Of a DNA stretch of 64,000 nucleotides, positions 1-64,000 are shown one piece after another. The notes under the pieces are model-generated. The model saw only the letters and a list, made by a program, of their open reading frames with translations, was not told the origin of the DNA and did no database searches. The position numbers and the translations under genes are program-made. The DNA lies in the sequence record NC_070871.1, one strand, 5' to 3'. The DNA is from Escherichia phage PGN829.1. Positions within the stretch are counted from its first letter, which is position 1. Each line of letters opens with the position of its first letter.

Positions 1-342
1 GTACAAACGGATGAACTTGTCATGCTCACTCTCTTGGTTAAGGTGGCGATTATTATATGCCTCCAGAATCAAGTCTCTTACATATGAGCGAATCTCATAA
101 GCTGGACCAACTTGTTCTGATAGCCAATCTGCCACATGGGTTGGTAAAGGACGTAATACGTTTTCCATGAACGTCCGACGTGTGTCGGCTGGTTCAATGT
201 TTAAAGAACGCAATCGCAAAGTAACCGTAGTGGGGTGAACCCCCAACGTCTTAGCGATAGTTGCGAGGGACAGCCCAACAGCATTCATACGAATGATGTC
301 TTCATCAGTTGCTTTGCGATTACTTCTGAATACTTTACTCAT
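1..342 (-). CDS. helix-turn-helix DNA-binding protein, partial (N-terminal 114 aa; gene continues beyond window start)
   Basis: Own minus-strand translation from ATG (rc of 340-342): MSKVFRSNRKATDEDIIRMNAVGLSLATIAKTLGVHPTTVTLRLRSLNIE..., open to position 1; GGAGG SD 9 nt upstream; HTH-like segment. Not in ORF track because truncated. Confidence 0.45.
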   Translation of the reverse strand, partial: MSKVFRSNRKATDEDIIRMNAVGLSLATIAKTLGVHPTTVTLRLRSLNIEPADTRRTFMENVLRPLPTHVADWLSEQVGPAYEIRSYVRDLILEAYNNRHLNQESEHDKFIRLY

Positions 343-404
343 AGTACAATTCCTCCTCAAAATTACCCTCACTTTATTACAAGTGAGGGCATTTGAACAG
401 GCTA

Positions 405-2465
405 TTACTTAACTGCTTTAACCAGCTTGGTAGCTAATTTAGCTTCTTCTTCAGTCAGACCCATTGCAGTGAATGACTTCTTAGCATGACGTTTATAGTC
501 TTGCAGAGCATGGCCTTTCTGATAGTCAGAATATGACGTATCGTTCAGGATGCTACGCAGATTATCAACGTGTTTACCAGAAGGAGCTACTTTAGAAGCA
601 GCAGCAGAACGTGTAGGTTTAACTGTCTTATCCTGCTTAACAGCTTTAGGTTTACCAATAGGCTTAGTTGTATAGGTAGCACGTACATCAGCAATCTTAG
701 CTACCACGTCACTACCTACATCAAATGCAGCCCAAGGCTTACGAGCTTTGGAACGCAGTTCTACCAGAAGGTCAGCAGCAGCTAACTTATCTTCTGGTGT
801 TGTTGCATTAAGGAACTCTTTAACCAGTTCCTGGATTTGTTCTTTCACAGTAGGAGCCTTCTTAATAACGGGTTTAAGGTCAGTAGCCTTCACTGGTTCA
901 GCAGCTACAGCTTCATTCAGTGACTCTTCCATGTCCAGTGCTTCTTTGCTAGCAACTGTACGGAATTGTTCTACAGAACCAGATGTGAGATTGGTGTATT
1001 TGAGGTTAGCACCACGATGTCCACCAACCATAATAAGTGTGGTAGGTGAACTATGGTTCCCAACGATGGCATCATTAAGTAGTTTCTTACCTACTTCAGT
1101 TTTAGACAAATAGATACCACTGTTAACGTTATTACGTTCCTCTTCCGACAGTTCAGCAATAATGTGATACGCAGATACACGCATCTTATTAGTGCTGTAC
1201 TGAGGAACAGCAAATACATCTTCTGGTGCTACTTTACCAAGGATAGTTACGTTACCACCGAAGCTACGAATATAGCTCATGGATGCTACATGCAGACCGT
1301 TAGAACAGTCCTGACGACGGTCAGGATCTACCAGGTCTTCCCGTACCTGCACTTTACAGCCTACCCACTGTTTGATGTTACCTGAGTGACAGTCAACGAA
1401 TACACGTTTACCATCTTCTTTCCCTTTATACTGAAGGCGTTTAAGGAACAGGATTGAACCATCATCAGCGATAGGCAATTCAGCAGTTTCCATGAACTTC
1501 ATCAGGTCTTCTACTGAGTGCAGACGGTCTTTAATAACCGGAGCCAGACGCTCAAGGAACTTAGTAAAGCCCTTGTAGTCTTTCAACTTGGCAGACTGAC
1601 GTAAGTGACGTTGCAGGTTCTCAACTCCGGGGATAACCCCATCGTTGGTAACAGCAACAACCACTTCATCTTCCTTCACATCAGTGTGAAAGTTAGCGTT
1701 ATCAGTACTAATAGCACCTAATGCAGCTAATTTCTCGGATGCAGCAGCCAGCTTATCCTGGTTCGTAGTTTTAGCTACTTCAATGTAAGGCAGTGGTGTT
1801 TGTTCTCGGTTGGTAAATACAAAATGTACGCCTTTGATGTTCTTGGCTTGTTTAGCAAACTCACCCATTTCATCATCGGATACTGCACGAATGGCAATAG
1901 GCCATTCCTGTCTAAGTACAGTGACAGTAAGATCAGAATTCCCCCACAATACGTCTTTAATAAAACGAATTAGTGCAGGATGGTTATGGTCTTTGTCCCA
2001 GCCAATAACCCACATCAGGTTGTCACGCTTGTCATAAAAACCATCTGTTACTGTTACTTCTGGTTCATTAGCCTGTATAGCCAGGAAGGTATCCATAGCT
2101 TTAGATACTAATGTCTTAGTAGGATTGCCCAGCTTAATATCAGAAACGATACGAGCTGGTGGAACACCTGTACCATCCTGAAAGAACTCTTTGAGTTTAG
2201 CTTTAGCGACCTTGAAGAAACGGACAAATCCATTAGTGTTCTTCTCTGCTTCCAGATACTCAGTACGTAGTGATACTTCTGGTGCAATGTTTACTTCTAT
2301 CAGGTCTTTGGTAATTCCCAAGCCTTTGGTTTGTGCTTCAGATACAATACGAGCAACCCGTGGGTCGCTCTGAGGATATACAATTGTGGAGCCATCGGGC
2401 TTCCACAGTGTAAGGTTACGACTGTCAACTGCCAGTGCGATGATAGAAATCAGTTCGATTTTCAT
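405..2465 (-). CDS. rIIB-like protein (by position; large conserved early-region protein)
   Basis: 686-aa ORF co-oriented with and 4 nt downstream of the GHKL-ATPase rIIA-like gene; order matches rIIA-rIIB pairs; no motif verified. Confidence 0.4.
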   Translation of the reverse strand: MKIELISIIALAVDSRNLTLWKPDGSTIVYPQSDPRVARIVSEAQTKGLGITKDLIEVNIAPEVSLRTEYLEAEKNTNGFVRFFKVAKAKLKEFFQDGTGVPPARIVSDIKLGNPTKTLVSKAMDTFLAIQANEPEVTVTDGFYDKRDNLMWVIGWDKDHNHPALIRFIKDVLWGNSDLTVTVLRQEWPIAIRAVSDDEMGEFAKQAKNIKGVHFVFTNREQTPLPYIEVAKTTNQDKLAAASEKLAALGAISTDNANFHTDVKEDEVVVAVTNDGVIPGVENLQRHLRQSAKLKDYKGFTKFLERLAPVIKDRLHSVEDLMKFMETAELPIADDGSILFLKRLQYKGKEDGKRVFVDCHSGNIKQWVGCKVQVREDLVDPDRRQDCSNGLHVASMSYIRSFGGNVTILGKVAPEDVFAVPQYSTNKMRVSAYHIIAELSEEERNNVNSGIYLSKTEVGKKLLNDAIVGNHSSPTTLIMVGGHRGANLKYTNLTSGSVEQFRTVASKEALDMEESLNEAVAAEPVKATDLKPVIKKAPTVKEQIQELVKEFLNATTPEDKLAAADLLVELRSKARKPWAAFDVGSDVVAKIADVRATYTTKPIGKPKAVKQDKTVKPTRSAAASKVAPSGKHVDNLRSILNDTSYSDYQKGHALQDYKRHAKKSFTAMGLTEEEAKLATKLVKAVK

Positions 2466-2469
2466 CAGA

Positions 2470-5037
2470 TTAGTTACCTTTCAGTTTATTTAGACGATTA
2501 CGGTAGAGGGACTTAAACCCAGGAATATCCTCTGGATTCTTCTTAAGGTGTTTGACCAAACTGCCCAAGTCCAGCGTCTGTAAGATGTCATTTTTATCCC
2601 AGCTATAGCTGAATAATTCTTTGTAACCATTAAGTATTTCAAAGTACTTATGGTTACGTGGATTAGTCATCACTATATATGGCTCTAGGTCATCTACTGA
2701 CTTAATGCAACCCATTTCAACAAGTTTTTCTTTGTTGTCATGTGGTCTATTCCGTAGAAAGTCGTATGCCCATTCATACTCTGGTTTAAAAATCAGATTC
2801 TGTAATGGTTTGAACGTTAGACCCAGTATGCCAAGGATTTCCCAATACTCTCTGTCATCCAGTCCTATGTATTCCAGAATACCGATGCGATGTTCAGTAA
2901 CATATTTCTTGAAGTCCTTACTGGTAATAACAGACATCAACTCATTAAAGCGAACATCATCAATGTGGATAGCACCTCGCCGTTTGGCCTTATTAGCTTC
3001 GATTTGATTGCGACAGACAACAGTATCTTCTTTCATCTCATCAGATAGCTCATACCATTTCCACATGGTTCCAATTCTGGCAGTTAATGGACTACCAGAA
3101 CCAACCTGATTAGCCAGTACATAGTACTTAGGATGCTCTACTTCAACGAAACCATACTTTTCATGACGACTTGGGTCAGCAAACTCCTTCTGAATATACG
3201 GCTTAGATTCCCAATCACCGTTTTTATTACGTACAGGAGTAGTACCAAGAACTGCATTCAATGAAATCAGAGCATTAGTTTTACCCCCTGCTTTGGTTTT
3301 ATTGGCAGCTATTGTCTTAGCCCGTTTCTCAGCAGCTATCTTAGCCTGCTCTCTGCGGTAGTTGGTTGGTTTGTCCCACTCATTATATTGAGTAAGGTCA
3401 ATCACCCGATAACCCATAGCAGTGAACTTAGCTACAGCTTCTTCTGCTGCACCCTTCTTAGGACCAACTAAGTGAACAAAAGCTGTACGCTCCAGGTCAC
3501 CTCGGTTGTATTCTGGGAAGTATGAGAAAGAGTCTGCACAATCAGATAAACGTCGGGTAACTACAACGTTCTTGGTAGTGAATATGCCAATACTCTGATG
3601 AGAGTTATGGAATATCCTAAAGTAGTCAGCGAGTTTACCCTTCTCCAAGTCAACACTGTTACCCTGGTTCACTATGTAACCAGACCACTTAATACCAGTA
3701 GCTTTTAAAGCAGCAAGCTGAGGTAAGTGTAGATGACGATATACTAATTCATGGAATGGGGAGTATGTACTTTCTTCGCGAGTATCCTTAAGAGCACGCA
3801 TAGCCTTACCATACAGCTTCTTAAGACCTGTATATTCAGGACGAGCTAATAATGCTTTATTGGATAGATTACGCCAATGCTTGATGTGATGCTTACGTTG
3901 CTTAGCCCACAAACTAGAGGACATATAACGTTGAACGATTCTGTCTGTAACAGCAAGCAGGAAAGGTGGATATTCCCAAAAGCGGGTAGAGGATTTAGAA
4001 GCATATTCCTCAACCTGCTTAATAGCTTCAGGAATCTTAGCCTTAATTTCCTTCTCCATACGGTCTACTAAATCTACACATAGAGTAGTAATACCATCGT
4101 CGGTTAACTTCTGGTTAGACAGTGTTTCTCGACTAGGAGCAATAGCTAGTGTATCTGGTGCAGCCTGAACTACTAAATTATCAGCACCAATGATATTCAT
4201 GAAGTTGAGAATAAGACCAACAGCCTCTTCACTAGCTGGGCTAGATACTATTGGGTACATTACGTTACCGTAACGAACAAATAAGTTACTGTTACCCATA
4301 TAGCCTTGATACCAGCTATCAGACATGTCATATGAACCAGGTTCAAATGACATACCTAACGTATTCAGTAAAGTGTAGTCACCCTGGTGAATACTATTAC
4401 CTTCCTCTGTTCTAACGAGTTTAGGAATACTAAGCTCAGCTTTAATCTCACCGTTAAATACAATAGATGTAATGTAATGCACAAAGGTATTTACATCATG
4501 CTTACCTAGCTGGAATTTAACTTCCAGACCAGATTCCTCAGTAGGAATATTAGTAACAATAGGAACAATACCCGGTTTACCATCGTTCTCAATTGCAGCT
4601 TTAGCTACGTTATATACCGACATCTTTCCTTGGTTCCATGAAGTAACCTGGAAGCTATCCGTATAAGCGAATGGAGATTTACATCCCAGACCAAAACCAC
4701 CAGTAACACTACTGTTGGACTTCTTAGTAGATGCACCATAGACACCATAAATGGAACCAATGAGTTCATCAGGGATGCCATTACCGAAGTCACGGAAGGT
4801 AATAAAGTTGTCAGTATCAATAGTGATACGAATAGGGGTATCAGTCTTACCTGCTTCAATATGAGCATCCCAACTGTTACAGATAGTCTCACGGACTACT
4901 GCCAGAGTAGGATTGTTATATAAGGAAGTACTTAATACGTGAAAGAATGCCGGGTCATCAGAGATGCCAAAGGCAATTGTTTCTTTGCCACCCAGTGTCG
5001 CTGAGGTAGCTACTTCATTGGTATCTGCAACTAACAT
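2470..5037 (-). CDS. rIIA-like protein with GHKL (Bergerat-fold) ATPase domain
   Basis: 855 aa; N-terminal GHKL motifs read in translation: N-box ETICNSWDAH, G1 box DFGNG, G2 box GGFGLG. Confidence 0.6.
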   Translation of the reverse strand: MLVADTNEVATSATLGGKETIAFGISDDPAFFHVLSTSLYNNPTLAVVRETICNSWDAHIEAGKTDTPIRITIDTDNFITFRDFGNGIPDELIGSIYGVYGASTKKSNSSVTGGFGLGCKSPFAYTDSFQVTSWNQGKMSVYNVAKAAIENDGKPGIVPIVTNIPTEESGLEVKFQLGKHDVNTFVHYITSIVFNGEIKAELSIPKLVRTEEGNSIHQGDYTLLNTLGMSFEPGSYDMSDSWYQGYMGNSNLFVRYGNVMYPIVSSPASEEAVGLILNFMNIIGADNLVVQAAPDTLAIAPSRETLSNQKLTDDGITTLCVDLVDRMEKEIKAKIPEAIKQVEEYASKSSTRFWEYPPFLLAVTDRIVQRYMSSSLWAKQRKHHIKHWRNLSNKALLARPEYTGLKKLYGKAMRALKDTREESTYSPFHELVYRHLHLPQLAALKATGIKWSGYIVNQGNSVDLEKGKLADYFRIFHNSHQSIGIFTTKNVVVTRRLSDCADSFSYFPEYNRGDLERTAFVHLVGPKKGAAEEAVAKFTAMGYRVIDLTQYNEWDKPTNYRREQAKIAAEKRAKTIAANKTKAGGKTNALISLNAVLGTTPVRNKNGDWESKPYIQKEFADPSRHEKYGFVEVEHPKYYVLANQVGSGSPLTARIGTMWKWYELSDEMKEDTVVCRNQIEANKAKRRGAIHIDDVRFNELMSVITSKDFKKYVTEHRIGILEYIGLDDREYWEILGILGLTFKPLQNLIFKPEYEWAYDFLRNRPHDNKEKLVEMGCIKSVDDLEPYIVMTNPRNHKYFEILNGYKELFSYSWDKNDILQTLDLGSLVKHLKKNPEDIPGFKSLYRNRLNKLKGN

Positions 5038-5080
5038 TTATTTACTCTCCAGATTAAATGTTGCTTCTTGGTTATGACTA

Positions 5081-5347
5081 TTAAGAATCTAATGCTGATT
5101 TACAGGCTTCAAAGATTACTTTACGTAATTCCCGTTCTTTTTCTGGTTCCTCGTGGGGACTGTAACCAAAAGGACTGTTTTGCATAAAACTAGTCAGAAT
5201 TAGTAAATCTTCTTCAGATAGACCATCAATAGTGATGGAGTATTGGTTTTTGCTTTTTACTGTAGCGTTAGCCATTTCGTTTCCCCGCCATTGCTTGTAG
5301 TACGAATACAGCCAGGTCTGCTGCTTGGTCATCACTAACTGGATCAT
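5081..5347 (-). CDS. hypothetical protein
   Basis: 88-aa ORF in co-oriented gene string. Confidence 0.3.
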   Translation of the reverse strand: MIQLVMTKQQTWLYSYYKQWRGNEMANATVKSKNQYSITIDGLSEEDLLILTSFMQNSPFGYSPHEEPEKERELRKVIFEACKSALDS

Positions 5348-5597
5348 TACCGTGCCCTAATTGAATGTGACCTTCATCATCCCATTCATCAAGTATACGT
5401 TGTACTTCAGACAAACCGGCTTGGATCATTTCTTTACTTGGTTCCAGCCATAACTTACGTTCCTCTGCCAGCGCAGCAATGCACATACATAGAGAAGCAA
5501 TATTTGCAGGGCAAGCAGCAATATCACCCGTAACTGCAATCTCACTAAGTGGAATAGCCTTACCGGTTTTACTATGAATTACTTCAGGATTAATCAT
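5268..5597 (-). CDS. hypothetical protein
   Basis: ORF 5268-5645 trimmed to internal ATG (MINPEV...) whose start overlaps the stop of the upstream gene (ATGA coupling). Confidence 0.35.
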   Translation of the reverse strand: MINPEVIHSKTGKAIPLSEIAVTGDIAACPANIASLCMCIAALAEERKLWLEPSKEMIQAGLSEVQRILDEWDDEGHIQLGHGNDPVSDDQAADLAVFVLQAMAGKRNG

Positions 5598-5814
5598 GAA
5601 TTTGCTCCAGGTTGTGGGCAGGAATAGGGAAACATGGATAGTCACCGGTAGGGTCCAGTGTCACTGATACATGCAGTGTATTTGTCATCTGGGTTAACAT
5701 CAGAGCAGCATTGAAATCATCCTGGGTACAGGCATACACAATGTCACCCTTCTCACCCTCACACATTACAGGTGTGTCTTTGATACGGTATTTAGCAGGC
5801 ATATGCCCTCCCAA
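5590..5814 (-). CDS. hypothetical protein
   Basis: 74-aa ORF; first gene after the terminator at 5829-5858. Confidence 0.3.
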   Translation of the reverse strand: MGGHMPAKYRIKDTPVMCEGEKGDIVYACTQDDFNAALMLTQMTNTLHVSVTLDPTGDYPCFPIPAHNLEQIHD

Positions 5815-5828
5815 AAGAGTTAATTGAA

Positions 5829-5858
5829 ACCAAAAAAAGACCTCCCGGAGGAGGTCTT
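5829..5858 (-). terminator. intrinsic terminator (minus strand)
   Basis: 9-bp stem AAGACCTCC/GGAGGTCTT with 4-nt loop, followed on minus strand by a T7 run; just downstream of the stop at 5871. Confidence 0.6.
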
Positions 5859-5870
5859 AGGTTTACTGTA

Positions 5871-6815
5871 TCATTCAGTAATAGTTTCACCGGGGATTAA
5901 CTTACGGAATTGAATAAAGTGAAGCAGATTACCTGAGTACAGATTCCCTTCTTTATCCATGGATGTAACACCTTGTTCCCATGTAACTGGGTTCATGTTA
6001 TTCACGTACTTTTCACCAAGGTTCATAGGCGTAGCCTGATGCTCAGTAGGTGAAGCATGAATTGGTTGTTTTTCTACCAACTTAGCAAACAGGTCAAGGT
6101 CATCGCTGATAGTAGATGGCTTACCTTCGAAGTTGTTATAAGAAGCACGGGCACAGCGAGCAGCAGAGACTTTAAGCAGCAAGCCTAAAATCTCTTCATT
6201 ACTTGGTTCATCACGAGTAATTCGTTGATATTTGCAATGATTGTAAGCATTAGCACAATCAACACTACGAATATAAGGCAGATGCCAGTCACCTTTCTTG
6301 AGCTTTTGCGGAACAGATTCTTCATGAGCCTTCTTCATGGCCTGAGCCAGTAAACGGATTTCCGGTTGAGCATCCTCATGGTCACGCAATCCATAGAAAT
6401 TAGCCCAACTTGTTGAAGTTACCACTACACGGATATGTGTGAATGGTTCCAGAATACGGTTAACAATTTGCTTATGTACTTGCCCACGTCGTAGCTGTTC
6501 AGCATACACAGCAGCAGCAGATGCAGCGTTATCCCAGATAAACTTAGCATCCTCAATCTCCATGGGAGTGAGTTCTTCGTCTGCTTGCATACCTTTCTGG
6601 TTCTTACCCCAGTGACTTGGCATCACTGGTTCATTACGAACTTGTTCGATGAACTTAGCTGTGGGAATAGCACGACTGCTTGAAGCATTACGGTTGAATA
6701 CTCGGTGGGTCATAAACTCACTGTGAATGAATCGGGGATAAACCAATTCAAAGGTAGTAATACGAGTTCCTGTTTCTGGGTGAACGGAATCTGCAATGAC
6801 AGTTGCCTTAATCAT
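5871..6815 (-). CDS. ThyX-like flavin-dependent thymidylate synthase family protein (divergent)
   Basis: 314 aa; segment FMTHRVFNRNASSSRA resembles the ThyX RHR-x7-S-x-R-Y signature with substitutions; sits with dCTP deaminase in a nucleotide-metabolism block. Confidence 0.45.
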   Translation of the reverse strand: MIKATVIADSVHPETGTRITTFELVYPRFIHSEFMTHRVFNRNASSSRAIPTAKFIEQVRNEPVMPSHWGKNQKGMQADEELTPMEIEDAKFIWDNAASAAAVYAEQLRRGQVHKQIVNRILEPFTHIRVVVTSTSWANFYGLRDHEDAQPEIRLLAQAMKKAHEESVPQKLKKGDWHLPYIRSVDCANAYNHCKYQRITRDEPSNEEILGLLLKVSAARCARASYNNFEGKPSTISDDLDLFAKLVEKQPIHASPTEHQATPMNLGEKYVNNMNPVTWEQGVTSMDKEGNLYSGNLLHFIQFRKLIPGETITE

Positions 6816-7258
6816 TAGAATGACCTTAGATAGTTGGTGATACCACTACGGTTTTCTGTAATCTTCTTAACCTGAACATATACCAGCTTAAACTCACTAC
6901 GGGGTAGTTCCTGTAATACTGCTATACCTTCGGTAAGGGCCACAGAGCACGCTACAGCGGTTTCTTTTTTAAAGGAGTACAAGTCTTCATACATAAGGGC
7001 TTCATACTCCCTACGAAGCATACAGAGAGCATCTCTTGCCTTATCACTTACTTCTTGTGAACCAGCAGACATAGCTAAGCTGTATATGATAAAGACTTGC
7101 TCAAAAACAAAGTCCAATAACCTATCAGGGTTGTTAGACCCCATGAATAATTTTGTTGTGTAGGAACGAGCTTTACGGTTGAGTTCATACTCATCCTCTA
7201 TGCCTTTATTATAAAGAATAGGATTTCGTTCCCTTTTCCGTAGGAATGGGATACGCAT
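6815..7258 (-). CDS. hypothetical protein
   Basis: 147-aa ORF abutting the upstream gene. Confidence 0.35.
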   Translation of the reverse strand: MRIPFLRKRERNPILYNKGIEDEYELNRKARSYTTKLFMGSNNPDRLLDFVFEQVFIIYSLAMSAGSQEVSDKARDALCMLRREYEALMYEDLYSFKKETAVACSVALTEGIAVLQELPRSEFKLVYVQVKKITENRSGITNYLRSF

Positions 7259-7656
7259 TAGTATTTACTACCTCTTCTATACCAGGGGTAATGATGAGTA
7301 GTGCTCTTTCCTTTGAATACATCCTTAGTACGTGGATTCTTTTGTATTTGAGCCAGGTAAAGTTGTGTATCATCGCCGCATGGGTTAAGCCAGAACTTAT
7401 CTATGATCCTGTCTACCTTAGATTTCAGATGAGGTTCCGGGGGAATGTAAGTATCAACAAATACCTGCCTACCTGACCATCCATGAATTAATGTTTGTTT
7501 CATCTTGGAGAGCATATTCTCCAGATTCTTTAATTCAACCTTAGAAACAGTAACATCTACTGAGTCATGAATGCCTGCGTGTGCAATTAGCCTTTCTTCC
7601 AGCTTACTAAAGTCCATATCATGTAGGACTGATTTACCTCGTCTATTTTGAAACAT
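7258..7656 (-). CDS. hypothetical protein
   Basis: 132-aa ORF in co-oriented string. Confidence 0.35.
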   Translation of the reverse strand: MFQNRRGKSVLHDMDFSKLEERLIAHAGIHDSVDVTVSKVELKNLENMLSKMKQTLIHGWSGRQVFVDTYIPPEPHLKSKVDRIIDKFWLNPCGDDTQLYLAQIQKNPRTKDVFKGKSTTHHYPWYRRGSKY

Positions 7657-7670
7657 AACAGTACCTGTAA

Positions 7671-7698
7671 ATAAAAAAGCCCACGGGTTAGGTGGGCT
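7671..7698 (-). terminator. intrinsic terminator (minus strand)
   Basis: Stem AGCCCAC/GTGGGCT with 7-nt loop, then T-run (TTTTTTAT) on minus strand; downstream of the stop at 7772. Confidence 0.5.
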
Positions 7699-7771
7699 TG
7701 GGTTAGGAGATGGATAAGCAATGAGCTGGAAGTAACTTCCAGAAGTACCCTCTTAGGGATACTTCGGTTAG

Positions 7772-8050
7772 TTACTCTGCTTTACTGCCACCATTGGTTT
7801 GAACAACAGTTACGTTTGTAACTTGGTTCTGCCCTTTGTTGGACAGTGACCAAATGAGTGCTACTACCCAGAAGACTAAAGACCAGCCTAATACAATATT
7901 GAGCACACCAATTCCCCACTTGGAGGCATGGCCTCGTGCAAAAGCAATGATAGTAGGTATGAGGTATACAGATAATATGAATAAGAAAACAAGGATTGCT
8001 GCTAAAGATTCCATGATGGTTCCTATGTGAGGTTGAGTTAGTTTCTTCAC
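7772..8050 (-). CDS. superinfection-immunity (Imm-like) small membrane protein
   Basis: 92 aa, two hydrophobic helices; motif PTIIAFARGH..KWGIGVLNIVLGWSLVFWVVALIWSL matches the recalled Imm_superinfect family pattern. Confidence 0.45.
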   Translation of the reverse strand: MKKLTQPHIGTIMESLAAILVFLFILSVYLIPTIIAFARGHASKWGIGVLNIVLGWSLVFWVVALIWSLSNKGQNQVTNVTVVQTNGGSKAE

Positions 8051-8087
8051 AAATAGCCCAACTATGCTGGGCTATTTAGGCAGCTAC

Positions 8088-8294
8088 TTACTCAGCATCT
8101 TTGCTTGCAGGAGCAAGAGCTTTCTTCAGGTAATTACGTACCGAACGATAGGTTTCTTTGGTAATTACTACATCACCACCTACGGTAGTAATAGCAGAGT
8201 TACCTGCGGTAAGTTCTTGCACTGCAATTACTTGGTTCGCATTAAGGGTCAGGCGAATACCAGTATTTTCTTGTGTTACTTGAAATACAGACAT
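8088..8294 (-). CDS. hypothetical protein
   Basis: 68-aa ORF. Confidence 0.3.
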   Translation of the reverse strand: MSVFQVTQENTGIRLTLNANQVIAVQELTAGNSAITTVGGDVVITKETYRSVRNYLKKALAPASKDAE

Positions 8295-8324
8295 GAGTTT
8301 TCCTTAATTAAGCCGGATAGCCTT

Positions 8325-8831
8325 TTATTTTGAAGGTCTAGCAGCTACTGGTTTGTTTTCCTGGTTCTGATACTTGCCATTGTAATTAGCAGGTTCCTGA
8401 ACCAGATGAAATAATACTTGAGCTATCCCAGCACCAGCCGGGATATGCAATTTCTTACGACCGTGATGGACCAGTTCGAGGGTAAGATACCCTTTCCATC
8501 CTGGTTCTATTACGGTATTGAACACTGATAATGCACGTCTTGCCCATGTAGACTTATCGTGAACGATTGCTACACAGGACGGGGACATGTTGAACTTCTC
8601 AATTGCTGAGGCCAAGGCGAACTTACCGAGATGGCGTGATACTTGATTTCCATCAACGACTTTCACCATTGGAATCAACCCAAATAAGCGATAGAAGGTA
8701 ATATCTTGTTTGATACGAATATCATAACCAGCTTCACCTAATCCATAACTTACACCATGCTCGGATACCTTACGGTCTGGGATATCCAGCAACTGAGATG
8801 AACGGTATAGAGAATTACCATTAACAACCAT
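8325..8831 (-). CDS. dcd: dCTP deaminase-like (dUTPase superfamily)
   Basis: 168 aa; C-terminal IEPGWKGYLTLEL...GAGIAQVLF matches the Dcd/dUTPase beta-clip signature. Confidence 0.55.
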   Translation of the reverse strand: MVVNGNSLYRSSQLLDIPDRKVSEHGVSYGLGEAGYDIRIKQDITFYRLFGLIPMVKVVDGNQVSRHLGKFALASAIEKFNMSPSCVAIVHDKSTWARRALSVFNTVIEPGWKGYLTLELVHHGRKKLHIPAGAGIAQVLFHLVQEPANYNGKYQNQENKPVAARPSK

Positions 8832-10006
8832 TATTTCATTCCTTTAGGGATATGAACTACCTCCCCAAAAGGTACGGTAGCATTGGGATTATTCAGAACA
8901 CACCAGATGATAGGAATATCAAATGGTAATTCTTCCATTGGACGAACATACATATCGGAGAATATGATTGCAGCGGTTGGTTTATTCTTAATAATCCACT
9001 CGCGTACTGGTTCCAGGTTTGTACCACCACGACCAGTAATCTTAATCTCTTCAAAAGTATCTTCTTCAGTGATGTCTATCTCTTCTTGAATAATATCGTC
9101 GAAGGTAATTAGGGACATCTTCTTAGGATTGAACTGGCTCTTGACGTAGGCAACCTCTGAGTTAAATCGCAGAGAATCTGCACTACTAATAGAACCAGAT
9201 ACATCCTCAAAGTAGGCTAAGTGTCGTAAGCGTCCTTCATCATCTTCCATGGAAGGTAGATAGATGTCAGTAAAACGACGGTTAGGTCTGGCCCACGTAT
9301 AATGAGTATCGTCAATGTCGGTAAAGAAGTTCATGAGGACTTCCTGCCATGGAACCACTGGTTTAAGGAATTGGGTAATAACCTCTTCCATACGACCAGC
9401 ACCCTTACCAGGCATTGTTCCACCAGCCATTTTCTGGCTCTGCATTGCTCGTACTACGTTGTTGACGACAGCACCCTGGGACTGCCCCGAAGTGGGGGAT
9501 TTCATGTCGCCAGCAAGACCTGCTCCAGCACCCCCTGACGGCTTCTGCCTTTTCTGAGGGTTCTTCATCAGGTCATCGTAGATGTCTTCTTCGACCCATC
9601 CTTTATATTGAGGGTCTTTGCAAATACCTTTATCAATGCCAGTGAACTTATAACCATCTTCTTCTAACTGAAGGTTAATGAAGTGGTCACACGCCTGGTT
9701 CCAGATTTCTGGGTCACGGCTTCCACGACGGATGCCATGCAGATATGCCACATGCCAAAGTTCATGCATTAACACTGTTTCTCTGGCATCTGGACACATC
9801 CAGATAAAGAAATCTGGATTGAAGTGAAGTTCTATCCCATCAGTACATGCAGTGGGACAATTCTCACGTTTCCATGAGAACTTAAGACTACATAGTAATG
9901 AACCAAAGAACGCAGCACTGCGTCCGAGAAATGCTTGAGCCTGAATACGGTCATACTCACGCATGAGTTGTTCATCACTAAGGGAGTGCTGAGGAAATTG
10001 GTTCAT
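8831..10006 (-). CDS. VWA-like domain protein with HExxH motif (DUF2201-type partner of MoxR ATPase)
   Basis: 391 aa; HELWH (HExxH) motif; immediately downstream of the AAA+ MoxR-like gene, the typical ATPase/VWA pair. Confidence 0.5.
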   Translation of the reverse strand: MNQFPQHSLSDEQLMREYDRIQAQAFLGRSAAFFGSLLCSLKFSWKRENCPTACTDGIELHFNPDFFIWMCPDARETVLMHELWHVAYLHGIRRGSRDPEIWNQACDHFINLQLEEDGYKFTGIDKGICKDPQYKGWVEEDIYDDLMKNPQKRQKPSGGAGAGLAGDMKSPTSGQSQGAVVNNVVRAMQSQKMAGGTMPGKGAGRMEEVITQFLKPVVPWQEVLMNFFTDIDDTHYTWARPNRRFTDIYLPSMEDDEGRLRHLAYFEDVSGSISSADSLRFNSEVAYVKSQFNPKKMSLITFDDIIQEEIDITEEDTFEEIKITGRGGTNLEPVREWIIKNKPTAAIIFSDMYVRPMEELPFDIPIIWCVLNNPNATVPFGEVVHIPKGMK

Positions 10007-10010
10007 TGTT

Positions 10011-11063
10011 TTATCCGTGAATGTAGCGAGAGATATTAGCAGCAGCCTTACGCCATTCAGGAGTAGCCTGAAGTTCTGGCAATGCTCTGCCTACTGTACG
10101 GAAGTACAGAATCTTATGGGTGAACGTTTTAAAGCGTTCAATGTACTGAAGAACATCAGCGAAGTTTTCTTCAGTAGTTTTGTTAGCCAGGTGGTTAACA
10201 GTAGCCCAACACAGGTTGTTATCTTCCGGTAGTGCACAGCCCAGAGGGTCTTTGACTACTTTCTCAATCGTAATCATACGATTGTATACCTGAGTGAATT
10301 GAACAAACTCTGTAGCCTTACCGGCAGTAACATGTCCTGCGTAGTAGATAGAATCTTCATCTGGCAGAGCACCTTCAGGACGGTTCTTGAGGTCTTTGTT
10401 AACAAAGTCCCAGGTGCGTGGGCAACAGAACGTTTTGTTCTTATGGGCTGGGTCGAAGTCATGCAGATAACCTGGGTTAGCATGTAAGAATGCAACCAGA
10501 CGTTCATCCCATTCTTGTGGAATCATTACATCTTCAACAAAGATGTCGAAGTTAAGTTCCATTTCGAAGTGAACCACGCGAGACTGCATTGCAGTGCCCA
10601 GTGGGTTAACAATGGCACGGTCAGTAGCTTTGTTACCAGCACATATAATCATCACATTAGGATGGAGTTTTTTCTGACCAGTCATACGGTCCAGAATCAG
10701 TTTGTATGCAGCAGCTACTACTTCTTTTCTGGCTGAGTTGAACTCATCAAGGAACAGGAGCCAACCATTATATCCTTCCGGTATCTCATCCCCCTCAATA
10801 GGGAATAAGTCAGCGAATGGGATAAACTCTGCACGGTCACCATTACGGAATGGTAGACCAGACAAATCCTCTGGGGCAGAAGTAGACAGACGATGGTCTA
10901 TCAGTTTCATACCAAATTCTTCTGCAACAGAGCGAATAATTGCAGATTTACCCATGCCTGGTGATGAAGTCAGGAATGGTACGTTACCTGCTTGCAAGGC
11001 ACGAATAATAAAGTTACGGGCCTGACGTGTATTACATACGGTCAGTGAGTCAATGCTCGCCAT
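10011..11063 (-). CDS. AAA+ ATPase, MoxR-like
   Basis: 350 aa; Walker A SSPGMGKS, Walker B LLFLDEFN. Confidence 0.6.
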   Translation of the reverse strand: MASIDSLTVCNTRQARNFIIRALQAGNVPFLTSSPGMGKSAIIRSVAEEFGMKLIDHRLSTSAPEDLSGLPFRNGDRAEFIPFADLFPIEGDEIPEGYNGWLLFLDEFNSARKEVVAAAYKLILDRMTGQKKLHPNVMIICAGNKATDRAIVNPLGTAMQSRVVHFEMELNFDIFVEDVMIPQEWDERLVAFLHANPGYLHDFDPAHKNKTFCCPRTWDFVNKDLKNRPEGALPDEDSIYYAGHVTAGKATEFVQFTQVYNRMITIEKVVKDPLGCALPEDNNLCWATVNHLANKTTEENFADVLQYIERFKTFTHKILYFRTVGRALPELQATPEWRKAAANISRYIHG

Positions 11064-11097
11064 TTACTTACTCTCCTAAAGTTAATGGAATTACTAA

Positions 11098-11424
11098 TTA
11101 AGATTTGATACATGGGTATGCTGTATCAATAGCTAACAGAACCACGTCTGATGGCACTTTTACTGCATTAACCTTTCGGTCGTACAGAATAATAGTGGCT
11201 ACTCTGTCAAATATGGCTCCTAACTTCATATTCTCCGGTACACAATTATTTCCTGCCTCTACACCCATAGTAACCATGCCCATGAAGTAACCCTGGTTCA
11301 CAAAGTTTGCATTATTGGCTTTGTAGTCGGCAGCAGCGTCTAACAGAGTTTCACGGCTGGATGCTTGAGCATTGAATGACAGAACTGATAAAGCTACTAC
11401 AGCAACAGCAATTAAAGTTTTCAT
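11098..11424 (-). CDS. secreted/periplasmic protein (signal peptide)
   Basis: 108 aa; N-terminal MKTLIAVAVVALSVLSFNAQA signal-peptide-like segment. Confidence 0.4.
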   Translation of the reverse strand: MKTLIAVAVVALSVLSFNAQASSRETLLDAAADYKANNANFVNQGYFMGMVTMGVEAGNNCVPENMKLGAIFDRVATIILYDRKVNAVKVPSDVVLLAIDTAYPCIKS

Positions 11425-11610
11425 TTAGTTACCTTTTAACTCGTTGAGTTGAAGTACTCCGGTAGGGGTTAATGACCACCCAAGACCAGCATTAAACTGT
11501 ACTAAGCCCAGTTTCTTAAGAGACTGTGCGGTTTTATTATTACGGTTGCTGGTGGCAGAACCACCTTGAACCATGCGAAGGAAGATTGCTTGGGACTGTG
11601 TTAATTTCAA
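11425..11610 (-). CDS. hypothetical protein
   Basis: 61-aa ORF, start overlaps neighbour (coupled). Confidence 0.3.
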   Translation of the reverse strand: MKLTQSQAIFLRMVQGGSATSNRNNKTAQSLKKLGLVQFNAGLGWSLTPTGVLQLNELKGN

Positions 11611-11816
11611 AGGTAATATCCTTCCAGGTTTATTGGAGTTACAAATGTACTTGCTGATAGATAGAATGTTTTACCAGTCTCTACAGCAACAGCAGCAGGT
11701 TTACCATCGGGTAAGAGAACTTTTAGGCACACCGTCTGCATATAAATAAAACCATTGGCAGGTTGTACATCACCAAAAGTTACCTCATTGTTTCCAGAAC
11801 GATTTGTTACTTTCAC
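11607..11816 (-). CDS. hypothetical protein
   Basis: 69-aa ORF, 4-nt overlaps both sides. Confidence 0.3.
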   Translation of the reverse strand: MKVTNRSGNNEVTFGDVQPANGFIYMQTVCLKVLLPDGKPAAVAVETGKTFYLSASTFVTPINLEGYYL

Positions 11817-12073
11817 TCATCTTCTCCTTCATCTGGGAGTGGTGATAAATCTACACATAAATGCTCAAAGCGTTTTTCTAAGACAGCAATTCTCTTTTGA
11901 TAAAATGACAGCAGTTCAGGAAGTATTCTTGTACGAGCTTGCGGTCCTAAATCCGTACCATTGAATGATACTTTCACCATATGAGGTGACTTCTTCAAAC
12001 TAGCTAATTGCTGTCGGTTGTCGTTGTATTCTTCATACAATTTCTTAACCAAACGTAGATTGTGGATATTCAT
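11813..12073 (-). CDS. hypothetical protein
   Basis: 86-aa ORF, coupled. Confidence 0.3.
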   Translation of the reverse strand: MNIHNLRLVKKLYEEYNDNRQQLASLKKSPHMVKVSFNGTDLGPQARTRILPELLSFYQKRIAVLEKRFEHLCVDLSPLPDEGEDE

Positions 12074-12258
12074 TTTTTCTCCGGTACGAACTGCATTACA
12101 CAGTTTTGATTACGAGGGATATTCAATTCACATTCATGCTTGAGGGTTTGCGTTACAGAATTTGGAGTAGAACCAAAGTAGGTATTCGAAATAGCTACAA
12201 ATCCTGCACCTATCAAACCACCCAGTAAGAATGAGAAGAATGCAATCTCTTTATACAT
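12070..12258 (-). CDS. small membrane protein
   Basis: 62 aa with one hydrophobic helix (FFSFLLGGLIGAGFVAI). Confidence 0.3.
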   Translation of the reverse strand: MYKEIAFFSFLLGGLIGAGFVAISNTYFGSTPNSVTQTLKHECELNIPRNQNCVMQFVPEKK

Positions 12259-12283
12259 TTCCTGGCTCCAGAATGTTTAAGTC

Positions 12284-12313
12284 AAAAAAAGACCTCCCTT
12301 CAATAGGGAGGTC
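12284..12313 (-). terminator. intrinsic terminator (minus strand)
   Basis: 8-bp stem GACCTCCC/GGGAGGTC, 7-nt loop, then T7 run on minus strand; downstream of the stop at 12363. Confidence 0.55.
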
Positions 12314-12362
12314 AATAGATATCAAAGGAATGTCATGGGTTTTATTAACCCAAATAAAGCAA

Positions 12363-12677
12363 TCAGGATTGCGTAGCAAGCCAATCCAGATATTCTTCTG
12401 GGTCATCGAAGTATTCATTACCATCTTCATAGAACCAGTCAACCCAACGGTCTTCTAGTTCCATATCGACTAGGTCTTGGTCAGTGAGGGACTCATCCCA
12501 CATCTCAATACCGTTAGCATTAGCATAATCGCCTTTGACATTGTTCTCATACTGAAATAGGTCATAGTCTGCTAATGCATTCTTAATCTTAACAGCTTCC
12601 TGAAGACTGTCTGTTTCTACATGAAATGCCTTCATTGGCACTTGAGGAATGTGCCATACACGTAATTTTTGCGTCAT
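12363..12677 (-). CDS. acidic hypothetical protein
   Basis: 104 aa, strongly acidic C-terminal half. Confidence 0.35.
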   Translation of the reverse strand: MTQKLRVWHIPQVPMKAFHVETDSLQEAVKIKNALADYDLFQYENNVKGDYANANGIEMWDESLTDQDLVDMELEDRWVDWFYEDGNEYFDDPEEYLDWLATQS

Positions 12678-12685
12678 TTTTACTC

Positions 12686-12714
12686 TCCTATAAATACAAG
12701 AAAGCCCTCACAAG
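12686..12714 (-). terminator. intrinsic terminator (minus strand), moderate
   Basis: Stem AGCCCTC/GAGGGCT followed on minus strand by TTCTTGTATTTAT; downstream of the stop at 12743. Confidence 0.4.
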
Positions 12715-12742
12715 GAGGGCTATAACCAAATAAAGGCTACTC

Positions 12743-13576
12743 TTATTCTGCAACAGTAATAGCGATGGTTACATCGACCTTACCGTTGGTAACTACTACA
12801 GAAGTAGCTTCACCAGCAGCTACAGGTTTAACTGTTAGTACGTTACCAGCAATGGTAGCTGTAGCACGGGCAGAATCTGGAGCAGTCTTAATAGACAAAG
12901 TACCAGCAGATGAACCAACAGGCATGTTAGTAATGGTTACAGTCTTACCGGCAGCAGTATCAGCAGCAACAGACAGAGCCAGTGAATCAGGAGTAGCCAC
13001 CAGTGAGCTTGCTTCGTAATAACCTACAGCCAGCAGCGACTCATCTTCTACAGTGGTTCCATTAGCATCAGTAACAATCACTTTATAAGTACCAGCAGAA
13101 GCAGCGGTTACGTTATTAAGGGTTAATGTTGCAGTAGCAGCAGATGCGTTATCACCAGAATCAATATCAGTGAATACTGCACCAGTAGTATCAGCTTTGA
13201 ATTGCCATTTATAAGTAAATGGTGCTTTACCACCTGCTACATCAACATGCCAGTTAATGACTTCACCTTCGATAGCGGAGACTACACGAGGCAGCTTAGT
13301 AGCAATAGTCAGTCGTGGAGTAGCTTGCATATCAATAGAGATGGACTGCATATCTACGATGTTGTTAGGCCAGAAGCCTTCTTCAGATGGGTCTTTAGCA
13401 GAACGTTTATACAGCAGATCACGAACACCATGAAAAATAACTAAACTATCCGGGTAAGTGGCATCAGGATGTACAAAAGTACCTACTTCTACTGAACCAC
13501 CCGGGATAGAACCACTCGCATCCAGTACAGTTGCGACATTGGTGGTTTTGTTAAAACCTACTTTTAAAGTTGGCAT
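12743..13576 (-). CDS. Ig-like domain protein, putative capsid decoration protein (N4 gp17-like by position after RNAP II genes)
   Basis: ORF trimmed to in-frame ATG at 13574-13576 (MPTLKVGFNK...); Thr/Ala/Val-rich beta-strand repeats typical of Ig-like (Big_2-type) domains. Confidence 0.45.
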   Translation of the reverse strand: MPTLKVGFNKTTNVATVLDASGSIPGGSVEVGTFVHPDATYPDSLVIFHGVRDLLYKRSAKDPSEEGFWPNNIVDMQSISIDMQATPRLTIATKLPRVVSAIEGEVINWHVDVAGGKAPFTYKWQFKADTTGAVFTDIDSGDNASAATATLTLNNVTAASAGTYKVIVTDANGTTVEDESLLAVGYYEASSLVATPDSLALSVAADTAAGKTVTITNMPVGSSAGTLSIKTAPDSARATATIAGNVLTVKPVAAGEATSVVVTNGKVDVTIAITVAE

Positions 13577-13621
13577 ATGAATTTCCTCATAAGTAAATAG
13601 CAAGATTAGTATACATGACAT

Positions 13622-13652
13622 ATAAAAAAATAAACCCTCTGTTAAGAGGGTT
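13622..13652 (-). terminator. intrinsic terminator (minus strand)
   Basis: Stem AACCCTC/GAGGGTT then T-rich tract (TATTTTTTTAT) on minus strand. Confidence 0.45.
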
Positions 13653-13848
13653 AGTTGTTTACACAGTAGATAGCAAAAGCTATCCATCCTGCTATTACAA
13701 AGCATCCAAGTGAGTATGCTCCATAATAGTAGTAAGCAAACTTAGACTTGTGGGCACGGACTATTGTAGACAGAACCAGTACAGATAAAACTATCAGTAT
13801 TAGCTGAAAGATTACTTCAAAAGGGATTAGCATAGTTGTTACCTCCAA
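13651..13848 (-). CDS. small membrane protein
   Basis: 65 aa, two hydrophobic segments. Confidence 0.3.
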   Translation of the reverse strand: MEVTTMLIPFEVIFQLILIVLSVLVLSTIVRAHKSKFAYYYYGAYSLGCFVIAGWIAFAIYCVNN

Positions 13849-13851
13849 GCA

Positions 13852-13885
13852 AAAAATAAAGCCCCACTCCCGAAGGAATGAGGCT
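13852..13885 (-). terminator. intrinsic terminator (minus strand)
   Basis: 10-bp stem (two G-U wobbles) with CGAA loop, followed by TTTATTTTTT on minus strand; just downstream of the RNAP II gene stop at 13892. Confidence 0.5.
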
Positions 13886-13891
13886 AGTTTA

Positions 13892-15109
13892 TTAACTTAA
13901 TGCATAGTCTGTTTCGAGAATGTCCTGCCAGAGGCTGTCATCCAGCTTACCAGCAGAGAACTCTTGTCCCAGTACCTGAGACAGAATGAATCCCAGTAGG
14001 TCACTCTTAGCAATGTCAGACAGAATCTGGTTGTACTGACGACGTAAGTCATTACCGTAGTTAGGATGGCAACGGAAGCAGTCATGTACAGTCATTACAG
14101 GGAATGGTTTCTTAGGCATAGTATTGAGCATAGCCATGATTACATCTGTATCAACCAATGCAATCGTTTCTGAGTCCAGATAGTCAAAGATACGGGTAGA
14201 CAGGAAGCCAGACTTCTCATAACTAGTCCACAGTGTATTAACCATTTCATAGTTATCATCAGAACCTACCATGTAGTCACCAGTTCCTTCACAGAGGGAC
14301 TTAATATAGTTCACCTGGTTCATATCGAAGTTACAACGACGTAGCATCTCACGTACCACCATTCCATCAATAGAGTGGGTGATGTTAGCAGAGAGCATAC
14401 GGGTCTTCTCTTCAGTACCCTGAACCATACGAGTGATGTCAAATGGCTTACCTAAGAAGTTAACAGTCTGTACTTCTGGAACCATGACCTTAATGACAGC
14501 ATGGAAGTTGTCAGGTAATACCCATACGTAACGATTAGCATCCGGGTTACCACATTGCAGTAAGAACTTGTTAAGTGCCCAAGGACCACTTGCAACTGTT
14601 TCCATTACATTTTCAAAAGTCTTGAGACGGATACCATCCCCGAATACTTCTTTAGGTTTGGCTTCTGAACCGTAGAATGCAGTCATAACTGCCTGCTTGG
14701 TATCACTACGTTTAATACGGGATGCTTCCCCAAGGATGTCCAGCATCTTGTGATAGATAACTGTATAGGCATCACGACGTAATGGCTTACCATTCTCTCC
14801 CATGTAGTTAACTACGTTACACAGTTCAGCAGCAGAACGGTCACCAGTCAGGCAGGCCAGTAACTGCAAGCCTGATGATGTAGCATCCAGGGCTACGGCA
14901 TATCCGATAGGCTTACCAGCTTTCATATCTTTCCATGCGTTTATGCCAGCATAGAATAGTGCAGATTCTTCAGCTTCATCTACCAGATTAAGCAGGTTAG
15001 CTTCGTTCTCATCGAACCAAGCAATACGCTCATCCCAGGTCTTTTTATCCAGTCCGTAAGAATTCGCAATATCAATTTTTAAATACTCTTTCGGTGTGAA
15101 AATCTGCAT
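13892..15109 (-). CDS. phage RNA polymerase II large subunit (T7-like single-subunit RNAP C-terminal half; N4 gp16-like)
   Basis: 405 aa; DATSSGLQ resembles T7 RNAP motif A (DGSCSGIQ) and HDCF resembles motif C (HDSF); size matches N4 p4B. Confidence 0.75.
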   Translation of the reverse strand: MQIFTPKEYLKIDIANSYGLDKKTWDERIAWFDENEANLLNLVDEAEESALFYAGINAWKDMKAGKPIGYAVALDATSSGLQLLACLTGDRSAAELCNVVNYMGENGKPLRRDAYTVIYHKMLDILGEASRIKRSDTKQAVMTAFYGSEAKPKEVFGDGIRLKTFENVMETVASGPWALNKFLLQCGNPDANRYVWVLPDNFHAVIKVMVPEVQTVNFLGKPFDITRMVQGTEEKTRMLSANITHSIDGMVVREMLRRCNFDMNQVNYIKSLCEGTGDYMVGSDDNYEMVNTLWTSYEKSGFLSTRIFDYLDSETIALVDTDVIMAMLNTMPKKPFPVMTVHDCFRCHPNYGNDLRRQYNQILSDIAKSDLLGFILSQVLGQEFSAGKLDDSLWQDILETDYALS

Positions 15110-15110
15110 C

Positions 15111-15704
15111 TTAGGCTCCTAGTTTCCACTTATATCCGTATGCTTGTGCATACGTACCATTAATTACTTTATTAATATTAGAAGGTATACCATTAACACT
15201 TCGTGCAGCAGCACTGAGTGAATGGAACGTCTTAATGTATTCACCATCTAGTGAGTACTGCTCAACAGGTTTAGCTGATTTAGTATTGATGCCCTTGATT
15301 GCGTCGGAGTAGTACCTCTTTACGTTGGTATTAGCTGTAACAATGCGAATGTTATCCAGGGAGTAACCTTTGTAATCATCCAGTCTGTCTAAGCTAGGCT
15401 TCAAGGCAGTTGGGTAATTTTCCAATACCCACTCGTCATACAATGTGTGAAATTCTTTTCTTGAGTATACCCATTTCTCTAGCTCCTCCTTAGTGAAGGA
15501 TACAGGAGTAAATCCTTTCTTCTTGGTTCTACTAATACAGCCGGAGTACATTTGATTAATGACTCCGTGTTTTGAGCGTATAAAGCGTTTAAGGCAGTCT
15601 TTACAGTCTGCCCTTACACCTTGCTTACCTGTGGACTGTTTATTGAACATGTCCAGAGGCAAGTTCTGCTTACATACTGAACATGTCTTCATACTAATCC
15701 TCAT
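15111..15704 (-). CDS. homing-endonuclease-like protein (zinc finger + HNH-like region + NUMOD-like C-terminal DNA-binding motif)
   Basis: 197 aa; CxxC...CxxC near N-terminus; LDRLDDYKGYSLDNIRIVTANTN (HNH-like); C-terminal VEQYSLDGEYIKTFHSLSAAARSVNG...AYGYKW (NUMOD1-like). Inserted between the two RNAP II subunit genes. Confidence 0.5.
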   Translation of the reverse strand: MRISMKTCSVCKQNLPLDMFNKQSTGKQGVRADCKDCLKRFIRSKHGVINQMYSGCISRTKKKGFTPVSFTKEELEKWVYSRKEFHTLYDEWVLENYPTALKPSLDRLDDYKGYSLDNIRIVTANTNVKRYYSDAIKGINTKSAKPVEQYSLDGEYIKTFHSLSAAARSVNGIPSNINKVINGTYAQAYGYKWKLGA

Positions 15705-16512
15705 TTACTAGTTCTTTGTCTGCAAATTCGATAACAGCTTTGTTATAGGAAGTACCTGCATAATTAATATGGTAACCACAGGCATATGTACGCCCTCGTT
15801 TGTCATATTTGTGAGCCAAGGAGAAGTTATTACCTTCTTTGGTCACTAACTCCATTACTTCCTTAGCAGTACGGCTGTACTTCTCAAAGGCTTTAACACG
15901 TTTCTCATAGTCCTGACGGGTTTCGCCTTCTTTGGGCTTATCCATATTAGGACGAGAGTCTTTTACATAGTTAGCAACGTCCCAGTTGATACTTAGTCGT
16001 TGATTATTCATACGGTTGATATGGTCAAGACAGACATCCATCTCATGATGGTTCTTCTTGAGGATGATACTTCCCCTGCTCTCGTAGTAACCTGTATCAC
16101 GGTTACACAGAACAGGCTTAGGAGCACTTACGATAGGTAATGGATACTGGAATGCTTCCAGTTCCATCTGAACATCTTCACTAATCTCATAGATAACACC
16201 GAACTTGTCGATGGTGGGGTCATAGTTGAAGCAGTCATTCTCTGCCATCTTATACAGACAGTCAGCAATGTACTGAGCATCATCTGAATGGCTCATGAGA
16301 GAGCCAATCATAGTCTGAATGTCAGCACGTTTATGTAGGGCAATCTGCACCATTGCATCAATGAGCAGCTTATAATCAATTTCCAAATAGGCAGCGAATG
16401 CCTTAAAGTCAATTTCTTCGGAGTCCTCAAATTCCTTCCTCATGCGAGGCAAGAGCTGATTTTTATTGAATAGTTTTTCGAGTTGCTTCTGATGTTCAAT
16501 GGATGAGTACAT
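15694..16512 (-). CDS. phage RNA polymerase II small subunit (T7-like RNAP N-terminal part; N4 gp15-like)
   Basis: 272 aa (N4 p4A about 269 aa); DKRGRTYACGY resembles the T7 RNAP DxRGRxY region; directly upstream of large subunit apart from the endonuclease insertion. Confidence 0.6.
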   Translation of the reverse strand: MYSSIEHQKQLEKLFNKNQLLPRMRKEFEDSEEIDFKAFAAYLEIDYKLLIDAMVQIALHKRADIQTMIGSLMSHSDDAQYIADCLYKMAENDCFNYDPTIDKFGVIYEISEDVQMELEAFQYPLPIVSAPKPVLCNRDTGYYESRGSIILKKNHHEMDVCLDHINRMNNQRLSINWDVANYVKDSRPNMDKPKEGETRQDYEKRVKAFEKYSRTAKEVMELVTKEGNNFSLAHKYDKRGRTYACGYHINYAGTSYNKAVIEFADKELVNED

Positions 16513-16565
16513 CGCTTATTCTCCTAAATATTATTAATAACCAAAAGCTGCGGAGCAGCTATTAC

Positions 16566-16946
16566 CTAAAAGGTTCCCCAGTAGATATAGCCATCTCCTA
16601 GAATAGGCTTCCAGGCTTCGTCAAACATGACATTGCCTGTAGCATTAGCAAACATAGGAGCAATGTCCTCGTCCTTATACCCAGCTAACCCACAACCAAT
16701 GCGTGTTACTTTAAAGTCCCACTCTGGGTGTGCAGCTGCATATAGGATGAATGCATCTATGAATACTTTGATGTCATCCAGTTTCATAGACTTGATACGT
16801 TGATCTTTGGTTGGGATTGCATAGCTGCAACCATAATGGCCTACTCCCATACCCCAACGAGCACCGTGCTTCTTATATGCAACCTTTGCTGCACCAGCAC
16901 CATGACGGCCTGCTAAATTACTTCCGAATACAAAGATCTCTTTCAC
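16566..16946 (-). CDS. conserved phage protein (GSN-x2-G-x-HG-x-GAA motif family), function unknown
   Basis: 126 aa; FVFGSNLAGRHGAGAA...SYAIPTKD...IGCGLAG motif string recalled from many phage genomes. Confidence 0.4.
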   Translation of the reverse strand: MKEIFVFGSNLAGRHGAGAAKVAYKKHGARWGMGVGHYGCSYAIPTKDQRIKSMKLDDIKVFIDAFILYAAAHPEWDFKVTRIGCGLAGYKDEDIAPMFANATGNVMFDEAWKPILGDGYIYWGTF

Positions 16947-17125
16947 ACTAACCCCCTTACTTCTTTATAGAATTTAATAGCATCTTCCTGAGATTTAGGC
17001 TTAACCTCATAAACACAGTCAAGAGCTTGCTCATGGTCACGCTGTTCCTTCTTGGTTCGGCAATGACCACATTTACCATCCCATTGGGATACATAGCCTT
17101 TACCACATTTGCATTGTTGGTTCAT
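16943..17125 (-). CDS. small zinc-ribbon protein
   Basis: 60 aa; CKCGKG...CGHC cysteine pairs. Confidence 0.3.
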   Translation of the reverse strand: MNQQCKCGKGYVSQWDGKCGHCRTKKEQRDHEQALDCVYEVKPKSQEDAIKFYKEVRGLV

Positions 17126-17385
17126 TTAAAAGTACTCCATGGTATGGATTCTAGGTAATTAATTTTATAAATAATCTTACTTCTTATTTCTCCTCCAACA
17201 TCTTGTACATGAATTAGGTTTAACCTTTGTGCTTGGGTTATAGTAGCTGCGAGAGTTCTTCCCATAATATTTGATATTTCTATAAAAGATTTATCAGCTT
17301 CTACTAATAACTTTAAGTCAGTATTGTCTACATTGTTCCACTCTTTGGAATGGTTTTTTGGCTTATCCATTGGGATTCTCCGCAA
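17122..17385 (-). CDS. hypothetical protein
   Basis: 87-aa ORF, coupled overlaps. Confidence 0.3.
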   Translation of the reverse strand: MRRIPMDKPKNHSKEWNNVDNTDLKLLVEADKSFIEISNIMGRTLAATITQAQRLNLIHVQDVGGEIRSKIIYKINYLESIPWSTFK

Positions 17386-17743
17386 AATAGTTATACATAG
17401 CTTTTACGAGCTTCTCTTTAATAACCTCACCATGACATGGTTTCGGATAACAGAAGCACTGTAAGGCTAATCCTTTTTCATCTATTGCTTTATTACCAAG
17501 ACGATTAAGTTCATTCAGTACAACTGGATTCTTTCTCATGATTTGTTCATGAAGCCATACTCGATATTTGGTTATAACCTGTTCTCTTGAACCGTCCTTG
17601 CCAATGACAAATGGATTACCTAATGGTGAGCCACGTCCAATATACTCCCCTGATTTACCATGATGTTTATTAACAATAGTAATTGGACGAGCAGATACAC
17701 CCAGTAAAGCATTGGTGTCATCGCCTAATGTAATAGTCTTCAT
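17363..17743 (-). CDS. DUF4326-like protein
   Basis: 126 aa; YIGRGSPLGNPF and C-x-C-x-P-x-x-CHGEV motifs match recalled DUF4326 signatures. Confidence 0.45.
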   Translation of the reverse strand: MKTITLGDDTNALLGVSARPITIVNKHHGKSGEYIGRGSPLGNPFVIGKDGSREQVITKYRVWLHEQIMRKNPVVLNELNRLGNKAIDEKGLALQCFCYPKPCHGEVIKEKLVKAMYNYFAENPNG

Positions 17744-17746
17744 TCT

Positions 17747-18007
17747 TTATTTACCCTGAATTACTAAGTGAGATTCATATAGGTCAACCTTTGCAGAACT
17801 TACTACAGGAATTATTTCATCTGTCTTACTAATACGCATAGCAGAGCAACCAACCTTCATCCATAAGTAGGTATCAGAATCTTCATTTAGGAATCGAAAT
17901 ACATCACCATTTGCTAAGTCTTGAAATTGAAGCACAGGCATGGGCTTCTTCTTAATTACCTCTACTTTCATACTATTGACCTTTTGTTTTAAGTACCTGG
18001 AAAGCAA
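17747..18007 (-). CDS. hypothetical protein
   Basis: 86-aa ORF. Confidence 0.3.
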   Translation of the reverse strand: MLSRYLKQKVNSMKVEVIKKKPMPVLQFQDLANGDVFRFLNEDSDTYLWMKVGCSAMRISKTDEIIPVVSSAKVDLYESHLVIQGK

Positions 18008-18296
18008 ACACAGGACGTTTACTACGCCATTGGTTCATAGCTAGTTCACTAGTTTCAGAACCATCATGTAAGTCATAGATAAATGAGATTACATAGTCTG
18101 GTTCTTCCGGGAAGTTCTCTGTAGAGAATGGTAGACCAGACTCCTTAAGGATAGGAACTAGTGGAGATTCAGCATTGCAGTAGAGGGTAAACTCTTCATT
18201 GAATGCCTGGCTTGTCTGGGATACATAATCAATATTACGCATCATCTTATCTACATCAGTAAATGTAGAATCATGAACTACTAGAATAGTTTTCAT
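17973..18296 (-). CDS. hypothetical protein
   Basis: 107-aa ORF. Confidence 0.3.
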   Translation of the reverse strand: MKTILVVHDSTFTDVDKMMRNIDYVSQTSQAFNEEFTLYCNAESPLVPILKESGLPFSTENFPEEPDYVISFIYDLHDGSETSELAMNQWRSKRPVFAFQVLKTKGQ

Positions 18297-18547
18297 ACCT
18301 TCCTCAATGTCCCATAGATGTTATTATCGACAATACTCAAATCACAAAAACCAATCTCTTCTTGTCTCCCAGAGGATACCCAGATATTGTTTTCTGTTAA
18401 TTTAGGTTTCTTAGAGAACCCTATTAATGAGGTATTAGCACTTTTATATTGTCGTGACAATAATGCTATATACTTAACCCAGTGAGGCACTTGAATGGTA
18501 TGTTTCATATATTCCACAGTCTTACCTGTAGGATATGTAATAATCAT
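18293..18547 (-). CDS. hypothetical protein
   Basis: 84-aa ORF, 4-nt overlaps. Confidence 0.3.
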   Translation of the reverse strand: MIITYPTGKTVEYMKHTIQVPHWVKYIALLSRQYKSANTSLIGFSKKPKLTENNIWVSSGRQEEIGFCDLSIVDNNIYGTLRKV

Positions 18548-18765
18548 TTTTGATACCCCTGTATATAGTTAATACGACGTATACGTTGAGTAGATGCCTT
18601 AACAGCCATCTGTTGATTTTCTTCTTTATGCTGGTTTTCCAACAGCTTATCCCATTCTTTCTGGTTCCGTTGTTTCTGTAATATACGGCTACAACGCTTA
18701 TGATTAGCAACTCCTTTACGTTTGTTACATACAGGGCAAACACCATAATCAGTTGAGTACATCAT
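18544..18765 (-). CDS. small basic zinc-finger-like protein
   Basis: 73 aa; CPVCNKRKG...HKRC; chosen over the alternative-frame ORF 18522-18746 because it is coupled to both neighbours. Confidence 0.3.
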   Translation of the reverse strand: MMYSTDYGVCPVCNKRKGVANHKRCSRILQKQRNQKEWDKLLENQHKEENQQMAVKASTQRIRRINYIQGYQK

Positions 18766-18766
18766 T

Positions 18767-19012
18767 TTAGTTGAATCCGTAATAGTTAAAGTAAGGAGCC
18801 TTTCTGTCTTCAGTTGATTTGATAATCACTGATTCATCTAGAAAGTACATCTCATTATTAATACGTACTTCTCTGTAAGATAACTTACCAAAGTTACGTA
18901 TATATACCTTTCTAACATATACCTTACGGGTATGCTTTAGCATGAACCAGGCATACCCTTTGGGATTTACTAATATTGTTTTATCTACGATGACATCACT
19001 AAGATTGTTCAC
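18767..19012 (-). CDS. hypothetical protein
   Basis: 81-aa ORF. Confidence 0.3.
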   Translation of the reverse strand: MNNLSDVIVDKTILVNPKGYAWFMLKHTRKVYVRKVYIRNFGKLSYREVRINNEMYFLDESVIIKSTEDRKAPYFNYYGFN

Positions 19013-19313
19013 CGAGTGCCTCCATCAGTATTTTACGAATAACGTTAACATCAGATTCAGTACCAATTAAACCAACAGGTTTACCTGTACTATCAGTTAC
19101 AAAGCCAGCAATCCTTTCCATCTCTGCTGTAATTAACTTGTCACCATTAATAAGACGATTACGAAGGTAAGCCTCATAAGCTACCTCTATATCTTCTACC
19201 GTGGTTCTTTCGTTACGAGCAAATGGATTACTTAATGGGAATGGTAAATGTACCCGTATATTCCTGTCAGCTACTTTAGCTTGGTGAGGAAGTATACATA
19301 CTATTTCATTCAA
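18999..19313 (-). CDS. hypothetical protein
   Basis: 104-aa ORF. Confidence 0.3.
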   Translation of the reverse strand: MNEIVCILPHQAKVADRNIRVHLPFPLSNPFARNERTTVEDIEVAYEAYLRNRLINGDKLITAEMERIAGFVTDSTGKPVGLIGTESDVNVIRKILMEALGEQS

Positions 19314-19349
19314 GATTATTTCTCCTGTTTAAATACATATCTAACTATT

Positions 19350-19388
19350 CAAGAATAAAAAATAGGAGCCTCCTAATGGAGGACTCCT
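19350..19388 (-). terminator. intrinsic terminator (minus strand)
   Basis: About 10-bp stem AGGAGCCTCC/GGAGG(A)CTCCT with TAAT loop, followed by TATTTTTTATTCTT on minus strand. Confidence 0.5.
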
Positions 19389-19390
19389 TA

Positions 19391-19519
19391 CTATTTGACA
19401 CATGAATGATTGAAGGTAACAATCTTACGTACTGGTTCAGATGTCTTTTGCTTAGCAGCCAGACGTTCTTTCATCTTTTGTACGTCAGATTTATTACCTA
19501 AAATAAGTGATTTACGCAT
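19391..19519 (-). CDS. small hypothetical protein (42 aa), below ORF-track cutoff
   Basis: Own translation MRKSLILGNKSDVQKMKERLAAKQKTSEPVRKIVTFNHSCVK; AAGGA SD about 9 nt upstream; fills the gap before the terminator. Confidence 0.3.
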   Translation of the reverse strand: MRKSLILGNKSDVQKMKERLAAKQKTSEPVRKIVTFNHSCVK

Positions 19520-19523
19520 TATA

Positions 19524-19997
19524 TTAATCCTTACCATGATTAGAGTGGAAACCATATTCATTGTTAGCTAACTCTCTAGCTTCTACAGCTTCTTCGAAAG
19601 TGTTGAATCTACCTAAATGCTTTAGCTTACCATTAATCTTTATACGAACTCTCCATTTACCAGCTTCATATCTTACTCCCGTTGCACCTGACGTATTATT
19701 AGAAGCTCTACTTCTATTACGATTGTTATCTTGGGAAGATACTGCCCTTAGGTTTTCTAAACGGTCATCTGTTCGTATGTGATTGATATGGTCAACCATA
19801 TAACCGTCAGGCAATTTACCGTTGTGCATTTCCCAGATTATAGTAGCTGCCTTAAGATGTCGGTATTTTACTTGGACATATACATATCCACTGTACGTGT
19901 CGAAACTTCCAGCAATATCCCCACTTTTAGCTCTGCCACTACTAACCTTCCAGTAGAGTTTGCCTTCACGGTAGGAGAAGAGTTCATGCCAGTCCAT
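19524..19997 (-). CDS. HNH homing endonuclease with AP2-type DNA-binding domain
   Basis: 157 aa; YMVDHINHIRTDDRLENLR (HNH_3-type) and GVRYEAGKWRVRIKINGKLKHLGRFNTFEEA (AP2-like). Confidence 0.65.
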   Translation of the reverse strand: MDWHELFSYREGKLYWKVSSGRAKSGDIAGSFDTYSGYVYVQVKYRHLKAATIIWEMHNGKLPDGYMVDHINHIRTDDRLENLRAVSSQDNNRNRSRASNNTSGATGVRYEAGKWRVRIKINGKLKHLGRFNTFEEAVEARELANNEYGFHSNHGKD

Positions 19998-20190
19998 ATT
20001 TGGTTCCCATGATTAATGACTTACGCATGTTTAGTACTCCACATAAAGTTAAAAGGCTTGCTGTTACGTACAATTCTTACAACCATTTGATAGCCATTGA
20101 GTTGCACAACACCATAGTGTCGTTTCTGTACACCAGTGTGATATCTACGAAAGATACATTCTTCAATGGCACCTTCTATGTTAGTGAATA

Positions 20191-20409
20191 TCACTGGTTC
20201 CTCTTTGCAAACTCTTCTGCTTCTTTAGCCCATAGTTGCTTGCGTACCTCTTTAGCTACGATGGAAGCAAACAGACACTTAACGAATACAACAGGTAACT
20301 TACAGATAAGTACCAGCTTAGTTCTTACCCACTTGGCTCCATTGAGAATGTAACCACGTAGGCGATACAGCACATAACAGAGTATTACAAACGCAATGAA
20401 GTCCAACAT
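20191..20409 (-). CDS. small membrane protein
   Basis: 72 aa, hydrophobic N-terminal helix. Confidence 0.3.
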   Translation of the reverse strand: MLDFIAFVILCYVLYRLRGYILNGAKWVRTKLVLICKLPVVFVKCLFASIVAKEVRKQLWAKEAEEFAKRNQ

Positions 20410-20413
20410 AGTC

Positions 20414-20599
20414 TTACACCTTATGAAGTTTACGGATTTGTTTACGAGTAGGTTTAGCTACAAAGAAGTGGTCATGGTGCTGACCATTCTTATCTTCTAC
20501 AGATACCTGCCAACGAGCATTAAGTGATATCTTACTGCCCCAAGGTTGCAACATATTAATCATCTTCTGAGAGTTATAACGGTTACATAATGTACGCAT
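20414..20599 (-). CDS. hypothetical protein
   Basis: 61-aa ORF. Confidence 0.25.
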   Translation of the reverse strand: MRTLCNRYNSQKMINMLQPWGSKISLNARWQVSVEDKNGQHHDHFFVAKPTRKQIRKLHKV

Positions 20600-20703
20600 T
20601 GTGGTTACTCCTTCATCTAATATAAATCTATATCTATCTGGTTACTGTTTCAGTACCCTTCGTCTAAAGATACTCAAAAAGTAGAAATAGCTTATCGTCT
20701 AGT

Positions 20704-20733
20704 TAAAAATAAAAGACTCCCCGAAGGGAGTCT
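20704..20733 (-). terminator. intrinsic terminator (minus strand)
   Basis: 8-bp stem AGACTCCC/GGGAGTCT with CGAA loop, then TTTATTTTTAAC on minus strand. Confidence 0.55.
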
Positions 20734-20742
20734 TATGGTTGA

Positions 20743-21126
20743 TTAGAAAGTCAGTTTACGAGCATATTTATTCTCGTCTGCTGGGATGTCAGCAGCCTCT
20801 GCTTTCACACGACGAAGTTGAACTTGCAGGTTAATGATACCTTCTTCACCTGGTTCCAGGTTCTGAGCATATTCGATTAACTGTTCCAGCAAGTCGTTCT
20901 GTGCACAACGCATAGCACGGAAGTCAGCATTGCTGCTATTAGTAGGCAGTGGTTCCTGAGTATCCAGCGGAATACCAGTAGGCAATGAGATGAATTTCTC
21001 ATCATCAGAGCCTTCATTAGCTACATAACCAATGTTCAGCCAGAACTGAGCTTTAGGCTTATCAGCCTTAGCAGTAGAAGTAGCAGCAGCGTTAGATTGA
21101 CCGAAAGTGAATTTTTGAATAGACAT
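20743..21126 (-). CDS. hypothetical protein (127 aa from internal ATG)
   Basis: ORF 20743-21219 trimmed to ATG at 21124-21126 (MSIQKFTFG...), which has a GGAG SD; the upstream in-frame start lacks an SD. Confidence 0.35.
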
Positions 21127-21233
21127 TTTGTACTCTCCAGATTTATGTGATTTACGGGTGAACTCGTCGGTGAGAACACCCAAACAAAAGGATAAAAGTT
21201 CAATGATTAGTGGATGCATTTACATCATCCATA

Positions 21234-21248
21234 AGACGCGGAGCGTCT
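21234..21248 (-). promoter_or_regulatory. candidate hairpin promoter of the N4 virion-RNAP type (6-bp stem, GGA loop) driving minus-strand transcription
   Basis: Plus strand reads AGACGC-GGA-GCGTCT; core GCGGAGC equals the core of the N4 P2 hairpin as I recall it; in a 127-nt intergenic gap upstream of the ATG at 21126. Confidence 0.35.
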
Positions 21249-21253
21249 GGTTT

Positions 21254-21472
21254 TTAAGGCTCAAAGCCAGGTTGTAATTGATAAGGTAATTCAACAACTT
21301 TCCAGTATCTATCGTGATATTCTGGAGTGGATTCGTTGATAGCATCTGCAACCTTTTGTGCAGCTTCTTCACTGTGAAAGTAAGGGAGATTCTCTACGAA
21401 TTTCTCGTCTGGATAATCCCCATCAAAGTTGTCTGTTTGTACGATTTTAAACTGAGGCATATCTATCTCCAA
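21254..21472 (-). CDS. hypothetical protein
   Basis: 72-aa acidic ORF. Confidence 0.3.
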   Translation of the reverse strand: MEIDMPQFKIVQTDNFDGDYPDEKFVENLPYFHSEEAAQKVADAINESTPEYHDRYWKVVELPYQLQPGFEP

Positions 21473-21510
21473 AGTAGATAGTTATCTACTTTTGATTGAC
21501 TATCTAATGT

Positions 21511-21538
21511 TTATAAAAGGAGACTCCGAAGAGCCTCC
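21511..21538 (-). terminator. intrinsic terminator (minus strand)
   Basis: Stem GGAGACTC/GAGCCTCC (one G-U) with CGAA loop, followed by CTTTTATAAAC on minus strand. Confidence 0.45.
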
Positions 21539-21546
21539 TAGGTGAC

Positions 21547-21870
21547 TTAGTCTTTAGTCAGGATGTCAATTACTTTGGAATATTCTGCGTTATAGATACG
21601 AGCGTTCTCTGAATCCTTGCAGAATTCTTCAATACTTTTCTTACGCAGAGTCTCAGTCATAGCTGTTTCCTCTGCCAGTTTATTAACAAAGGTATGCATT
21701 TCTAATTTAGTACGAATGGCTTGTTTCTCTGCCATAGTACTTACATATGAATTAAGCATACCTACTGCTTTAGTTGCTGTACCGAATGTATCTGCAACAG
21801 TAGTAGCAGCTGAGTTAACAGTACCAAGTAAAGTTCCTGCGGTCATACGTACAGTAGCGGTAGTAGTCAT
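21547..21870 (-). CDS. hypothetical protein
   Basis: 107-aa ORF. Confidence 0.3.
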   Translation of the reverse strand: MTTTATVRMTAGTLLGTVNSAATTVADTFGTATKAVGMLNSYVSTMAEKQAIRTKLEMHTFVNKLAEETAMTETLRKKSIEEFCKDSENARIYNAEYSKVIDILTKD

Positions 21871-22071
21871 GATGATAGCTCCAATAGTTGATGATAGGAC
21901 GACATGTCCATAACATGCGGAGCATGTGTAACGTGTAAGGTGGGGTAGGGTAGTGGCTACACCGTCAACATACCGGGGGGGCTAGTTGAGTGTAAGGGTG
22001 TAGCCCCAGCCACAACACTGCTGCTGTACATAGTTATGACCAAAATGGTATGCAAAAATATGATAGCTATC

Positions 22072-22410
22072 CTACTTATAAGCAGTTAAATAGGAGGGAG
22101 CTTTGTTTATGAAACGTATAGTCCTGAATGAGTTACCTTCCCTCACCACACTGGCTCTTATTTTTACGGGTAAGAAGATGTGGAAGTAGTCTCCTTCCGG
22201 AGCAAGGTAACAATCATGTTCGTTGAGGATAACTATCTCAGCATTACTGTTATTAAGCAGTTTATGCCCTTGGGCAAAGTTTGCTAACTCTCCAGGTTCC
22301 ATTATTAGAGTAGGATTACCATAGGGCATAACGTGGATGATTGCTTTCTCTGGTTCAGAGGAATAGTGCAGTAAGTCTGTACCATTCATGCCTAAGAGCT
22401 TAACGTTCAT
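22072..22410 (-). CDS. early-region paralog family member (divergent)
   Basis: 112 aa; weak version of the family motif (MEPGELANFAQGHKLLNN). Confidence 0.35.
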   Translation of the reverse strand: MNVKLLGMNGTDLLHYSSEPEKAIIHVMPYGNPTLIMEPGELANFAQGHKLLNNSNAEIVILNEHDCYLAPEGDYFHIFLPVKIRASVVREGNSFRTIRFINKAPSYLTAYK

Positions 22411-22714
22411 GCTTTAATACCTGTTCAAGAATGCTATCCATGTAATAACAGTATGCTTCACTGTTACTACTGTTTACAGGCATACCAATGTAATCAAATA
22501 CCCATAAGCAGAAGTGGTTTACTTCATGGATAAGTGTCGGTAAGGGTTCTGAAAAGATACCCATAAGAACCTTATTGCCGGAGTAAGAAGTGAAACCCTT
22601 ACAACCTTCTATGTCTGGTTCGTACCCTTTGAGCTTCTTGTACTTTTTTCGGAAGACTTCTCTGTCATTAACTATCTCCAGTTGTACTGGGTATGGGGAT
22701 GTGTTTATTTTCAT
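22400..22714 (-). CDS. hypothetical early protein with HExxH-like motif
   Basis: 104 aa; TLIHEVNHF; doubtful member of the neighbouring paralog family. Confidence 0.3.
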   Translation of the reverse strand: MKINTSPYPVQLEIVNDREVFRKKYKKLKGYEPDIEGCKGFTSYSGNKVLMGIFSEPLPTLIHEVNHFCLWVFDYIGMPVNSSNSEAYCYYMDSILEQVLKHER

Positions 22715-22995
22715 TGTCTTTCCTTATATACAGGGGTGTCATCCTCGAAGGATAGGATGTACTTATCTGTATTGAGGTGCCAAGGACTAAAGCTACCTTG
22801 CCAGGACATTGGTGTTCCTGGTTCTAGTAAATGTACTACTGAATTCTTATTGCATAAGAAAAGTAATCCTTGTAGTTCATGCAAGGACTGTTCGTCTGGA
22901 ACCAGGATAAGTACATCAGCATCTAGGTTATCTACATCTTTATGGAGAATGTAATCCTCCCCATTAGGTTCTGGATAAACTTTACTGATAACCAT
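22711..22995 (-). CDS. early-region paralog family member
   Basis: 94 aa; VLILVPDEQSLHELQGLLFLCN...LLEP. Confidence 0.4.
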   Translation of the reverse strand: MVISKVYPEPNGEDYILHKDVDNLDADVLILVPDEQSLHELQGLLFLCNKNSVVHLLEPGTPMSWQGSFSPWHLNTDKYILSFEDDTPVYKERQ

Positions 22996-23315
22996 TAGAG
23001 GCTCTCGTCGCTAGATAAATATGAGGTAGAAGGGTAGAGGGTAATAAGTCTACCGGTTAGGGTAGTTACTACCATAGGCTCATTCACAGATAGTATGTAC
23101 ACACTAGTGTGTTCTGGTACTTCCACGGAATCTTCTATCTTAATAAATTTGATAGGCTGCCCCAACATTAAGCAAGTACCAATGAACACTTCTGCTTCTT
23201 CACTTGGCTCATATAGGATGGTGGTAACTCTCTCCCTACCTGCCAGGATATTATCCAGCGTATATGGGGATAGATAGCAAGTAGTGGCAAAGCTAATAAG
23301 GCAGTACGGGTGCAT
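22995..23315 (-). CDS. early-region paralog family member (divergent)
   Basis: 106 aa; ILYEPSEEAEVFIGTCLMLG. Confidence 0.35.
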   Translation of the reverse strand: MHPYCLISFATTCYLSPYTLDNILAGRERVTTILYEPSEEAEVFIGTCLMLGQPIKFIKIEDSVEVPEHTSVYILSVNEPMVVTTLTGRLITLYPSTSYLSSDESL

Positions 23316-23318
23316 AAC

Positions 23319-23633
23319 TTATTTCCTTACATAGTAGTAACGGTATTCCTCATTCTCATAATGACTATCCCACTGGTACTCATCAGATACCATCATGAAT
23401 GGTAGAGCATCATGAGCACTACTAACAGCGTATACTGATGGAGGAATGATACATATAACCTTACGGTCACTACCTGCTAAGAATAACTGACCTCTTGCTT
23501 CATGGTAGTCCTCTAGAGTAGGAACCAGGATTACACGTTGTGAGCTACTGTTCATGACTTCTTCTAAAGTGAAGTCATTTGTATACAAAGATTCCCTTTC
23601 AGCATAACTGGGGACGGTCATTATGAATTTCAT
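23319..23633 (-). CDS. early-region paralog family member
   Basis: ORF 23319-23696 trimmed to ATG at 23631-23633 (GAAGGA SD); RVILVPTLEDYHEARGQLFLAG...IIPP. Confidence 0.4.
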   Translation of the reverse strand: MKFIMTVPSYAERESLYTNDFTLEEVMNSSSQRVILVPTLEDYHEARGQLFLAGSDRKVICIIPPSVYAVSSAHDALPFMMVSDEYQWDSHYENEEYRYYYVRK

Positions 23634-23997
23634 GATTGATTTTCCTTCCTTTGGGGATAGGTCTGAAGTAAATGGAAAGTGTTTTATTAAAGACATTATG
23701 GTCAGCTATCAATTCCCAACCAGGTATTTTATAGAACCTAACACCAGGGAAAATCATACTAAAGTCGCTGTAAAAGGAGAGGTCATACACCTTTGGTTCA
23801 GTGAGTATCTTAGTATTGAGTTTCAAGTTGGATAAGAAAAGAGAACCAATAACTTCGTGGGACTCTTCACAATCAGGAAAGAATACTGATTGCCACGGGG
23901 TAATGAACTTACTTACTATCTCTGGTTCCCCAAGGTAGTAAGGTTCTTGATTACGAAGTATTCCAGTAATATCAATATCAAAAGCGTAGATGCTCAT
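23599..23997 (-). CDS. early-region paralog family member
   Basis: 132 aa; AGGAGG SD 9 nt upstream; SVFFPDCEESHEVIGSLFLSN...ILTEP. Confidence 0.4.
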   Translation of the reverse strand: MSIYAFDIDITGILRNQEPYYLGEPEIVSKFITPWQSVFFPDCEESHEVIGSLFLSNLKLNTKILTEPKVYDLSFYSDFSMIFPGVRFYKIPGWELIADHNVFNKTLSIYFRPIPKGRKINHEIHNDRPQLC

Positions 23998-24197
23998 AAT
24001 TGCATACCTCCTGAAAAAGAAATGGGGTAGAGCCTCTCGACTCTACCCCTTACCGTTTTCAATCACGGGTCAGTTCATCACCCTAGATACATGTGTATCG
24101 TTAGCCTACTAGGTAGGAAAGGAGCCGGGTAACCCTGACTGTAGAAGTTATTAACTCTTTACGAGTACCGCCACTATCTACTAGGCGGCATGACTAA

Positions 24198-24488
24198 TCA
24201 CATCGTCACCATCATCCGAACACTGTCTTTTTCTCGTCTGACGGAGACACTATGAGGTAATTTTGTGAAGAACACAAGAGATGGAATAGACTTTTCTAAA
24301 GAGTAAGTTTCTCTTGGTTCTAAGATCTTAATGCCTGGACGATTTTCTAACAGCATCATCCCAGCTAATTCGTGGTAAGTATCCTCATCGTGGGTAATGA
24401 TGATATCACCTGATAGAAAGCCAACCTTGGTGTGGTCTAGCTCAGAGTATTTATCTTCAGAGTCTTGGACTCTCATATAGATTCTCAA
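24198..24488 (-). CDS. early-region paralog family member (first gene of the minus-strand early block)
   Basis: 96 aa; TTG start with AAGGAG SD 6 nt upstream; DIIITHDEDTYHELAGMMLLEN...ILEP. Confidence 0.4.
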   Translation of the reverse strand: MRIYMRVQDSEDKYSELDHTKVGFLSGDIIITHDEDTYHELAGMMLLENRPGIKILEPRETYSLEKSIPSLVFFTKLPHSVSVRREKDSVRMMVTM

Positions 24489-24659
24489 AGGTTACTCCTT
24501 TTGGGAATAGGGTCATCGGAACATTACATACTATTTAGTATCATGAACTTTTTCTATATCATGACTAAAGTGTAACTGTATGGTATCGTTTCTTCAAGGG
24601 GTATCTCACCCCAAGAAAAGAATCTTCTTTAATAGACATAACTTTGTAGCGAGATAAGT

Positions 24660-25349
24660 ATGAGTGAACTAACTAAGCAGCAGATTGTTAATGCCCTACC
24701 TGCTAACTTCAAAAACAGTGTAACCCAGGAGTTGGTGGACACAATTAACAACATTACCCAAGACCAACTGGTTGCTGAAGCATTCCGTGAAAACTTCATC
24801 TCTTACTCTGGAGTTATGAAGGAAGGTAAGTTTAAGACACAGGACTACATGAATGCAGTTCAGTATGTGACTTATAAACACATGGGCTACTCAAACAAGG
24901 AAGCCTACTTCAAGACATTCCCTAACCGACAAGCAGAACTTGTAGCAAGGGGAACCAGTGAGAAAGACATTAGTGCTTACGTGTCTGCTTACCACAGAGG
25001 CAAGCTAGTTAACCTCATCATGGAACAAAGTTTGGTTCCAGTGTGGATTGTGAACCAGGATAATTATCAGAAAGCAATCAACGTTCAGGTTGAACTAATG
25101 ACCACAGCAGCCAGTGAGAAGGTAAGATGTGATGCAGCTAACTCTATCCTTACCCACTTGGCTAAACCAAAAGACCAGGTAACAAATATCAATCTGGACT
25201 TAAGAGAAAACTCTGGGTTGACTGACCTCAAGGCAACACTTGCTGCATTAGCTGAACAGCAAATTAATGCAATCAATAGTGGTGTACCTACCAAGGAGAT
25301 TGCTGGTTCTAAACTAGTACGTGCAAATGAGGACATTACAGATGTCTGA
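24660..25349 (+). CDS. putative terminase small subunit (by position upstream of terL)
   Basis: 229-aa first gene of the plus-strand late operon; its stop overlaps the terL start. Confidence 0.4.
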   Translation: MSELTKQQIVNALPANFKNSVTQELVDTINNITQDQLVAEAFRENFISYSGVMKEGKFKTQDYMNAVQYVTYKHMGYSNKEAYFKTFPNRQAELVARGTSEKDISAYVSAYHRGKLVNLIMEQSLVPVWIVNQDNYQKAINVQVELMTTAASEKVRCDAANSILTHLAKPKDQVTNINLDLRENSGLTDLKATLAALAEQQINAINSGVPTKEIAGSKLVRANEDITDV

Positions 25350-26931
25350 GTTAATTAAACAGGAACTAGATGAATGGCTGGACCAGGTGGATTACTCCTA
25401 CCTTAATTCATCTAACTATGTTCCTAGTCAGTTTGCTCTTACCTTTGCCAACTTTATTAAGTTGGTTAATGGTAAGGAAGGTGAATCCAACAAAACACCT
25501 CCAGTTCACTTGAAGATGTTGGATAAGATGATTAGTCCGAACCAGTATGTAGTTAACCTGTGCTTCCGTGGTGCAGGTAAGACTGCTGTGTTCATGGAAT
25601 ACTTTACTTTATTCCTGGCAGTGTTTGGTCACTTGCCCAGTCTGGGTAAAGTTGAAGGGATGATTTACGTATCCGACTCAATGGATAACGGTGCTAAATC
25701 TGCACGTAAGAATATTGAGTTCCGATATAAAAACAGTGAGTTCCTTCAGCAATGGATACCTGAAGCTACCTTTACGGATAACCTGTTAGAGTTTCGTAAT
25801 GTAGAAGGGCATCGGCTTGGCGTTAAGCTGTTTGGTGCTAAGACAGGTCTTCGTGGTACGAAGATATATGGTAAACGTCCAACACTCTGTGTATTGGATG
25901 ACTTGATTAGTGATGGTGATGCTAACTCCAAGACAAGCATGGAAGCTATCAAGGATACCGTCTATAAAGGTGTGAACCACGCCCTTGACCCAACCCGTCG
26001 TAAAGTAATTTTCAATGGTACTCCCTTTAATAAGGAAGACATTATCATTGAAGCAGTTGAGTCTGGTGCATGGGATGTCAACGTATGGCCTGTATGCGAG
26101 AAGTTCCCCTGTAGCAGGGAAGAATTTCAGGGTGCATGGGATGACCGTTTCTCATATGACTACATCAAAGCTCAATACGATATGGCAGTTAAGACGGGTA
26201 AGCTGGCAGGCTTCTATCAGGAACTTATGCTTCGTATTAGCTCTGAAGATGAGAGACTGGTTCAGGATAGTGAAATTAGATGGTATAGCAGACAGCAACT
26301 GTTAAGGATGAAGTCCTGCTACAACTATTATATTACAACCGACTTTGCTACTTCGGAGAAACAGACCAGTGACTACAGTGTCATTTCAGTTTGGGCTTAT
26401 AGTTCTAATGGAGATTGGTTCTGGGTTGATGGTGTGGCTAATCGTCAGCTTATGGATAAAAACTTTGATGACCTGTTCCGTCTGGTTCAGGAATACCAAC
26501 CACAAAACGTTGGTGTCGAAGTTACAGGTCAGCAGGGTGGATTCATTTCACTCCTTCAGAAAGAAATGATTAACCGTAATGTCTTCTTTAATTTTGCATC
26601 CTCTGAGGGTGGTAAGCCAGGCATACGTCCTGTAACCTCTAAGCTGTCACGCTTTAACCTGGTAGTTCCATGGTTCAAAGCTGGTAAGATGTACTTCCCA
26701 GAAGAGTTGAGAGATTCAACTATTATGGGTCTGTTCATGGGCCAGATTAAACTAGCTACCATTAATGGAATCAAAGGTAAGGATGACTGTATTGATACTA
26801 TCTCCATGCTGGGTTATCTCAATCCCTGGAAACCACAAGCAGGTATGACCATGGTGGATAACAAAGGTGACCCAATGTGGGATGATGAAGAAGAAGATAG
26901 TGTTAACCCACTACGTTCATACATTGTGTGA
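25342..26931 (+). CDS. terL: terminase large subunit
   Basis: Trimmed to ATG at 25342 (ATGTCTGA overlap); Walker A-like CFRGAGKTAV, Walker B-like LCVLDD; about 530 aa with C-terminal nuclease-size domain. Confidence 0.7.
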   Translation: MSELIKQELDEWLDQVDYSYLNSSNYVPSQFALTFANFIKLVNGKEGESNKTPPVHLKMLDKMISPNQYVVNLCFRGAGKTAVFMEYFTLFLAVFGHLPSLGKVEGMIYVSDSMDNGAKSARKNIEFRYKNSEFLQQWIPEATFTDNLLEFRNVEGHRLGVKLFGAKTGLRGTKIYGKRPTLCVLDDLISDGDANSKTSMEAIKDTVYKGVNHALDPTRRKVIFNGTPFNKEDIIIEAVESGAWDVNVWPVCEKFPCSREEFQGAWDDRFSYDYIKAQYDMAVKTGKLAGFYQELMLRISSEDERLVQDSEIRWYSRQQLLRMKSCYNYYITTDFATSEKQTSDYSVISVWAYSSNGDWFWVDGVANRQLMDKNFDDLFRLVQEYQPQNVGVEVTGQQGGFISLLQKEMINRNVFFNFASSEGGKPGIRPVTSKLSRFNLVVPWFKAGKMYFPEELRDSTIMGLFMGQIKLATINGIKGKDDCIDTISMLGYLNPWKPQAGMTMVDNKGDPMWDDEEEDSVNPLRSYIV

Positions 26932-26937
26932 GGAACC

Positions 26938-27648
26938 ATGCAGAAATTATCGGAAGTATACCGTGGCTTGGCACTGAGTACCTTGAAGGGTACTGGTGCA
27001 ATCACGGATGACAGATTAGATATTGAACCAGATAGTAAGCCAGAGATATTGGCTGCTATTAATGAGGGGCTGGTACGTCTGCATAGTCGTTTCCCCCTTA
27101 GAACTAATAGCTGCATTGTGGAGATGAAGGAAGGTCGTACTGATTACCCTCTTCAATCCAAATATGCTTACTCCAGATTTACTAAGCCTACTCTTGAGAT
27201 CCAATACCCATACATCATGGATGGGTTCATGAAACCTTTCCAGGATGATGTTATTAAAATCCTAAATGTGTTTGATAACTCGGGTAATCGCCGTAGACTT
27301 AACGACGACTCAGACCCTCATGCAATCTTCACTCCTCGGCCTGATACTATTCAGTGTATGCGACCTCGACACTTCGAGGCACTTAACGTAACTTATCAAG
27401 CTAAGCACCCAGTACTTACGGGTGACGAAGAACAGGAAGTTGACTTAGCAGATACACTAATGACGGCACTTCATAACTGGGTTGGTTATCGTTACCACAC
27501 TGGTTTGAATACTCCGGAAGCTAATGCTAAGGCAGCAGAGTATCTGCAAACATATGAAAGCATCTGTGGTGAGGTTGTTGATTATGACCTAGCTAATGGA
27601 AGTATTTCAATTACCGAAACTAAATTTGAACAACGAGGATGGCGATGA
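26938..27648 (+). CDS. virion structural protein (N4 gp67-like by position)
   Basis: 236-aa ORF between terL and the tail fibre gene, coupled. Confidence 0.35.
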   Translation: MQKLSEVYRGLALSTLKGTGAITDDRLDIEPDSKPEILAAINEGLVRLHSRFPLRTNSCIVEMKEGRTDYPLQSKYAYSRFTKPTLEIQYPYIMDGFMKPFQDDVIKILNVFDNSGNRRRLNDDSDPHAIFTPRPDTIQCMRPRHFEALNVTYQAKHPVLTGDEEQEVDLADTLMTALHNWVGYRYHTGLNTPEANAKAAEYLQTYESICGEVVDYDLANGSISITETKFEQRGWR

Positions 27649-30600
27649 ACGCACACAACCCCTTTGATGCAAAACAGGATTGGACCAATCCATACTGTCA
27701 AAACAGTTCCAATGACCCAATGGTAGATGCACTACTCGGTAATGCTTACCATGTGGTTCGTACTGTGTACTGCAACCTGGGTAATCTTAAACTTCTGTAT
27801 GATTTCCTGAACCAATATGGGATGGTCATCGGCGTAAACTCTGAAGAGGAGTTGAAGGCATTATCCACGCAAGTTAAATACTCTCGTATCTATGGTTTCT
27901 CTCGTGCAGGTGACCGGCAGGTAACTGACTACTTGTACGTAGAGGGTGACCGTACAGGTATTCTACCCAACGATGTTGATGCAACTGGTTCATGGATTAC
28001 TGTTGCTACTTCTGGTTCCTCTAGTGGTGGTACTTCCTCTGGAGAAGGTGCTTATATTCCTTGGGTATACAGCAATGGTTCTGCTACTGGTGGGGAAACC
28101 ACAATCAATGTACCGGATGGTACGGTGGGTGTACCATTTATCATTATTAATGGTGATATGCAGTATGTAGGACGTGGTTTTGAGTTTGATGTAGACAGTT
28201 TGTCAGTAACTCTGGCTCAGCCTCTAGAAGAAGGTGATGAAGTGGTATTCCTTCTGACTGGAGTTCCTGCTGTACCAGATAATCCTAACATTAATGACTG
28301 GATTCAGATTAATTGGTTGTACAACAATGGTGCTGCTGTAGGTGGTGAGCAGGCTATTACTATTCCTTATACCTTCCAGTCTATTCCGGCTGTGTATAAG
28401 AACGGTCTTCGTTTGTATAAAGGATTAACTACTGAGTCTTATACTGCTGACCCGGATAACCAACGTATTTTTCTTACCGAACCACTGACAACCAATGATC
28501 GCTTGATAGTACAGATTGGTGGTGAAGCACGAGTATTAGAAGCAACGGATCGTACCATACAGGAAGTGGCTCGTGCGGCTAATGTAAAAGATTCTGAAGT
28601 TATTCTCAGTACTGATACAGTACATTCCTTGAATAACAAAAAAGTCATTTATAATCTTGATAATCAGCAGATTTACGTTATTCCAGAATTACCAACTAAT
28701 GTATATATATCCAGCGTAGCTGGTAATATACTTACATATATTCCGGGTAACATTCAGGTTAAGTTACTAACCAAAAAAGAAACTGACCAAATTACCCTAT
28801 GGCGGGATGCCGGGGATGTGCGGGGATGGGGCGCTAAGGGTGACGGAGTAACAGACAGCACTGCTGCATTCTTGAGCGCGTTAGCAAATCACAACAGAGC
28901 TTATGTCCCGGATGGTACTTTTTTAGTGGATACGACTGCTATTGATATCAATCTGGTTCATGGCGAAGGCTATATTCTGACAAATGCTGGCATTCGAATT
29001 TCGGTTCAACAATTTCGTCATCAGATGAAAATGGTACAGGCCAAGCTGATGGTGCCAAATTTCGGCTTTGACAACGGCACTACAGATACATCAATTTACC
29101 CTGGTGCAAGGAACGCTCTACAAGGAATAGCCGTCGTCGAAGTAAATGGGGTCACAAAACTCTTTATGTCGCAGCGTGTTGCTGGCGGTTCATGGACAGC
29201 AACCACACGTTGCAGAATTGTTGAGTGCGAACTGGTTGTCGATGGCTCTACAGTTCCACTTGTGACGTACTCAGGATTGCTTAACATTGGGCATGGTATT
29301 GATCTAACGGCTCGCATCGAGAATGGCGAAGTTTACCTTTATTCCTCACAGTCTGTTGATCCGGCCTATCCTGACGATAAGGCGGGTAAGGGTTACAGTC
29401 GCATTCACTGGCGTGGTTCACTGACCAGTCAGGCGGATGTTGAATCATTCGCACTGTGGGGGCAGGTAGGTAGCGGGCATCGTTTTGAGAAATACAACCG
29501 CGCCTGCGTTAAAATTTCTGACGATGGGAAATTTCTCATCATGGCCTCCTCGCCGGTCAATGCAGGGGCCAAGCGTCAGATCTTCGTCTACGACTTTAAG
29601 GAAGTACAGAACGCTTCGGACAAATTGTCTGTGGGACCTAAATACATTACCGAGTACTCGGTACCGAGTGAGCAAAACTCCAACGTTCTGCAGGGCATCA
29701 TGTCGGATGGGCGCACATTGACCATCAACATGGGTGGAACCGTGACCTTGAGTCCAAACTACATCATAGATGTAGGTTTCGACGGAACCACAGAAGTTCG
29801 CCAGGAGTACGAGGGTGCGCTAGACCAGTATGGGCTTTCTGGAATACTCAATAACCCAACTCAGGGCCATCCATGGCGTTTTGAACCAGAGGGAATCTGC
29901 TCATATAAAGGTGGGCGACTTGTCTCCATTGCAGAGGGCTGGTATGCAACTGCAAAAATAGTTTCATGGGAAGGGGCTAACTGGGCGTGCATTACGCCGA
30001 AAGATACAACTGGTGTCCCACCATCGAACGGTTCGTACTGGATAAAGACAACAAAGGCCGCGACTGAGGGTGCCTGGAGTTCAGCCGTCAACTATGCAAA
30101 CACAGCTGATTTCTCTCATGAAGTGAAGACTATCTACTACATTGGGCCATCACTTGGTTTGCCACAGGAAAAGCCGCTTACCAGTGGGATTAATAACAGA
30201 CCTGACCCGTCGCAGGTTCCAACCGGGCAGGGATCTGGTGCTACATCTATCGGCTTCCAGTGGCGTAATATACTCACAATCAGAGGATGGGCGGCAGCGA
30301 TAAACCGGTACTTTGATGCGTTACAATACGACAATTCATCGAGGTTAAGAATTTATGATTCCCAGGAAGGAGCTGACAATACCCAGTATGTATCAGTACA
30401 GGCCCTCTTTAATAGTACAATCAAGGCATTAATCCTCAGAGCGGGCGGCGCCAGTGTAACTGATAGTGCAGCCATGCGCTTACACAAGCGAGATGATCCC
30501 ACGTATCCTGGTTATATCGTAGAGAGCACGCGAGCAACTGGTGAGTTTTCCAGGGAAACCAATGATTCTGGGGCGACTAGGTTTGCATCTGCTGCTGGCA

Positions 30601-30818
30601 GTACGCCAGTAACAGCTTGCCGTCCCGATGATGGGATGATGTATGGATTCGAAAAAAGCAGGAATGTAAATCTCTGGGGGATCTATCGCGGGATAGGTTC
30701 CCCAGAAGGGGTGATTACGGCACCTCGTGGCTCTCTATATGTGGCAGCAACAGGCGCCCCGGCAACGTTATACGTTAAAGAATCTGGCTCAGGAAATACA
30801 GGATGGGTGGCAAAATGA
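27639..30818 (+). CDS. tail fibre/tailspike protein with conserved N-terminal virion-attachment part and GC-rich, probably exchanged, C-terminal receptor-binding/enzymatic module
   Basis: 1059 aa; GAKGDGVTDSTAAF (pectate-lyase-superfamily N-cap motif) at about aa 395; abrupt shift to GC-rich codons from about nt 28795. Confidence 0.6.
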   Translation: MAMNAHNPFDAKQDWTNPYCQNSSNDPMVDALLGNAYHVVRTVYCNLGNLKLLYDFLNQYGMVIGVNSEEELKALSTQVKYSRIYGFSRAGDRQVTDYLYVEGDRTGILPNDVDATGSWITVATSGSSSGGTSSGEGAYIPWVYSNGSATGGETTINVPDGTVGVPFIIINGDMQYVGRGFEFDVDSLSVTLAQPLEEGDEVVFLLTGVPAVPDNPNINDWIQINWLYNNGAAVGGEQAITIPYTFQSIPAVYKNGLRLYKGLTTESYTADPDNQRIFLTEPLTTNDRLIVQIGGEARVLEATDRTIQEVARAANVKDSEVILSTDTVHSLNNKKVIYNLDNQQIYVIPELPTNVYISSVAGNILTYIPGNIQVKLLTKKETDQITLWRDAGDVRGWGAKGDGVTDSTAAFLSALANHNRAYVPDGTFLVDTTAIDINLVHGEGYILTNAGIRISVQQFRHQMKMVQAKLMVPNFGFDNGTTDTSIYPGARNALQGIAVVEVNGVTKLFMSQRVAGGSWTATTRCRIVECELVVDGSTVPLVTYSGLLNIGHGIDLTARIENGEVYLYSSQSVDPAYPDDKAGKGYSRIHWRGSLTSQADVESFALWGQVGSGHRFEKYNRACVKISDDGKFLIMASSPVNAGAKRQIFVYDFKEVQNASDKLSVGPKYITEYSVPSEQNSNVLQGIMSDGRTLTINMGGTVTLSPNYIIDVGFDGTTEVRQEYEGALDQYGLSGILNNPTQGHPWRFEPEGICSYKGGRLVSIAEGWYATAKIVSWEGANWACITPKDTTGVPPSNGSYWIKTTKAATEGAWSSAVNYANTADFSHEVKTIYYIGPSLGLPQEKPLTSGINNRPDPSQVPTGQGSGATSIGFQWRNILTIRGWAAAINRYFDALQYDNSSRLRIYDSQEGADNTQYVSVQALFNSTIKALILRAGGASVTDSAAMRLHKRDDPTYPGYIVESTRATGEFSRETNDSGATRFASAAGSTPVTACRPDDGMMYGFEKSRNVNLWGIYRGIGSPEGVITAPRGSLYVAATGAPATLYVKESGSGNTGWVAK

Positions 30819-31024
30819 AAATGATGAAAGTTATTCGTGATGAAACCGGCGCAGTAATAAACATCGGCGAATGGGATTACGTTTATGCAGAATCTGAGCC
30901 GGGTAAGGGGATAGTCGCCACCAACCCGCTACCAGATGGATCAACGGAAAGCGAAGAAGAGGTGGTCAATGGCTGGGATGGCGGACTTTATGTTAAAGGT
31001 GATCCGAGGGCAAATGGGGCTTAA
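30815..31024 (+). CDS. small protein linked to the tail fibre C-terminal module (possible fibre assembly chaperone)
   Basis: 69 aa from ATG at 30815 overlapping the upstream stop (ATGA); shares GC-rich composition with the adjacent C-terminal fibre module; function inferred from position only. Confidence 0.3.
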   Translation: MKMMKVIRDETGAVINIGEWDYVYAESEPGKGIVATNPLPDGSTESEEEVVNGWDGGLYVKGDPRANGA

Positions 31025-31163
31025 TAGTTATTTTCTATACCCTGAATAGTAGACAGAGTAACTATTATGGTAACGACTATGGCAAGGATGCCAGTAATTA
31101 TAAACACGAAAATTCCTTAAACCCCTCTTCGGAGGGGTTTCCCAGAAAAACAAAGAGGTTTAC

Positions 31164-33050
31164 ATGAACGAATTATTCTCACAAGGTGGTAAAGGCTCTA
31201 CTGGTATTCTTACCAATAAACAAGCCATTGCCCGTAAGTTTGGTGTTAAGCAGAATGAAGTAGTCTACTTTTCTGTAGGTGTAGACTTGGGGGGTTACAA
31301 AGTCATTTATGACAAGACTACTCAGCGTGCTTACTCTTTGCCCGTACTCCCGGTAGGAACCACTGCTGTAAGCCTGAATGAACAAGCAATCCTGGTTCAT
31401 TCAGCAGGTACTGTTGATTTGGGGGAACTTGGGAAAAGCAGGGGGGAGTATACTACCCTACCTGGCACGTTCTCCACCGGTTCCATAGTAAATACTAAGA
31501 ATGACATACTCGTTTACAATGATACTGGATACACCTACCAGGGTGCACTACCCGTTACTGTAGCTCCTGGATCATCCCCTGTTGGGGATGCTAATTGGGT
31601 TGCTATATCCGACGCATACCTGAAAGAGGAACTACTTAATAAGTATATACACTATGTTACCCCGCAAGTATTTGGTGCTATGGGGGATGGTGTTACTGAT
31701 GATACTGAAGCCATTCAAGCAGCAATGGATTACTGTCAACTGAATCGAACTAAGTTGGTGATTCCATCCAAGAAGTACATTATTACTAAACCCTTGTTGT
31801 ATCGCAATTTAGGCTTTTATAACTATGAAATTGAAGGACAAGGTGGTAATGCAATTATTGAATTAACTACCTTAGCTAAGACAGGTATAACTGAGCCAGA
31901 TGCTTACGGGGTGGATGTTAACGTAAATGCTGCTATTGTTGTATTAACAGATACTAATCAGAGTAAGTATGCTCGTATTTCAGGTATTCGCTTTACAACT
32001 ACAGTCAATGCTGACTACGGTATCTATTTTAGTATAACGGAGAACAGTTACGTATCAGATTGCCTCTTTGAAGGTTATAAGTTTGGTATATTTGATAAAG
32101 GTTCATGGATTCAACGTATATCCCGGTGTATTGCTCGTAACTGTACGGATACCGGGTTCTATATCCAAGACGGTACTAGTACCTACATAAAAGAATGCTA
32201 TGTTGATTATGCTAATCGTGGTTACTACTTAGCTAGTGGCTATAGTTCGATTATTGATTGTGCATGCGACCATACTACCCGCTGGAGCTATGTATTTGGC
32301 GGTGGTTCCGGTGATAACGCTACTACAGATACCCGAAGCATTAGTATGCATAATTGTGGTTCTGAAAATACAGGAACGGGTTCTGCTATCTACATAGATG
32401 GTAGGGTTGCATTAGGTATTTCTAATTATCATGCGGGTAATTACCCTCCATACCAAACAGCCAATACCCCCTATCTTGTAGATGTTTCAAGTAAGGGTTC
32501 AGATTCTCAAATTACTATGAGTAATGTGCGATGTGTTAACTTCTCTTACCTTATTAATGATGCCAGCAGCTCTAATAACTATTTTGACCTTACTAACGTT
32601 ACCTGTCGTAGTACATTAACTGGTAAATACAGTCTGGCTTCTGGAACCAGGGTACTAGAAAGAACCAAGGAAGGTGGTGTACGAATCATTACTAATACTG
32701 ATTTAACTGGTATTGGTATTGTTGCTGGGGATATTGTGGACTCACTCTCCGATAACACCACTTTATCTGGTTTGCGTAATGGGCAATTCATCTATCGTAA
32801 GGGTATATCTATCACCCGCTCTACTGGTTCCGCTGGTAGTACTGAAGTAACACTACCTATTAACTTACTGGATTATCGTGTAGCCGTAACCTTTAATGGG
32901 GGTATTGGTGCATTGCAGAGTATTGCCCCTGTATTTAGCGTTACTAACCAAACCCCTTCTGGGTTTACGGTTAACTGCGCAAGTTCTCGTGGTGACGAAG
33001 CGTGGACTACATTAGGTGCAGATATTATTGTATATGGCTTGAAGCAGTAA
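31164..33050 (+). CDS. second tailspike, pectate-lyase-fold (beta-helix) depolymerase-like
   Basis: 628 aa; GAMGDGVTDDTEAIQAAMDY motif then repetitive Asn/Gly/Thr-rich beta-helix-like segments. Confidence 0.55.
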   Translation: MNELFSQGGKGSTGILTNKQAIARKFGVKQNEVVYFSVGVDLGGYKVIYDKTTQRAYSLPVLPVGTTAVSLNEQAILVHSAGTVDLGELGKSRGEYTTLPGTFSTGSIVNTKNDILVYNDTGYTYQGALPVTVAPGSSPVGDANWVAISDAYLKEELLNKYIHYVTPQVFGAMGDGVTDDTEAIQAAMDYCQLNRTKLVIPSKKYIITKPLLYRNLGFYNYEIEGQGGNAIIELTTLAKTGITEPDAYGVDVNVNAAIVVLTDTNQSKYARISGIRFTTTVNADYGIYFSITENSYVSDCLFEGYKFGIFDKGSWIQRISRCIARNCTDTGFYIQDGTSTYIKECYVDYANRGYYLASGYSSIIDCACDHTTRWSYVFGGGSGDNATTDTRSISMHNCGSENTGTGSAIYIDGRVALGISNYHAGNYPPYQTANTPYLVDVSSKGSDSQITMSNVRCVNFSYLINDASSSNNYFDLTNVTCRSTLTGKYSLASGTRVLERTKEGGVRIITNTDLTGIGIVAGDIVDSLSDNTTLSGLRNGQFIYRKGISITRSTGSAGSTEVTLPINLLDYRVAVTFNGGIGALQSIAPVFSVTNQTPSGFTVNCASSRGDEAWTTLGADIIVYGLKQ

Positions 33051-33055
33051 ATTTA

Positions 33056-33086
33056 GGTAGTGGGGTAAATTTAGTACCCCACTACC
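33056..33086 (+). promoter_or_regulatory. perfect 12-bp hairpin just downstream of the tailspike stop (no U-tract)
   Basis: GGTAGTGGGGTA-AATTTAG-TACCCCACTACC; candidate RNA-stability or processing element rather than a classical terminator. Confidence 0.35.
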
Positions 33087-33308
33087 AAACCCATTAGTGT
33101 TTGCTGATTCCATTGCTCTAACTGTAAAAATGGTTAGGGTAACTCTCCCCCATAGGGTATTGAATATATCCAATGATGCCCTTTCTACAAAGCACAGGTT
33201 TTGCTCGTCTCTTTGTCTGGATGTATTTCAGCATACTAAGTATTATCTAAGAGTCATCTTATGATACGACCCCATTGGGGTTCCTAACTTCGTAACTACG
33301 GTAATAAT

Positions 33309-33638
33309 ATGAATGAATCGGGTGAACTGCTTCTAGTCAGACTGGAGGAACGATTGAAGACTCTGTTTGAGAACCAGACAAGGGACAGACAGGACCGTGA
33401 GAAACTGGAGGAAACTCTGGGAGAACTACGGGATTCAATCAATGACATAGGTAATAGACTAAAAAATGTGGAGGATAGCTTAGCTAAGAATGAACCTACT
33501 ATTGAAGAGTTCATCACTATTAAGCATAAAGTCGTTGGTGCTGGAATTTTTGGTAAGTGGGTGTGGGCTGGGGCAGGTGCAATTATTGGTGTATTGGCTG
33601 CTGCAAGACGGGAGATATTCGCATGGTTCGTAGGCTAA
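33309..33638 (+). CDS. lysis-cassette membrane protein (holin/antiholin candidate), coiled-coil N-terminus and C-terminal TM helix
   Basis: 109 aa; C-terminal hydrophobic GAGIFGKWVWAGAGAIIGVLAAA; directly upstream of holin-like and endolysin genes. Confidence 0.35.
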   Translation: MNESGELLLVRLEERLKTLFENQTRDRQDREKLEETLGELRDSINDIGNRLKNVEDSLAKNEPTIEEFITIKHKVVGAGIFGKWVWAGAGAIIGVLAAARREIFAWFVG

Positions 33639-33883
33639 AAAGAAAGATTGAGTTAGTACCTAACTGGAAAAGATGCTGGAAGTGGGCATCCGTTCAGATT
33701 AGTACATTTGGTTTAATTTTATTCTCTGCTGTAGATATCATCCAACCAATGGTGACAGGATTACCTCGTCACATCCTGGAAGATATTCCCCATGGTTCCA
33801 ATATTGCAATCGCACTGTTTGCCTTAAACATCATAGGCAGATTAATACGGTTCCGTCCAAAGGAAAATTCTCATGAAAGCTAA
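33623..33883 (+). CDS. holin-like small membrane protein (two TM helices)
   Basis: ORF trimmed to ATG at 33623 (MVRRLKRK...); two hydrophobic helices; stop overlaps endolysin start. Confidence 0.4.
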   Translation: MVRRLKRKIELVPNWKRCWKWASVQISTFGLILFSAVDIIQPMVTGLPRHILEDIPHGSNIAIALFALNIIGRLIRFRPKENSHES

Positions 33884-34508
33884 ACAGAAACTTGCTGCAA
33901 AAGGTGGTGCAGTGGGAGGGGTTGTCGCTGCTATCCTGGGGGCAGTGTTCTATATGGAAGGGGGTTATGTAAACAATCCTCGTGACCCAGGTGGGGAAAC
34001 TAATCATGGTATTACCCAATCGGTAGCTAAGTCTCATAAGGAGGTTCTGGCTACTGAATATGGTTGGGATGGTTCTATGAAAGGTTTATCTAAGGAGATG
34101 GCTGCTGAGATATACATTGATGACTACGTACTTAAGCCTAACTTCGTAGCCTTCGCTGATATATCTCCTGCTGTAACGCATAAGCTGGTAGATGCTGGTG
34201 TTAATACTGGTGTAACCCGTCCGGCTAAGTGGTTGCAGTTATCCCTTAATGAAATGTCCCGTGATGGCAAAGACTACCCTAAAATACAGGTTGATGGTAA
34301 AGTCGGTGCAAGTACTGTTAATGCTTATAAAGCATTACAGAAAAAACGAGGCAAAGTTGCAGCATGTCAGGTAATGATTAAGCTGCTTGATGCTAAACAA
34401 CTAAACCACTATACCTCATTAAACATGCCAGACTTTACGTATGGTTGGGTAGCTAACCGAATAGGCAATGTGCCACTGGAGGCATGTAATGAAGATGCTA
34501 ATCTCTAA
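33873..34508 (+). CDS. endolysin, GH108 N-acetylmuramidase with PG-binding domain and N-terminal signal-anchor-like segment (N4 gp61-like)
   Basis: 211 aa; EGGYVNNPRDPGGETNHGIT matches the GH108 catalytic motif; N-terminal GGAVGGVVAAILGAVF hydrophobic stretch. Confidence 0.7.
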   Translation: MKAKQKLAAKGGAVGGVVAAILGAVFYMEGGYVNNPRDPGGETNHGITQSVAKSHKEVLATEYGWDGSMKGLSKEMAAEIYIDDYVLKPNFVAFADISPAVTHKLVDAGVNTGVTRPAKWLQLSLNEMSRDGKDYPKIQVDGKVGASTVNAYKALQKKRGKVAACQVMIKLLDAKQLNHYTSLNMPDFTYGWVANRIGNVPLEACNEDANL

Positions 34509-34995
34509 AGGTTGGCCTTATCTTCTGGTGGTGGTCCTTGGGGCCACCATTTACTTTTGGGGCAATTCCAATGGACAGTCTACTGTTCAAAAGAAATGGG
34601 ATGCCCAAAAGGTCGAAGACCAAAGGGCAACACAAAAATTACAGGACAAATACAATGCTCTCCAAAGAAACCATAGTTATGAAGTCGGGTTACTCACTTC
34701 TCGGTTGCAGACGGCTGAGAGTAATTACGCAAGCGAGCTTGCTCGCGTTAGTAGTGATTATGACAGCCGGATGCAACAGTCTGAAAGACGGGCATCGGTA
34801 TATAAACGTCAAGCCGAAGCCGGAACCCTTGAGTGCAGAAGTCTTGCAAGCCATGCAGCCAAACTCGACAGCAGTCTTGAAGAAGGCAGACGTTTGGTTG
34901 AAGAACTCCGGGCAACTGTTAGACTCCGTGACAGCCAACTAATTGAGTTGGGTAAACAGATTCAGGCTGACCGTAAACTTTTTGAACAGGAATAA
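34489..34995 (+). CDS. i-spanin (Rz-like inner-membrane spanin)
   Basis: Trimmed to ATG at 34489 (GGAGG SD 6 nt upstream); N-terminal TM then coiled-coil periplasmic domain; follows endolysin. Confidence 0.5.
34679..34942 (+). CDS. o-spanin (Rz1-like lipoprotein) embedded in the +1 frame of the i-spanin gene
   Basis: Alternative-frame ORF inside 34489-34995; signal peptide ending in lipobox-like IMTAGC; Pro-rich mature part (KPKPEPLS); start codon uncertain. Confidence 0.4.
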   Translation: MKSGYSLLGCRRLRVITQASLLALVVIMTAGCNSLKDGHRYINVKPKPEPLSAEVLQAMQPNSTAVLKKADVWLKNSGQLLDSVTAN

Positions 34996-34997
34996 CT

Positions 34998-37268
34998 ATG
35001 GAACACCAAGACACTTTTAAGCCTTTACCAGACCCGGCTCAATCAGAGAAGTTAACGGACTGGAAGAAAGAACCAAGTATCCAATTACTGAAAGGTGATC
35101 TGGAATCAGCTAAACCTGCTCACGATGCAATCATGGCTCAGATTCGTGAGTGGAATGACTTGATGGAAGTTAAGGGTAAGGCTAAACCACCCAAAGTTAA
35201 AGGACGTTCGCAAGTTCAACCTAGACTGGTTCGCCGTCAGGCAGAGTGGCGTTATGCACCATTGTCTGAACCATTCCTCTCGTCTAATAAACTCTTTAAA
35301 GTAACTCCTGTTACTTTTGAAGATGAATTAGCTGCACGTCAGAATGAATTAGTTCTTAACTACCAATTCCGTACTCAGCTTAATAAAGTAAAACTGGTAG
35401 ATGATTACGTGCATAGTGTCGTAGATGACGGTACTGGTATTGCTCGTATCGGTTGGGAACGTAAGACTGTTAAGATTAAGACAGAAACCCCAGTCTTCCA
35501 GTTGTATCCAATTGAGAACCAGGAACAAGCAGATGTTCTTCAACAGGCTTTGCAGCTTCAGGCAGAGAATCCCCGTGAGTATGATGAAACAATGCCGGAA
35601 GATATTAAGGAAGCTGTTAACTACTTCAATGAAACTGGAGAAGCTACATATGCAATCCAGACCGGTGTTACTGAGGTAGAAGTAGAGAAAGCACTGGTTA
35701 ACAGACCTACCGTTGAAATGCTTAACCCCAATAACGTAGTTATTGATCCAAGCTGTAATGGTGATTTGGATAAGGCTTTGTATGCAGTCATTTCGTTTGA
35801 GACATGCAAAGCAGACCTCATGAAGAACAAAGACCGTTATCACAACCTGGATAAGATTGACTGGGAAAGTTCCAGTCCTATGACTGACCCAGACCATGAA
35901 AGTAAAACTCCTGGTGACTTCCAGTTTAAGGATGCACTTCGCAAGAAAGTAATTGCTTATGAGTATTGGGGATTCTACGACATTAACGATGATGGTTCAC
36001 TGGAACCAATTGTTGCTACCTGGATTGGCTCTACTCTTATTCGTATGGAGAAGAATCCATTCCCTGATGGTAAGTTACCGTTGGTAGTTGTTCCCTATAT
36101 GCCTCGTAAACGTGAACTCTATGGTGAAGCTGATGCTGAATTGCTAGGAGATAACCAAGCAATTCTTGGTGCAACCATGCGTGGGATGATTGACCTGTTG
36201 GGCCGAAGTGCAAATGGTCAACGTGGTTATCCTAAAGGGATGTTAGATACCCTGAACCGTCGTCGATACGATGATGGACAAGACTACGAATATAACCCAA
36301 TGCAGGGCAATCCTAGTCAGGCCATTATGGAACACAAGTTCCCTGAGTTACCCCAGTCGGCAATAGTAATGACTCAGATGCAAAACCAGGAAGCAGAAGC
36401 ACTAACGGGTGTTAAAGCATTCTCGGGTGGTGTAACTGGTGAAGCTTACGGAGATGTAGCTGCTGGTATTCGTGGTGTACTAGATGCAGCATCCAAACGT
36501 GAGATGGCAATCCTTCGTCGATTAGCTAAGGGTATGGCAGACATTGGTACTAAGATTTGTGCAATGAATGCTGTGTTCTTATCTGAGAAAGAAGTAGTAC
36601 GTATTACTAACGAGCAGTATGTAGAAATTAACCGAGAAGACCTTAAGGGTAACTTCGACATTGAGGTTGATATTAATACTGCTGAGATTGATAACCAGAA
36701 ATCCCAGGACTTGAGCTTCATGGTTCAAACGTTAGGTAATACGGTTGACCAAACTATTACGCTATCTCTTGTAGCTAAGATTGCAGAACTTAAACGTATG
36801 CCAGACCTTGCTCATGAGTTACGTACCTGGAAACCACAGCCAGACCCTATGGAAGAACAGCTTAAGCAATTGGCAATTCAGAAAGCACAGCTTGAGAATG
36901 AAGAGTTGCAAAGTAAGATTGCACTCAATATGGCTAAGGCTAAAGAGGCTGCTTCTAGTGGTGACCTTAAAGACCTGGATTATCTGGAACAGGAATCTGG
37001 TACTAAACATGCTCGTGACATGGAAAAACAAAAAGCACAATCTCAAGGAAACCAGAACCTTCAGATAACTAAGGCGTTGACAACACCTACTAAAGAAGGT
37101 GAAACTACCCCCAACATATCTGCTGCTGTTGGATATAACGCTTTGACTAATGGGAACTCTATACCAGAACGTGACTTAGCTGCACAACAAGACCCAGCTT
37201 ATTCACTTAGTTCCCAATTCTATGACCCTAGCCAAGACCCAGCATCGGCTCTTGGCATGAACTTGTAA
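34998..37268 (+). CDS. portal protein (N4 gp59-like)
   Basis: 756 aa; between lysis cassette and scaffold/MCP as in N4-like phages; size matches. Confidence 0.55.
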
Positions 37269-37281
37269 GGCAGACCTTCAC

Positions 37282-37626
37282 ATGAGTAAAGAATCAACAA
37301 TCACTGGACTGGAACATCGACTGGAAGCTGCTAAAGGTGCAGTTGCACATGCAGAAGATGTACGTAAACTTCTGGAGAATCCACTGTTCCGTAAAGTAAT
37401 TCTTCGTCAGTTCTGTGTGGAAGATTGTGCACGTTACGTGCAGGAGTCTGGTGACCCACTGCTTGAACCTAATAACCGTGCAGATGCATTGAACATGGCT
37501 CAAGCTGCTGGTCACTTACGTCGTTGGCTCGACCTCGCCATTCGTATGGGCGAAAACGAAGCTGATGTTATTCTTCAGGTAGAAGAAGAACTCGATGCAG
37601 TTCGTGCTGAACCTGAAGACGAATAA
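37282..37626 (+). CDS. hypothetical virion-assembly protein
   Basis: 114-aa ORF between portal and scaffold. Confidence 0.35.
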   Translation: MSKESTITGLEHRLEAAKGAVAHAEDVRKLLENPLFRKVILRQFCVEDCARYVQESGDPLLEPNNRADALNMAQAAGHLRRWLDLAIRMGENEADVILQVEEELDAVRAEPEDE

Positions 37627-37645
37627 TTAACCGGAGATATTTCCT

Positions 37646-38866
37646 ATGACTACGGAAGCTGCAACCACAGCTTCCGACATTCTCGCAATGTCGGATGATG
37701 AGATTCTGAATATGGAAGCCCCAGCAGTTATCGCTGAGGGAGATACTTCCACTCAGAACAACCCAGAAACCAACGGCGTACAGGCTCCTGATGAAGAAGT
37801 TGACACCTCTGCTGTTGAAGACCTACCAACCGAAGAAGCCTCCCCTGAAACCGAACCAGTTGAAGAAGATGAAGCAAATTCTTTAACTTCTGATAAAGTT
37901 GATGATAAAGTTGTTGACACAGAAGTTGATAGTAACGGTAAGCCGATTACTAAAGCTGAACCTTCTACTGCTGAACCAGGCCAGGAACAGAAAGAAGAAG
38001 GCAAACAGTCTGAAGGTCTGCCTGCTGACTTCAACTATAAGGAAGGTTACGAGAAGTTGATGGCTCCTTTTAAAGCTAACGGCAAAATGATTACTCCCCG
38101 TTCACCGGAGGAGGCCATTAGCCTAATGCAGATGGGTGCTAACTATACTCGCAAAATGCAAGAACTACAGCCATACCGTAAGGTAATGCTGATGTTACAG
38201 AACAACGGTTTAATGGATGAGGACAAACTTTCTTTCCTGATTGACCTGGATAAGAAGAATCCTGAGGCTATTAAGAAGTTGCTCAAAGACTCTGGTACAG
38301 ACCCTCTGGATTTTAACCCAGATGAGGAAATTAACTACCAGGGTGGCAATCACCGTGTTACCGACACCGAAGCAGATTTTGCAACCGAAATTGACGACTT
38401 AAAGTCTACTCAAGAAGGACAAGCTACATTAGGTGTTATTGGCTCGACATGGGATGCTGCCAGTAAAGATGCTCTTTATCAGAATCGTGGCTTACTCCAT
38501 ACGATTCACGAACAGCGTGAGAATGGTATTTATGACACCATTGCTAACGAAGTGAATCGTCTTCAAATGTTAGGTCAGATTCCGGTAGGTACTCCGTTTA
38601 TTCAGGCTTATAACTACGTTGGTAATCTCCTTGCACAACAGGGAGCATTTAACCAAGTAGCTAAGCCTGAACCGGTACAAGCAGTTAAACCAGCAGTTCA
38701 GCCGGTAGTGCGTGTAGCACAACCTAAGCAGACTCTGGCTAACAACGAGCAAGCTAAAGCAGCTTCCCTTAATCGGGCTGCTACACGCAAAGCAACACCT
38801 ATTGTAAACCCACTCGCCATGAGTGATGAAGATTTCGCTAAACTCCCAGTACCGGGTAGTCTTTAA
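37646..38866 (+). CDS. putative scaffolding protein
   Basis: 406 aa; very acidic N-terminus (PETEPVEEDEANS...); directly upstream of MCP. Confidence 0.45.
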   Translation: MTTEAATTASDILAMSDDEILNMEAPAVIAEGDTSTQNNPETNGVQAPDEEVDTSAVEDLPTEEASPETEPVEEDEANSLTSDKVDDKVVDTEVDSNGKPITKAEPSTAEPGQEQKEEGKQSEGLPADFNYKEGYEKLMAPFKANGKMITPRSPEEAISLMQMGANYTRKMQELQPYRKVMLMLQNNGLMDEDKLSFLIDLDKKNPEAIKKLLKDSGTDPLDFNPDEEINYQGGNHRVTDTEADFATEIDDLKSTQEGQATLGVIGSTWDAASKDALYQNRGLLHTIHEQRENGIYDTIANEVNRLQMLGQIPVGTPFIQAYNYVGNLLAQQGAFNQVAKPEPVQAVKPAVQPVVRVAQPKQTLANNEQAKAASLNRAATRKATPIVNPLAMSDEDFAKLPVPGSL

Positions 38867-38882
38867 ACAGGAATAATACGAT

Positions 38883-40085
38883 ATGTTAAACTATAACGCT
38901 CCAATTGACGGTCAGAAATCTAGCATTGATGGTGCTGGTTCCGATCAGATGAATACCTTTTACTGGCTGAAGAAAGCTATTATTCAGTCTCGTAAAGACC
39001 AGTACTTCATGCCACTGGCTAACACCATTAACATGCCGAAGAACTACGGTAAGACTGTTAAGGTGTATGAGTACGTTCCTCTGCTCGACGATAAGAACAT
39101 TAACGACCAGGGTATTGATGCTAATGGTGCTACCATCGTTAATGGTAACCTGTATGGTTCTTCTAAAGACGTTGGTAACATCACTTCCAAACTGCCTCTG
39201 CTGACAGAGAACGGTGGTCGTGTTAACCGTGTAGGCTTTACCCGTCTGTCTCGTGAAGGCTCCATCCATAAGTTCGGTTTCTTCTACGAATTTACCCAAG
39301 AGTCCCTGGACTTTGATTCCGATGACCAACTGAAAGAACACCTGTCCCGTGAACTGATGAATGGTGCTGTACAGTTGACTGAAGCTGTTCTCCAGAAAGA
39401 CCTGCTGGCTGCTGCTGGTACTGTACTGTATGCTGGTGCTGCTACCTCTGATGCTACCATCACTGGTGAAGGTTCTACCCCGTCTGTAGTTTCTTATAAG
39501 AACCTGATGCGTCTTGACCAGATTCTTACTGAGAACCGTACCCCGACTCAGACCACTATCATCACTGGTTCTAAACTGACCGATACCAAAGTACTTGGTG
39601 GTACTCGTGTAATGTACGTTGGTTCTGAACTGGTTCCAGAACTGAAAGCGATGAAAGACCTGTTCGGTAATAAAGCATTCATCGAAATTCAGCATTATGC
39701 TGATGCCGGTACTCTGATGAATGGTGAAGTTGGTTGTATCGACAAGTTCCGTATTATCCAGGTTCCTGAGATGCTGCATTGGGCAGGTGCTGGTGCTCAG
39801 GCTACTTCTAACCCGGGCTACCGTTCTTCTATGGTTGATGGTCAGGAACACTACGACGTATTCCCGATGCTGGTAGTTGGTGATGACTCCTTCTCTACCA
39901 TTGGCTTCCAGACTGATGGTAAGTCTGTTAAGTTCTCCATCATGACTAAGATGCCTGGTAAAGAAACTGCTGACCGTAATGACCCGTATGGTGAAACTGG
40001 TTTCAGTTCTATCAAGTGGTACTACGGTATTCTGGTTAAACGTCCAGAACGTCTGGCTCTGATTAAGACTGTTGCTCCTCTGTAA
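38883..40085 (+). CDS. major capsid protein (N4 gp56-like)
   Basis: 400 aa (N4 MCP about 401 aa); host-optimised codon usage suggesting high expression; strong terminator immediately after. Confidence 0.65.
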
Positions 40086-40103
40086 TAGTCCGAAATAAAA
40101 CAA

Positions 40104-40128
40104 GGGGGACATTAGTCCCCCTCTTAAT
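40104..40128 (+). terminator. intrinsic terminator after the major capsid gene
   Basis: 7-bp stem GGGGGAC/GTCCCCC, ATTA loop, then TCTTAATAAAA. Confidence 0.5.
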
Positions 40129-40152
40129 AAAACTAAATGAACCACAGGAAAT

Positions 40153-40794
40153 ATGAACATGAGCATTAACGATAAACCGACCGCTGACGTAGAAGTAAAC
40201 GTACAGGGCAACGAAGATACCGTTAACGATATTGCAATGCCTAGTGAACTTGAAGTTCTTAAGCAACGTGCAACGTTGATGAATATCAAGTTCTCTAACA
40301 ACATCTCCGTTGAAAAACTTCGTGAAAAAATTGAAGCAGCACAAGTAAAAGATGAACCAGTAGTAGAAGAAGCTGCTGTTAATCCGCTTGGTGAAAAACA
40401 GGAAGCTGGTGTTAAGAAGATGACTCTTGGTCAAAAGATTCGTGCAGAACAGACTCGACTGATTCGTGTACGTATCCAGAACCTTGACCCTAAGAAGAAA
40501 GACCTACCAGGTGAGATTATCACCGTAGCTAACGAATATATGGGTACTGTGCGTAAGTTTGTTCCATTCGGTGAAGTAACCGACAATGGTTATCACATTC
40601 CGTATTGTATCTACGAGTTCCTTAAAGAGCGTAAGTTCATCAACATTACGACCCGTAAAGGTAAGAATGGCTTACCGGATATTCGTGCAACTGAAGCACG
40701 AGAGTTCTCCATTGAGGTACTGCCTCCGTTGACTGAAGCTGAATTAGCTCAACTAGCTCAGGCACAGATTGCTGCTGGTAGCCTGAACGATTAA
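40153..40794 (+). CDS. virion structural protein
   Basis: 213-aa ORF downstream of MCP. Confidence 0.35.
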   Translation: MNMSINDKPTADVEVNVQGNEDTVNDIAMPSELEVLKQRATLMNIKFSNNISVEKLREKIEAAQVKDEPVVEEAAVNPLGEKQEAGVKKMTLGQKIRAEQTRLIRVRIQNLDPKKKDLPGEIITVANEYMGTVRKFVPFGEVTDNGYHIPYCIYEFLKERKFINITTRKGKNGLPDIRATEAREFSIEVLPPLTEAELAQLAQAQIAAGSLND

Positions 40795-40864
40795 CGTATA
40801 AGCTACAGTTCAACACGGCTCACTGGGGTAACTCCGTGGGCCGTTTCTTTTTGAACCAAGAGGA

Positions 40865-41707
40865 ATGATTATGTCTTGTTCTGCTGAGGTAGAAGCTAAC
40901 CGACTCCTAGAAGAGTTGACTAAGGGTGATGACTTTACCCTTCCCGATGTTGATATGACTGGTCCCGAATGGGATATCCCAGGTGGGGATGATTCTCCAA
41001 TCTTTGGTGCTATTGATAAAATATCCAATGAATCCCTTACTACCCGTGAAGTAGGTGGTAGTGGTACGTTTGATGCATTAATGGAATCTGCACATAATCA
41101 CCTTAAAGCTGAGTTTAAAGCTAACCGTATTACCGGTGGTGAATATACCAAAGCATACATTGCTATGATGGAATCTTGCATGAGCAATGCTGTTCAGTTC
41201 TTACTTGGTCGTGACCAGGCATACTGGGCTGCTGCTATGGCACAGATTCAGGCAGTTACTGCTCGTGTTCAACTGGCAACTTCTAAGGCACAGTTTGTGC
41301 TGGCTAAGATTCAGGCACTGTCTGCTAAGAGTGAATATGCTCTTACTAAGATGAAGATTGCTACTGAGTCTGAAACATACTGTGCTGCACTGTTTAATGC
41401 TAACCAGATGTTACCTCAACAGCTTAAATTGCTTACTGAGCAGACTGAAGCACAACGTGCACAGACACTTGATACCCGTAGTGATGGAGCTACTGTTACT
41501 GGTTCTGTAGGTAAACAGAAAGAGTTGTACTCACAACAGATTACTTCTTATCAACGTGATGCAGAGGTTAAAGCATCTAAGCTGTTTACTGATGCATGGA
41601 TTACTCAGAAGACTATTGATGAAGGCTTGAATCCACCAAATGGTTTCACTAACGCAAGTATTGATACCATTCTGACCAAGCTGAAGTCTAACAACGGGCT
41701 GAACTAA
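40865..41707 (+). CDS. virion structural protein
   Basis: 280-aa ORF, coiled-coil-rich (AQ-rich heptads). Confidence 0.35.
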
Positions 41708-41708
41708 T

Positions 41709-44363
41709 ATGGGCTTATTCAGTGGGAAGACCAAAGTATACGTAGCATCCTCTGTCTATAACATGGCAGGGGATATACATAAACGCCCTAACTATATGAA
41801 GACTGTAGTTATAGGTAATATTGTTTCCAATACAGGATTCACTATGGCAGATACTATCTCTGATAGTTATCTGAATGGGCCAGGTATTCGTATGCGACTG
41901 TTCTCCAGCTGGAGTAAGAACCACTATGATTCAGTAGTTGGTATGGCTGGTTCTTCATTGGGTGTATTGGCTAAGATTGACCCTACCGTTATAGAGGGTC
42001 AAATTACACCCCCTGCTGGTGAATCAGTCTATGTTCAGGCAGCAGAGATTGGCTTTGCTGACTTTGAGCAATGGTGTGACCAGTATCTTTATGAGAATGC
42101 TCCAAGTCGAATCATGGAACGATTCGACATAGATATTGATGAAGATACTAATGAAATCACTATGACCTCCTTAGATGGAGGCTCTACTATTACATTCACA
42201 CCTACTAACTTTGAACCAGGTGCTTTATATCTCTATGCTGATTACTCATTCTATAAGTCCCCTTCTACTAATCCTCCGGTAGTAGGACCGACTACTGTCT
42301 ATGATGATGAGGATGACTTACCTTCCACTTTGTTATGGACTACCGTCTCAAGTGATACGACGGCTAACACAACCAATCTTACTAAGACTATACATACTCA
42401 TTCTGTTTACTCTGATGGCAGACCGGATGAAGACAGTACTGTCACAGAACCAAGTGTGGATAACTGGAACTCTTACGTTAAAGTTTATCGTAGAGGATTC
42501 ACTGAGAAACCCGATGATGTGACTGTAGTTGTATCTGACAGGGTAATGACTCATACAAAATTTGGTGAGATTCAATCCAGTACTTCTGTAACTACTAATG
42601 TGGTTGATATAGGTGGAGGTGTTACTCGTACAGATACAATCACTACAACCACAGAGACACTGGTTCGTAAGTACTCATCCCAGACTACCCGTACTGATAC
42701 CGAGATGACTGCTGTTAGTACACCTAAAATGCTTATTTATAAGCAGAACTCCGGTAACGTTGCACTGGATTCTTTGTTCGAGACTGAAGCTACTGATAAC
42801 CGATTCTACCCATTCATTCCAATCAGGAATGATAAACAATGGGTAGAGAATGACCCAATCTACCCTCACTGTAAGAAAGCCCTTTATAAAGCTACTGGTG
42901 GAAAAATTGATAAAGTAGTCACAGAGCTTAAGAAGAATGATGATATAGGAGATATTCAGTACATCTATGGTTCATTCGGTGTATCCCTTAATACTCCTGA
43001 GGATACTGCTAAGGAATATATCTACCGTTTCTTTCAGATGGCTACTGAAGCATTCCCACCTGACCCAACCTACCCAACACTGGAAGCAGTGATTGCAGGC
43101 TATCAGGCAGCAAACGATGCAGTTGATGCATACGTAGAATGGTGGAACAGGCAGGAAGGTCAGATTGTTGGAACACCTCCACCATTACCAGAATACCCAG
43201 TCATACCTAAGCGTGAGTTTAGGGTACATAGTAATAAGCAATACAAGTACGATATGACTATTGGCTGGAACTATGTATCTGAAACTACCCATTCAGGACA
43301 AGCATGGTCTGGTGCTAAGCAAGGACAACTTCGAGCCAGATATGCGGGAGATATAACGCTTACTCGTAAGAACATACGTACTGCTAGTAACTCTGGTTCA
43401 GTTAAGAAGTTGGAAGTTACTACTACATTTTACTCTATGCAGGAGTATGAGTTACTTTGGCAGGATGGTAATGACACTTACCGTAAACTTAGAGTATTGG
43501 GTCTAAACCACAATAACAGGGTATATAAGAATAAGTCAGTGCATATTGACGTTGCCGAAGCAATGGGGGATGCAGAGGAGAGTGGGTTCATTATCCCGCT
43601 GCACACCAATATTTACCGTTCAATGTCACTGGTTCGTAGTACACAGCTGTCTACTGCCTGTTCCTACTTAGTGATGAACTCATATAAGAAAGTTAAGCAG
43701 AAGTGGTACACAACATCTGCCTTTAAGATTGTGGTTGTTGTAGTTGCTGTCGTTGTATCTGTATTTACTATGGGTGCTGGTGGTGCAGGTATTCTTGGGG
43801 CATACGGTGCAGTTGGTGCATCCCTGGGTTTTGTTGGATTAGCTGCTGTAATAGTTGGTGCTGTAGCAAACGCAATTGCTGCAATGATTCTGGTATCTAT
43901 TATCACAAAAGTATCCACTTCATTGTTCGGTGATAAGCTAGGTTTTATCATTGCTGCTATTGCCTCAATGGTAGCCATGAACGTTGGTACTGCTTTGTCT
44001 ACTGGTACATCCTTATCCTCCCTAGCTGGTGAAATGATGAATGCTCAAAACATCATGCAGCTTACCAGTTCGGTAGGTAATGGTATTAGTCAGTATATTA
44101 ATGCATCCACGGCTGCTACTATTCAGAAAGCAGAGAATATAATGCAGCAGTACAATACTGATATGATGGCAATCAATAAGCAGTATGAAGAAATGTTTGG
44201 TACTGCTGGACAGGGTGTGATTGACCCCATGCAATTCGTGTCAATGGAGTCGTTGGATTCATTCTTGTCACGTACTCTCATGACTGGTTCAGATATAGCT
44301 GACTTGTCCTTAGACATGGTTGGCAACTACTCTGATATGACTCTTAATACTGACCTTGTTTAA
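41709..44363 (+). CDS. large internal virion protein with C-terminal multi-helix Gly/Ala-rich membrane region (candidate ejection/channel protein)
   Basis: 884 aa; C-terminal VVVVVAVVVSVFTMGAGGAGILGAYGAVGASLGFVGLAAVIVGAVANAIAAMILV... hydrophobic bundle. Confidence 0.4.
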   Translation: MGLFSGKTKVYVASSVYNMAGDIHKRPNYMKTVVIGNIVSNTGFTMADTISDSYLNGPGIRMRLFSSWSKNHYDSVVGMAGSSLGVLAKIDPTVIEGQITPPAGESVYVQAAEIGFADFEQWCDQYLYENAPSRIMERFDIDIDEDTNEITMTSLDGGSTITFTPTNFEPGALYLYADYSFYKSPSTNPPVVGPTTVYDDEDDLPSTLLWTTVSSDTTANTTNLTKTIHTHSVYSDGRPDEDSTVTEPSVDNWNSYVKVYRRGFTEKPDDVTVVVSDRVMTHTKFGEIQSSTSVTTNVVDIGGGVTRTDTITTTTETLVRKYSSQTTRTDTEMTAVSTPKMLIYKQNSGNVALDSLFETEATDNRFYPFIPIRNDKQWVENDPIYPHCKKALYKATGGKIDKVVTELKKNDDIGDIQYIYGSFGVSLNTPEDTAKEYIYRFFQMATEAFPPDPTYPTLEAVIAGYQAANDAVDAYVEWWNRQEGQIVGTPPPLPEYPVIPKREFRVHSNKQYKYDMTIGWNYVSETTHSGQAWSGAKQGQLRARYAGDITLTRKNIRTASNSGSVKKLEVTTTFYSMQEYELLWQDGNDTYRKLRVLGLNHNNRVYKNKSVHIDVAEAMGDAEESGFIIPLHTNIYRSMSLVRSTQLSTACSYLVMNSYKKVKQKWYTTSAFKIVVVVVAVVVSVFTMGAGGAGILGAYGAVGASLGFVGLAAVIVGAVANAIAAMILVSIITKVSTSLFGDKLGFIIAAIASMVAMNVGTALSTGTSLSSLAGEMMNAQNIMQLTSSVGNGISQYINASTAATIQKAENIMQQYNTDMMAINKQYEEMFGTAGQGVIDPMQFVSMESLDSFLSRTLMTGSDIADLSLDMVGNYSDMTLNTDLV

Positions 44364-44820
44364 CAGGAGAATCCCCATGGATTTGTCATTCTTAACAGGC
44401 AACCCAACTCCACAGCCAGCTGCTATGTCTTGGATGCCTAATAACAATCAGAACTTTAATACCCCGACTATGAACTATAACCCAGGTGCAACTATTGGTA
44501 TGGGGGCAAATACAGGAGTAGCCTCCCCTACTTCTTTCCTGTCTGGTTCAGCTGATCAGTTGGGATTGAATGTACCTACCTTCCAGTTAGGCTTGGGTGC
44601 ACTTGGTTCATTAGCTAATATCTACAGTGGTTTCCAGGCTAATAAGTTAGCCAAAGACCAGTTGAACTTTACCAAAAGTGTTACTAACACTAACCTGAAT
44701 AACCAGATTAAGTCTTATAACACTGCACTGGAAGACCGTGCTCGTAGTCGTGCTACGGCAGAAAACCGTGACCAGTCTACTGCTGATGCTTATATTGCAG
44801 CTAATAAACTAACTCGTTAA
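44356..44820 (+). CDS. virion protein
   Basis: 154-aa ORF overlapping the upstream stop by 8 nt. Confidence 0.35.
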   Translation: MFNRRIPMDLSFLTGNPTPQPAAMSWMPNNNQNFNTPTMNYNPGATIGMGANTGVASPTSFLSGSADQLGLNVPTFQLGLGALGSLANIYSGFQANKLAKDQLNFTKSVTNTNLNNQIKSYNTALEDRARSRATAENRDQSTADAYIAANKLTR

Positions 44821-44892
44821 TAGGAAACCATCATGGCTCATTGAGTTTTGGGTATTGTTTAGTTAGTATGTGCCAATACTAGGAGAACTGCT

Positions 44893-45429
44893 ATGAAACA
44901 ATATCCAAACTCAAATATTAACGTTCAGTGGAAACCTGCTCATATGGTTAATTCTGGCTGCAAATTTTCTACTAAAACCGAAGATGGTAGTAAGACATGC
45001 TCTGCATACATAAGATGGTGGGGTATGTTTATGCGGTGTTACAATCCTACCAATCCTGGTTATCCTCAATATGGTGCTAAAGGAGTTGTTGTTAGCAAAG
45101 AGTGGGGTAACTACCAAGACTTTGCTCAATGGTACTATGATTCCTGTTTTCTTTTAGGCATTGATCCGGAAAACAATAACTTCCAACTGGATAAAGATAA
45201 TGGGCCTGTCCCTGAGTATAGTCCAAAAGTTTGTAAACTAGTCCCAGTGTCTGACAATGTAGCTAAGGCTAATAGTAAATCACACTGGTACATAAACCCC
45301 AATGGTGACATTGTGGAAATCATTAATTTAAACAAATTCTGCCGTGAGCATGGGTTAAGTCGCAAACAAATGTATCGTTTGCGGGATGGAACTTGTGAAT
45401 CTCACCGAGGATGGAGGCTTTACGTATGA
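44893..45429 (+). CDS. homing-endonuclease-like protein (paralog of the 15111-15704 product) inserted in the late operon
   Basis: 178 aa; shares W..M.RC, F..W and LDKDN...P.NCK-like motifs with the 197-aa product; Cys/His-rich. Confidence 0.4.
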   Translation: MKQYPNSNINVQWKPAHMVNSGCKFSTKTEDGSKTCSAYIRWWGMFMRCYNPTNPGYPQYGAKGVVVSKEWGNYQDFAQWYYDSCFLLGIDPENNNFQLDKDNGPVPEYSPKVCKLVPVSDNVAKANSKSHWYINPNGDIVEIINLNKFCREHGLSRKQMYRLRDGTCESHRGWRLYV

Positions 45430-47390
45430 GTCAGATAACCTGGCGTAATGTTGATGCACCTAACTTTTCTGGAGTTGGTGACAGCATTCGCACATTTGGC
45501 AATATGATTGGTAACGCTACCTCCGGCTTAAGTGATGCACTGGGTAATTTCCAGAACGCTGCTAAGCAGGAGGCTGGCAATGCCGTCATGATGAATGCTA
45601 TGCAATACCAAGACCCTACTGAGTATCGTAATGCTTTGGCATCTGGTGCATTGTTCCAGGGGGTTGACCCTTCACTTGTAAGTCAACGCACTCTCCAGAA
45701 TCTGGATGAGCGAGCAGGTACTCTTCTGACTCAGCAAGGTCAGCAGGGAGCCAATGACTACAATGCTTATCGTTTTGGTCGTTTACAGGACACTGACTCT
45801 GCATTAGATAATGCATCCCCAGCTATTCGTTTATTGTCTGAGGCTTATCAGTCTGGTGACCAGAATCGTATTAATGCTGCACTGGGTCAGACACGAGAGG
45901 CATTATCGGCACTCCCTGCTGACCAACAGTTGGAGATGTTAGGACGTCTTCAAGGTCAAGGTGGTGCTGCTATTAACCAAGCACAAAACCGTTTTGATTT
46001 GGGTGTGGCTCAACGTAACGATGCGGATAGTCAGGCTGCTTTAGGTGTAATGTCACAAATTACCCGTGGTGCTGAGAACCCCAATGATGCTCGTTTGTTG
46101 GCAGAAGCATATAGTAAGAACCTTTCCCCTGTTGCACAGGCACGTTTACAGGAAATGCTTGCTCGTGCATACCCGGGTGTTTACGGCAATAATGTTGGTG
46201 CTACATCCGCTCCCGGTACTGCTGGTACTCGTCAGGGTTCTCCTTATGATGTTACTTATCAGTTTGCTGGTACATCTACCCCTATTACTCAAATGAGTAT
46301 TGGTGATGTAATTAAACATCAGGACGTTATGAAGACTAATCAGGGTGCTTCACCTGTTGGTGCATTCCAGATTAACCAAGCTACTCTGCAAGACTTTGCC
46401 CCCAAAGTTCTTGGTTCAGATTGGAAGAATCAGCCTCTTTCCCCTGAGAACCAGGAGAAGATTGGTAAGGCTATCTTCGAGGCTCGTAAGAACGGCAATC
46501 TTAAAGATACCTGGGCTGCTTTACCTAACTCTACCCCAGGTGCTTATAAGGATATGACTTGGGAACAGATTAAACCTGTTATTGCCCAAGCTGAAGTAGG
46601 GGCTGACCCATTTAATCTGACTCAGAATAGTCAAGGGAATCAGGCAGTATCTACCTTGGCTCAGGGTATGATTGGTACTCGCTCTATGCAGGATAATACC
46701 GGTAGTCTTAATACCGATTTCCTGGGTACTGTCACCGATAATACTCCAGTAGGTGAGATTGCTAATCGTCTGCTGGATGGTGACTTTAAGGGTGCTGACC
46801 GTAACTGGGTACTTAACAGATTAACTGATATTTCTCAACGTGGGAATATGTCACCAGCTATGGCTGCTGCTGTTATGCAACGTGCACAGACCGGTGTACC
46901 AGAAGGATACATTAGCCGTGCTATTGATGCGGTTAACCCATTCATTACTAATGAAGCCGGTAATGGTATGCGTCTTAATGACCGTCTGGTAGATCAGTTA
47001 ATTGAGGGTGTACAACGAGGTGAACCACTGGAAGGAAGTGTACGTAATCTTGGGCGTGCTCAAGCTATGCAGAACATTCAGGCAGCACAGACTGCTTATG
47101 ATGCTGCTGTAGCTGCACTGACAAATACCCAGAACAAGATTAACACTGGACAAACTGGACTTACTGCATTGTTACCTGCACGTCAGGAAGCTGTTACTAA
47201 AGCTGCTGCAATGCTTCAAGCTGCACAAGCCCAGGTACAAGCAGACCCAGCTAATCTGGCTCCAAGAGGTTTTCGGTCACAGGCTAGCGTGGACAGAGCA
47301 CGAGCCAAGGAAGATGAAGAACGTGCTGCACGTTACCTACGTCAGGCACAAGGTTTGCCTGAGTATATGCAACCAAGACAAAATCGGTAA
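45426..47390 (+). CDS. internal virion protein (N4 gp51-like by position, immediately upstream of vRNAP)
   Basis: Trimmed to ATG at 45426 (GGAGG SD); Ala/Gln-rich, likely co-injected protein. Confidence 0.4.
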   Translation: MSQITWRNVDAPNFSGVGDSIRTFGNMIGNATSGLSDALGNFQNAAKQEAGNAVMMNAMQYQDPTEYRNALASGALFQGVDPSLVSQRTLQNLDERAGTLLTQQGQQGANDYNAYRFGRLQDTDSALDNASPAIRLLSEAYQSGDQNRINAALGQTREALSALPADQQLEMLGRLQGQGGAAINQAQNRFDLGVAQRNDADSQAALGVMSQITRGAENPNDARLLAEAYSKNLSPVAQARLQEMLARAYPGVYGNNVGATSAPGTAGTRQGSPYDVTYQFAGTSTPITQMSIGDVIKHQDVMKTNQGASPVGAFQINQATLQDFAPKVLGSDWKNQPLSPENQEKIGKAIFEARKNGNLKDTWAALPNSTPGAYKDMTWEQIKPVIAQAEVGADPFNLTQNSQGNQAVSTLAQGMIGTRSMQDNTGSLNTDFLGTVTDNTPVGEIANRLLDGDFKGADRNWVLNRLTDISQRGNMSPAMAAAVMQRAQTGVPEGYISRAIDAVNPFITNEAGNGMRLNDRLVDQLIEGVQRGEPLEGSVRNLGRAQAMQNIQAAQTAYDAAVAALTNTQNKINTGQTGLTALLPARQEAVTKAAAMLQAAQAQVQADPANLAPRGFRSQASVDRARAKEDEERAARYLRQAQGLPEYMQPRQNR

Positions 47391-47398
47391 TACTAATA

Positions 47399-47421
47399 AA
47401 AGCCCTTCGGGGCTTTTTTCT
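47399..47421 (+). terminator. intrinsic terminator/attenuator between internal-protein gene and vRNAP gene
   Basis: Stem AGCCC/GGGCT with TTCG tetraloop followed by TTTTTTC. Confidence 0.5.
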
Positions 47422-47466
47422 TACACAGGCTTACTGTAGAGTAAGCTTCCTATATACGATATAAGT

Positions 47467-50400
47467 TTGAACAGGAAACATGCTATGTCAACATTTGACC
47501 GTCTGGCAGGTTTCGCAGACAGCATCACTAATGCTAAGCAAGTCGATGTCTCTACTGCAACCTCTCAGAAGCAAGCTGCACAAGGGCAAAGCCCTTTCCA
47601 ATTAACCCCAGAGAATGCTTACAATCTCCAAACTGGTCGTGTAGGTAATCTTGGAATTGGTGCATTCGAACCAGGTTCACTTCAGGCAGATTTCACTCAA
47701 GCCTCCCCATTAGAAATCCTTAATAAATACGGTAATGAGCAAGGTCTACAGATTATTAATAGCCGAGCTAATGCTGCTGATGTTGTACGTCAGGACTTAT
47801 CTAAACAACGTACTAACGCGGAAGCATTTGGTGATACTCTTTCTGGTGTTGGTCTTGGTGTTGCTAATACCCTTGGGGGCATTGCTGCTCTTGGTACAGG
47901 TCTGGTCAATGATAATGCCGGAGCATCCATTGCTTCCGGGATGGATTGGCTGAATGAAGGTGTACACAATTTACAGTCTGATGCACTGAATGCTACCCGT
48001 AAGGTTGTTCAGAATCAGAACCAGATTTCTGCACAAAAGAACCAGAAGCTCTATGAAGAAGATATTAAAAATGGGGAGAGCAGTTTGGTTGCCTCCCTGT
48101 CTCGCATTGGTCGTGATGCTTTTGATTCTGTTGCTAATACACTTGATAATGGTATGGCTGCTACCGATGGGCTGAGTGAAGGTGTTGGTTCTCTCTTTAC
48201 TGGTGGTCCATTAATTCGTGGTGTATCCGCACTCGGTAAAGTAATGGTAGGTGGAGATAAAGCCGTTAAAGGTATTACCCTAGCTGCTGAGTTAGGTTCA
48301 CGTCCTGCACAGATTGCATTGTCTGCTGGTCGTGTTGCTGCACCTGCTATTGCAATTGGTGGTATGGAAGCTGGTGGTGCATACCAGCAGACTGCTTCTG
48401 AAATCATGAAGATGTCCCATCAAGAATTGGCAAGTAAGTCTCCTGTTTATCAACAACATATCGCTGATGGTTTATCTCCTGATGAAGCACGTCGTCAAAC
48501 TGCATCTGAAACGGGTATCATTGCTGCTAGCTTAACTGCTCCAGTTGCTGCTGCTACTGGTCCACTGGTATCTAAGTTTGAACTTAACCCACTTAAGGTA
48601 GGTTCACTGGCTGGTGCTGGCTCTAACATGCTTCGTGAAACCGTAGAAGAAGGTATTCAGTCTGGTACAAGTCAGTTTGCACAGAACAAGGCAATTCAGG
48701 GTAATGTAGATGCTAAGCGTGATCTGCTTAAAGGTGTCGGTGAGCAAGCAGGTCTTGGTGCACTCTATGGCTTCGGTAGTGCTGGTGTTTCTCAGGCTCC
48801 TGGTGCAACTGTTAAAGCTGTTGGTGCTTCTGCTGGCCCTGCTCTTCGTACTACCCTGGCTGGTGCTTCTCTGGTTGGTAGTGCATTAGCAAAAGCTGCT
48901 TCTCCTATTACTAACATCCTGGTTCAACGTGGTGAAGAAGTTGCTAAGCGTAATGAACAAGCATCCCCTGTATCTGATGCCACTGTTAATGCTGCTGCAC
49001 AAGAAGCTACTGCTCAGGCAGAACAAGCACAAGCAACTGTACAGGAAGCAGTAGATGCAATGGATATTTCTCCTGAAGAGAAAGCTGCTGCTACTCAGTA
49101 TGCTGCTGACTTAACTCAGGCAATGAAGTTTGACCCAGTAGAGTTAGAGCAAGCTAATCCAGCAATCCGTGAAGCCGTTTCTGGTTCCACTAACCGTGTT
49201 GAAGCTATTCAGAAGATGGCTGACCTGGTTAATACTGCCGAAGACCCTAACGTTCAAATGGAAGCTGCAATCCAGATGTATGACAATATCATGTCTATGG
49301 ATAGCTTCATTAACCGTGACCCAGGTGCTCTGGCTAACCTGGAACAAGGTTCCCCTGCTGCTGCAATCGTTGACCAGTTCTCTGGTCTGATGGCTAACGT
49401 TCAGAATACACCTAAAGTACTTCGTGCATTCCGTGCTATTCATTCTATGATTCAGGAACAGGCTGAAGCAGGTAAACTGAAAGCTACTGAAGAAGCCAAC
49501 CAAGCCCAAGCAAACAATATTGCTATGGCTGCTGATATGTCTCCAGAAGTACTGGATGCTGATTCAGTGAACATGATTCTGAAACATGCAAGTGAAGGTA
49601 AGATTACACTGGGGAATCATCAGCGTGCTGCCCTGCAATCGGCTGCTGCCTTGTTACAGGGTGCACGAGAATTTGATGCTAAAGCAGAAGAACTAGGCTT
49701 ACGTCCTCAAGACATTGTTAGTAAACAGATTAAAACCGACGAGTCTCGTTCTAATGAAGGTCAGTACTCTGCGTTGCAACATGCTAAACGCATTCGTTCT
49801 GCGTACAACTCTGGTAATTTCGATTTGGCTTCCGCTTACCTCGACGACTTTATGAAGTTCGCCCAGCACATGCAGAATAAGGTCGGAGCGTTGAATGAGC
49901 ATCTGATTTCTGGGAATGCGGATAAGAATAAGTCTGTCCATTATCAGGCTCTTACTCCCTCCCGTGAATGGGTACGTAGTCGTACTGGTCTTGGTGTCAA
50001 TCCGTATGATACCAAGTCGGTTAAGTTTGCCCAGCAAGTAGGACTGGAGGCCAAAACCGTAGCTGATATTGCTAACGCACTTGCTACGGCTTACCCGGAG
50101 CTTAATGTTTCTCATGTGAAGGTTACTCCATTAGATTCACGTCTGGACAAGCCTGCTGCCCAGGTAGTTAAAGAGTTCCGTCAAGGTGGTCTTGATGCCA
50201 CTCAGTCTCAACAGACCAATGAACCAGTGAATCAGGTTGATGAAACTCCTGCACCAGCGCAAGAGACTACTACTACTGTACAGCCTAAAGCTAAACCAGT
50301 GGTAGAAAATAAGACTGTTCCTGTTAAAGAGGCTAGTTCAAAAGCAGAAGAAGTCTCTACTACTAAGTCTGAAACAGTAGATGCTACCCTCACCAATGAG

Positions 50401-53400
50401 GATACCACTCAAAAAGTAGCTGAAACTAAAACGGAAATGGAAACAGTTTTCCCTGTCTATAACAATGACAAGACACCGAACCAGTTCCTGAAATCATTTA
50501 CCCTGCCGGAAGAACCTAAGTCTCGCACCATTGGTTCTGAATCCCCTTTGACTGATATTAAGCAAGCACTGTCTTCTACTGCACGCTTTGAAGCATTCAC
50601 TCAAAAAGAAAATAACGCTCTCACAAGTGATGTGATTAAGCGTTATCAGGACTTAATGGGCTTTGGTGAAACTCTGAAGACTACTCTGTCTGATCGTCTG
50701 GCTAAGTTTCTTGCTAATAAGAACGTTGGTAAACGCTTTGCAGAAGGCACAGAGGCTAACCGTTGGGTAGGTGGTAAGTTACTTAATATCGTAGAGAAAG
50801 ACGGAGACACCTTTAAGTTCAATGACCAGTTGTTAGAGACTGCTGTACTTGCTGGTCTGCAATGGCGACTGACTGCTACACAGAATGCTGCTGTTAAAGA
50901 CATGAAAGATGTAGCTGCTATTACTGGTGTAGAGGCATCTCTGTTACCTGAAGGTATTCTGGCTGACTTCGAGAATGCTCAGACTCTGGTTGAAGCTACT
51001 AACTCACTGGCTCAAAAGATTGAATCTTACTGGGGTTTGAATCGCAATCCAAATGCACCACTGGGTTATACCAAAGGTATCCCAATGGCAATGGCTACGG
51101 AGATTCTGTCTTCTTTCATTGAGATGGGTGAAGTTAAAGAATCTATGCTGGATGTGTCTGAGTTTGACCCAGACTCTAATAAGACCGTCGGTCTGTATAC
51201 CATTGAGAAGCTGGATGATAACGATGCCATTAACAAGTTCCCTACTGCTATCGAGGAAGCTGTTCTCGTAGAACCAGAAGAGAAAATGTACTTTGGTGAT
51301 GATATTCCTTCCGTGGCTCAAACTCAGTTACGTAACCCTGCTGTTAAGAATACCCCAGAGCAGAAAGCTGCTCTTAAAGCAGAACAGGCTACCGAGTTCC
51401 GTGTACACATGCCGATGGTTAACTTCTATGAAGCATTAGGTCGTGACAACATTCTGGAACTGATGGGTGCTGGTACTCTTAATCCTGAACTGCTGAACGT
51501 GAACACTGCTAAGTCACTGGAGGGTAAAAACCTGTCAGTGTCTATGGCATATGATTCCCTGTTCGGTGTAATCAACCAGTTACAGGAACAGGAGAATGGT
51601 CTGGATACGCCTATTCACTATGGTTACAACATGACCCGTGTAGGTCGTATGCAGATGTTAGGTAAGAACAACCCACAATCCAGTAAACTGGTTCGTGAAG
51701 CAATTCTGCCAACCTTCTCTACTATTGACTTGAGTAATGAAAATAGCCAAACATTCTCTGACTTCCAGCTAGGACTGGCTCAGGCATTGGGTATCAAGGT
51801 ACATAACATGTCCCGTGAAGCTATGTCTGAAAAGTTGACCAAGGCTCTGGAAGGTAATCTGAAACCTGCCGTTGATATGGTGGTTGAGTTTGATAAGTCT
51901 GGTCACTTACCAGCTAATGCAGTGGATATTCTGAAAACATCTCTGGGCGGCGATAAATCATTCGTAGCTCTTATGGCTCTTATGGAATATGCCCGTTACC
52001 TGAACAGTGATGACCGTGCCAACTTTAATACCCCTCTGTACGTTGAAGCCGATGGTGTAACTAACGGACCAATCAACGCAATGGTATTAATGACCGGTGG
52101 TAAGTTCACTTCAGACTGGGTTAAGAATACTGCTAAAGGTGGCTTGTTCTTCGGTAAAGCTGGTAAGACTATGAATGAACATCGTTCACAGGATGACAGT
52201 GTTGACCTGTATGAAGCATCTACCAATGGTCTGCAACAAGCACTTAATGAGTTACGTACTACTTACCGTAACAACGTTCCGGTTATGAACCAAATGAATC
52301 ATCTTCAGAAGTTAATGGACCTGTTTATTAAAGACTTTAACCTGAATGAAGACGGTACTCTGGACCTGAAACGTGGTATCGCTAAAAACCCACTGACTAT
52401 TACCATCTATGGTTCTGGTGCTCGTGGTATTGCTGGCAAGATGGTTAGTGCAATTACTGACACCATCTATGAACGCTTCAGTGATGTTCTGCAAGCTCGT
52501 GCTGCTGACCCTAGCATTTCCCCAGCTATGGCAATGTTTGGTAAGGAGGCTGCGTCTGAGGCTGATGCTCAGGCTATGCTGGATACTTTCCTTACTTCTA
52601 TGGAAGCACTGACTGGTAATGTTCCAGTTATGCGTAAAGGTGAACTGTCTATTCAACAGGTAGAAGGTGCTCTGACTGGTAAGTTAGACCCTCAGAAGTT
52701 TACCGTATCAGGAAATGCTCTGAAGAACTTACAAGAGAACATGCTTCACCTGTTCGTTGAACCAATGCGTACTGGTATCCGTAATACTGTTGGTGAAGGT
52801 CTGATGCATTCTACTGAGAACTTGCAGAAGGCTACCCAGATTCAGTCACTGGTATTGCAGGATATGTTCCAGCAACGTGTCCAGGAGAAGCTAGCAGAAA
52901 AAGAAAAAGACCCAACATGGAAAAAGGGTGATTTCTTAACACAGAAAGAACTGAATGAAATCCAGGAATCATTATCCCCACTAGCTCCAATGATTGAGAC
53001 TGGTTCACAGACTTTCTACATTGCTGGCAGTGAAAATACTGATGTTGCTAACCAAGTTCTGGCTACCAACTTAGATGATCGTATGCGTGTGCCAATGAGC
53101 ATCTATGCTCCTTCACAGGCAGGTGTTGCAGGTATTCCTTTTATGACCATTGGTACTGGCGATGGCATGATGATGCAGACCCTTTCTACTATGAAAGGTG
53201 CTCCGAAGAATACCCTGAAAATCTTTGATGGTATGAACATTGGTATCAACAACATCACTGATGCAAGTCGTAAAGCTAATGAGGCTGTATACACTTCCTG
53301 GCAGGGTAACCCTATCAAGAATGTCTACGACTCCTTCTCTAAGTTCATGAAGAATGTAGACTTCAGCAAACTGTCTGATGAAACCAAACAGGCTATCGCT

Positions 53401-56400
53401 AAATCTGCTCTGGAATATGACCAGCGTGAAGGTGCTACCGATGACCTGTTACGTGTTGGTGCTGAACAGATTGAACGTAACCTGCGTAATATTGCTCTGG
53501 GTGTAGATATTCGTCACAAAGTAATGAACCAGGTACAGACTACTGTTGACCAGATGGCTGCTGTTGGTGCTCCTTATGTGAACAACGGTAAAATCTCTCT
53601 GGAAGGTCTGACCGTAGACCAACAAGTAGCTAAGCTAAATGAACTGTTCGATGCTGAATTAAACAAACGTCGTGATGCAGTACGTGCTGCTAAAGTAGAA
53701 CCAGTGAAAGAAGTGCCAGCAATGGAACAGGTTGGTCGTGTACTGAAGTCTGGTGTACGCCTACTGTCTAATACTGCTATCTCTAAGCTGGCTAAAGAGA
53801 TGTCTCCGGAACAGCAAGCAGTACTGAAAGAAGTACAGAAATCCCTTGCTGCTAAAGACTATAAGGTTGTTTACGGTACACCTTCCCAACTGGATGCTTA
53901 TGCTATTGAGAAGAATATTACTCGCCCAGCACCAGAAGATATTGAAGCTGCTGAAGCTGGTAATGCGTATGGTTGGACTAACTTTGAAGATAAGACCATC
54001 TACTTAGTTACCCCTTCCTTAGAGACTCTGGTTCATGAATTGGTGCATGCTTCTACTTTTGAATCTGTACTGGCTCACTATGAGGGTACTCCTAATGAAG
54101 CGGTCCAGAACATTGAAGACCTGATGAACCAGTTCCGTGCTCTGGATGTTAAGGATGAATCCCCGGCAGTTCGGGAAGCATATGCAGATGCTCTTAATAC
54201 TATTAACGGTCATTTATCTAATGGCTTTATTGAGCCAGCAATGGCTAAAGCTGCTGCACTGAATGAGTACATGGCATGGGGTTTAACCAACCGTGAACTG
54301 ATTAGTAAGCAGAAGAAAACCACTGCACTTAAGACTATGGTTCAGGCTGTATATGAAGCAATTAAACGTCTGGTATTCGGGCGTAAGAAAGCACCAGCTA
54401 ATGCAGATGATATGTTCTCTGGCTTACTGTTTAACTCGTCCGTAGTTATGCGTGGGCAAGCTCCTACTGCTGCTGTAGTCAAAGATACTACTCTGTTCCA
54501 TAACAAAACGTATGGTGACAATACTCGTCTGGAAGAGCTAGGGAAAACCTTCGATAAACTGATTACTGACTACATTGGTTCTGAACCAGTACAGCAAGTA
54601 ATTCGTAAAGGTAAGTTCTCTGATGCAGTGGTTAATGCGACTAAAGTAACTCGTGATGTTCAGGCTCATGGCTTCACTATGAATATGCAGGAACAACGTC
54701 TCTTTACTAACATTGTTGCTGCTCTGGCTACTGAGGCTGCTATTAATCCTGCTGCTCTGGCTCGTGCGCAGGAATACTACACACATGTTACTAAGAACCT
54801 GACCGTTGAGTCATTCATGACTGACCCAGATAGTACTAACCCTGCTGACCGTTACTATGCACAGCAGAAGTTCGATACCATCATGGGTGCTAACAACATT
54901 GAGTTTGATTCACAAGGTCGTTCCTCCTTACTGCCTACCTTTATTGGTCTGGCGATGGTAAGTGAAGAGGTACGTAAAGTGCTGGCTGATATTCCAGTTA
55001 TGAAAGTAGACAAGAAATCTGGCAATACCGCTGATGCAATGCTGACTAACATCGGTACTGCTGCAATGGCTAGTCTGAATGCTCGTGTAGCAGGAGATAC
55101 TAAAGCTACCAACGTACAGGAAGGTATGGATGCACTGGCTCAGACAATCATGCAGACCAGTCTTAATGCACAATCCTTCTATGATTCCGTTGCTACTCCT
55201 ACGGGTAATGCTATTGATCGTGCTAACCAGTATCTGGTGGACTCTATTGATGTACTGTCTACCCGTGCTTTAGAAGGTGCTCGTGAAGTTGCAGCTAATA
55301 CCAAGAACCCGTTGGTTAAAGGTGCTGCCCATGCTGCACAATTAATAGCTGCTATTGCTACAGAGAAGAATGGTGCAATCGTAGCCGAAGGTGTTATGGC
55401 TGCAATGAACCAAGGTAAAGTATGGCAACCCTTTCACGATCTGGTTAATGACTTAACTGGTCGTACTAAGAGTAATGCTTCTGTATATGATTTGATTAAG
55501 GCAGTGCGTGCCCAGGTACAGGCTGACCGTCAACAGTTCCGTGAACATCTGCCCACCACTATCGCATCTAAGTTCAGCCGTAAGCTGACTAATGATGAGT
55601 GGAAAGCAATGCATACCGGTATGGGTAAAACCGACTTAGCTGTTCTGCGTGACACTATGTCTCTGGCTGAAATTCGTGACCTGCTGACTGACCAGAAGAT
55701 TGTTGACCGTGAGGTTAATAAACTGGAAGCAGATTTGCAGAAACAAGCTGGTCGTAACTGGCCTTTGATTAACCGTAAATCTAAGCAACTGGCTCAGTAC
55801 ATGATTAATGGAACAGTTGGTAATAACCTGCTGCGTAATGCTACAGCAATCTCTCGTATGCTGGGTGAACGTCAGGCTGCACGTTCTACTGTAGACGTAG
55901 CTCAACTGGATAAACTGATTACTCTGTATGCACTGGAAGCAATGAGTAAAACTGACCGCGAGGTGTTATCTTCACTGGCTCAGACAGAGATTGAAGGCAT
56001 GGACTTCGCTACTTCTTATCTGGTTGGTCAGCGTAAAGATGAAATGGCTAAAGCCAAATCTGATACTCGTGCAACTCTGAACCAGTACAAAGGGTATATT
56101 CCTGGTGAGACTAAACAGGGTGTTAACTTGATAGTTGCTGAAGATAGTCAGTTTGCTGATTTGATTGAGAAGTCCTATGTACGTCTGGGTACTTATCAGG
56201 GTAGCTCTGCTAATCGTGGTCCAGCACGTAGCTACTACTTTGCACCGGTACAGGCACAGGCTCCATTCTCGCAAGGTATCTTACAGAACGTTCGCAATAC
56301 TGCTGGTGGTGTAGACCTTGGTACAGGCTTTACGATGGGTACAATGGTAGCTGGTCGTATCACTGACAAGCCTTCTGTAGACCGTATCACTAAAGCACTG

Positions 56401-57837
56401 GCTCGCGGTGAACGTGGTAATGAACCACTGCTGCCTGTATATGATGATAAAGGCAATGTGGTTGCTTATGAGCAATCTATTGACCCTAACATGCTGAAGC
56501 ACATTGAGGGTGAGAACCATCTCGCTCGTGCAATCGGTGTATGGCGTGGTCGTCAGGTAGAGGAAGCTAAGGCTCAGCGTTTCAACGATATGCTGATTGA
56601 GAACCTGCATAGCATGTATGAGAACGACATTAAGATGTCTACCTCTAATAAGTCACAGTACGTTAACCTTCTTGGTTCTAAACTGGATCCAGTAACTGCT
56701 GATGCTCTTAAACTGATGAACAGTGAAACTCGTCAGAAAGCAGAAAGTCTGTTTGGTGAAGGTGAACTGTGGGTACGTCGTGACATGCTGAATGATGCAC
56801 TGGGTTATCGTGCAGCTTCTGTAGGTGATGCCTGGTCTGGTAACTCTCGTTGGTCACCGGAAACATTGGATACCTTCAAGAAAGCTATGTTGGGTGTATT
56901 TGGCAACCGTGCTTACAAATATGTAATGGGTGGTGAGAATCTGGTTCAGAACTTAGTTAAAGAAGCCAAAACTCTGATTGTAGTTAAATCAGTAGTTGTG
57001 CCTGCTGTTAACTTCCTGGCTAACCTTTACCAGATGGTCGGTCGTGGTGTACCTGTTAAGAACATTACTAAGAGTATTCCACAGAAGACTGCTGAGATTA
57101 ATCAGTACCTGAAATCTCGTCTGCGTCAGGTAGATGCAGAAGCGGAATTACGTGCAGCTACTAACCCGAACCAGATTCGTAAACTTAAAGCTGAGATTCA
57201 GTCCATCACTGATAGCCATAAGCGTATGAGTATCTGGCCTCTGTTAGAAGCTGGTGAGTTTTCTTCAATTGCAGATGCTGGTATTGGTCGTGATGACATC
57301 CTGATTACTGAAGGTAAACTTCATGAATACATGGATAAGCTGGCTGATAAGTTACCTAAGTCTGTACGTAATGCTGGACGTTATGCACTTATCACCAAAG
57401 ATACTGCTCTGTTCCAGGGTATCCAGAAGACGGTTGAGTACTCTGACTTTATTGCTAAAGCAATCATCTATGATGATTTGACTCAGCGTAAAGGTAAGAC
57501 TCGTGAAGAAGCACTTGGACGTGTAACGGAAGAGTTCATTAACTATGACCGTCTGCCTGGTCGCTTCCGTGGGTATATGGAAAGTGTTGGTCTTATGTGG
57601 TTCTATAACTTTAAGATTCGTTCTGCAAAAATTGCAGTATCCATGATTCGTAACAACCCGGTACACGCAGCTATGGCTATGTTGGCTCCAACTCCTACCA
57701 TGTTTGGTAATGTTGGTTTACCTATTCAGGACAACATCTTCAGTATTGCTGCACAAGGCAATCTCGGTTACTCCTGGGGCTTCGGTCAGGGACTTCGTGC
57801 CCATAACCTTAACCCTTGGCTCAATCTAGCTAACTAA
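47467..57837 (+). CDS. virion-encapsidated RNA polymerase (vRNAP, N4 gp50-like giant protein)
   Basis: Single 3456-aa ORF (N4 vRNAP about 3500 aa); last gene of the late operon, converging on a bidirectional terminator. Confidence 0.9.
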   Translation: MNRKHAMSTFDRLAGFADSITNAKQVDVSTATSQKQAAQGQSPFQLTPENAYNLQTGRVGNLGIGAFEPGSLQADFTQASPLEILNKYGNEQGLQIINSRANAADVVRQDLSKQRTNAEAFGDTLSGVGLGVANTLGGIAALGTGLVNDNAGASIASGMDWLNEGVHNLQSDALNATRKVVQNQNQISAQKNQKLYEEDIKNGESSLVASLSRIGRDAFDSVANTLDNGMAATDGLSEGVGSLFTGGPLIRGVSALGKVMVGGDKAVKGITLAAELGSRPAQIALSAGRVAAPAIAIGGMEAGGAYQQTASEIMKMSHQELASKSPVYQQHIADGLSPDEARRQTASETGIIAASLTAPVAAATGPLVSKFELNPLKVGSLAGAGSNMLRETVEEGIQSGTSQFAQNKAIQGNVDAKRDLLKGVGEQAGLGALYGFGSAGVSQAPGATVKAVGASAGPALRTTLAGASLVGSALAKAASPITNILVQRGEEVAKRNEQASPVSDATVNAAAQEATAQAEQAQATVQEAVDAMDISPEEKAAATQYAADLTQAMKFDPVELEQANPAIREAVSGSTNRVEAIQKMADLVNTAEDPNVQMEAAIQMYDNIMSMDSFINRDPGALANLEQGSPAAAIVDQFSGLMANVQNTPKVLRAFRAIHSMIQEQAEAGKLKATEEANQAQANNIAMAADMSPEVLDADSVNMILKHASEGKITLGNHQRAALQSAAALLQGAREFDAKAEELGLRPQDIVSKQIKTDESRSNEGQYSALQHAKRIRSAYNSGNFDLASAYLDDFMKFAQHMQNKVGALNEHLISGNADKNKSVHYQALTPSREWVRSRTGLGVNPYDTKSVKFAQQVGLEAKTVADIANALATAYPELNVSHVKVTPLDSRLDKPAAQVVKEFRQGGLDATQSQQTNEPVNQVDETPAPAQETTTTVQPKAKPVVENKTVPVKEASSKAEEVSTTKSETVDATLTNEDTTQKVAETKTEMETVFPVYNNDKTPNQFLKSFTLPEEPKSRTIGSESPLTDIKQALSSTARFEAFTQKENNALTSDVIKRYQDLMGFGETLKTTLSDRLAKFLANKNVGKRFAEGTEANRWVGGKLLNIVEKDGDTFKFNDQLLETAVLAGLQWRLTATQNAAVKDMKDVAAITGVEASLLPEGILADFENAQTLVEATNSLAQKIESYWGLNRNPNAPLGYTKGIPMAMATEILSSFIEMGEVKESMLDVSEFDPDSNKTVGLYTIEKLDDNDAINKFPTAIEEAVLVEPEEKMYFGDDIPSVAQTQLRNPAVKNTPEQKAALKAEQATEFRVHMPMVNFYEALGRDNILELMGAGTLNPELLNVNTAKSLEGKNLSVSMAYDSLFGVINQLQEQENGLDTPIHYGYNMTRVGRMQMLGKNNPQSSKLVREAILPTFSTIDLSNENSQTFSDFQLGLAQALGIKVHNMSREAMSEKLTKALEGNLKPAVDMVVEFDKSGHLPANAVDILKTSLGGDKSFVALMALMEYARYLNSDDRANFNTPLYVEADGVTNGPINAMVLMTGGKFTSDWVKNTAKGGLFFGKAGKTMNEHRSQDDSVDLYEASTNGLQQALNELRTTYRNNVPVMNQMNHLQKLMDLFIKDFNLNEDGTLDLKRGIAKNPLTITIYGSGARGIAGKMVSAITDTIYERFSDVLQARAADPSISPAMAMFGKEAASEADAQAMLDTFLTSMEALTGNVPVMRKGELSIQQVEGALTGKLDPQKFTVSGNALKNLQENMLHLFVEPMRTGIRNTVGEGLMHSTENLQKATQIQSLVLQDMFQQRVQEKLAEKEKDPTWKKGDFLTQKELNEIQESLSPLAPMIETGSQTFYIAGSENTDVANQVLATNLDDRMRVPMSIYAPSQAGVAGIPFMTIGTGDGMMMQTLSTMKGAPKNTLKIFDGMNIGINNITDASRKANEAVYTSWQGNPIKNVYDSFSKFMKNVDFSKLSDETKQAIAKSALEYDQREGATDDLLRVGAEQIERNLRNIALGVDIRHKVMNQVQTTVDQMAAVGAPYVNNGKISLEGLTVDQQVAKLNELFDAELNKRRDAVRAAKVEPVKEVPAMEQVGRVLKSGVRLLSNTAISKLAKEMSPEQQAVLKEVQKSLAAKDYKVVYGTPSQLDAYAIEKNITRPAPEDIEAAEAGNAYGWTNFEDKTIYLVTPSLETLVHELVHASTFESVLAHYEGTPNEAVQNIEDLMNQFRALDVKDESPAVREAYADALNTINGHLSNGFIEPAMAKAAALNEYMAWGLTNRELISKQKKTTALKTMVQAVYEAIKRLVFGRKKAPANADDMFSGLLFNSSVVMRGQAPTAAVVKDTTLFHNKTYGDNTRLEELGKTFDKLITDYIGSEPVQQVIRKGKFSDAVVNATKVTRDVQAHGFTMNMQEQRLFTNIVAALATEAAINPAALARAQEYYTHVTKNLTVESFMTDPDSTNPADRYYAQQKFDTIMGANNIEFDSQGRSSLLPTFIGLAMVSEEVRKVLADIPVMKVDKKSGNTADAMLTNIGTAAMASLNARVAGDTKATNVQEGMDALAQTIMQTSLNAQSFYDSVATPTGNAIDRANQYLVDSIDVLSTRALEGAREVAANTKNPLVKGAAHAAQLIAAIATEKNGAIVAEGVMAAMNQGKVWQPFHDLVNDLTGRTKSNASVYDLIKAVRAQVQADRQQFREHLPTTIASKFSRKLTNDEWKAMHTGMGKTDLAVLRDTMSLAEIRDLLTDQKIVDREVNKLEADLQKQAGRNWPLINRKSKQLAQYMINGTVGNNLLRNATAISRMLGERQAARSTVDVAQLDKLITLYALEAMSKTDREVLSSLAQTEIEGMDFATSYLVGQRKDEMAKAKSDTRATLNQYKGYIPGETKQGVNLIVAEDSQFADLIEKSYVRLGTYQGSSANRGPARSYYFAPVQAQAPFSQGILQNVRNTAGGVDLGTGFTMGTMVAGRITDKPSVDRITKALARGERGNEPLLPVYDDKGNVVAYEQSIDPNMLKHIEGENHLARAIGVWRGRQVEEAKAQRFNDMLIENLHSMYENDIKMSTSNKSQYVNLLGSKLDPVTADALKLMNSETRQKAESLFGEGELWVRRDMLNDALGYRAASVGDAWSGNSRWSPETLDTFKKAMLGVFGNRAYKYVMGGENLVQNLVKEAKTLIVVKSVVVPAVNFLANLYQMVGRGVPVKNITKSIPQKTAEINQYLKSRLRQVDAEAELRAATNPNQIRKLKAEIQSITDSHKRMSIWPLLEAGEFSSIADAGIGRDDILITEGKLHEYMDKLADKLPKSVRNAGRYALITKDTALFQGIQKTVEYSDFIAKAIIYDDLTQRKGKTREEALGRVTEEFINYDRLPGRFRGYMESVGLMWFYNFKIRSAKIAVSMIRNNPVHAAMAMLAPTPTMFGNVGLPIQDNIFSIAAQGNLGYSWGFGQGLRAHNLNPWLNLAN

Positions 57838-57844
57838 ATGAAAA

Positions 57845-57873
57845 AGCCCCTCATTAGAGGGGCTTTAATTTTT
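57845..57873. terminator. bidirectional intrinsic terminator between convergent vRNAP and DUF2829 genes
   Basis: 8-bp stem AGCCCCTC/GAGGGGCT with ATTA loop, A-run upstream and TTTAATTTTT downstream. Confidence 0.65.
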
Positions 57874-57874
57874 A

Positions 57875-58375
57875 CTAAACTAACACCCAGTCTTCAGCTA
57901 ATATATCTGATTGGGATGGGACCCAAGGCATAAACTGGTTATCAACAGTTTTGATTCCTAACCATGGACGAGGTTTCAATTCATCAGCAAGTCCTGGACG
58001 CTCTAAGCTACTGCTATTCCATTCTTGAGCAGCAACGTACTCAATGTACATTCCTTTACCATTCCAGCCTTTACGGGCTAGTTTGAAGCCGGATTTGAGA
58101 AGCTCTACTGCATGACCAAAGGTGCAACCTTTTTCTACGTCATGGTACGCAGTTTCAAATGCAGATTTAGGTGACCAGCTAATATAGCCACGGAACTGAG
58201 GATGGTTAGACTTAGAGTCTGGGTACTCTACTAAGTAACCTTCTTCTAATGGGTCCTCATTAGCAGGTACATCCCAGCCACGAAGTTTGCAGTATGTTTC
58301 TTTGTTCATTCGGAAACCATTTACACACTTGGTTCCGATATAATTGGTAAAATGGACTTTAATTTCTTCTGACAT
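57875..58375 (-). CDS. DUF2829-domain protein (Tad2-like candidate cyclic-nucleotide sponge) with extra N-terminal domain
   Basis: Trimmed to ATG at 58373-58375 (GAGG SD); C-terminal half FGHAVELLKSGFKLARKGWNGKGMYI...PWVPSQSDILAEDWVLV matches recalled DUF2829 signature. Confidence 0.5.
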   Translation of the reverse strand: MSEEIKVHFTNYIGTKCVNGFRMNKETYCKLRGWDVPANEDPLEEGYLVEYPDSKSNHPQFRGYISWSPKSAFETAYHDVEKGCTFGHAVELLKSGFKLARKGWNGKGMYIEYVAAQEWNSSSLERPGLADELKPRPWLGIKTVDNQFMPWVPSQSDILAEDWVLV

Positions 58376-58393
58376 AACTACCTCAAATGAGAA

Positions 58394-58425
58394 AGCCCTC
58401 ACTAGGAGGGCTTGTTTTGTTTTGG
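58394..58425. terminator. hairpin with T-tract (terminator-like), between DUF2829 gene and upstream gene
   Basis: Stem AGCCCTC/GAGGGCT with 5-nt loop; TGTTTTGTTTT on plus strand, weaker TTCTCATTT on minus strand. Confidence 0.35.
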
Positions 58426-58493
58426 CTTCATGAGCCTTACCACATGTCGGGTAGTTCAGTACCTTTCGGTAAAAACTACCTTACACTTTTGAA

Positions 58494-58886
58494 TCAGATT
58501 GTACAACCACCACCATCACAGGTGTTGTTTTCTGCAAAGGAAGCCAGAGCTTTAGCAGTCTCTTCTTTCTCATGCAGTACCTGACGTAGCAGGTAACCTT
58601 CTAATTCCCAAATCTTATTGAATGCATTTTCATATGCATACTGACGGCCTTTTTGCTCATCATAGATAGCTGGGTCAACACAGGCAGATACACCTTCAAC
58701 TTTGAAGCCATTTTCCAAGATGATAATGCAATAGGTTATCAGACCCAGGTTAGCCAAATCATCTGCCGGGAGTGCAGATGGATCAACAAATGCAGACTTC
58801 ACTGCATCAGCTCCATTAAAATAGTAGACGCTCTTAATCTTAGCTTCGATTGCTTCTTTACTTACTGTTGCCATTATTAGCCTCAT
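58494..58886 (-). CDS. hypothetical protein
   Basis: 130-aa ORF (possibly starting at internal ATG 58874); no family recognised. Confidence 0.35.
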   Translation of the reverse strand: MRLIMATVSKEAIEAKIKSVYYFNGADAVKSAFVDPSALPADDLANLGLITYCIIILENGFKVEGVSACVDPAIYDEQKGRQYAYENAFNKIWELEGYLLRQVLHEKEETAKALASFAENNTCDGGGCTI

Positions 58887-59016
58887 AGAGTGGTTTGAGT
58901 TTGTACTTAAACATGACTGCGTTGTTATAGGCTACGCTACCTGCAAACACCAAAGACTTGCGTCCTCGATTATCCGTTACCTCATAGGCATACGGGGTTG
59001 AGATTAGGTCAATCAT
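58858..59016 (-). CDS. small hypothetical protein (weak)
   Basis: ORF-track ORF uses TTG start inside the terminator; internal ATG at 59014-59016 gives 52 aa; no good SD. Confidence 0.2.
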   Translation of the reverse strand: MIDLISTPYAYEVTDNRGRKSLVFAGSVAYNNAVMFKYKLKPLYEANNGNSK

Positions 59017-59040
59017 ATTGATTATCCAATTATTAATACT

Positions 59041-59080
59041 CAAATAAAAAAGTCCCCCAGAGTGACGGCTCCAGGGGACT
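59041..59080 (-). terminator. intrinsic terminator closing the minus-strand noncoding/tRNA-like transcription unit
   Basis: Stem AGTCCCC/GGGGACT enclosing a 16-nt loop, followed on minus strand by TTTTTATTTG. Confidence 0.55.
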
Positions 59081-59762
59081 TAGTACTATTTACCCATAGC
59101 TGGGAGGCTTTTGGTTCTTACCACGAAGACAGTCCACGCTGACCAGGCTTGGGATTGATAGTCCCGTTCCTGTGGTAATTACTCAGGCTAGGATTTAAGG
59201 AGTTCCTATTCTCCAGCGAAATTCCCGTCGAAGGGAATAACAATACAATAGCAGCCACTGGACTGTCTTACCAGTGTTGTCTTTAGAGTGCGGTGCAATC
59301 AGGACTATGTTACTGCTAAATAGGTGAGTCATGCCAGACTCTAACTGGCTCCTTCTTCGCAATCCTTACATACCCCTACATAATTATTGCGTTAAGCTTT
59401 TTTGTTTAAGTTTAAGTGAAGGCGTTCTTGCTGACTCATAATAGGGTGGGCGTTTGACGAATGACTAGTTCGTTACTACCCATTTGCCATAAGTACCTGG
59501 CGACTTGGGTTTGAGGTGGGAGTCCGAGTCCTGTACAGCCTTACCGTTAACACATTGGCAGCGTATCTAGAATTGCACTTCCGGCAACTGGATTTAACTG
59601 TTACACCTCAAATATGGTAGGGGCGTCCAGAAGTCTCATCTGGTACTTACGCCGTCGTATGGTTACGACTTACCCCCATAATTCTTCCAATTCAGAGTAG
59701 CACTGTCACGGTAGGTGCTTTAAATGCCGGGAAACATTTAAATATACAATGCTACTTTGAAT

Positions 59763-59886
59763 TGGTTATCAGTGAAGGATTCGAACCTCCGGTTGGAGTC
59801 TATAGCTTACCGCAGCAGCCCTCCAATCTAGCGGTGTCACACTTAGTCCAAACTTGAACATGTCAAGCCATCTCGTGCAACTGATA
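59763..59886 (-). tRNA. tRNA-like element 1 (acceptor stem, D-arm-like, T-arm, encoded CCA; 124 nt, no canonical anticodon arm)
   Basis: Minus-strand read: TATCAGT...GGAGG-TTCGAAT-CCTTC-ACTGATA-A-CCA; 7/7 acceptor pairing; U8, A14, G18G19 at expected positions; about 48 nt excess in the body. Confidence 0.4.
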
Positions 59887-59888
59887 AT

Positions 59889-59954
59889 TGGTTCCGGCGT
59901 CTGGACTCGAACCAGAACACTCATGCCGTGCACGGCACTAGTACCTACACCGGA
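59889..59954 (-). tRNA. tRNA-like element 2 (acceptor stem, T-arm, encoded CCA; only 66 nt)
   Basis: Minus-strand read: TCCGGTG-...-TCTGG-TTCGAGT-CCAGA-CGCCGGA-A-CCA; 2 nt from element 1; central GCCG-TGCA-CGGC hairpin instead of D/anticodon arms. Confidence 0.4.
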
Positions 59955-60135
59955 ATAAATTGCCAGGGATTCCACCTGGCTCCATCTGTTTTTAAAGTCA
60001 CTCAGATATCGTCTGGACTTGTTGTGGAGTGACGCACCACCTCACTCTTAAATGTTAACCCATTCCCAGCCCCACAACACACGCTACGGTTAAGATTATT
60101 GCGCATGGTGTATGGTCTTGCTGGTCACAACGGAA

Positions 60136-60218
60136 AGAGCACTTGCGGAGTCGAACCGCCTTGTCTTCTAGAGCTTTCGCATATAACTAATCGCTAGTCT
60201 ACGTCACCCGTAATGCTC
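60136..60218 (-). tRNA. tRNA-like element 3 (acceptor stem and T-arm, no encoded CCA; 83 nt)
   Basis: Minus-strand read: GAGCATT-...-GGCGG-TTCGACT-CCGCA-AGTGCTC-T; acceptor 7/7 with one G-U; body does not fold into a canonical cloverleaf by hand. Confidence 0.3.
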
Positions 60219-60912
60219 TTTCCTGTTATGTTCCCTGACTTATTAATCACACCTCAGGGACGCAGTGCGCCGAATTTGTTTACAAGGAATCGGAAGACCT
60301 TGCTGACTTACAGGCTATTACGCCGCCATCAGAATAACATCATCGTTTGCATTTATGTAATTGGTTCGTTTCTAAAAAACCGCATAATCGCTTACGAAAA
60401 CTATCAAAGAGTACACTAAGCACAGGTAGCTATCCTGCCGTCTTCTCTACCTACACCGGCTACAGTGTAGACCTCCGCACGTTAGCTTAATATACTCATT
60501 GATAGGATGTTATAATAGGGGAGGGAGGACGAGTCCCTCTTTACCCTATGATTTAGTTTACACGTAAGACCTAACATTTCAATGCTGGATGAATAGAGTA
60601 ATGAACTATCCGACATTAATGGTTAATGTTGTGCTCAGCATGAGCGTTAGTTGATAAGGGATCTGAAGCCTTATCCCAAAGATACTAACCTTTGGGATAT
60701 AGCCTAAGATTCAGAAATGGCCACTATAGGGAGAGGCCATTGATTAACCCGAATGTTGCTTTACATTTTCTGTGATAACCCATTCTTAAAATAGTCTGTC
60801 TGACGGATGGGGGGCCACCCCTAGCGTCAGTGCCATACGGCAAAGATTAAGTTAAGAAAGGTTATGATAGGAGTTCCTATCTCAAAGGATTCTAACAGAA
60901 CCCTTCACGATA

Positions 60913-61083
60913 TTAACTACTCTTTTTCAGTGCTTCTACTTCGCCCTCTTTATACCAAGCATATGGTATTAAGATTTTGCAGCCTTCTGATTCAATGTGA
61001 AATGCTTTCTTTCCTTCAACAGGTTCTCCACCCATGAAAGAACTAATCTTCCCATTGAGCCAGTGAATAGTAAATTTGTTCAT
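60913..61083 (-). CDS. small hypothetical protein (56 aa), below ORF-track cutoff
   Basis: Own translation MNKFTIHWLNGKISSFMGGEPVEGKKAFHIESEGCKILIPYAWYKEGEVEALKKSS; GAGG SD 7 nt upstream. Confidence 0.35.
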   Translation of the reverse strand: MNKFTIHWLNGKISSFMGGEPVEGKKAFHIESEGCKILIPYAWYKEGEVEALKKSS

Positions 61084-61314
61084 ATTAGCCTCAGTTGAAC
61101 CAATCCCCTTCGGAGAGTATTAAAGGGGACTGGTTCGGTTGTTGTTATTCTGGCGGCTTGTCACCACCGTGTTTACCACTGCATTTCCACAGGATAATGA
61201 CAGTGATGATAAAAGCTATGTATGGAGCCGACACGTCTATAATCCTGACCAGTAGTAGCATCAGGACTATAAACACTACCACACCTAGCAGCAGCTTCTG
61301 AGCCACCTACCAAA

Positions 61315-61755
61315 TTAACTACGTTTAAGGCCAGCGAACAGTGAAGGCTTAGTAGCAGGTTTCTCTGCTGGTTCTTCAGCCTTAACTTCTTCCTGCACAA
61401 CTTCTTCTTGTGCTTCTGGTTCAGTCACTGCTTCTTCTTCAGGTTCCGGCGTAGAACTCCCGTTCTGACCACCAGTAGAGGTCTGGGTTTCTTCTTCCTT
61501 TACCTCTTCAACCGTTTCTTCCGGTTCCGGTTCTACCGGACGGTGTTTGGCTTCCTGAGGATTCTTACGAGAACGGCGAGTTTTCTTCTCTACTCCCACG
61601 GGTGGAGTATCTTCATGAACCTCTTCGTTGATACCAACGGAGGCTGTACCATCTGCATTGATGACAATATTAATATCACCAGCAAGGTTGATTTGATCAT
61701 CGACATAAGCCTGTACAGCAGCTTCTACTTCGGACTGGTTCAAAATGATTTGCAT
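61315..61755 (-). CDS. acidic protein with SSB-like C-terminal tail tip
   Basis: 146 aa; Glu/Pro-rich low-complexity tail ending KPSLFAGLKRS, echoing the SSB C-terminus ...GGKSLFGKR. Confidence 0.4.
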   Translation of the reverse strand: MQIILNQSEVEAAVQAYVDDQINLAGDINIVINADGTASVGINEEVHEDTPPVGVEKKTRRSRKNPQEAKHRPVEPEPEETVEEVKEEETQTSTGGQNGSSTPEPEEEAVTEPEAQEEVVQEEVKAEEPAEKPATKPSLFAGLKRS

Positions 61756-61756
61756 A

Positions 61757-62311
61757 TTATGCCTTTAATAACTTAATGAGGTTCTGGAAAGCTGGGAGAT
61801 TTACACCAGCGTGGATTGCACCGATTGCATCTGCTAAGTGCTCATTCTTATTCAGAAGTTTGCCCTTCTTATCAGTGAGCCAGTTGGCTTCTGGATAGAC
61901 GGCATGAGCAGCACGAATCATCGTGTCCTTAGATGCAGTTTTATCACCGACCAGTGCAAGTTTGTTTTCAATTGGGGATACTTCAAAGATTGGACAACCT
62001 AATGCACGAAATGCACCTATTAATCCTACGCATACGCCATAGGATTTCATACCGTTAGCAGACTGAGAGCCTACTGGTACTTCTACGAATACTGCTTTAG
62101 CAGACCGTAACCATTCTTCACAACCAAGAAACAAATCGTGAGCGGCTTGTATATCTTTGGAGTTGGTTCGAACTTGTTTGTTGTGGTCAACTTCAGTTTG
62201 AACCAGTTTAAGTTCGACCTGCTCGAAGACGCCGGACTCAATGTCCAGCATCCCACGAGCTAAACCCCAATTGCGGAGACTAATGTCTGCACCAACAATT
62301 GGGATTTTCAT
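61757..62311 (-). CDS. RuvC-like Holliday junction resolvase
   Basis: 184 aa; N-terminal IVGADIS (RuvC GxDxGS-like), VFVEVPV, C-terminal NEHLADAIGAIHAG (RuvC H-x-AD-A motif). Confidence 0.5.
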   Translation of the reverse strand: MKIPIVGADISLRNWGLARGMLDIESGVFEQVELKLVQTEVDHNKQVRTNSKDIQAAHDLFLGCEEWLRSAKAVFVEVPVGSQSANGMKSYGVCVGLIGAFRALGCPIFEVSPIENKLALVGDKTASKDTMIRAAHAVYPEANWLTDKKGKLLNKNEHLADAIGAIHAGVNLPAFQNLIKLLKA

Positions 62312-63108
62312 TAACGTTTACCGAACAGTGATTTACCACCAGCAGGAGCAGTACCCGTGCCAGCACTTGGTTTAGGAAGCAAGCCACCTTTGCCATTAAC
62401 ACCAGCAGAACCCTTGGTCTTATCACGGGTTTTACCCTTGTTCTTTTCTAACCATGCTGCATAAAATACAGCCAGTTCTGGGGTCAGTTCTTTCTCAGCC
62501 TTCTCTGCTTCCTGAGCCTCGACGACTGTGACCAGCAGTTCCGGGTGAAACACTTTCTGAATCTCGTTTACTTCACGGGTTTCACCGGAATCAACGTAAC
62601 CGTTGTCACCCTTAACCTGCTTAGATTCCAGAACCTTTTCCAGGGCGAAGGTAACAGTCTGACCAACCAGGTCTACTGGAACCATGACAGATTTATTAAC
62701 TTCTGCTTTAGCATCGAAGTCATAGACTTTAACAATCTTCTCTTCGAAGTCAGCCTCAGGCAGTTCCGTACCGGTAGCCATCAGCATCATGTCGTTAATG
62801 ACGGTGTATCCCGGCAGGAAGTATTCTTTACCGTTCTTCTCGTAAGTAGGCTTATTGCCTTTAGAATTACCAGAAGTGAAGTACACCTGTGAACGGAACT
62901 CGCCAGCATCATTACCATCAGAACCTTTCAGGTTTTCAATGATTAACTGCATCCAGTCTGCACCAGAGTCAGCTTTACCTACGTAAGCTACTTTTACAGT
63001 ACCGGTGTAGATATCTGACTCCTTTGCACCGAAGCCACCACCACCAAGGGAGTCTTTTACAGCTTCAACGTTTTTGGTTTTTTCTTTCAAGTTACTGAAC
63101 AGTGACAT
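62311..63108 (-). CDS. single-stranded DNA-binding protein (N4 SSB/gp45-like)
   Basis: 265 aa, the size I recall for N4 SSB; Gly-rich flexible C-terminal tail; sits between RecA-fold ATPase and resolvase genes. Confidence 0.5.
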   Translation of the reverse strand: MSLFSNLKEKTKNVEAVKDSLGGGGFGAKESDIYTGTVKVAYVGKADSGADWMQLIIENLKGSDGNDAGEFRSQVYFTSGNSKGNKPTYEKNGKEYFLPGYTVINDMMLMATGTELPEADFEEKIVKVYDFDAKAEVNKSVMVPVDLVGQTVTFALEKVLESKQVKGDNGYVDSGETREVNEIQKVFHPELLVTVVEAQEAEKAEKELTPELAVFYAAWLEKNKGKTRDKTKGSAGVNGKGGLLPKPSAGTGTAPAGGKSLFGKR

Positions 63109-63148
63109 AATATTTTTCCTAATAAGTGATTAACAACCAGGCAAACGC

Positions 63149-63901
63149 TTAAGCGTAGTATTCAGCCAGATGGTCTAAGAGTTTCTGGGCATCATTATCA
63201 ATGTAAGTCTCAGACTTATCGAACATACCCATTGGGGAACGTAGACGTTTACCAACAGACTTCTTGGTTGGGCGAGTCTGGAATACGTGCTTATAACCTA
63301 AGTCACGTTCTTCTTCGGTAATTTCAAGCATCTTGTTGCCATACTTCTCCAGCTCTTTAATGTCTACACGCTCTGCGTAAACCACTGTAGAGAAGTAAGC
63401 CTCAAGACCATTGTTCTTCAGAGAACCTTTCACTGGGATGAATGTTTTAATCACACCAGCAGCTTCGTCGAGTTCATCTTTGGCATGGGCAGTAATAATT
63501 ACTGGCTTACCAAATTTAACAACTTTCTGTTGCAGCAGTATTTTAAAGAACTGTGCAAAATCTCCCCATGCCTTCTGAGTATTAGCAGATGGCAGTACAT
63601 ACTGAGATTCCAGCATATCCATCATGAAGGTAGCAGAGTCGATAATGATTCCATCAACATCGTCTGCCATTTCACCACCTGGGGATGCAACATCAAATGC
63701 TTCCCAAATCTGATATGGGTCTTCAATGTTGTAGGTATTAAACTTGTTACGGAAAGGTAGACGTTTACCTGCTTCAGTATTCAGATAGAGCCAGCGTTCC
63801 TGGTTCCTGATGTTACGCAGTGATGCTGATTTACCACTCGCTGAGAATCCTGCAATCAGGATTAGCTGAGTGTTCATATCATTGGAGATTTCTTCGGACA
63901 T
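63149..63901 (-). CDS. P-loop ATPase (RecA-fold recombination/replication ATPase, Sak4/AAA_24-like)
   Basis: 250 aa; Walker A GFSASGKS near N-terminus, Walker B-like IIIDSA. Confidence 0.5.
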   Translation of the reverse strand: MSEEISNDMNTQLILIAGFSASGKSASLRNIRNQERWLYLNTEAGKRLPFRNKFNTYNIEDPYQIWEAFDVASPGGEMADDVDGIIIDSATFMMDMLESQYVLPSANTQKAWGDFAQFFKILLQQKVVKFGKPVIITAHAKDELDEAAGVIKTFIPVKGSLKNNGLEAYFSTVVYAERVDIKELEKYGNKMLEITEEERDLGYKHVFQTRPTKKSVGKRLRSPMGMFDKSETYIDNDAQKLLDHLAEYYA

Positions 63902-63958
63902 TATTTTTCCTCGTTTAATTTAGGAGTCCTTCAAACCAAAGAAAGACTCCTGTTTACT

Positions 63959-64000
63959 TATTTGCCAGCGTAGCGTTTAGCTACAGTGACCATTACGGTT
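63959..64000 (-). CDS. 3' end of an upstream minus-strand gene (partial, last 13 codons in window)
   Basis: Own translation ...TVMVTVAKRYAGK-stop with TAA at 63959-63961; too short to characterise. Confidence 0.25.

Follow-up and report, generated by a model that had tools for sequence, protein, structure and literature searches.

The closest described relative of the locus analyzed here is the branched tailspike system of phage G7C, gp66/gp63.1 (Prokhorov et al. 2017, as cited in PMC8825819), for which the roles of the anchor and of the XD2/XD3 domains of gp66 have been set out (PMC8825819). Swapping of C-terminal alleles of gp66, whose best matches are prophage-like, has been described together with an intergenic hairpin that serves as a swap boundary in the genus (Babenko et al., bioRxiv 10.1101/542787), and conserved RBP motifs have been reported in lytic genera only (Pas et al. 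2023, PMC10408124). Exchange of a C-terminal module is expected, and already documented, for this phage group.

The window, that is, the whole stretch of 64,000 nucleotides analyzed, comes from Escherichia phage PGN829.1 (NC_070871.1), a G7C-like (Gamaleyavirus, N4-like) coliphage. We consider it very probable that its primary tailspike consists of a gp66 anchor joined to a portable RBD/small-ORF cassette (28799 to about 31092) that was swapped in horizontally. All features below lie on the plus strand, and their order, adaptor, RBP1, intergenic hairpin, RBP2, is that of the Gamaleyaviruses. The adaptor gene (26938..27648), a backbone gene for a tail adaptor or virion structural protein, is the homolog of G7C gp67 (Pfam SU10_adaptor, phrog_2125, and synteny with gp67). 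It is followed by the primary tailspike ORF of 1,059 amino acids (27639-30818) and by an ORF of 69 amino acids that stops at 31024, both correctly called in an earlier note made from the sequence alone. Amino acids 1 to 387 of the tailspike (27639..28798) belong to the backbone and comprise the anchor and T4 gp10-like XD2/XD3 branching domains. Residues 3 to 378 match positions 1 to 376 of phrog_12242 (E = 4.5e-266), the N terminus matches the solved N4-like anchors 9d80_D (E = 2.8e-149), 9d83_D, 6w4q, and 7rfo in the PDB, and the DNA encoding the anchor is 82 to 94% identical to that of Gamaleyaviruses (82.7% to the 5' part of G7C g66). With a homologous anchor, XD2/XD3 domains, and synteny, the protein is a primary tailspike of the G7C gp66 type. 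What the earlier note had taken for an AT-rich linker ahead of the module is merely the end of this conserved anchor. Judging from homology and from the roles described in PMC8825819, the anchor probably attaches the spike to the tail and would dock the second tailspike on XD3, forming a branched complex. That second tailspike (628 amino acids, 31164..33050), in the position of G7C gp63.1, has a conserved docking N terminus (Tail_spike_N) and a beta-helix (Pfam Beta_helix, NosD, and Pect-lyase); it has backbone composition, is 98% identical to its counterpart in phage U1G, and lies outside the import.

Composition changes abruptly within the tailspike gene. The GC content is 0.496 in 28795-31024, versus 0.428 in the whole window and 0.414 in the preceding part of the tailspike gene. 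When all stretches of the same length were scanned (mean, 0.428; standard deviation, 0.0225), the GC-richest 2.2 kb of the 64 kb started at 28801, and a blind two-breakpoint maximum-likelihood segmentation of 26000-34000 by GC returned 28800-31019 (LLR, 19.9), thus recovering the break suspected at about 28795 and 31024. The suspected intragenic change in codon style is equally evident: GC3 is 0.326 in codons 1 to 386 versus 0.468 in the module (Fisher P = 7.6e-6), NNT codons, which the backbone prefers for R, G, A, T, and S, go from 75 of 125 before the switch to 71 of 279 in the module (P = 4e-11), and the shares of CGT among Arg codons and of GGT among Gly codons drop from 75% to 29% and from 79% to 28%, respectively. 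Compositional foreignness, as previously claimed, therefore holds within this phage but fails as a marker of the donor: the module is close to 50% GC in each of the three genomes that carry it (43%, 47%, and 55% GC), so it is foreign everywhere and the donor is not identifiable from composition.

The cassette has close relatives on other virion chassis. The 2,294 nucleotides of 28799-31092 match P22-like prophages of the pig E. coli strains PK5 and EC19, located at tRNA-Arg/intS, without gaps and with 93.2% identity, which confirms the relation to enterobacterial prophage tailspikes that had been suggested. The matched prophage DNA consists of the 3' part of a tailspike gene, beginning just past the head-binding domain, and an ORF of 70 amino acids (tailspikes WP_257188467.1 in PK5 and WP_416509947.1 in EC19; small ORF WP_108997140.1). 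Since the cassette spans both ORFs in the prophages, the proposal of a horizontal module swap with a cotransferred small gene is well supported. A third context is provided by a P2/HP1-like myovirus contig (L009), in which the cassette (74% amino acid and 71% nucleotide identity) follows the N terminus of a P2-type tail-collar fiber, has its edges at window positions 28803 and 31018, and contains the ATGA overlap; the edges agree across the N4-like, P22-like, and P2/HP1-like copies. PHROG profiles split the tailspike at the same point: the anchor belongs to phrog_12242 (positions 1 to 376) and the module to phrog_16355 (positions 135 to 799), which bears out a chimera. In a collection of 50,697 phage records, no phage carried the module at more than 47% amino acid identity, and relatives over the whole length of the module (phrog_16355, 799 amino acids; 683R2 and Gally at 46%) have P22-type architecture. 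The same chimera occurs independently in a 72.6-kb contig (P0001) that stands for 29 member sequences (90% cluster), and the small ORF is also present on a 71.9-kb contig. Between the PGN829.1 cassette and the prophage copy there are 157 substitutions (6.8%), with 95 of 127 differences in the tailspike and 7 of 11 in the small ORF at third codon positions; both the tailspike and the small ORF have thus been under purifying selection since the copies diverged.

Homology mapping places the left junction at nucleotide 28799, at codons L387/W388, 4 nucleotides from the position first estimated, and the imported receptor-binding module (amino acids 388 to 1059, 28799..30818) begins there. Backbone homology of the UE-S5a allele reaches 28845 and prophage homology begins at 28799; the two overlap in a crossover zone of 47 nucleotides (28799..28845) that encodes WRDAGDVRGWGAKGDG. 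In Gamaleyavirus relatives, homology breaks off at 28618-28845 and returns at 31122-31144. None of them aligned beyond 28845 into the module, and the 1,059-residue protein has no collinear full-length counterpart among these close relatives. Positions 28788-28856 are common to other prophage tailspikes at 81 to 95%, and the left-junction motif, WRDxGDVRGWGxKGDG, is a short motif common to many RBD starts and also marks the boundary in another homolog (P0002). On the right, shared DNA extends about 68 nucleotides beyond the stop of the small ORF, up to 31092. This noncoding cassette tail (31025..31092), in which prophage homology decays (49 of 68 positions identical), contains GGCAAGGATGCCAGTAA, found in UE-S5a and in the prophage too. 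The terminator-like backbone hairpin between the two tailspike genes (31119..31140), where Gamaleyavirus homology sets in again, folds at -14.9 kcal/mol (z = -2.1) and shows a compensatory stem change relative to G7C, whose record annotates the corresponding hairpin as a repeat_region. A generic terminator scan missed the hairpin because its T-run is short; alignment and folding confirmed it.

We propose that the lineage retained its own anchor and branching domains (amino acids 1 to 387) and that the cassette, composed of the module and the translationally coupled small ORF, was most likely installed by recombination, with the left crossover at the RBD-start motif and the right crossover just upstream of the conserved hairpin. 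The cassette probably came from a temperate phage or prophage encountered within an E. coli cell. Illegitimate or microhomology joining is as possible as a homologous crossover, since the shared motif begins right at the left junction. The earlier note had called the swap recent; the transfer itself stands, but a divergence of about 7% indicates that it is not very recent. With the P2-like copy as the outgroup, an amelioration test gave 33 GC-to-AT versus 23 AT-to-GC changes on the phage lineage, a trend with a Fisher P value of 0.14.

Other explanations of the composition and homology have to be weighed against this import. The rise in GC could reflect the amino acid composition or structural constraint of a Gly/Ala-rich domain, with no need for a foreign origin, and amino acid composition does contribute, as GC2 also rises, from 0.389 in the backbone part to 0.489 in the module. 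However, GC3 and synonymous choice shift as well, the second tailspike retains backbone codon usage, and, most directly, the 93% match to prophage DNA has razor-sharp edges; composition as the sole cause is already refuted, and we regard it as extremely improbable. We attach equally negligible probability to an assembly artifact, a contig chimeric between phage and host prophage reads. Assemblers can be misled by short sequences common to several lineages, and the junctions fall at such sequences; yet the ORF runs intact and in frame across the junction, the divergence from known prophage copies is biased toward third positions, and both the independent 72.6-kb contig with its cluster and the separate contig bearing the small ORF argue against it. 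Transfer in the opposite direction, in which the module would have arisen in lytic N4-like phages and passed to P22-like prophages, is unlikely but deserves more consideration. The module also exceeds the P22-like prophage in GC (0.50 versus 0.47, with 0.43 in the head-binding part of the prophage tailspike gene), so composition does not decide the direction, and the polarized substitutions, 62 on the lineage of this phage versus 40, are silent on it. On the other hand, the synonymous codon usage of the module is unlike that of the N4-like backbone, its whole-length relatives are of the P22 type, it is absent from all other Gamaleyaviruses of the phage collection, and the published best matches of gp66 alleles are prophage-like (bioRxiv 10.1101/542787). 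These observations argue for import into the N4-like lineage.

The module consists approximately of an N-terminal cap with a GAKGDG motif (about amino acids 386 to 460), a beta-propeller (about amino acids 465 to 785; nucleotides ~29031-29993) seen in the structure model, beta-rich distal domains, and a conserved C-terminal tag (amino acids 1018 to 1059, 30690..30815; GIGSPEGVITAPRGSLYVAATGAPATLYVKESGSGNTGWVAK) that occurs at the extreme C terminus of diverse phage RBPs. The predicted propeller is of the phi11 Gp45-like platform class, and the module is homologous in sequence to gp12 of Bacillus phage GA1 (E = 2e-32). The last ~70 amino acids, including the tag, have a pLDDT below 50 in the monomer model. 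A pectate-lyase profile matches only the N-terminal cap, and we rejected a beta-helix depolymerase because the body of the model is a beta-propeller; the depolymerase activity suggested by the earlier note is unproven. A P22 head-binding domain was not found at the N terminus, which gave no Head_binding match and carries the gp66 anchor instead, and Pfam detected no Peptidase_S74 (PF13884) in the tailspike. Many homologs of the module body (P0004 to P0019) have S74 in place of the last ~20%, where this tailspike has its last ~130 amino acids, tag included; the shared position makes S74 and tag-bearing C termini alternatives at one site.

As the core of the module is a beta-propeller RBD, the swap would change the surface glycan recognized and thereby probably alters the receptor choice of the phage. 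We rejected derivation of the receptor from the lysogen serotype. The prophage modules are nearly identical, yet PK5 carries an O28ac/O42-family wzx/wzy cluster with a CDP-glycerol glycerophosphotransferase, and EC19 carries an O45 S88-variant O-antigen cluster from which the PK5-type wzy is absent. Given these discordant clusters, we assign no serogroup and treat specificity for the O antigen as putative.

The small ORF (30815..31024; phrog_33685 by profile match) starts at an ATG that overlaps the tailspike TGA as ATGA, with an alternative ATG at 30803 that would yield 73 amino acids, and is predicted to adopt a compact all-beta fold (pLDDT, 91). Its family comprises 278 clusters. In 12 of 12 contexts examined it lies directly 3' of an RBP gene ending in the conserved ~42-residue tag (consensus GSPEG..TA..GS.Y...YVKESG.GNTGWVAK), and in most of these its start shares bases with the RBP stop codon, an arrangement suggestive of coupled expression in stoichiometric amounts. 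Its linkage is thus to the RBP C-terminal tag, not to the receptor-binding body. This linkage is the less expected result, swaps of gp66 C termini having been published before. A search of the literature for this tag returned irrelevant matches only.

Location directly downstream of, and coinheritance with, a fiber C terminus resemble those of a chaperone, and our best guess, a tentative one, is that the small protein acts on or with the tag as an assembly factor or distal partner. An obligate chaperone is less plausible: four tag-bearing RBPs (Sour gp22, Loki ORF21, C171 gp08, and the tailspike of the Lederbergvirus 683R2, 46% identical) lack the small ORF, which is thus not universally required. 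A substantial chance, if short of even, has to be given to hitchhiking, in which tag and ORF would be no more than a conserved stretch of 3' DNA providing the right-hand arm of homology when RBDs are exchanged, or to an unrelated role of the ORF (exclusion or antidefense). This is favored by the dispensability seen in those four phages, by the 71 to 76% DNA similarity to Klebsiella phages of several families over the tag/small-ORF junction, and by the lack of a sequence or fold match of the small ORF to known tail fiber chaperones (Tfa/gpG and T4 gp38/gp57A types); it is opposed by purifying selection on the ORF in phages both strictly lytic and temperate, by the adjacency and usual overlap in the 12 contexts, and by the confidently predicted fold. 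Returning to a role at the tag, we would suggest, still more tentatively, that tag and phrog_33685 form a two-part distal RBP unit alternative to S74, with a helper or tip partner supplied in trans, and a portable 3' end for RBD exchange among podo-, sipho-, and myoviruses. More speculatively, the propeller may recognize a glycerol-phosphate O antigen (O28ac/O42).

The locus offers an unusually clear, base-pair-resolved case of a strictly lytic N4-like phage gaining an RBD from the temperate-phage pool; it extends the RBD alleles of the Gamaleyaviruses by a beta-propeller and is useful for host-range prediction. One cassette on three virion chassis, with natural fusion points at W388 and the intergenic hairpin, lends itself to the engineering of chimeric tailspikes, and transplanting such RBDs may require the small protein family that accompanies the pan-phage C-terminal tag.

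Platform RBPs of staphylococcal phages bind wall teichoic acid sugars. The module resembles the beta-propeller platforms of such Gram-positive systems, namely, S. aureus phi11 Gp45 (5efv), 80alpha (6v8i), and the P68 tail fiber (6iab), with NF5 Gp17 (9m7x) and, by sequence, Bacillus GA1 gp12 as further relatives; here, however, the host is Gram negative and the N-terminal attachment and C-terminal domains differ. S74 serves as an intramolecular chaperone in endosialidase-type tailspikes and fibers, whereas the PGN829.1 tailspike lacks it. The conserved motifs of Pas et al. were reported in lytic genera only, whereas the left-junction motif of PGN829.1 is common to Lederbergvirus-type prophage tailspikes. 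The P22-like prophage tailspikes share a collinear RBD and small ORF at 93% nucleotide identity, with the same ATGA overlap, but differ in their P22 head-binding N terminus and temperate context, with a GDSL esterase and an integrase downstream. With the G7C system, PGN829.1 shares the order terminase, adaptor, RBP1, hairpin, RBP2, the XD2/XD3 anchor, and a variable C-terminal RBD and, with swaps in the G7C group, a conserved stem-loop as the right boundary and a prophage protein as the best match of the RBD. In contrast to G7C, its RBD has a beta-propeller in place of an esterase or beta-helix, and its cassette brings a small ORF that G7C lacks.

The gene for the 1059-aa tail protein (27639-30818) lies in the G7C gene order gp68-gp67-gp66-hairpin-gp63.1, preceded by the terminase (25321-26931) and an SU10/gp67-type adaptor (26938-27648) and followed by the small ORF, which ends at 31024, and a second tailspike of 628 aa (31164-33050). 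A megablast search with 26900-33100 retrieved 59 phage records, the matches listed being nearly all G7C-like N4-like coliphages (Schitoviridae, Gamaleyavirus), and query coverage was 59% or less for every record. The backbone is a mosaic around this locus, with flanks that differ in their closest relatives. On the right (31144-33600, a span that takes in the entire second tailspike), identity to phage U1G is 98%; the U1G annotation divides the counterpart of that tailspike into several pieces. On the left, identity to U1G is no more than 82.5%, and the nearest relatives are St11Ph5 and UE-S5a (91 to 94%).

The break in composition and codon usage at 28795-31024 described in the earlier note is real, and its left coordinate is right to within a few bases. 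This follows from a GC content of 0.496, the highest among all windows of equal length (z about 3), where the window as a whole averages 0.428 and the opening 1,156 nt of the tail-protein gene 0.414; from a blind likelihood segmentation of 26000-34000 with two breakpoints, which returned 28800-31019; and from a rise in GC3 from 0.326 to 0.468 on entering the module (p = 7.6e-6), synonymous sites thus shifting too. In the backbone, the gene's own 5' part included, CGT accounts for 75% of Arg codons, GGT for 72 to 79% of Gly codons, and GCT for 57 to 58% of Ala codons, versus 29%, 28%, and 26%, respectively, in the module. Elsewhere in the window, 17001-20000 is AT-rich (GC, 0.36 to 0.375), and the sole other region ranking near the top for GC is 45001-50000, which is mildly GC-rich (0.44 to 0.465).

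A sensitive blastn search of 5,426 complete E. coli genomes identified two chromosomes matching at 96% coverage and 93.2% identity, those of PK5 (pig, Cuba) and EC19 (pig, China), both with the copy inside a P22-like prophage at tRNA-Arg/intS. The prophage block extends from directly behind the head-binding domain through the tailspike stop, takes in a 70-aa ORF that overlaps the tailspike gene, and ends about 68 nt farther on; 28799-31092 aligns with the PK5 locus (12001-14294) as a single gapless block of 2,294 nt with 157 mismatches. Identity is at a random level (~20 to 30%) through 28798 and 89 to 98% from 28799, and on the right it decays past the small-ORF stop (49/68 identical), with zero homology from 31093. 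Third codon positions hold 95 of the 127 differences in the tailspike and 7 of the 11 in the small ORF, which shows that purifying selection has acted on both since the two copies split. PHROG profiles split the protein where the DNA does, aa 3-378 corresponding to positions 1-376 of a gp66-type family (1048 aa) and aa 388-1059 to positions 135-799 of another (799 aa). The gapless prophage match and this split bear out the proposal that a foreign receptor-binding module was swapped in together with a small gene.

On the opposite strand, 3' of the prophage tailspike gene and its small ORF, an AT-rich region (0.37 GC) encodes a GDSL-type esterase/lipase, identical between PK5 (14443-15843) and EC19 (14443-15738); 683R2 has a lysophospholipase-like esterase at the same position (L013 4618-5154). 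In P22-like phages this is usually the place of conversion genes that modify the O-antigen.

Backbone homology ends at 28618 for G7C and U1G and at 28845 for UE-S5a (endosialidase allele), so that backbone and prophage homologies overlap at 28799-28845, encoding WRDAGDVRGWGAKGDG. This stretch is common to other prophage tailspikes at 81 to 95% and is a plausible crossover site. Backbone homology returns at 31122 (G7C), 31142 (UE-S5a), and 31144 (U1G), at a hairpin (31119-31140; -14.9 kcal/mol) that is conserved, its stem differing from that of G7C by a compensatory change. Where the prophage homology ends (31080-31096) lies the string GGCAAGGA(T/C)GCCA(G/T)TAA, also present in the UE-S5a intergenic region (L003, about 6040) and the PK5 prophage (L001, about 14282), which raises the possibility of a right-hand microhomology for the swap.

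A large protein database contained the identical chimera (P0001, on a 72.6-kb contig) and a third architecture, P0002, in which a 74%-identical module is joined, with the WRDAGDVRGWGAKGDG motif again as the boundary, to a P2-type tail-collar fibre N-terminus. The P0002 contig carries the tail region of a P2/HP1-like myovirus (Baseplate_J, Tail_P2_I), in which the fibre gene is followed, with an ATGA overlap, by a 69-aa ORF; its DNA homology spans 28803-31018, so the cassette has the same edges there as elsewhere. The GC content of the module is 0.50 to 0.51 in all three contexts, and that of the host contexts is 0.43, 0.47, and 0.55. The module is compositionally foreign in every context, as claimed for the window, and composition thus cannot point to the donor; a polarised substitution count gave a nonsignificant GC-to-AT excess on the phage lineage. 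The allele was absent from 50,697 phage records, the best matches being Lederbergvirus 683R2 and Gally (46 to 47% amino acid identity). Sequence relationships still favour a temperate-phage source, because the full-length relatives of the module have P22-type architecture and the module was absent from every other Gamaleyavirus of the phage collection.

The N-terminal part (aa 1-378) matches solved N4-like anchors (9d80_D, 9d83_D) and CBA120-type XD domains, and the second tailspike carries the corresponding Tail_spike_N region and a beta-helix. G7C gp66 is fixed to the tail by its N-terminal region, and gp63.1 docks on its XD3 (PMC8825819). The anchor at aa 16-376 is homologous to 9d83_D (B2 gp49, 410 aa); Shigella phage B2 encodes this anchor as a protein of its own (410 aa), complexed with a second protein bearing the distal part (PMC11654681), and the fusion point therefore corresponds to a gene boundary that occurs naturally in a different lineage of Schitoviridae.

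Sequence matches of the module to solved structures were confined to aa 384-435. With 20 homologues as input, AlphaFold2 gave a model (pLDDT, 83.7) that is confident except for the last ~70 residues; together with an independent tblastn link between aa ~465-915 and gp12 of Bacillus phage GA1 (E = 2e-32), it indicates that the receptor-binding body is a beta-propeller. A beta-helix was rejected on the structure model; the pectate-lyase profile reaches only aa 394-500, barely above threshold. Propeller receptor-binding domains are known, though little understood, as a minority class in enterobacterial (pro)phages, and their link to polysaccharide type is looser than that of beta-helices (PMC12491483). 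Consistent with this, the O-antigen clusters of the lysogens differ, O28ac/O42 with a glycerophosphotransferase in PK5 and an O45 S88-variant in EC19. The PK5 cluster (L014 5423-13735) encodes a CDP-glycerol glycerophosphotransferase and glf, implying a putative glycerol-phosphate-containing, teichoic-acid-like O-antigen. Fold relatives of the domain bind wall teichoic acid; the unrelated EC19 cluster tempers this parallel.

The small ORF belongs to phrog_33685 (278 clusters at 50% identity, nearly all standalone, 58 to 180 aa). It lies directly 3' of the receptor-binding protein gene, usually overlapping its stop codon, in 12/12 contexts examined (the window, PK5, EC19, L009 [the P0002 contig], IME11, KOX1, Trex_ER12, Adeo, and four distinct metagenomic contigs, L017 and L018 having the same genes and being counted once). 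In all 12 the receptor-binding protein ends in the tag GSPEG..TA..GS.Y...YVKESG.GNTGWVAK, behind bodies that vary from beta-helix to propeller and from 430 to 1059 aa. The converse fails, since no small ORF follows the tag-ending proteins of Gordonia Sour, Acinetobacter Loki, Pseudomonas C171, and Lederbergvirus 683R2. Homologues of the module body often have a Peptidase_S74 intramolecular chaperone replacing the last ~20%. Two readings fit: the small protein may be a facultative trans-acting partner of the tag, or the ORF may be a hitchhiker within a 3' block that is conserved and doubles as a recombination arm.

The ~42-aa tag (30690-30815; other loci, L005-L013 and L017-L022) forms the C-terminus of receptor-binding or minor tail proteins in phages that infect E. 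coli, Klebsiella, Acinetobacter, Pseudomonas, and even Gordonia (actinophage Sour gp22). It matched neither a Pfam nor an NCBIfam model and was not mentioned in the literature searched. The small-ORF family tolerates accretions around a conserved core (VINIGEWDY / NPLP.G / GWDGGLYVKGDPRA): P0034 and P0035 (L022 4001-4333) have a ~40-aa C-terminal extension, YP..E.QLD.IYH....W......K..PK, and P0031 and P0032 a ~30-aa internal insertion.

Both the observation and the main interpretation of the earlier note were thus correct. Swaps at g66 bounded by the intergenic stem-loop, with alleles best matching prophage proteins, have been described (Babenko et al., bioRxiv 10.1101/542787), as have receptor-binding domains flanked by conserved motifs and extensive transfer in which Gamaleya- and Lederbergviruses take part (Pas et al. 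2023, PMC10408124). Such swaps are therefore a known phenomenon, and the allele is new to the phage records searched. The locus adds a well-resolved new case of this known process, distinctive for its noncanonical receptor-binding fold and a suggestive pairing of tag and small ORF.

Follow-up and report, generated by a model that had tools for sequence, protein, structure and literature searches.

The tailspikes gp63.1 and gp66 of phage G7C form a branched complex (Prokhorov et al. 2017; PDB 4qnl), of which alleles are known from Alt63, Bp4, St11Ph5 and other phages. The gp66–gp63.1 and gp49–gp48 complexes are both experimentally established and, according to the literature, the XD3 domain is required for the docking of gp63.1. 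A terminator-like stem-loop was described between genes 66 and 63.1 (Kulikov 2012; bioRxiv 10.1101/542787). Likewise, Gamaleya-, Kutter- and Justusliebigviruses have a conserved terminator-like sequence of ~20 nt, 'motif three', 3' of genes for receptor-binding proteins (PMC10408124). N4-like late genes are transcribed by the host RNA polymerase; in the N4-like phage LUZ7, 14 of the 61 mapped 3' ends are predicted canonical intrinsic terminators and most ends lie at stable structures.

The locus analysed here is a new allele of this well-known two-tailspike arrangement and leaves the current understanding unchallenged. Judged by sequence, the window (the whole 64-kb stretch of DNA analysed) comes from a Gamaleyavirus, a G7C-like member of the Schitoviridae and thus an N4-family podophage. 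The ORF map and Pfam matches gave the late gene order adaptor, gp66, gp63.1, gp63, holin, endolysin, Rz and portal, which is that of Bp4, St11Ph5, U1G and others, with Pfam domains for the adaptor, a GH108 endolysin and a DUF7940 holin near the locus. The gp63.1-type ORF is placed between the gp66-type tailspike and gp63, holin and endolysin, in an N4-like late operon (Table 1). The 73-aa ORF that follows the gp66-type gene, with a short overlap, is without Pfam match, and a search for tRNA and tmRNA genes was negative.

Table 1. Features of the two-tailspike locus, in window coordinates
Feature	Coordinates	Strand	Evidence
gp66-type first tailspike, 1059 aa	27639..30818	+	PDB, Pfam and phrog matches
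73-aa ORF overlapping the end of the gp66-type gene	30803..31024	+	phrog_33685, E 4e-18, function unassigned
Upstream stem-loop AAACCCCTC-TTCG-GAGGGGTTT, between the tailspike cassettes	31119..31140	+	9-bp perfect stem
gp63.1-type second tailspike gene, 628 aa	31164..33050	+	ORF, homology, synteny, predicted fold
N-terminal anchor, aa 1-160	31164..31643	+	phmmer vs PDB
Right-handed parallel beta-helix receptor-binding/enzymatic domain (predicted), aa ~163-539	31650..32780	+	
N-cap motif GAMGDGVTDDTEAIQAAMDY, aa 171-190, beta-helix start	31674..31733	+	PF12708
C-terminal beta-sandwich domain, aa 541-628	32784..33047	+	AF2 strands 541-627
Focal hairpin, 12-bp perfect stem, 7-nt loop AATTTAG	33056..33086	+	12/12 paired
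Variable spacer, probably a decayed reverse-strand gene (phrog_17779)	33087..33210	.	weak colinear match
Block conserved in all Gamaleyaviruses, 5' of gp63 and lysis cassette	33211..33308	+	blastn

The gene of the second tailspike starts with ATG, 6 nt after a Shine-Dalgarno sequence AAAGAGG, and ends with a TAA at 33048-33050. A phmmer search of its anchor against PDB retrieved 4oj5 (CBA120 TSP1, 1.2e-63), 4qnl (G7C gp63.1, 4.7e-54), 9d84_A (B2 gp48, 2.1e-52), 5w6f (TSP3) and 5w6h (TSP4); E-values range from 1e-43 to 1e-63 across G7C gp63.1, CBA120 TSP1/3/4 and B2 gp48, and the 4qnl and 4oj5 alignments span aa 1-181 and 1-188. The protein also matches phrog_7992 and phrog_18484, and PF18668 scores just below the Pfam cut-off at the anchor. 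At the nucleotide level the anchor is 84-92% identical to many Gamaleyaviruses and Kutterviruses, only across 31119/31144 to ~31429. The original prediction of a second tailspike is borne out by this homology to G7C gp63.1, the presence of a gp66-type tailspike upstream and the Gamaleyavirus synteny, which together place the ORF as an exchangeable tailspike in the gp63.1 position.

In the gp66-type protein, aa 1-378 match PDB 9d80_D (Moo19 tailspike, 2.8e-149) and 9d83_D (B2 gp49, 2.2e-135). Residues 130-381 match CBA120 TSP2 (6w4q) and TSP4-N (7rej/7rfo), with aa 130-210 aligning to residues 256-335 of TSP4-N, the XD3 domain; phrog_12242 and phrog_16355 are matched as well. Its N-terminal ~380 aa thus comprise the virion-attachment and XD domains that, by homology, dock the second tailspike, and its C-terminal ~680 aa form a receptor-binding domain of another type, which carries a separate PF12708 N-cap (aa 394-500). 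Megablast matches among GenBank phages cover only nt 1-1246 of the gene. The expectation of two receptor-binding proteins is likewise supported, the binding domains of the two tailspikes having in common only a 38-aa N-cap. The 160-aa anchor would dock the tailspike trimer onto the gp66-type spike, itself fixed to the tail, and the virion would then carry a branched two-spike adhesin with unrelated receptor-binding domains.

The locus resembles G7C gp63.1/gp66 in its genus-level backbone, gene order, homologous anchor and gp66-type partner with XD domains and, as among the G7C alleles, the C-terminal receptor-binding domain is swapped between conserved flanks. Unlike G7C gp63.1, an SGNH esterase whose PDB match ends at aa ~181, the protein here continues as a pectate-lyase-like beta-helix. 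The head domains are homologous to those of CBA120 TSP1/TSP3/TSP4 and Shigella phage B2 gp48–gp49 (4oj5, 5w6f, 5w6h, 9d84), and the succession of anchor, beta-helix and C-terminal domain is that of the CBA120 TSPs and B2 gp48. The Kuttervirus ECML-4 has a receptor-binding domain 54% identical to that of the window; Kuttervirus CBA120 is a myovirus, whereas the phage studied here has a podovirus chassis.

The pectate-lyase-type N-cap previously noticed in the translation lies inside a PF12708 match (aa 170-253, 31.7 bits for a cut-off of 27), and F170, A172, G174, G176, D179 and D180 are invariant across 43 homologues. Phi92 gp150 (6e0v) aligns to aa 162-232. The AlphaFold check proposed for the 628-aa protein was run, and the AF2 monomer model shows the beta-helix fold, with C-terminal strands 541-627 at pLDDT ~87-95. 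Profile score above the curated cut-off and fold thus both support membership of the pectate-lyase-like right-handed beta-helix superfamily (PF12708/PF13229), the identity of the beta-helix to solved structures being at most about 18-25%. The domain most likely binds and degrades one particular O-antigen or capsule, as a hydrolase or a lyase, with D369/E401 as a candidate catalytic acid pair. Prophage homologues are merely ~55% identical, too distant for inferring serogroup specificity, and U1G and ECML-4 are absent from PMC10408124, where serogroup assignments were looked up.

The nearest record is phage U1G, with 98.4% nucleotide identity over 31144-33300, hairpin included. In U1G (NC_070872, PP766_gp78-gp80) 1-nt differences in a G-run and a C-run split the annotated tailspike gene into three fragments, and the upstream gp66 allele differs from that of the window. 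The two phages show 6 differences over 31314 to 33275 and ~6-19% divergence on either side, so that the hairpin lies within the most recently exchanged tract. The left junction is inside the conserved anchor coding region and the right one at ~33276, 190 nt past the hairpin, in the conserved block. The gp63.1 allele of the window was found alongside at least four different gp66 alleles, and the same receptor-binding domain (54-73% identity) occurs on P22-like head-binding (PF09008), Kuttervirus, Kagunavirus and Citrobacter proteins. These comparisons indicate a recently exchanged cassette of ~2 kb, which comprises the tailspike gene plus ~230 nt 3' of it and carries the hairpin.

Upstream, the stem-loop between the tailspike cassettes (dG -14.9 kcal/mol) resembles AAACCCCGC-TTAGG/TTCG-GCGGGGTT of nithesis, pSb-1, UE-S5b, ECML-4 and L025 and appears to be a variant of the conserved terminator-like motif 3' of receptor-binding-protein genes. 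An Rfam E-value search of 30800-33400 gave as sole match a sub-threshold PhotoRC-I on this stem-loop. Left of ~31130, the window falls to ~50% identity with every locus that shares its gp63.1 allele, and the stem-loop marks the left junction of the gp63.1 cassette. On the other side, phrog_17779 is an intact minus-strand gene between gp63.1 and gp63 in Bp4, nithesis, UE-S5b and pSb-1, and in ECBP1 the final 30 codons survive, 93% identical. The spacer of the window has a weak colinear match to it (31% over 32 aa, E 0.05) and is probably a remnant of this gene. Homology to 28 other records by blastn begins at 33211, in near-invariant alignment columns, and the conserved block may serve as late promoter and 5' UTR.

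The perfect 12-bp hairpin announced after the stop codon is present, 12/12 paired, 5 nt past the TAA. Its arms, GGTAGTGGGGTA (33056-33067) and TACCCCACTACC (33075-33086), form 7 G-C pairs with a dG of -22.4 kcal/mol (z = -4.7); none of 200 dinucleotide shuffles folds as well. No perfect hairpin elsewhere in the window is as long, and mononucleotide-shuffled windows hold on average 0.02 perfect stems that reach 12 bp or more and enclose a loop of 3-10 nt. The focal hairpin is real and unlikely to arise by chance. It has no further copy in the 64-kb window, and Rfam gave no family at its position, either at gathering threshold over the whole window or by E-value over 30800-33400. A predicted outer helix, in which the stop-codon region would pair with 33097-33110, is not supported, as it has breaks and shows no compensatory changes. 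A minus-strand ORF across the hairpin (33012-33173) was rejected as a gene: it is not conserved, since the indels of relatives are not multiples of 3.

Of the canonical intrinsic (Rho-independent) terminator, the hairpin has the GC-rich stem-loop near the stop and lacks the required U-rich tract, taken as about 5 or more U in the 8 nt that immediately follow the stem. The sequence 3' of it reads AAACCCATTAGT, without T-tract, and those 8 nt, AAACCCAU, hold a single U, so the absence of a U-tract noted at the outset stands; a terminator scan did not call the hairpin.

In relatives the same slot is filled by terminators made of A-tract, GC-stem and T-tract, in 6/6 GenBank sister phages and 7/13 IMG/VR N4-like loci. 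Two classes recur, AAACCCCGC..GCGGGGTT, which the upstream stem-loop fits, and AAGGCCCC..GGGGCCTT; the focal hairpin fits neither and appears, by its sequence, to be a class distinct from the sister-phage terminators. Like 'motif three' and the g66/g63.1 stem-loop, it is a GC-containing stem-loop 0-19 nt past a receptor-binding-protein stop. It differs from them in stem (12 bp against 7-9), loop (7 nt against 3-4) and the lack of a flanking A-tract or T-tract, and apparently also in sequence. Nor does it travel with the receptor-binding domain to other chassis: L024, L025, ECML-4 and UTEC10 carry their own canonical terminators. A stem-pattern scan of IMG/VR returned 10 matches, all in unrelated AT-rich phages without tailspike relative and rejected as chance or generic hairpins; the conserved 3' flank gave unrelated matches in IMG/VR, and stem plus flank gave no match in JGI metagenomes.

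The 9-bp core AGTGGGGTA/TACCCCACT is invariant in 8/8 loci with the same gp63.1 allele. Two variants exist among them, one with a 12-bp stem and 7-nt loop (AATTTAG, -22.4 kcal/mol), the other with a 10-bp stem and 5-nt loop (-19.4 kcal/mol), CTAGATG replacing AATTTAG and the tail after the stem being AUCAAACC. Between them, 6/7 loop positions and 4-5/8 positions of the 5' flank differ. The flank 3' of the hairpin is as invariant as the stem, so that conservation is not stem-specific. RNAalifold over the 8 loci gave a covariation term of 0, all 9 core pairs being invariant, and with two sequence variants only, stem conservation could reflect recent common descent.

Stable stem-loops of this kind have a known counterpart in the REP elements of E. 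coli, 3' stem-loops that stabilise mRNA without terminating transcription. The focal hairpin resembles them as a stable, U-tract-less 3' UTR hairpin with a proposed role in blocking 3'-5' exonucleases, and differs in being single copy and unrelated in sequence. For the host RNA polymerase, efficient intrinsic termination needs a U-tract. We consider it reasonably probable that the locus encodes a swappable gp63.1-type spike on a gp66-type spike, and that the hairpin is cargo of the cassette, mostly read through and acting as a stable 3' stem-loop. Beyond the anchor, the tailspike consists of a horizontally exchanged beta-helix receptor-binding domain and a C-terminal beta-sandwich, and the cassette recombines via its conserved flanks with the hairpin aboard, which fills the slot of the canonical intrinsic terminator of sister phages. 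Most transcription would run on past the hairpin to gp63, the lysis cassette and the portal gene, with weak termination or pausing at most, and the stem-loop (-22 kcal/mol) would define the 3' end of the tailspike mRNA and protect it from 3'-5' exonucleases. Its most likely role is that of a leaky terminator or a 3'-end-stabilising stem-loop. The interpretation first given for tailspike and hairpin is partly supported, and each observation behind it was confirmed.

An efficient terminator without U-tract, intrinsic or assisted by NusA or a phage factor, would close a tailspike transcription unit, and the lysis and structural genes beyond it would have a late promoter of their own in the conserved block 33211-33308. 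The very stable GC-containing stem occupies the exact slot of the sister phages' canonical terminators, the highly conserved non-coding block downstream leaves room for a promoter, and the LUZ7 3' ends are mostly not predicted canonical terminators. We nevertheless judge this unlikely, given the single U in the tail, the silent terminator scan, the need of host RNA polymerase for a U-tract on N4-type late genes, and a sigma-70 consensus scan that found no site within 33087-33308.

The hairpin might instead act in DNA, as a recombination or homing boundary of the exchangeable receptor-binding-domain cassette, as proposed in print for the g66/g63.1 stem-loop and for the conserved downstream terminators ('motif three'). 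The upstream stem-loop does coincide with a homology break to other genomes, and weak backbone homology to St11Ph5 and ECBP1 restarts right 3' of the focal hairpin. The junctions of the latest exchange, with U1G, lie elsewhere and fit plain homologous recombination via conserved flanks. The hairpin is also allele-specific, and so cannot be a shared crossover site, and it is absent beside the receptor-binding domain on other chassis, which makes this role very unlikely.

It is likewise very doubtful that the hairpin is a nearly neutral relic, once a bidirectional terminator of gp63.1 and the convergent gene, whose A/T-tracts were lost after deletion of that gene. Remnants of the phrog_17779 gene, the nil covariation, the two sequence variants and a slightly more U-rich minus-strand tail in the window variant (UAAAUUUA) would agree with such an origin. 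However, the arms are invariant though the enclosed loop is nearly all replaced, the variants preserve strong stems in different ways (base extension versus loop closure), and a 12-bp perfect stem is improbable to last absent selection; the reverse gene is missing from St11Ph5 and ECBP1 too, and both keep canonical terminators. An N4-type virion RNA polymerase promoter was rejected, those hairpins having a 5-7-bp stem and 3-nt loop in the early region, unlike this 12-bp stem and 7-nt loop in the late region.

The locus documents a receptor-binding domain that circulates among at least five phage chassis, and offers an intact copy of an allele that is fragmented in its only GenBank record (U1G). 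It could serve host-range prediction and the engineering of receptor-binding-protein swaps in Gamaleyaviruses, a modest practical value. Natural swaps occur at the conserved anchor (left boundary) and at the conserved block before gp63 (right boundary), the upstream stem-loop dividing off the gp66 cassette. A further step, which we hold decidedly unlikely, would make the hairpin a selected regulatory part of the mobile cassette, a read-through-permitting 3' stabiliser or a factor-dependent terminator replacing the usual one. A newly acquired receptor-binding domain would in that case come with a dosage setting for tailspike mRNA against the lysis and head genes that follow. The hairpin, a U-tract-less stem in a terminator slot, amounts to a small natural experiment, which could show how much termination between the tailspike and the lysis genes matters.

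The 628-aa open reading frame begins with ATG behind an AAAGAGG ribosome-binding site and ends with TAA at 33048-33050. On this frame, on the N-cap motif GAMGDGVTDDTEAIQAAMDY and on the hairpin behind the gene, both the list of ORFs and the sequence itself agree with the original prediction in every detail, and its interpretation as a second tailspike is supported by anchor, position, partner and fold. The first 160 residues match N-terminal domains of tailspikes with solved structures, namely CBA120 TSP1 (4oj5, E 1.2e-63), G7C gp63.1 (4qnl, E 4.7e-54) and Shigella phage B2 gp48 (9d84_A, E 2.1e-52), as well as CBA120 TSP3 and TSP4. The protein belongs to the gp63.1 (RBP2) class of Gamaleyavirus tailspikes, for which seven RBP2 subtypes are described among sixteen genomes of the genus (PMC10408124). 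Whereas G7C gp63.1 is an SGNH esterase, the present tailspike carries in its place a beta-helix receptor-binding domain, like many other alleles in the genus. Its Pfam family name is no evidence for a lyase rather than a hydrolase. D369 and E401 are invariant in all 43 homologues, and we propose them as candidate catalytic residues since their 32-residue spacing resembles that of the catalytic acid pairs in the P22, Sf6 and HK620 tailspikes.

The late genes follow an N4-like order on the plus strand (Table). In the gp66-type first tailspike, residues 1-378 match the Moo19 tailspike (9d80_D, E 2.8e-149), B2 gp49 (9d83_D, E 2.2e-135) and the XD domains of CBA120 TSP2 and TSP4-N. Its C-terminal ~680 aa have a separate PF12708 N-cap, where BLASTP against the 628-aa protein found 13/38 identities and nothing in common beyond, and its receptor-binding part had no megablast match in 50,697 GenBank phage records. 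The idea of two receptor-binding proteins of different specificity corresponds to the known architecture of the genus, which this phage appears to share: in G7C, gp66 joins gp63.1 in a stable, two-branched assembly that depends on the gp66 XD3 domain, and the gp48-gp49 complex of B2 was solved by cryo-EM. The small ORF overlapping the end of the gp66-type gene may encode a partner or chaperone.

Table. Positions of the genes and elements discussed; coordinates are those of the window unless another locus is named
Feature	Position	Strand	Remark
SU10-type adaptor	26938-27648	+	
gp66-type tailspike	27639-30818	+	1059 aa
gp66-type receptor-binding part	28846-30818		phrog_16355
73-aa ORF	30803-31024	+	phrog_33685, unknown function; 16-nt overlap with end of gp66-type gene
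PhotoRC-I match	31080-31136		sub-threshold
Upstream stem-loop	31119-31140		AAACCCCTC-TTCG-GAGGGGTTT
gp63.1-type tailspike	31164-33050	+	628 aa
N-cap motif	31674-31733		aa 171-190
Hairpin, 5' arm	33056-33067		GGTAGTGGGGTA
Hairpin, 3' arm	33075-33086		TACCCCACTACC
Trace of phrog_17779 gene	33087-33210		faint, colinear
Conserved non-coding block	33211-33308		upstream of gp63
Small GC hairpin	33269-33281		A-CCCC-ATT-GGGG-T
gp63	33309-33638	+	
DUF7940 holin, then GH108 endolysin, then Rz-like spanin	between gp63 and portal	+	
Portal	34998-37268	+	
Capsid genes and virion RNA polymerase	late region	+	polymerase 3456 aa
Hairpin after major capsid gene	40102-40123	+	poor plus-strand U-tract; tail CTTAATAA
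Canonical terminator	47398-47417	+	before virion RNA polymerase gene
Canonical bidirectional terminator	57843-57866	+	end of virion RNA polymerase gene
phrog_17779 gene, L003 (Bp4)	2848-3501	-	
phrog_17779 gene, comparison loci L002, L004, L005	2848-3474	-	

Five nucleotides past the stop codon stands a perfect inverted repeat with the loop AATTTAG and a tail, AAACCCATTAGT, without a T-tract; the raw sequence thus bears out the perfect 12-bp stem lacking a U-tract that was first described. It is the longest perfect hairpin of the window, where no second copy exists, and perfect stems of 12 bp or more arise at 0.02 per shuffled window. Its RNA has a folding energy of -22.4 kcal/mol (z = -4.7), a value that none of 200 dinucleotide shuffles reached. 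A consensus terminator scan did not list it and no Rfam family matches it. The eight loci that carry this tailspike allele (the window, U1G and the comparison loci L008-L013) all have the hairpin, in two variants, GGTAGTGGGGTA-AATTTAG-TACCCCACTACC with the 12-bp stem in the window, U1G and L013, and AGTGGGGTAC-TAGAT-GTACCCCACT with a 10-bp stem and 5-nt loop (-19.4 kcal/mol) in L008-L012. By blastn, the other 28 Gamaleyavirus records become homologous again only from 33211 onwards, which places the hairpin within the allele-specific part. It was not found in IMG/VR Gamaleyavirus-like contigs or JGI metagenomes, and is absent from the other phage types with this receptor-binding domain, which have canonical terminators of their own. 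A 9-bp core is invariant; the variants differ at six of seven loop nucleotides and at roughly half of the 5' flank, and their extra base pairs lie at opposite stem ends, which suggests constraint on a stable stem. Because the eight loci hold no compensatory change in the stem (covariation term 0) and the 3' flank AAACCCATTAGTG is as invariant as the core, the case for selection on structure is suggestive only.

The slot itself is a known one, and the hairpin is a minor variant within it. In sister phages, textbook bidirectional intrinsic terminators lie 1-13 nt past the stop of the gene preceding gp63: AAGGCCCCAAATGGGGCCTTTTCTT in nithesis, AAGGCCCA..TGGGCCTTTTCTT in Bp4 and ECBP1, AAAAGCCCCC..GGGGGCTTTTCC in St11Ph5 and AAACCCCGCTTCGGCGGGGTTAGTTTTT in pSb-1, with a similar element 80 nt further on in UE-S5b and slot terminators in 7/13 IMG/VR N4-like loci. 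When St11Ph5 and ECBP1 are aligned, diverged backbone homology begins immediately 3' of the hairpin or terminator, and the window reads AAA where both have the T-tract. The hairpin lacks the U-tract that defines a canonical intrinsic terminator; nor does it match the recurrent terminator motifs downstream of receptor-binding-protein genes.

Between gp63.1 and gp63, Bp4, nithesis, UE-S5b and pSb-1 carry a convergent gene of 208-217 aa on the opposite strand (phrog_17779), without a Pfam match and annotated in UE-S5b as 'tail needle knob'. The window, U1G, St11Ph5 and ECBP1 lack this gene; its last 30 codons survive in ECBP1, and only a faint trace in the window. The ~100-nt block upstream of gp63 is near-invariant across Gamaleyaviruses, conserved beyond the adjoining coding sequence, and includes a small GC hairpin with a 3-nt loop. 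No sigma-70 consensus site was found in this block, which may serve as a late promoter, as a 5' UTR or, where the reverse gene is present, as a divergent promoter region.

N4-like phages rely on the host sigma-70 RNA polymerase to transcribe their late genes, and this enzyme needs a U-tract directly past the stem for efficient intrinsic termination. Since the eight bases following the stem are AAACCCAU, the hairpin would terminate poorly, most polymerases continuing into gp63 and on to the lysis and head genes. As the positional counterpart of a terminator it may keep weak terminator or pause activity; that it terminates efficiently is unlikely. The late region of the window has few strong plus-strand terminators, canonical ones being confined to 47398-47417 and 57843-57866. 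A stem of -22 kcal/mol 5 nt past the stop codon could stall 3'-5' exonucleases and, after downstream cleavage, leave a stable 3' end on the tailspike mRNA, on the model of the REP-type stem-loops that define stable mRNA 3' ends in E. coli. The RNA stability role first suggested agrees with such stalling and is plausible. A long-read transcriptome was found in the literature for a single N4-like phage, LUZ7; there, canonical terminators were predicted at only 14 of 61 mapped 3' ends and most ends lie at stable structures, so that such structures are common at phage RNA 3' ends. We tentatively favour an RNA-level stabiliser or leaky terminator. A recombination signal acting at the DNA level is improbable: the hairpin sequence is allele-specific, and the latest exchange, between the window and U1G, has its junctions outside it. 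That the hairpin is a neutral relic seems just as doubtful.

At the upstream stem-loop the window loses homology to every genome that shares its gp63.1 allele. For G7C-like phages, a terminator-like stem-loop has been described that separates genes 63.1 and 66 and is proposed to bound g66 exchanges; ours is this element. It is a variant of AAACCCCGC..GCGGGGTT, differing by a double change from G-C to T-A that keeps the pair. The common form follows receptor-binding-protein genes of nithesis, pSb-1, UE-S5b, ECML-4 and locus L025, and probably corresponds to the terminator called 'motif three' in PMC10408124. The PhotoRC-I Rfam match over this stem-loop (28.9 bits against a gathering score of 45) is most likely a generic hairpin match. 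ECML-4 (L026, ~1985-2030) and L025 (~3485-3520) also carry an 11-bp hairpin, ATACCCCATA..TATGGGGTAT, with a 12-14-nt loop and no T-tract; this Kuttervirus-type hairpin between consecutive tailspike genes is another non-canonical stem-loop class at such junctions.

The 71 homologues of the receptor-binding domain (aa 155-628) fall into four groups: 85-95% identical on ~70-kb Gamaleyavirus contigs; 73% identical in one copy downstream of a P22-type head-binding domain (PF09008); 54-64% identical in Kuttervirus ECML-4, Kagunavirus UTEC10/CR01, P22-like E. coli prophages and Citrobacter; and 34% identical in IME10. Along 31430-32560, identity to the same-allele loci L009/L010 and L011 switches from ~55-70% to ~90-97% and back over stretches of a few hundred nucleotides, a pattern that indicates intragenic mosaicism within the beta-helix.

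By megablast, Gamaleyavirus U1G (Schitoviridae, Enquatrovirinae) is 98.4% identical to the window over 31144-33300, while in ~40 other G7C-like and Kuttervirus records the match is confined to the 5' part of the gene, from ~31119/31144 to ~31429. A near-copy of the tailspike, 98% identical, is thus already public in U1G, annotated as three fragments. At 6298 and 7323 of comparison locus L001 (U1G, NC_070872), the G6 and C5 runs are one base shorter than at 31441-31442 and 32467-32468 of the window; these missing bases account for the three CDSs (gp80, gp79, gp78) and are probably sequencing or assembly errors. The window, unlike the U1G record, carries an intact gene.

Among Gamaleyaviruses one gp63.1 allele is found with at least four different gp66 alleles, the paired genes encoding 1059, 959/964 or 374/375 aa and, in U1G, 716 + 465 aa. 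Left of ~31130, identity of the window to every same-allele locus drops to background. Within 31314-33275 the window and U1G show only six differences, three of them 1-nt homopolymer indels, whereas outside it they diverge by ~6-19% on both sides. A ~2-kb cassette was thus exchanged recently; the recombination ran through the anchor coding sequence at its left end and through the block before gp63 at its right end, both of them conserved.

Follow-up and report, generated by a model that had tools for sequence, protein, structure and literature searches.

Which of the proteins encoded between the tailspike gene and the portal gene of Escherichia phage PGN829.1 would open the host cell, and which of them would set the time of lysis, is the question that this locus raises. 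The DNA considered here, called the window in the following, is a stretch of 64,000 nucleotides of sequence record NC_070871.1. An earlier note on this DNA had described a lysis cassette with two membrane proteins, a GH108 endolysin of the signal-anchor-release (SAR) type, and nested Rz/Rz1-like spanins. The boundaries given there and the features quoted are all present in the sequence as described (Table 1), the two membrane proteins being an open reading frame (ORF) of 109 amino acids with a hydrophobic C-terminus and one of 86 amino acids with two hydrophobic stretches.

Table 1. Positions of the lysis cassette and its parts in the window
Feature	Position	Strand	Description
Lysis cassette	33309-34995	+	Five overlapping late genes, flanked by the tailspike gene and the portal gene
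gp63-like protein, 109 aa	33309..33638	+	Predicted pinholin, from ORF, hydropathy and N4 gp63 homology
gp62-like protein, 86 aa	33623..33883	+	ATG 33623, GGGAG 7 nt upstream; predicted lysis regulator, late holin-like activity
gp61-like endolysin, 211 aa	33873..34508	+	GH108 N-acetylmuramidase domain and PG_binding_3 behind a SAR-type segment; activity predicted
SAR-type segment, endolysin residues 11-28	33903..33956	+	GGAVGGVVAAILGAVFYM; uncharged, Gly/Ala-rich, hydrophobic
GH108 signature, endolysin residues 29-48	33957..34016	+	EGGYVNNPRDPGGETNHGIT, read from the translation
gp60-like i-spanin, 168 aa	34489..34995	+	N-terminal membrane anchor (about residues 9-25), long charged periplasmic part
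gp60a-like o-spanin	34655..34942	+	Wholly inside the i-spanin gene, +1 frame; ATG 34655 (95 aa) or ATG 34679 (87 aa)

A known module in its genomic setting

This type of cassette is already known: it is the usual module of five genes with which N4-like (G7C-group) coliphages lyse their host. Judging from the sequence comparisons, the region is very probably the multi-gene lysis module of a podophage of the N4 type from the G7C group (Gamaleyavirus, Schitoviridae), orthologous gene for gene to gp63-gp62-gp61-gp60/gp60a of phage N4. Its DNA is 95–98% identical to 11 Gamaleyavirus-type phage records, coverage reaches at least 80% in 56 records, and the annotations beneath the matched stretch in records of this type read endolysin, holin, Rz-like spanin and portal. 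The G7C-like coliphages (Gamaleyavirus: G7C, St11Ph5, U1G, Bp4, ECBP1, pSb-1 and others) have an identical architecture at this level of nucleotide identity and differ from the present phage by point differences only. Common to St11Ph5 and G7C is the gene order gp63.1 (tail fibre), gp63, gp62, gp61, gp60.2/gp60.1 and gp59 (portal). Phage N4 likewise shares the gene order, the overlaps and the placement between tail-fibre genes and portal gene.

The genes are tightly packed. The gp63-like and gp62-like genes overlap by 16 nt, the gp62-like and endolysin genes by 11 nt, and the endolysin and i-spanin genes by 20 nt; the i-spanin gene stops 2 nt before the portal ATG (34998). A scan of positions 32900-35200 gave no convincing sigma-70-like promoter on the + strand upstream of the cassette. 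A match to the sigma-70 consensus is not expected for the late promoters of N4. Terminator-like matches on the + strand of the same interval all lie inside coding sequence and were dismissed. A 472-aa antisense ORF across the capsid gene was weighed as a hidden gene and rejected.

The finding is ordinary, since the N4 counterpart has already been dissected by experiment, and with a nearly identical cassette in dozens of sequenced coliphages of the G7C type it adds little new biology. Its value lies in annotation. Many records lack the embedded o-spanin, and the gp63-like protein, the likely pinholin, commonly bears a wrong label, "tail length tape-measure protein" or "hypothetical".

In N4, complementation identified gp63 as pinholin, gp62 as lysis regulator, gp61 as SAR endolysin and gp60/gp60a as embedded spanins (Awuah et al., bioRxiv 10.1101/2025.11.12.688109). 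The functional assignments that we propose for the present cassette are drawn from this single preprint on a different phage, whose orthologues are 54–67% identical, and should be read as predictions at that distance.

An endolysin behind an uncharged segment

The gp61-like ORF translates as MKAKQKLAAKGGAVGGVVAAILGAVFYM-EGGYVNNPRDPGGETNHGIT, so that the GH108 motif EGGY noted earlier stands directly behind the N-terminal hydrophobic stretch. Four lysines (K2, K4, K6 and K10) precede this stretch and Glu29 of EGGY follows it immediately. Pfam assigns residues 24-113 to PF05838 (GH108; 72.0 bits against a cutoff of 21.2, E=6e-20) and residues 117-196 to PF09374 (PG_binding_3; 32.0 bits against a cutoff of 24.6, E=1.5e-7). 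Among the PHROGs families the protein matches phrog_315 (endolysin), and it is 66% identical to N4 gp61.

The two-domain arrangement of GH108 and PG_binding_3 is that of TtsA and Sen1395 from Salmonella type 10 secretion systems (6V40, 6V3Z; PMC6996933), enzymes which, unlike the present one, serve non-lytic toxin export and not lysis. The closest solved structures are the Sen1395 GH108 muramidase 6V3Z (E=7e-27, the match spanning endolysin residues 23-197) and the related PG_binding_3 domain protein 6V40 (E=5e-20). Since the matches start at endolysin residue 19-23, these chains do not cover the SAR-type segment. The signature EGGYVNNPRDPGGETNHGIT aligns with KEGGYVNHPDDKGGPTKWGIT of Sen1395, with the EGGY catalytic loop conserved, and the full loop pattern EGGY...DPGG...T.[HW]G.T is present as E29-GGYVNNPRDPGGETNHGIT. 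The Glu of the EGGY motif is kept in 13 of the 14 intact homologues that were aligned. In TtsA the catalytic residue is E14 (PMC6996933). By alignment with this residue, we infer that Glu29 is the catalytic acid of the present endolysin. Purified N4 gp61 has muramidase activity on peptidoglycan, for which enzyme the preprint cites Stojkovic & Rothman-Denes 2007 (bioRxiv 10.1101/2025.11.12.688109).

The hydrophobic stretch itself is an 18-residue run without any charge. It consists to 50% of Gly, Ala and Ser, its composition equals that of the N4 gp61 SAR segment VGGVGGVIAAIIAAVFAV, and it is present in 13/13 intact homologues aligned. The other anchors of the cassette contain 18–29% of these residues, with the exception of the gp63-like segment (52%). 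This content is the only property that sets the endolysin segment apart. In a 19-residue Kyte-Doolittle window its maximum of 1.78 does not separate it from the segments of the i-spanin, the gp62-like protein and the o-spanin, and a crude Hessa-scale sum likewise did not mark it as weaker than the stable anchors. Such hydropathy would also suit an N-terminus that serves as a Sec signal peptide and is cleaved off, or one that anchors the enzyme permanently, in which case lysis timing would be independent of a pinholin. We consider this very unlikely. By eye there is no AxA-type (small-x-small) cleavage site between the hydrophobic core and EGGY, the motif starting at once, and the N4 segment of the same composition belongs to a protein that behaves as a SAR endolysin. 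N4 gp61 is membrane-associated, leaks slowly, lyses slowly when alone and works together with the pinholin; single charge insertions in its SAR segment cause early lysis, and the change G12E, which corresponds to G15 in the window, causes rapid lysis (bioRxiv 10.1101/2025.11.12.688109). SAR behaviour of the present endolysin is predicted from its N4 orthologue. The reading of the earlier note as a SAR-type GH108 enzyme agrees with the Pfam assignment, with the uncharged segment found at the N-terminus and with the homology to gp61.

A candidate pinholin and a putative regulator

A SAR endolysin implies a trigger of the pinholin type. The earlier note had drawn this conclusion and named no specific membrane protein for the role; N4 orthology backs the idea, and the N4 data point to the single-segment gp63-like protein as the candidate. 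This protein is 67% identical to N4 gp63 and matches phrog_5211 (function unknown) at E=3e-50. Its hydropathy shows a single membrane segment, rich in Gly and Ala and C-terminal in position (about residues 75-99), behind a long N-terminal part that is predicted to be cytoplasmic, alpha-helical and charged. Basic residues on both flanks of the segment leave its orientation ambiguous, and for N4 gp63, too, topology predictions conflict (bioRxiv 10.1101/2025.11.12.688109). The protein carries PTIEEFITIKHKVVGAG, which is the "Receiver domain" segment of N4 gp63 and is invariant in most of 13 aligned homologues. Both PTIEEFITIKHKVVGAG and the stretch GKWVWAGAG..AAARREIFAWF are identical or near-identical in N4.

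N4 gp63 is lethal and makes good the loss of the phage 21 pinholin S21 but not that of the lambda holin S105; complementation and CCCP assays showed that it forms small depolarising holes that free SAR but not soluble endolysins, and changes at T65 and T71 lead to rapid lysis (bioRxiv 10.1101/2025.11.12.688109). The equivalents of T65 and T71 are kept in the gp63-like protein.

In the second membrane protein both termini are basic and two membrane segments lie between them (about residues 21-44 and 59-75); the predicted topology is N-in/C-in. It is 60% identical to N4 gp62, contains a match to Pfam DUF7940 (PF25612; E=7.8e-14, 52.4 bits against a cutoff of 27), and matches phrog_1356, annotated "holin", at E=2.7e-30. 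This match, together with a topology that is the classic one of class II holins (two segments, both ends inside), could indicate that the gp62-like protein is the true timing holin and the gp63-like protein an accessory or virion-associated one, e.g. a tape measure. Many GenBank records are annotated in this sense, with the gp62 homologue as holin and the gp63 homologue as "tail length tape-measure protein T" or hypothetical, names that clash with a pinholin role. Moreover, N4 gp62, which is non-essential, has a triggerable lethal activity with late release of both endolysin types (bioRxiv 10.1101/2025.11.12.688109). On the other hand, the tape-measure label traces to automatic annotation, and the gp63-like protein cannot be a tape measure because it is a membrane protein of 109 amino acids. 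Furthermore, gp63 and gp62 occur together in 60 of 65 N4-like genomes. We therefore hold this assignment of roles to be quite unlikely, and regard the gp63-like protein with its one segment as the likely pinholin, in preference to the two-segment one that bears the database name "holin"; the gene so labelled would then probably encode only a regulator.

In the paradigm of phage 21 S21/R21 and P1 Lyz, the endolysin is exported by Sec, tethered by a weakly hydrophobic Gly/Ala-rich N-terminus and freed by depolarisation through small holes. The logic here is the same: as N4 gp63 can replace S21, so N4 gp61 works in an R21-deficient lysogen. Two differences concern the parts. The enzyme is a GH108 muramidase and not of the T4-lysozyme type (GH24), and the presumed pinholin has one C-terminal segment and a cytoplasmic N-terminal domain of roughly 75 residues, unlike S21 with its two segments. 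An S21-type protein has two segments of which the first is Gly/Ala-rich and can leave the bilayer; the gp63-like protein has one segment, and the first segment of the gp62-like protein contains only 25% Gly/Ala/Ser and includes an Asp. Pfam and PHROGs profile searches found no similarity of the cassette proteins to S21. The cassette would thus operate on the principle of phage 21 with gp63-like and gp62-like proteins that are not members of the S21 protein family.

The spanin genes and the embedded frame

The best-supported start of the i-spanin is ATG 34489, which has GGAGG 6 nt upstream and whose counterpart is the annotated start in St11Ph5, and not the ATG at 34468 that opens the ORF. The protein matches phrog_6197 ("Rz-like spanin") at E=8e-77 and is 54% identical to N4 gp60, the N-terminal part only 30%. 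Its single Cys is C115.

As the earlier note had observed, the +1 frame of this gene contains an ORF with a lipoprotein-like signal. The open stretch of this frame runs from 34538 to 34942, its stop lying 53 nt before that of the i-spanin, and the lipobox TAGC is found at 34763-34774 (residues 29-32 of the 87-aa form), with the codon of the lipid-modified Cys at 34772-34774. It fits the pattern [ILMFTV][^REKD][GAS]C behind a hydrophobic signal, which is reportedly the one of the spanin survey by Kongari and colleagues of 2018. The mature product would comprise 56 amino acids beginning with CN. Since Asn occupies position +2, there is no Asp retention signal. The description of the mature part as "Pro-rich" was overstated, as it has 4 Pro in 56 residues (7.1%); it has no Cys beyond the lipidated one.

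A nested frame of this kind may arise by chance, with disruption of the outer membrane left to the i-spanin alone or to another factor. In synonymous resampling of the i-spanin gene, a +1 ORF starting with ATG and of at least 87 codons appeared in 5.3% of the trials; in 0.7% there was one that had a lipoprotein-like signal. The start is ambiguous, neither of the two ATG codons having a strong Shine-Dalgarno sequence, and the product has no Pfam family and in PHROGs only a best match of E=0.04 to a family of unknown function; support for the o-spanin therefore comes from conservation and not from a family model. That conservation is extensive. In 14/14 diverse N4-like loci, down to an i-spanin identity of 36%, the open frame is kept together with the lipobox Cys and 56–63 mature residues, and among these relatives the mature o-spanin is 46–98% identical, i.e. 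conserved as much as or more than the whole i-spanin. In the host frame, synonymous differences amount to 29% inside the overlap versus 57% outside when pooled, and are lower inside in all 10 of 10 comparisons. Under the embedded frame, synonymous change in the i-spanin gene is held down roughly two- to three-fold. In addition, N4 gp60 together with gp60a fully complements the lambda RzRz1 defect (bioRxiv 10.1101/2025.11.12.688109). The embedded +1 frame is more than chance; judged from the sequences, the conservation data effectively refute the opposite explanation, whose probability we regard as negligible. Both the classic embedded arrangement proposed earlier and the conservation of the frame in relatives, which the earlier note had suggested to examine, are borne out by these data.

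In N4 the embedded frame is 75% identical to the mature o-spanin of the present phage, and the mature part of gp60a also has 56 residues. The lipobox is a point of difference: here it is TAGC behind a long signal (32–40 aa), in N4 IVGC. In phage C121 the lipobox reads SSGC and falls outside the lipobox pattern, but inspection of the frame by eye shows that the o-spanin is there. St11Ph5, G7C, Pokken and Holyagarpour carry the o-spanin as a second Rz/Rz1 CDS, so that in the G7C and St11Ph5 records both spanin genes are already annotated.

Lambda Rz1 contains about 25% Pro and a Cys that forms an intermolecular disulfide. The present pair resembles lambda Rz/Rz1 in that the i-spanin is anchored at its N-terminus and has a long helical domain in the periplasm, and in that the gene of a small outer-membrane lipoprotein is nested in it in the +1 frame. 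It differs in sequence, where similarity is marginal (Pfam DUF2514, E=0.014, below cutoff), and in the o-spanin, with its low Pro content and with the lipidated Cys as its sole one. A Pro-rich part and an intermolecular disulfide are lambda-specific traits and do not define spanins in general.

Proposed course of lysis and relation to N4

The anatomy of the genes, their families, their N4 orthology, the conservation of the SAR-type segment, of the Receiver and membrane region of gp63 and of the embedded frame, and the dual-coding constraint in the overlap can be read from the present data. Export, tethering, triggering and release, as well as the division of roles between the gp63-like and gp62-like proteins, we infer from the experiments on N4 together with the general model of pinholins, SAR endolysins and spanins. 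On this basis, the following course may be proposed. During late expression the GH108 muramidase would be exported by the host Sec system and held, restrained, at the inner membrane by its SAR segment, with the predicted catalytic Glu29 located directly at the end of the tether. The gp63-like protein would meanwhile build up in the inner membrane and, at a set time, form small lethal pinholes that collapse the membrane potential. Upon depolarisation the SAR segment would leave the bilayer around the whole cell, and the freed endolysin would degrade the murein. The two-segment gp62-like protein may tune the timing and could serve as a slow back-up holin. The i-spanin in the inner membrane and the o-spanin as an outer-membrane lipoprotein would form a complex that bridges the periplasm; once the murein is gone, this complex would break up the outer membrane, with membrane fusion as the probable means.

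Whether the timing follows N4 in detail is a separate matter. G7C, the type phage of the group to which the present phage belongs, is reported to be without the lysis inhibition seen in N4; lysis regulation may hence differ from that of N4. The cassettes are alike in the composition of the SAR segment, the EGGY motif, the Receiver and membrane region of gp63, the length of the mature o-spanin and the upstream extension of gp62. They are unlike in the N-terminal 60 residues of gp63 and in the N-terminal half of the i-spanin, both of which have diverged, and in codon 16 of gp63, where the alternative start of N4 (Met17, ATG) is replaced by a TTG with GGAGG 5 nt upstream.

A group without lysis inhibition and a phage with it, both having the same conserved regulatory segment, offer a natural comparison. 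Three features tied to lysis regulation by the work on N4 are kept in the present cassette, namely the gp63 Receiver segment, which is fully conserved, the GTG start of gp62 at 33557, from which the gp62-like frame is also open to give a long form of 108 amino acids, and the TTG at codon 16 of gp63 with its Shine-Dalgarno sequence. In N4, and in most of the relatives compared, the gp62 extension is likewise open and has its start codon at the corresponding site. The TTG is common to St11Ph5 and U1G; since it is absent from G7C, Jgk1, Axy11, HN03 and others, it is not counted as conserved, and we rejected it as a conserved feature. One could speculate that the cassette encodes a pinholin/antiholin pair from dual starts, together with a latent lysis-delay circuit that is used conditionally. 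This appears unlikely to us; if it were true, the comparison with N4 would pinpoint what confers lysis inhibition. As a minor observation among the close relatives, in the deposited record of U1G the genes gp62 and gp61 are frameshifted in their 5' parts, whereas both frames are intact in the present phage.

Layout and genomic setting of the lysis cassette

An earlier note had placed a lysis cassette at 33309-34995, and overlapping reading frames on the + strand confirm this location (see table). Both strings it had quoted, the GH108 motif EGGYVNNPRDPGGETNHGIT and IMTAGC, are found in translations of the window. Its reading as membrane proteins, a signal-anchor-release (SAR) GH108 endolysin and embedded spanins is supported by anatomy, by protein families and by orthology to phage N4, after which the genes are named here. 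Neighbouring genes overlap by 16 nt (gp63/gp62), 11 nt (gp62/gp61) and 20 nt (gp61/i-spanin), and the portal ATG begins 2 nt past the i-spanin stop.

Coordinates of the cassette genes and of other features in the window
Feature	Position	Strand	Size	Remarks
Tailspike-like gene	31164-33050	+	628 aa	cassette flank
Hairpin	33056-33086	+	12-bp stem, 7-nt loop	6 nt past tailspike stop codon
gp63-like (predicted pinholin)	33309-33638	+	109 aa	
TTG at gp63-like codon 16, with GGAGG	33345-33356	+		GGAGG 5 nt upstream
gp62-like extension	33557-33622	+	22 codons	
gp62-like	33623-33883	+	86 aa	frame open from GTG 33557
gp61-like (endolysin)	33873-34508	+	211 aa	
gp60-like (i-spanin)	34489-34995	+	168 aa	ORF opens at ATG 34468
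gp60a-like (o-spanin)	34655 or 34679 to 34942	+	95 or 87 aa	+1 frame, open from 34538
Portal-like gene	34998-37268		756 aa	cassette flank
Major-capsid-like gene	38883-40085		400 aa	
Antisense ORF	38886-40304	-	472 aa	codon-aligned with capsid gene
Large ORF	47467-57837		3456 aa	

The cassette region shares 97.7% identity with Escherichia phage U1G and 94-96.5% with many further G7C-like phages (Gamaleyavirus, Enquatrovirinae, Schitoviridae). Matches occur in 93 phage records, with at least 80% query coverage in 56. In St11Ph5 and G7C the genes are labelled hypothetical (gp63), holin (gp62), N-acetylmuramidase (gp61), Rz-like spanin (gp60 or gp60.2) and embedded Rz1-like spanin (gp60' or gp60.1), followed by the gp59 portal. 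The 3456-aa ORF is as large as the virion RNA polymerase, a hallmark of N4-like phages; ARAGORN found no tRNA or tmRNA genes over window positions 1-64000. Phage N4 carries gp63, gp62, gp61 and gp60 in the same order and likewise adjoining the portal gene, and the window proteins are 67, 60, 66 and 54% identical to them, respectively. Anatomy, homology and conservation of the cassette are matters of direct observation. The cassette is already known, since near-identical genomes contain it in annotated form and experiments have characterised its orthologue.

In the U1G record (MZ394712.1, locus 1389-2257) the gp62 and gp61 homologues each appear to be frameshifted in their 5' part; they are annotated as two fragments, and their N-terminal residues fail to align. 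Both genes are intact in the window. These frameshifts are probably sequencing or assembly errors.

The endolysin and the embedded spanin frame

The gp61-like endolysin matches Pfam Glyco_hydro_108 (72 bits, cutoff 21.2), PG_binding_3 (32 bits, cutoff 24.6) and the PHROGs endolysin family phrog_315. Among solved structures, the GH108 muramidase Sen1395 (6V3Z, E=7e-27) and a related protein with a PG_binding_3 domain (6V40, E=5e-20) come nearest. The catalytic residue of TtsA, which is closely homologous to Sen1395, is E14 (PMC6996933); we infer that Glu29 is its equivalent and predict it to be catalytic. Residues 11-28 (GGAVGGVVAAILGAVFYM) form an 18-residue uncharged run with 50% Gly/Ala/Ser, preceded by four lysines and abutted at its end by Glu29 of the EGGY motif. 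The SAR segment of N4 gp61, VGGVGGVIAAIIAAVFAV, has the same composition, and a SAR-type segment is present in all 13 intact endolysin homologues aligned. Crude hydrophobicity sums do not distinguish the segment from stable anchors. Gly/Ala/Ser content is 18-29% in the i-spanin, gp62-like and o-spanin signal segments. A cleavable signal peptide in place of the SAR-type segment appears extremely unlikely: the composition of the segment counts against it, no cleavage motif precedes EGGY, and cleavage would disagree with the behaviour of N4 gp61. The latter complements endolysin defects of lambda and phage 21 and lyses slowly without holin (bioRxiv 10.1101/2025.11.12.688109).

The i-spanin matches the 'Rz-like spanin' family phrog_6197 (E=8e-77), and the o-spanin has no family match in Pfam or PHROGs. 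The latter has a basic n-region, followed by a hydrophobic core and the lipobox TAGC; Asn occupies position +2, and the mature part is 56 aa long. Describing this part as Pro-rich, as had been done, was an overstatement (4 Pro in 56 aa, 7.1%). The embedded frame of N4 also encodes a 56-residue mature lipoprotein, 75% identical to that of the window, and N4 gp60/gp60a fully complement a lambda spanin defect (bioRxiv 10.1101/2025.11.12.688109).

When i-spanin codons were resampled synonymously 20,000 times with the codon usage of the window, a +1 ATG-initiated ORF of at least 87 codons arose in 5.3% of trials, and one with a lipoprotein-like signal in 0.7%. By itself, the presence of the ORF thus hints at a gene but does not decide the matter. 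Conservation was assessed at 14 N4-like loci from Escherichia, Klebsiella, Pseudomonas, Achromobacter, Burkholderia, Erwinia, Stenotrophomonas and Alcaligenes phages, with i-spanin identity ranging from 98% down to 36%. The earlier note had proposed such a check, and relatives keep the frame: a +1 lipobox Cys with a mature part of 56-63 residues is found at 14/14 loci (in C121 the lipobox is SSGC, and the frame was read by hand), always stopping before the i-spanin stop. An open frame arising by chance is effectively excluded by this shared frame, Cys and mature length. In the relatives compared, the mature o-spanin core is 46-98% identical to that of the window, equalling or exceeding whole-i-spanin identity. 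The first base of each o-spanin codon is the second base of an i-spanin codon, so third-position changes that are silent in the i-spanin alter the middle base of an o-spanin codon. Among i-spanin codons for identical residues, synonymous differences amount to 57% outside the overlap (162/286) versus 29% inside (148/514), pooled over 10 pairwise comparisons that are not independent; the value is lower inside in all ten. This drop is as expected under dual coding. At the sequence level, conservation across loci settles the reality of the embedded o-spanin frame.

Membrane proteins and a proposed course of lysis

The only family match of the gp63-like protein in Pfam and PHROGs is phrog_5211, of unknown function. 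Its membrane segment contains 52% Gly/Ala/Ser with spacing of the GxxxG/A type. N4 gp63, whose only membrane segment is C-terminal, is lethal and complements a defect in the pinholin of phage 21 but not one in the holin of lambda; N4 gp62 has two segments and is dispensable, with late triggerable holin-like activity (bioRxiv 10.1101/2025.11.12.688109). The gp62-like protein matches DUF7940 in Pfam and, in PHROGs, phrog_1356, a family labelled 'holin'. That this protein is the main holin, the label given by most databases, is at odds with N4 genetics and seems very unlikely.

The cloned N4 gp60-63 cassette lyses E. coli at ~25 minutes, and rapid-lysis mutants carry charge insertions in the gp61 SAR segment (e.g. 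G12E) or changes in the Receiver, a conserved segment of gp63 (e.g. T65I, T71A) (bioRxiv 10.1101/2025.11.12.688109). The window retains the counterpart of G12 (G15 of the gp61-like protein) and those of the gp63 rapid-lysis residues; its Receiver stretch, PTIEEFITIKHKVVGAG, is identical to that of N4. Despite this identity, regulatory inputs may differ from N4, because G7C was reported to lack the lysis inhibition of N4.

Based on the N4 work and the phage 21 and lambda paradigms, we infer the following course. The Sec system would export the gp61-like muramidase, and its SAR segment would anchor it in the inner membrane with the catalytic loop kept at the membrane. The gp63-like protein would make pinholes at a programmed time, and the resulting depolarisation would free the muramidase to degrade murein, with the gp62-like protein as a possible modulator or back-up. 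The i-spanin/o-spanin complex would then disrupt the outer membrane.

Many GenBank records tag gp63-like homologues as 'tail length tape-measure protein T'. For a 109-aa membrane protein this mislabel is implausible, given the small size and the pinholin function shown for N4 gp63. The cassette is of use mainly for annotation hygiene, as wrong labels on gp63 homologues are common and records often lack the embedded o-spanin.

Codon 16 of the gp63-like gene, TTG, lies at the position of the alternative Met17 start of N4 gp63. The arrangement with GGAGG also occurs in St11Ph5 and U1G and is absent from G7C, Jgk1 and more distant relatives, so a conserved gp63 dual start is doubtful. The gp62-like extension, which overlaps the gp63 membrane-segment codons in another frame, is the counterpart of the one that gives N4 its 109-aa gp62. 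Most relatives examined also have it open, beginning with a start codon at the matching site, and it is absent in Pokken and Holyagarpour. Within the window, a strong Shine-Dalgarno sequence for the gp62-like gene is found only at ATG 33623, with a weak one at GTG 33557.

Features beside the cassette

The hairpin behind the tailspike gene is perfect (GGUAGUGGGGUA, loop, UACCCCACUACC), with a folding energy of -22.4 kcal/mol (z=-4.4 versus shuffles). The terminator scan did not call it, because no U tract follows. Its counterpart site is annotated 'repeat_region' in G7C and 'terminator' in Pokken. It probably divides the tail-fibre transcript from the lysis and portal genes, or stabilises a 3' end.

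The 472-aa ORF antisense to the major-capsid-like gene was rejected as a gene. It most likely arose as a side effect of strong codon bias, namely extreme avoidance of TTA, CTA and TCA (1 codon in 400 versus 2.9% in other late genes; chance of zero such codons ~8e-6), and it is not conserved in N4, where the frame is broken and its longest stretch is 183 aa.

The tailspike-like gene is matched over its full length only in U1G (98.4%), and in other Gamaleyaviruses only over the first 266 nt. Such a pattern is typical of exchange of a putative receptor-binding module while the N-terminal adaptor in front of it stays conserved, and a tailspike shared with U1G would imply a U1G-like host range.
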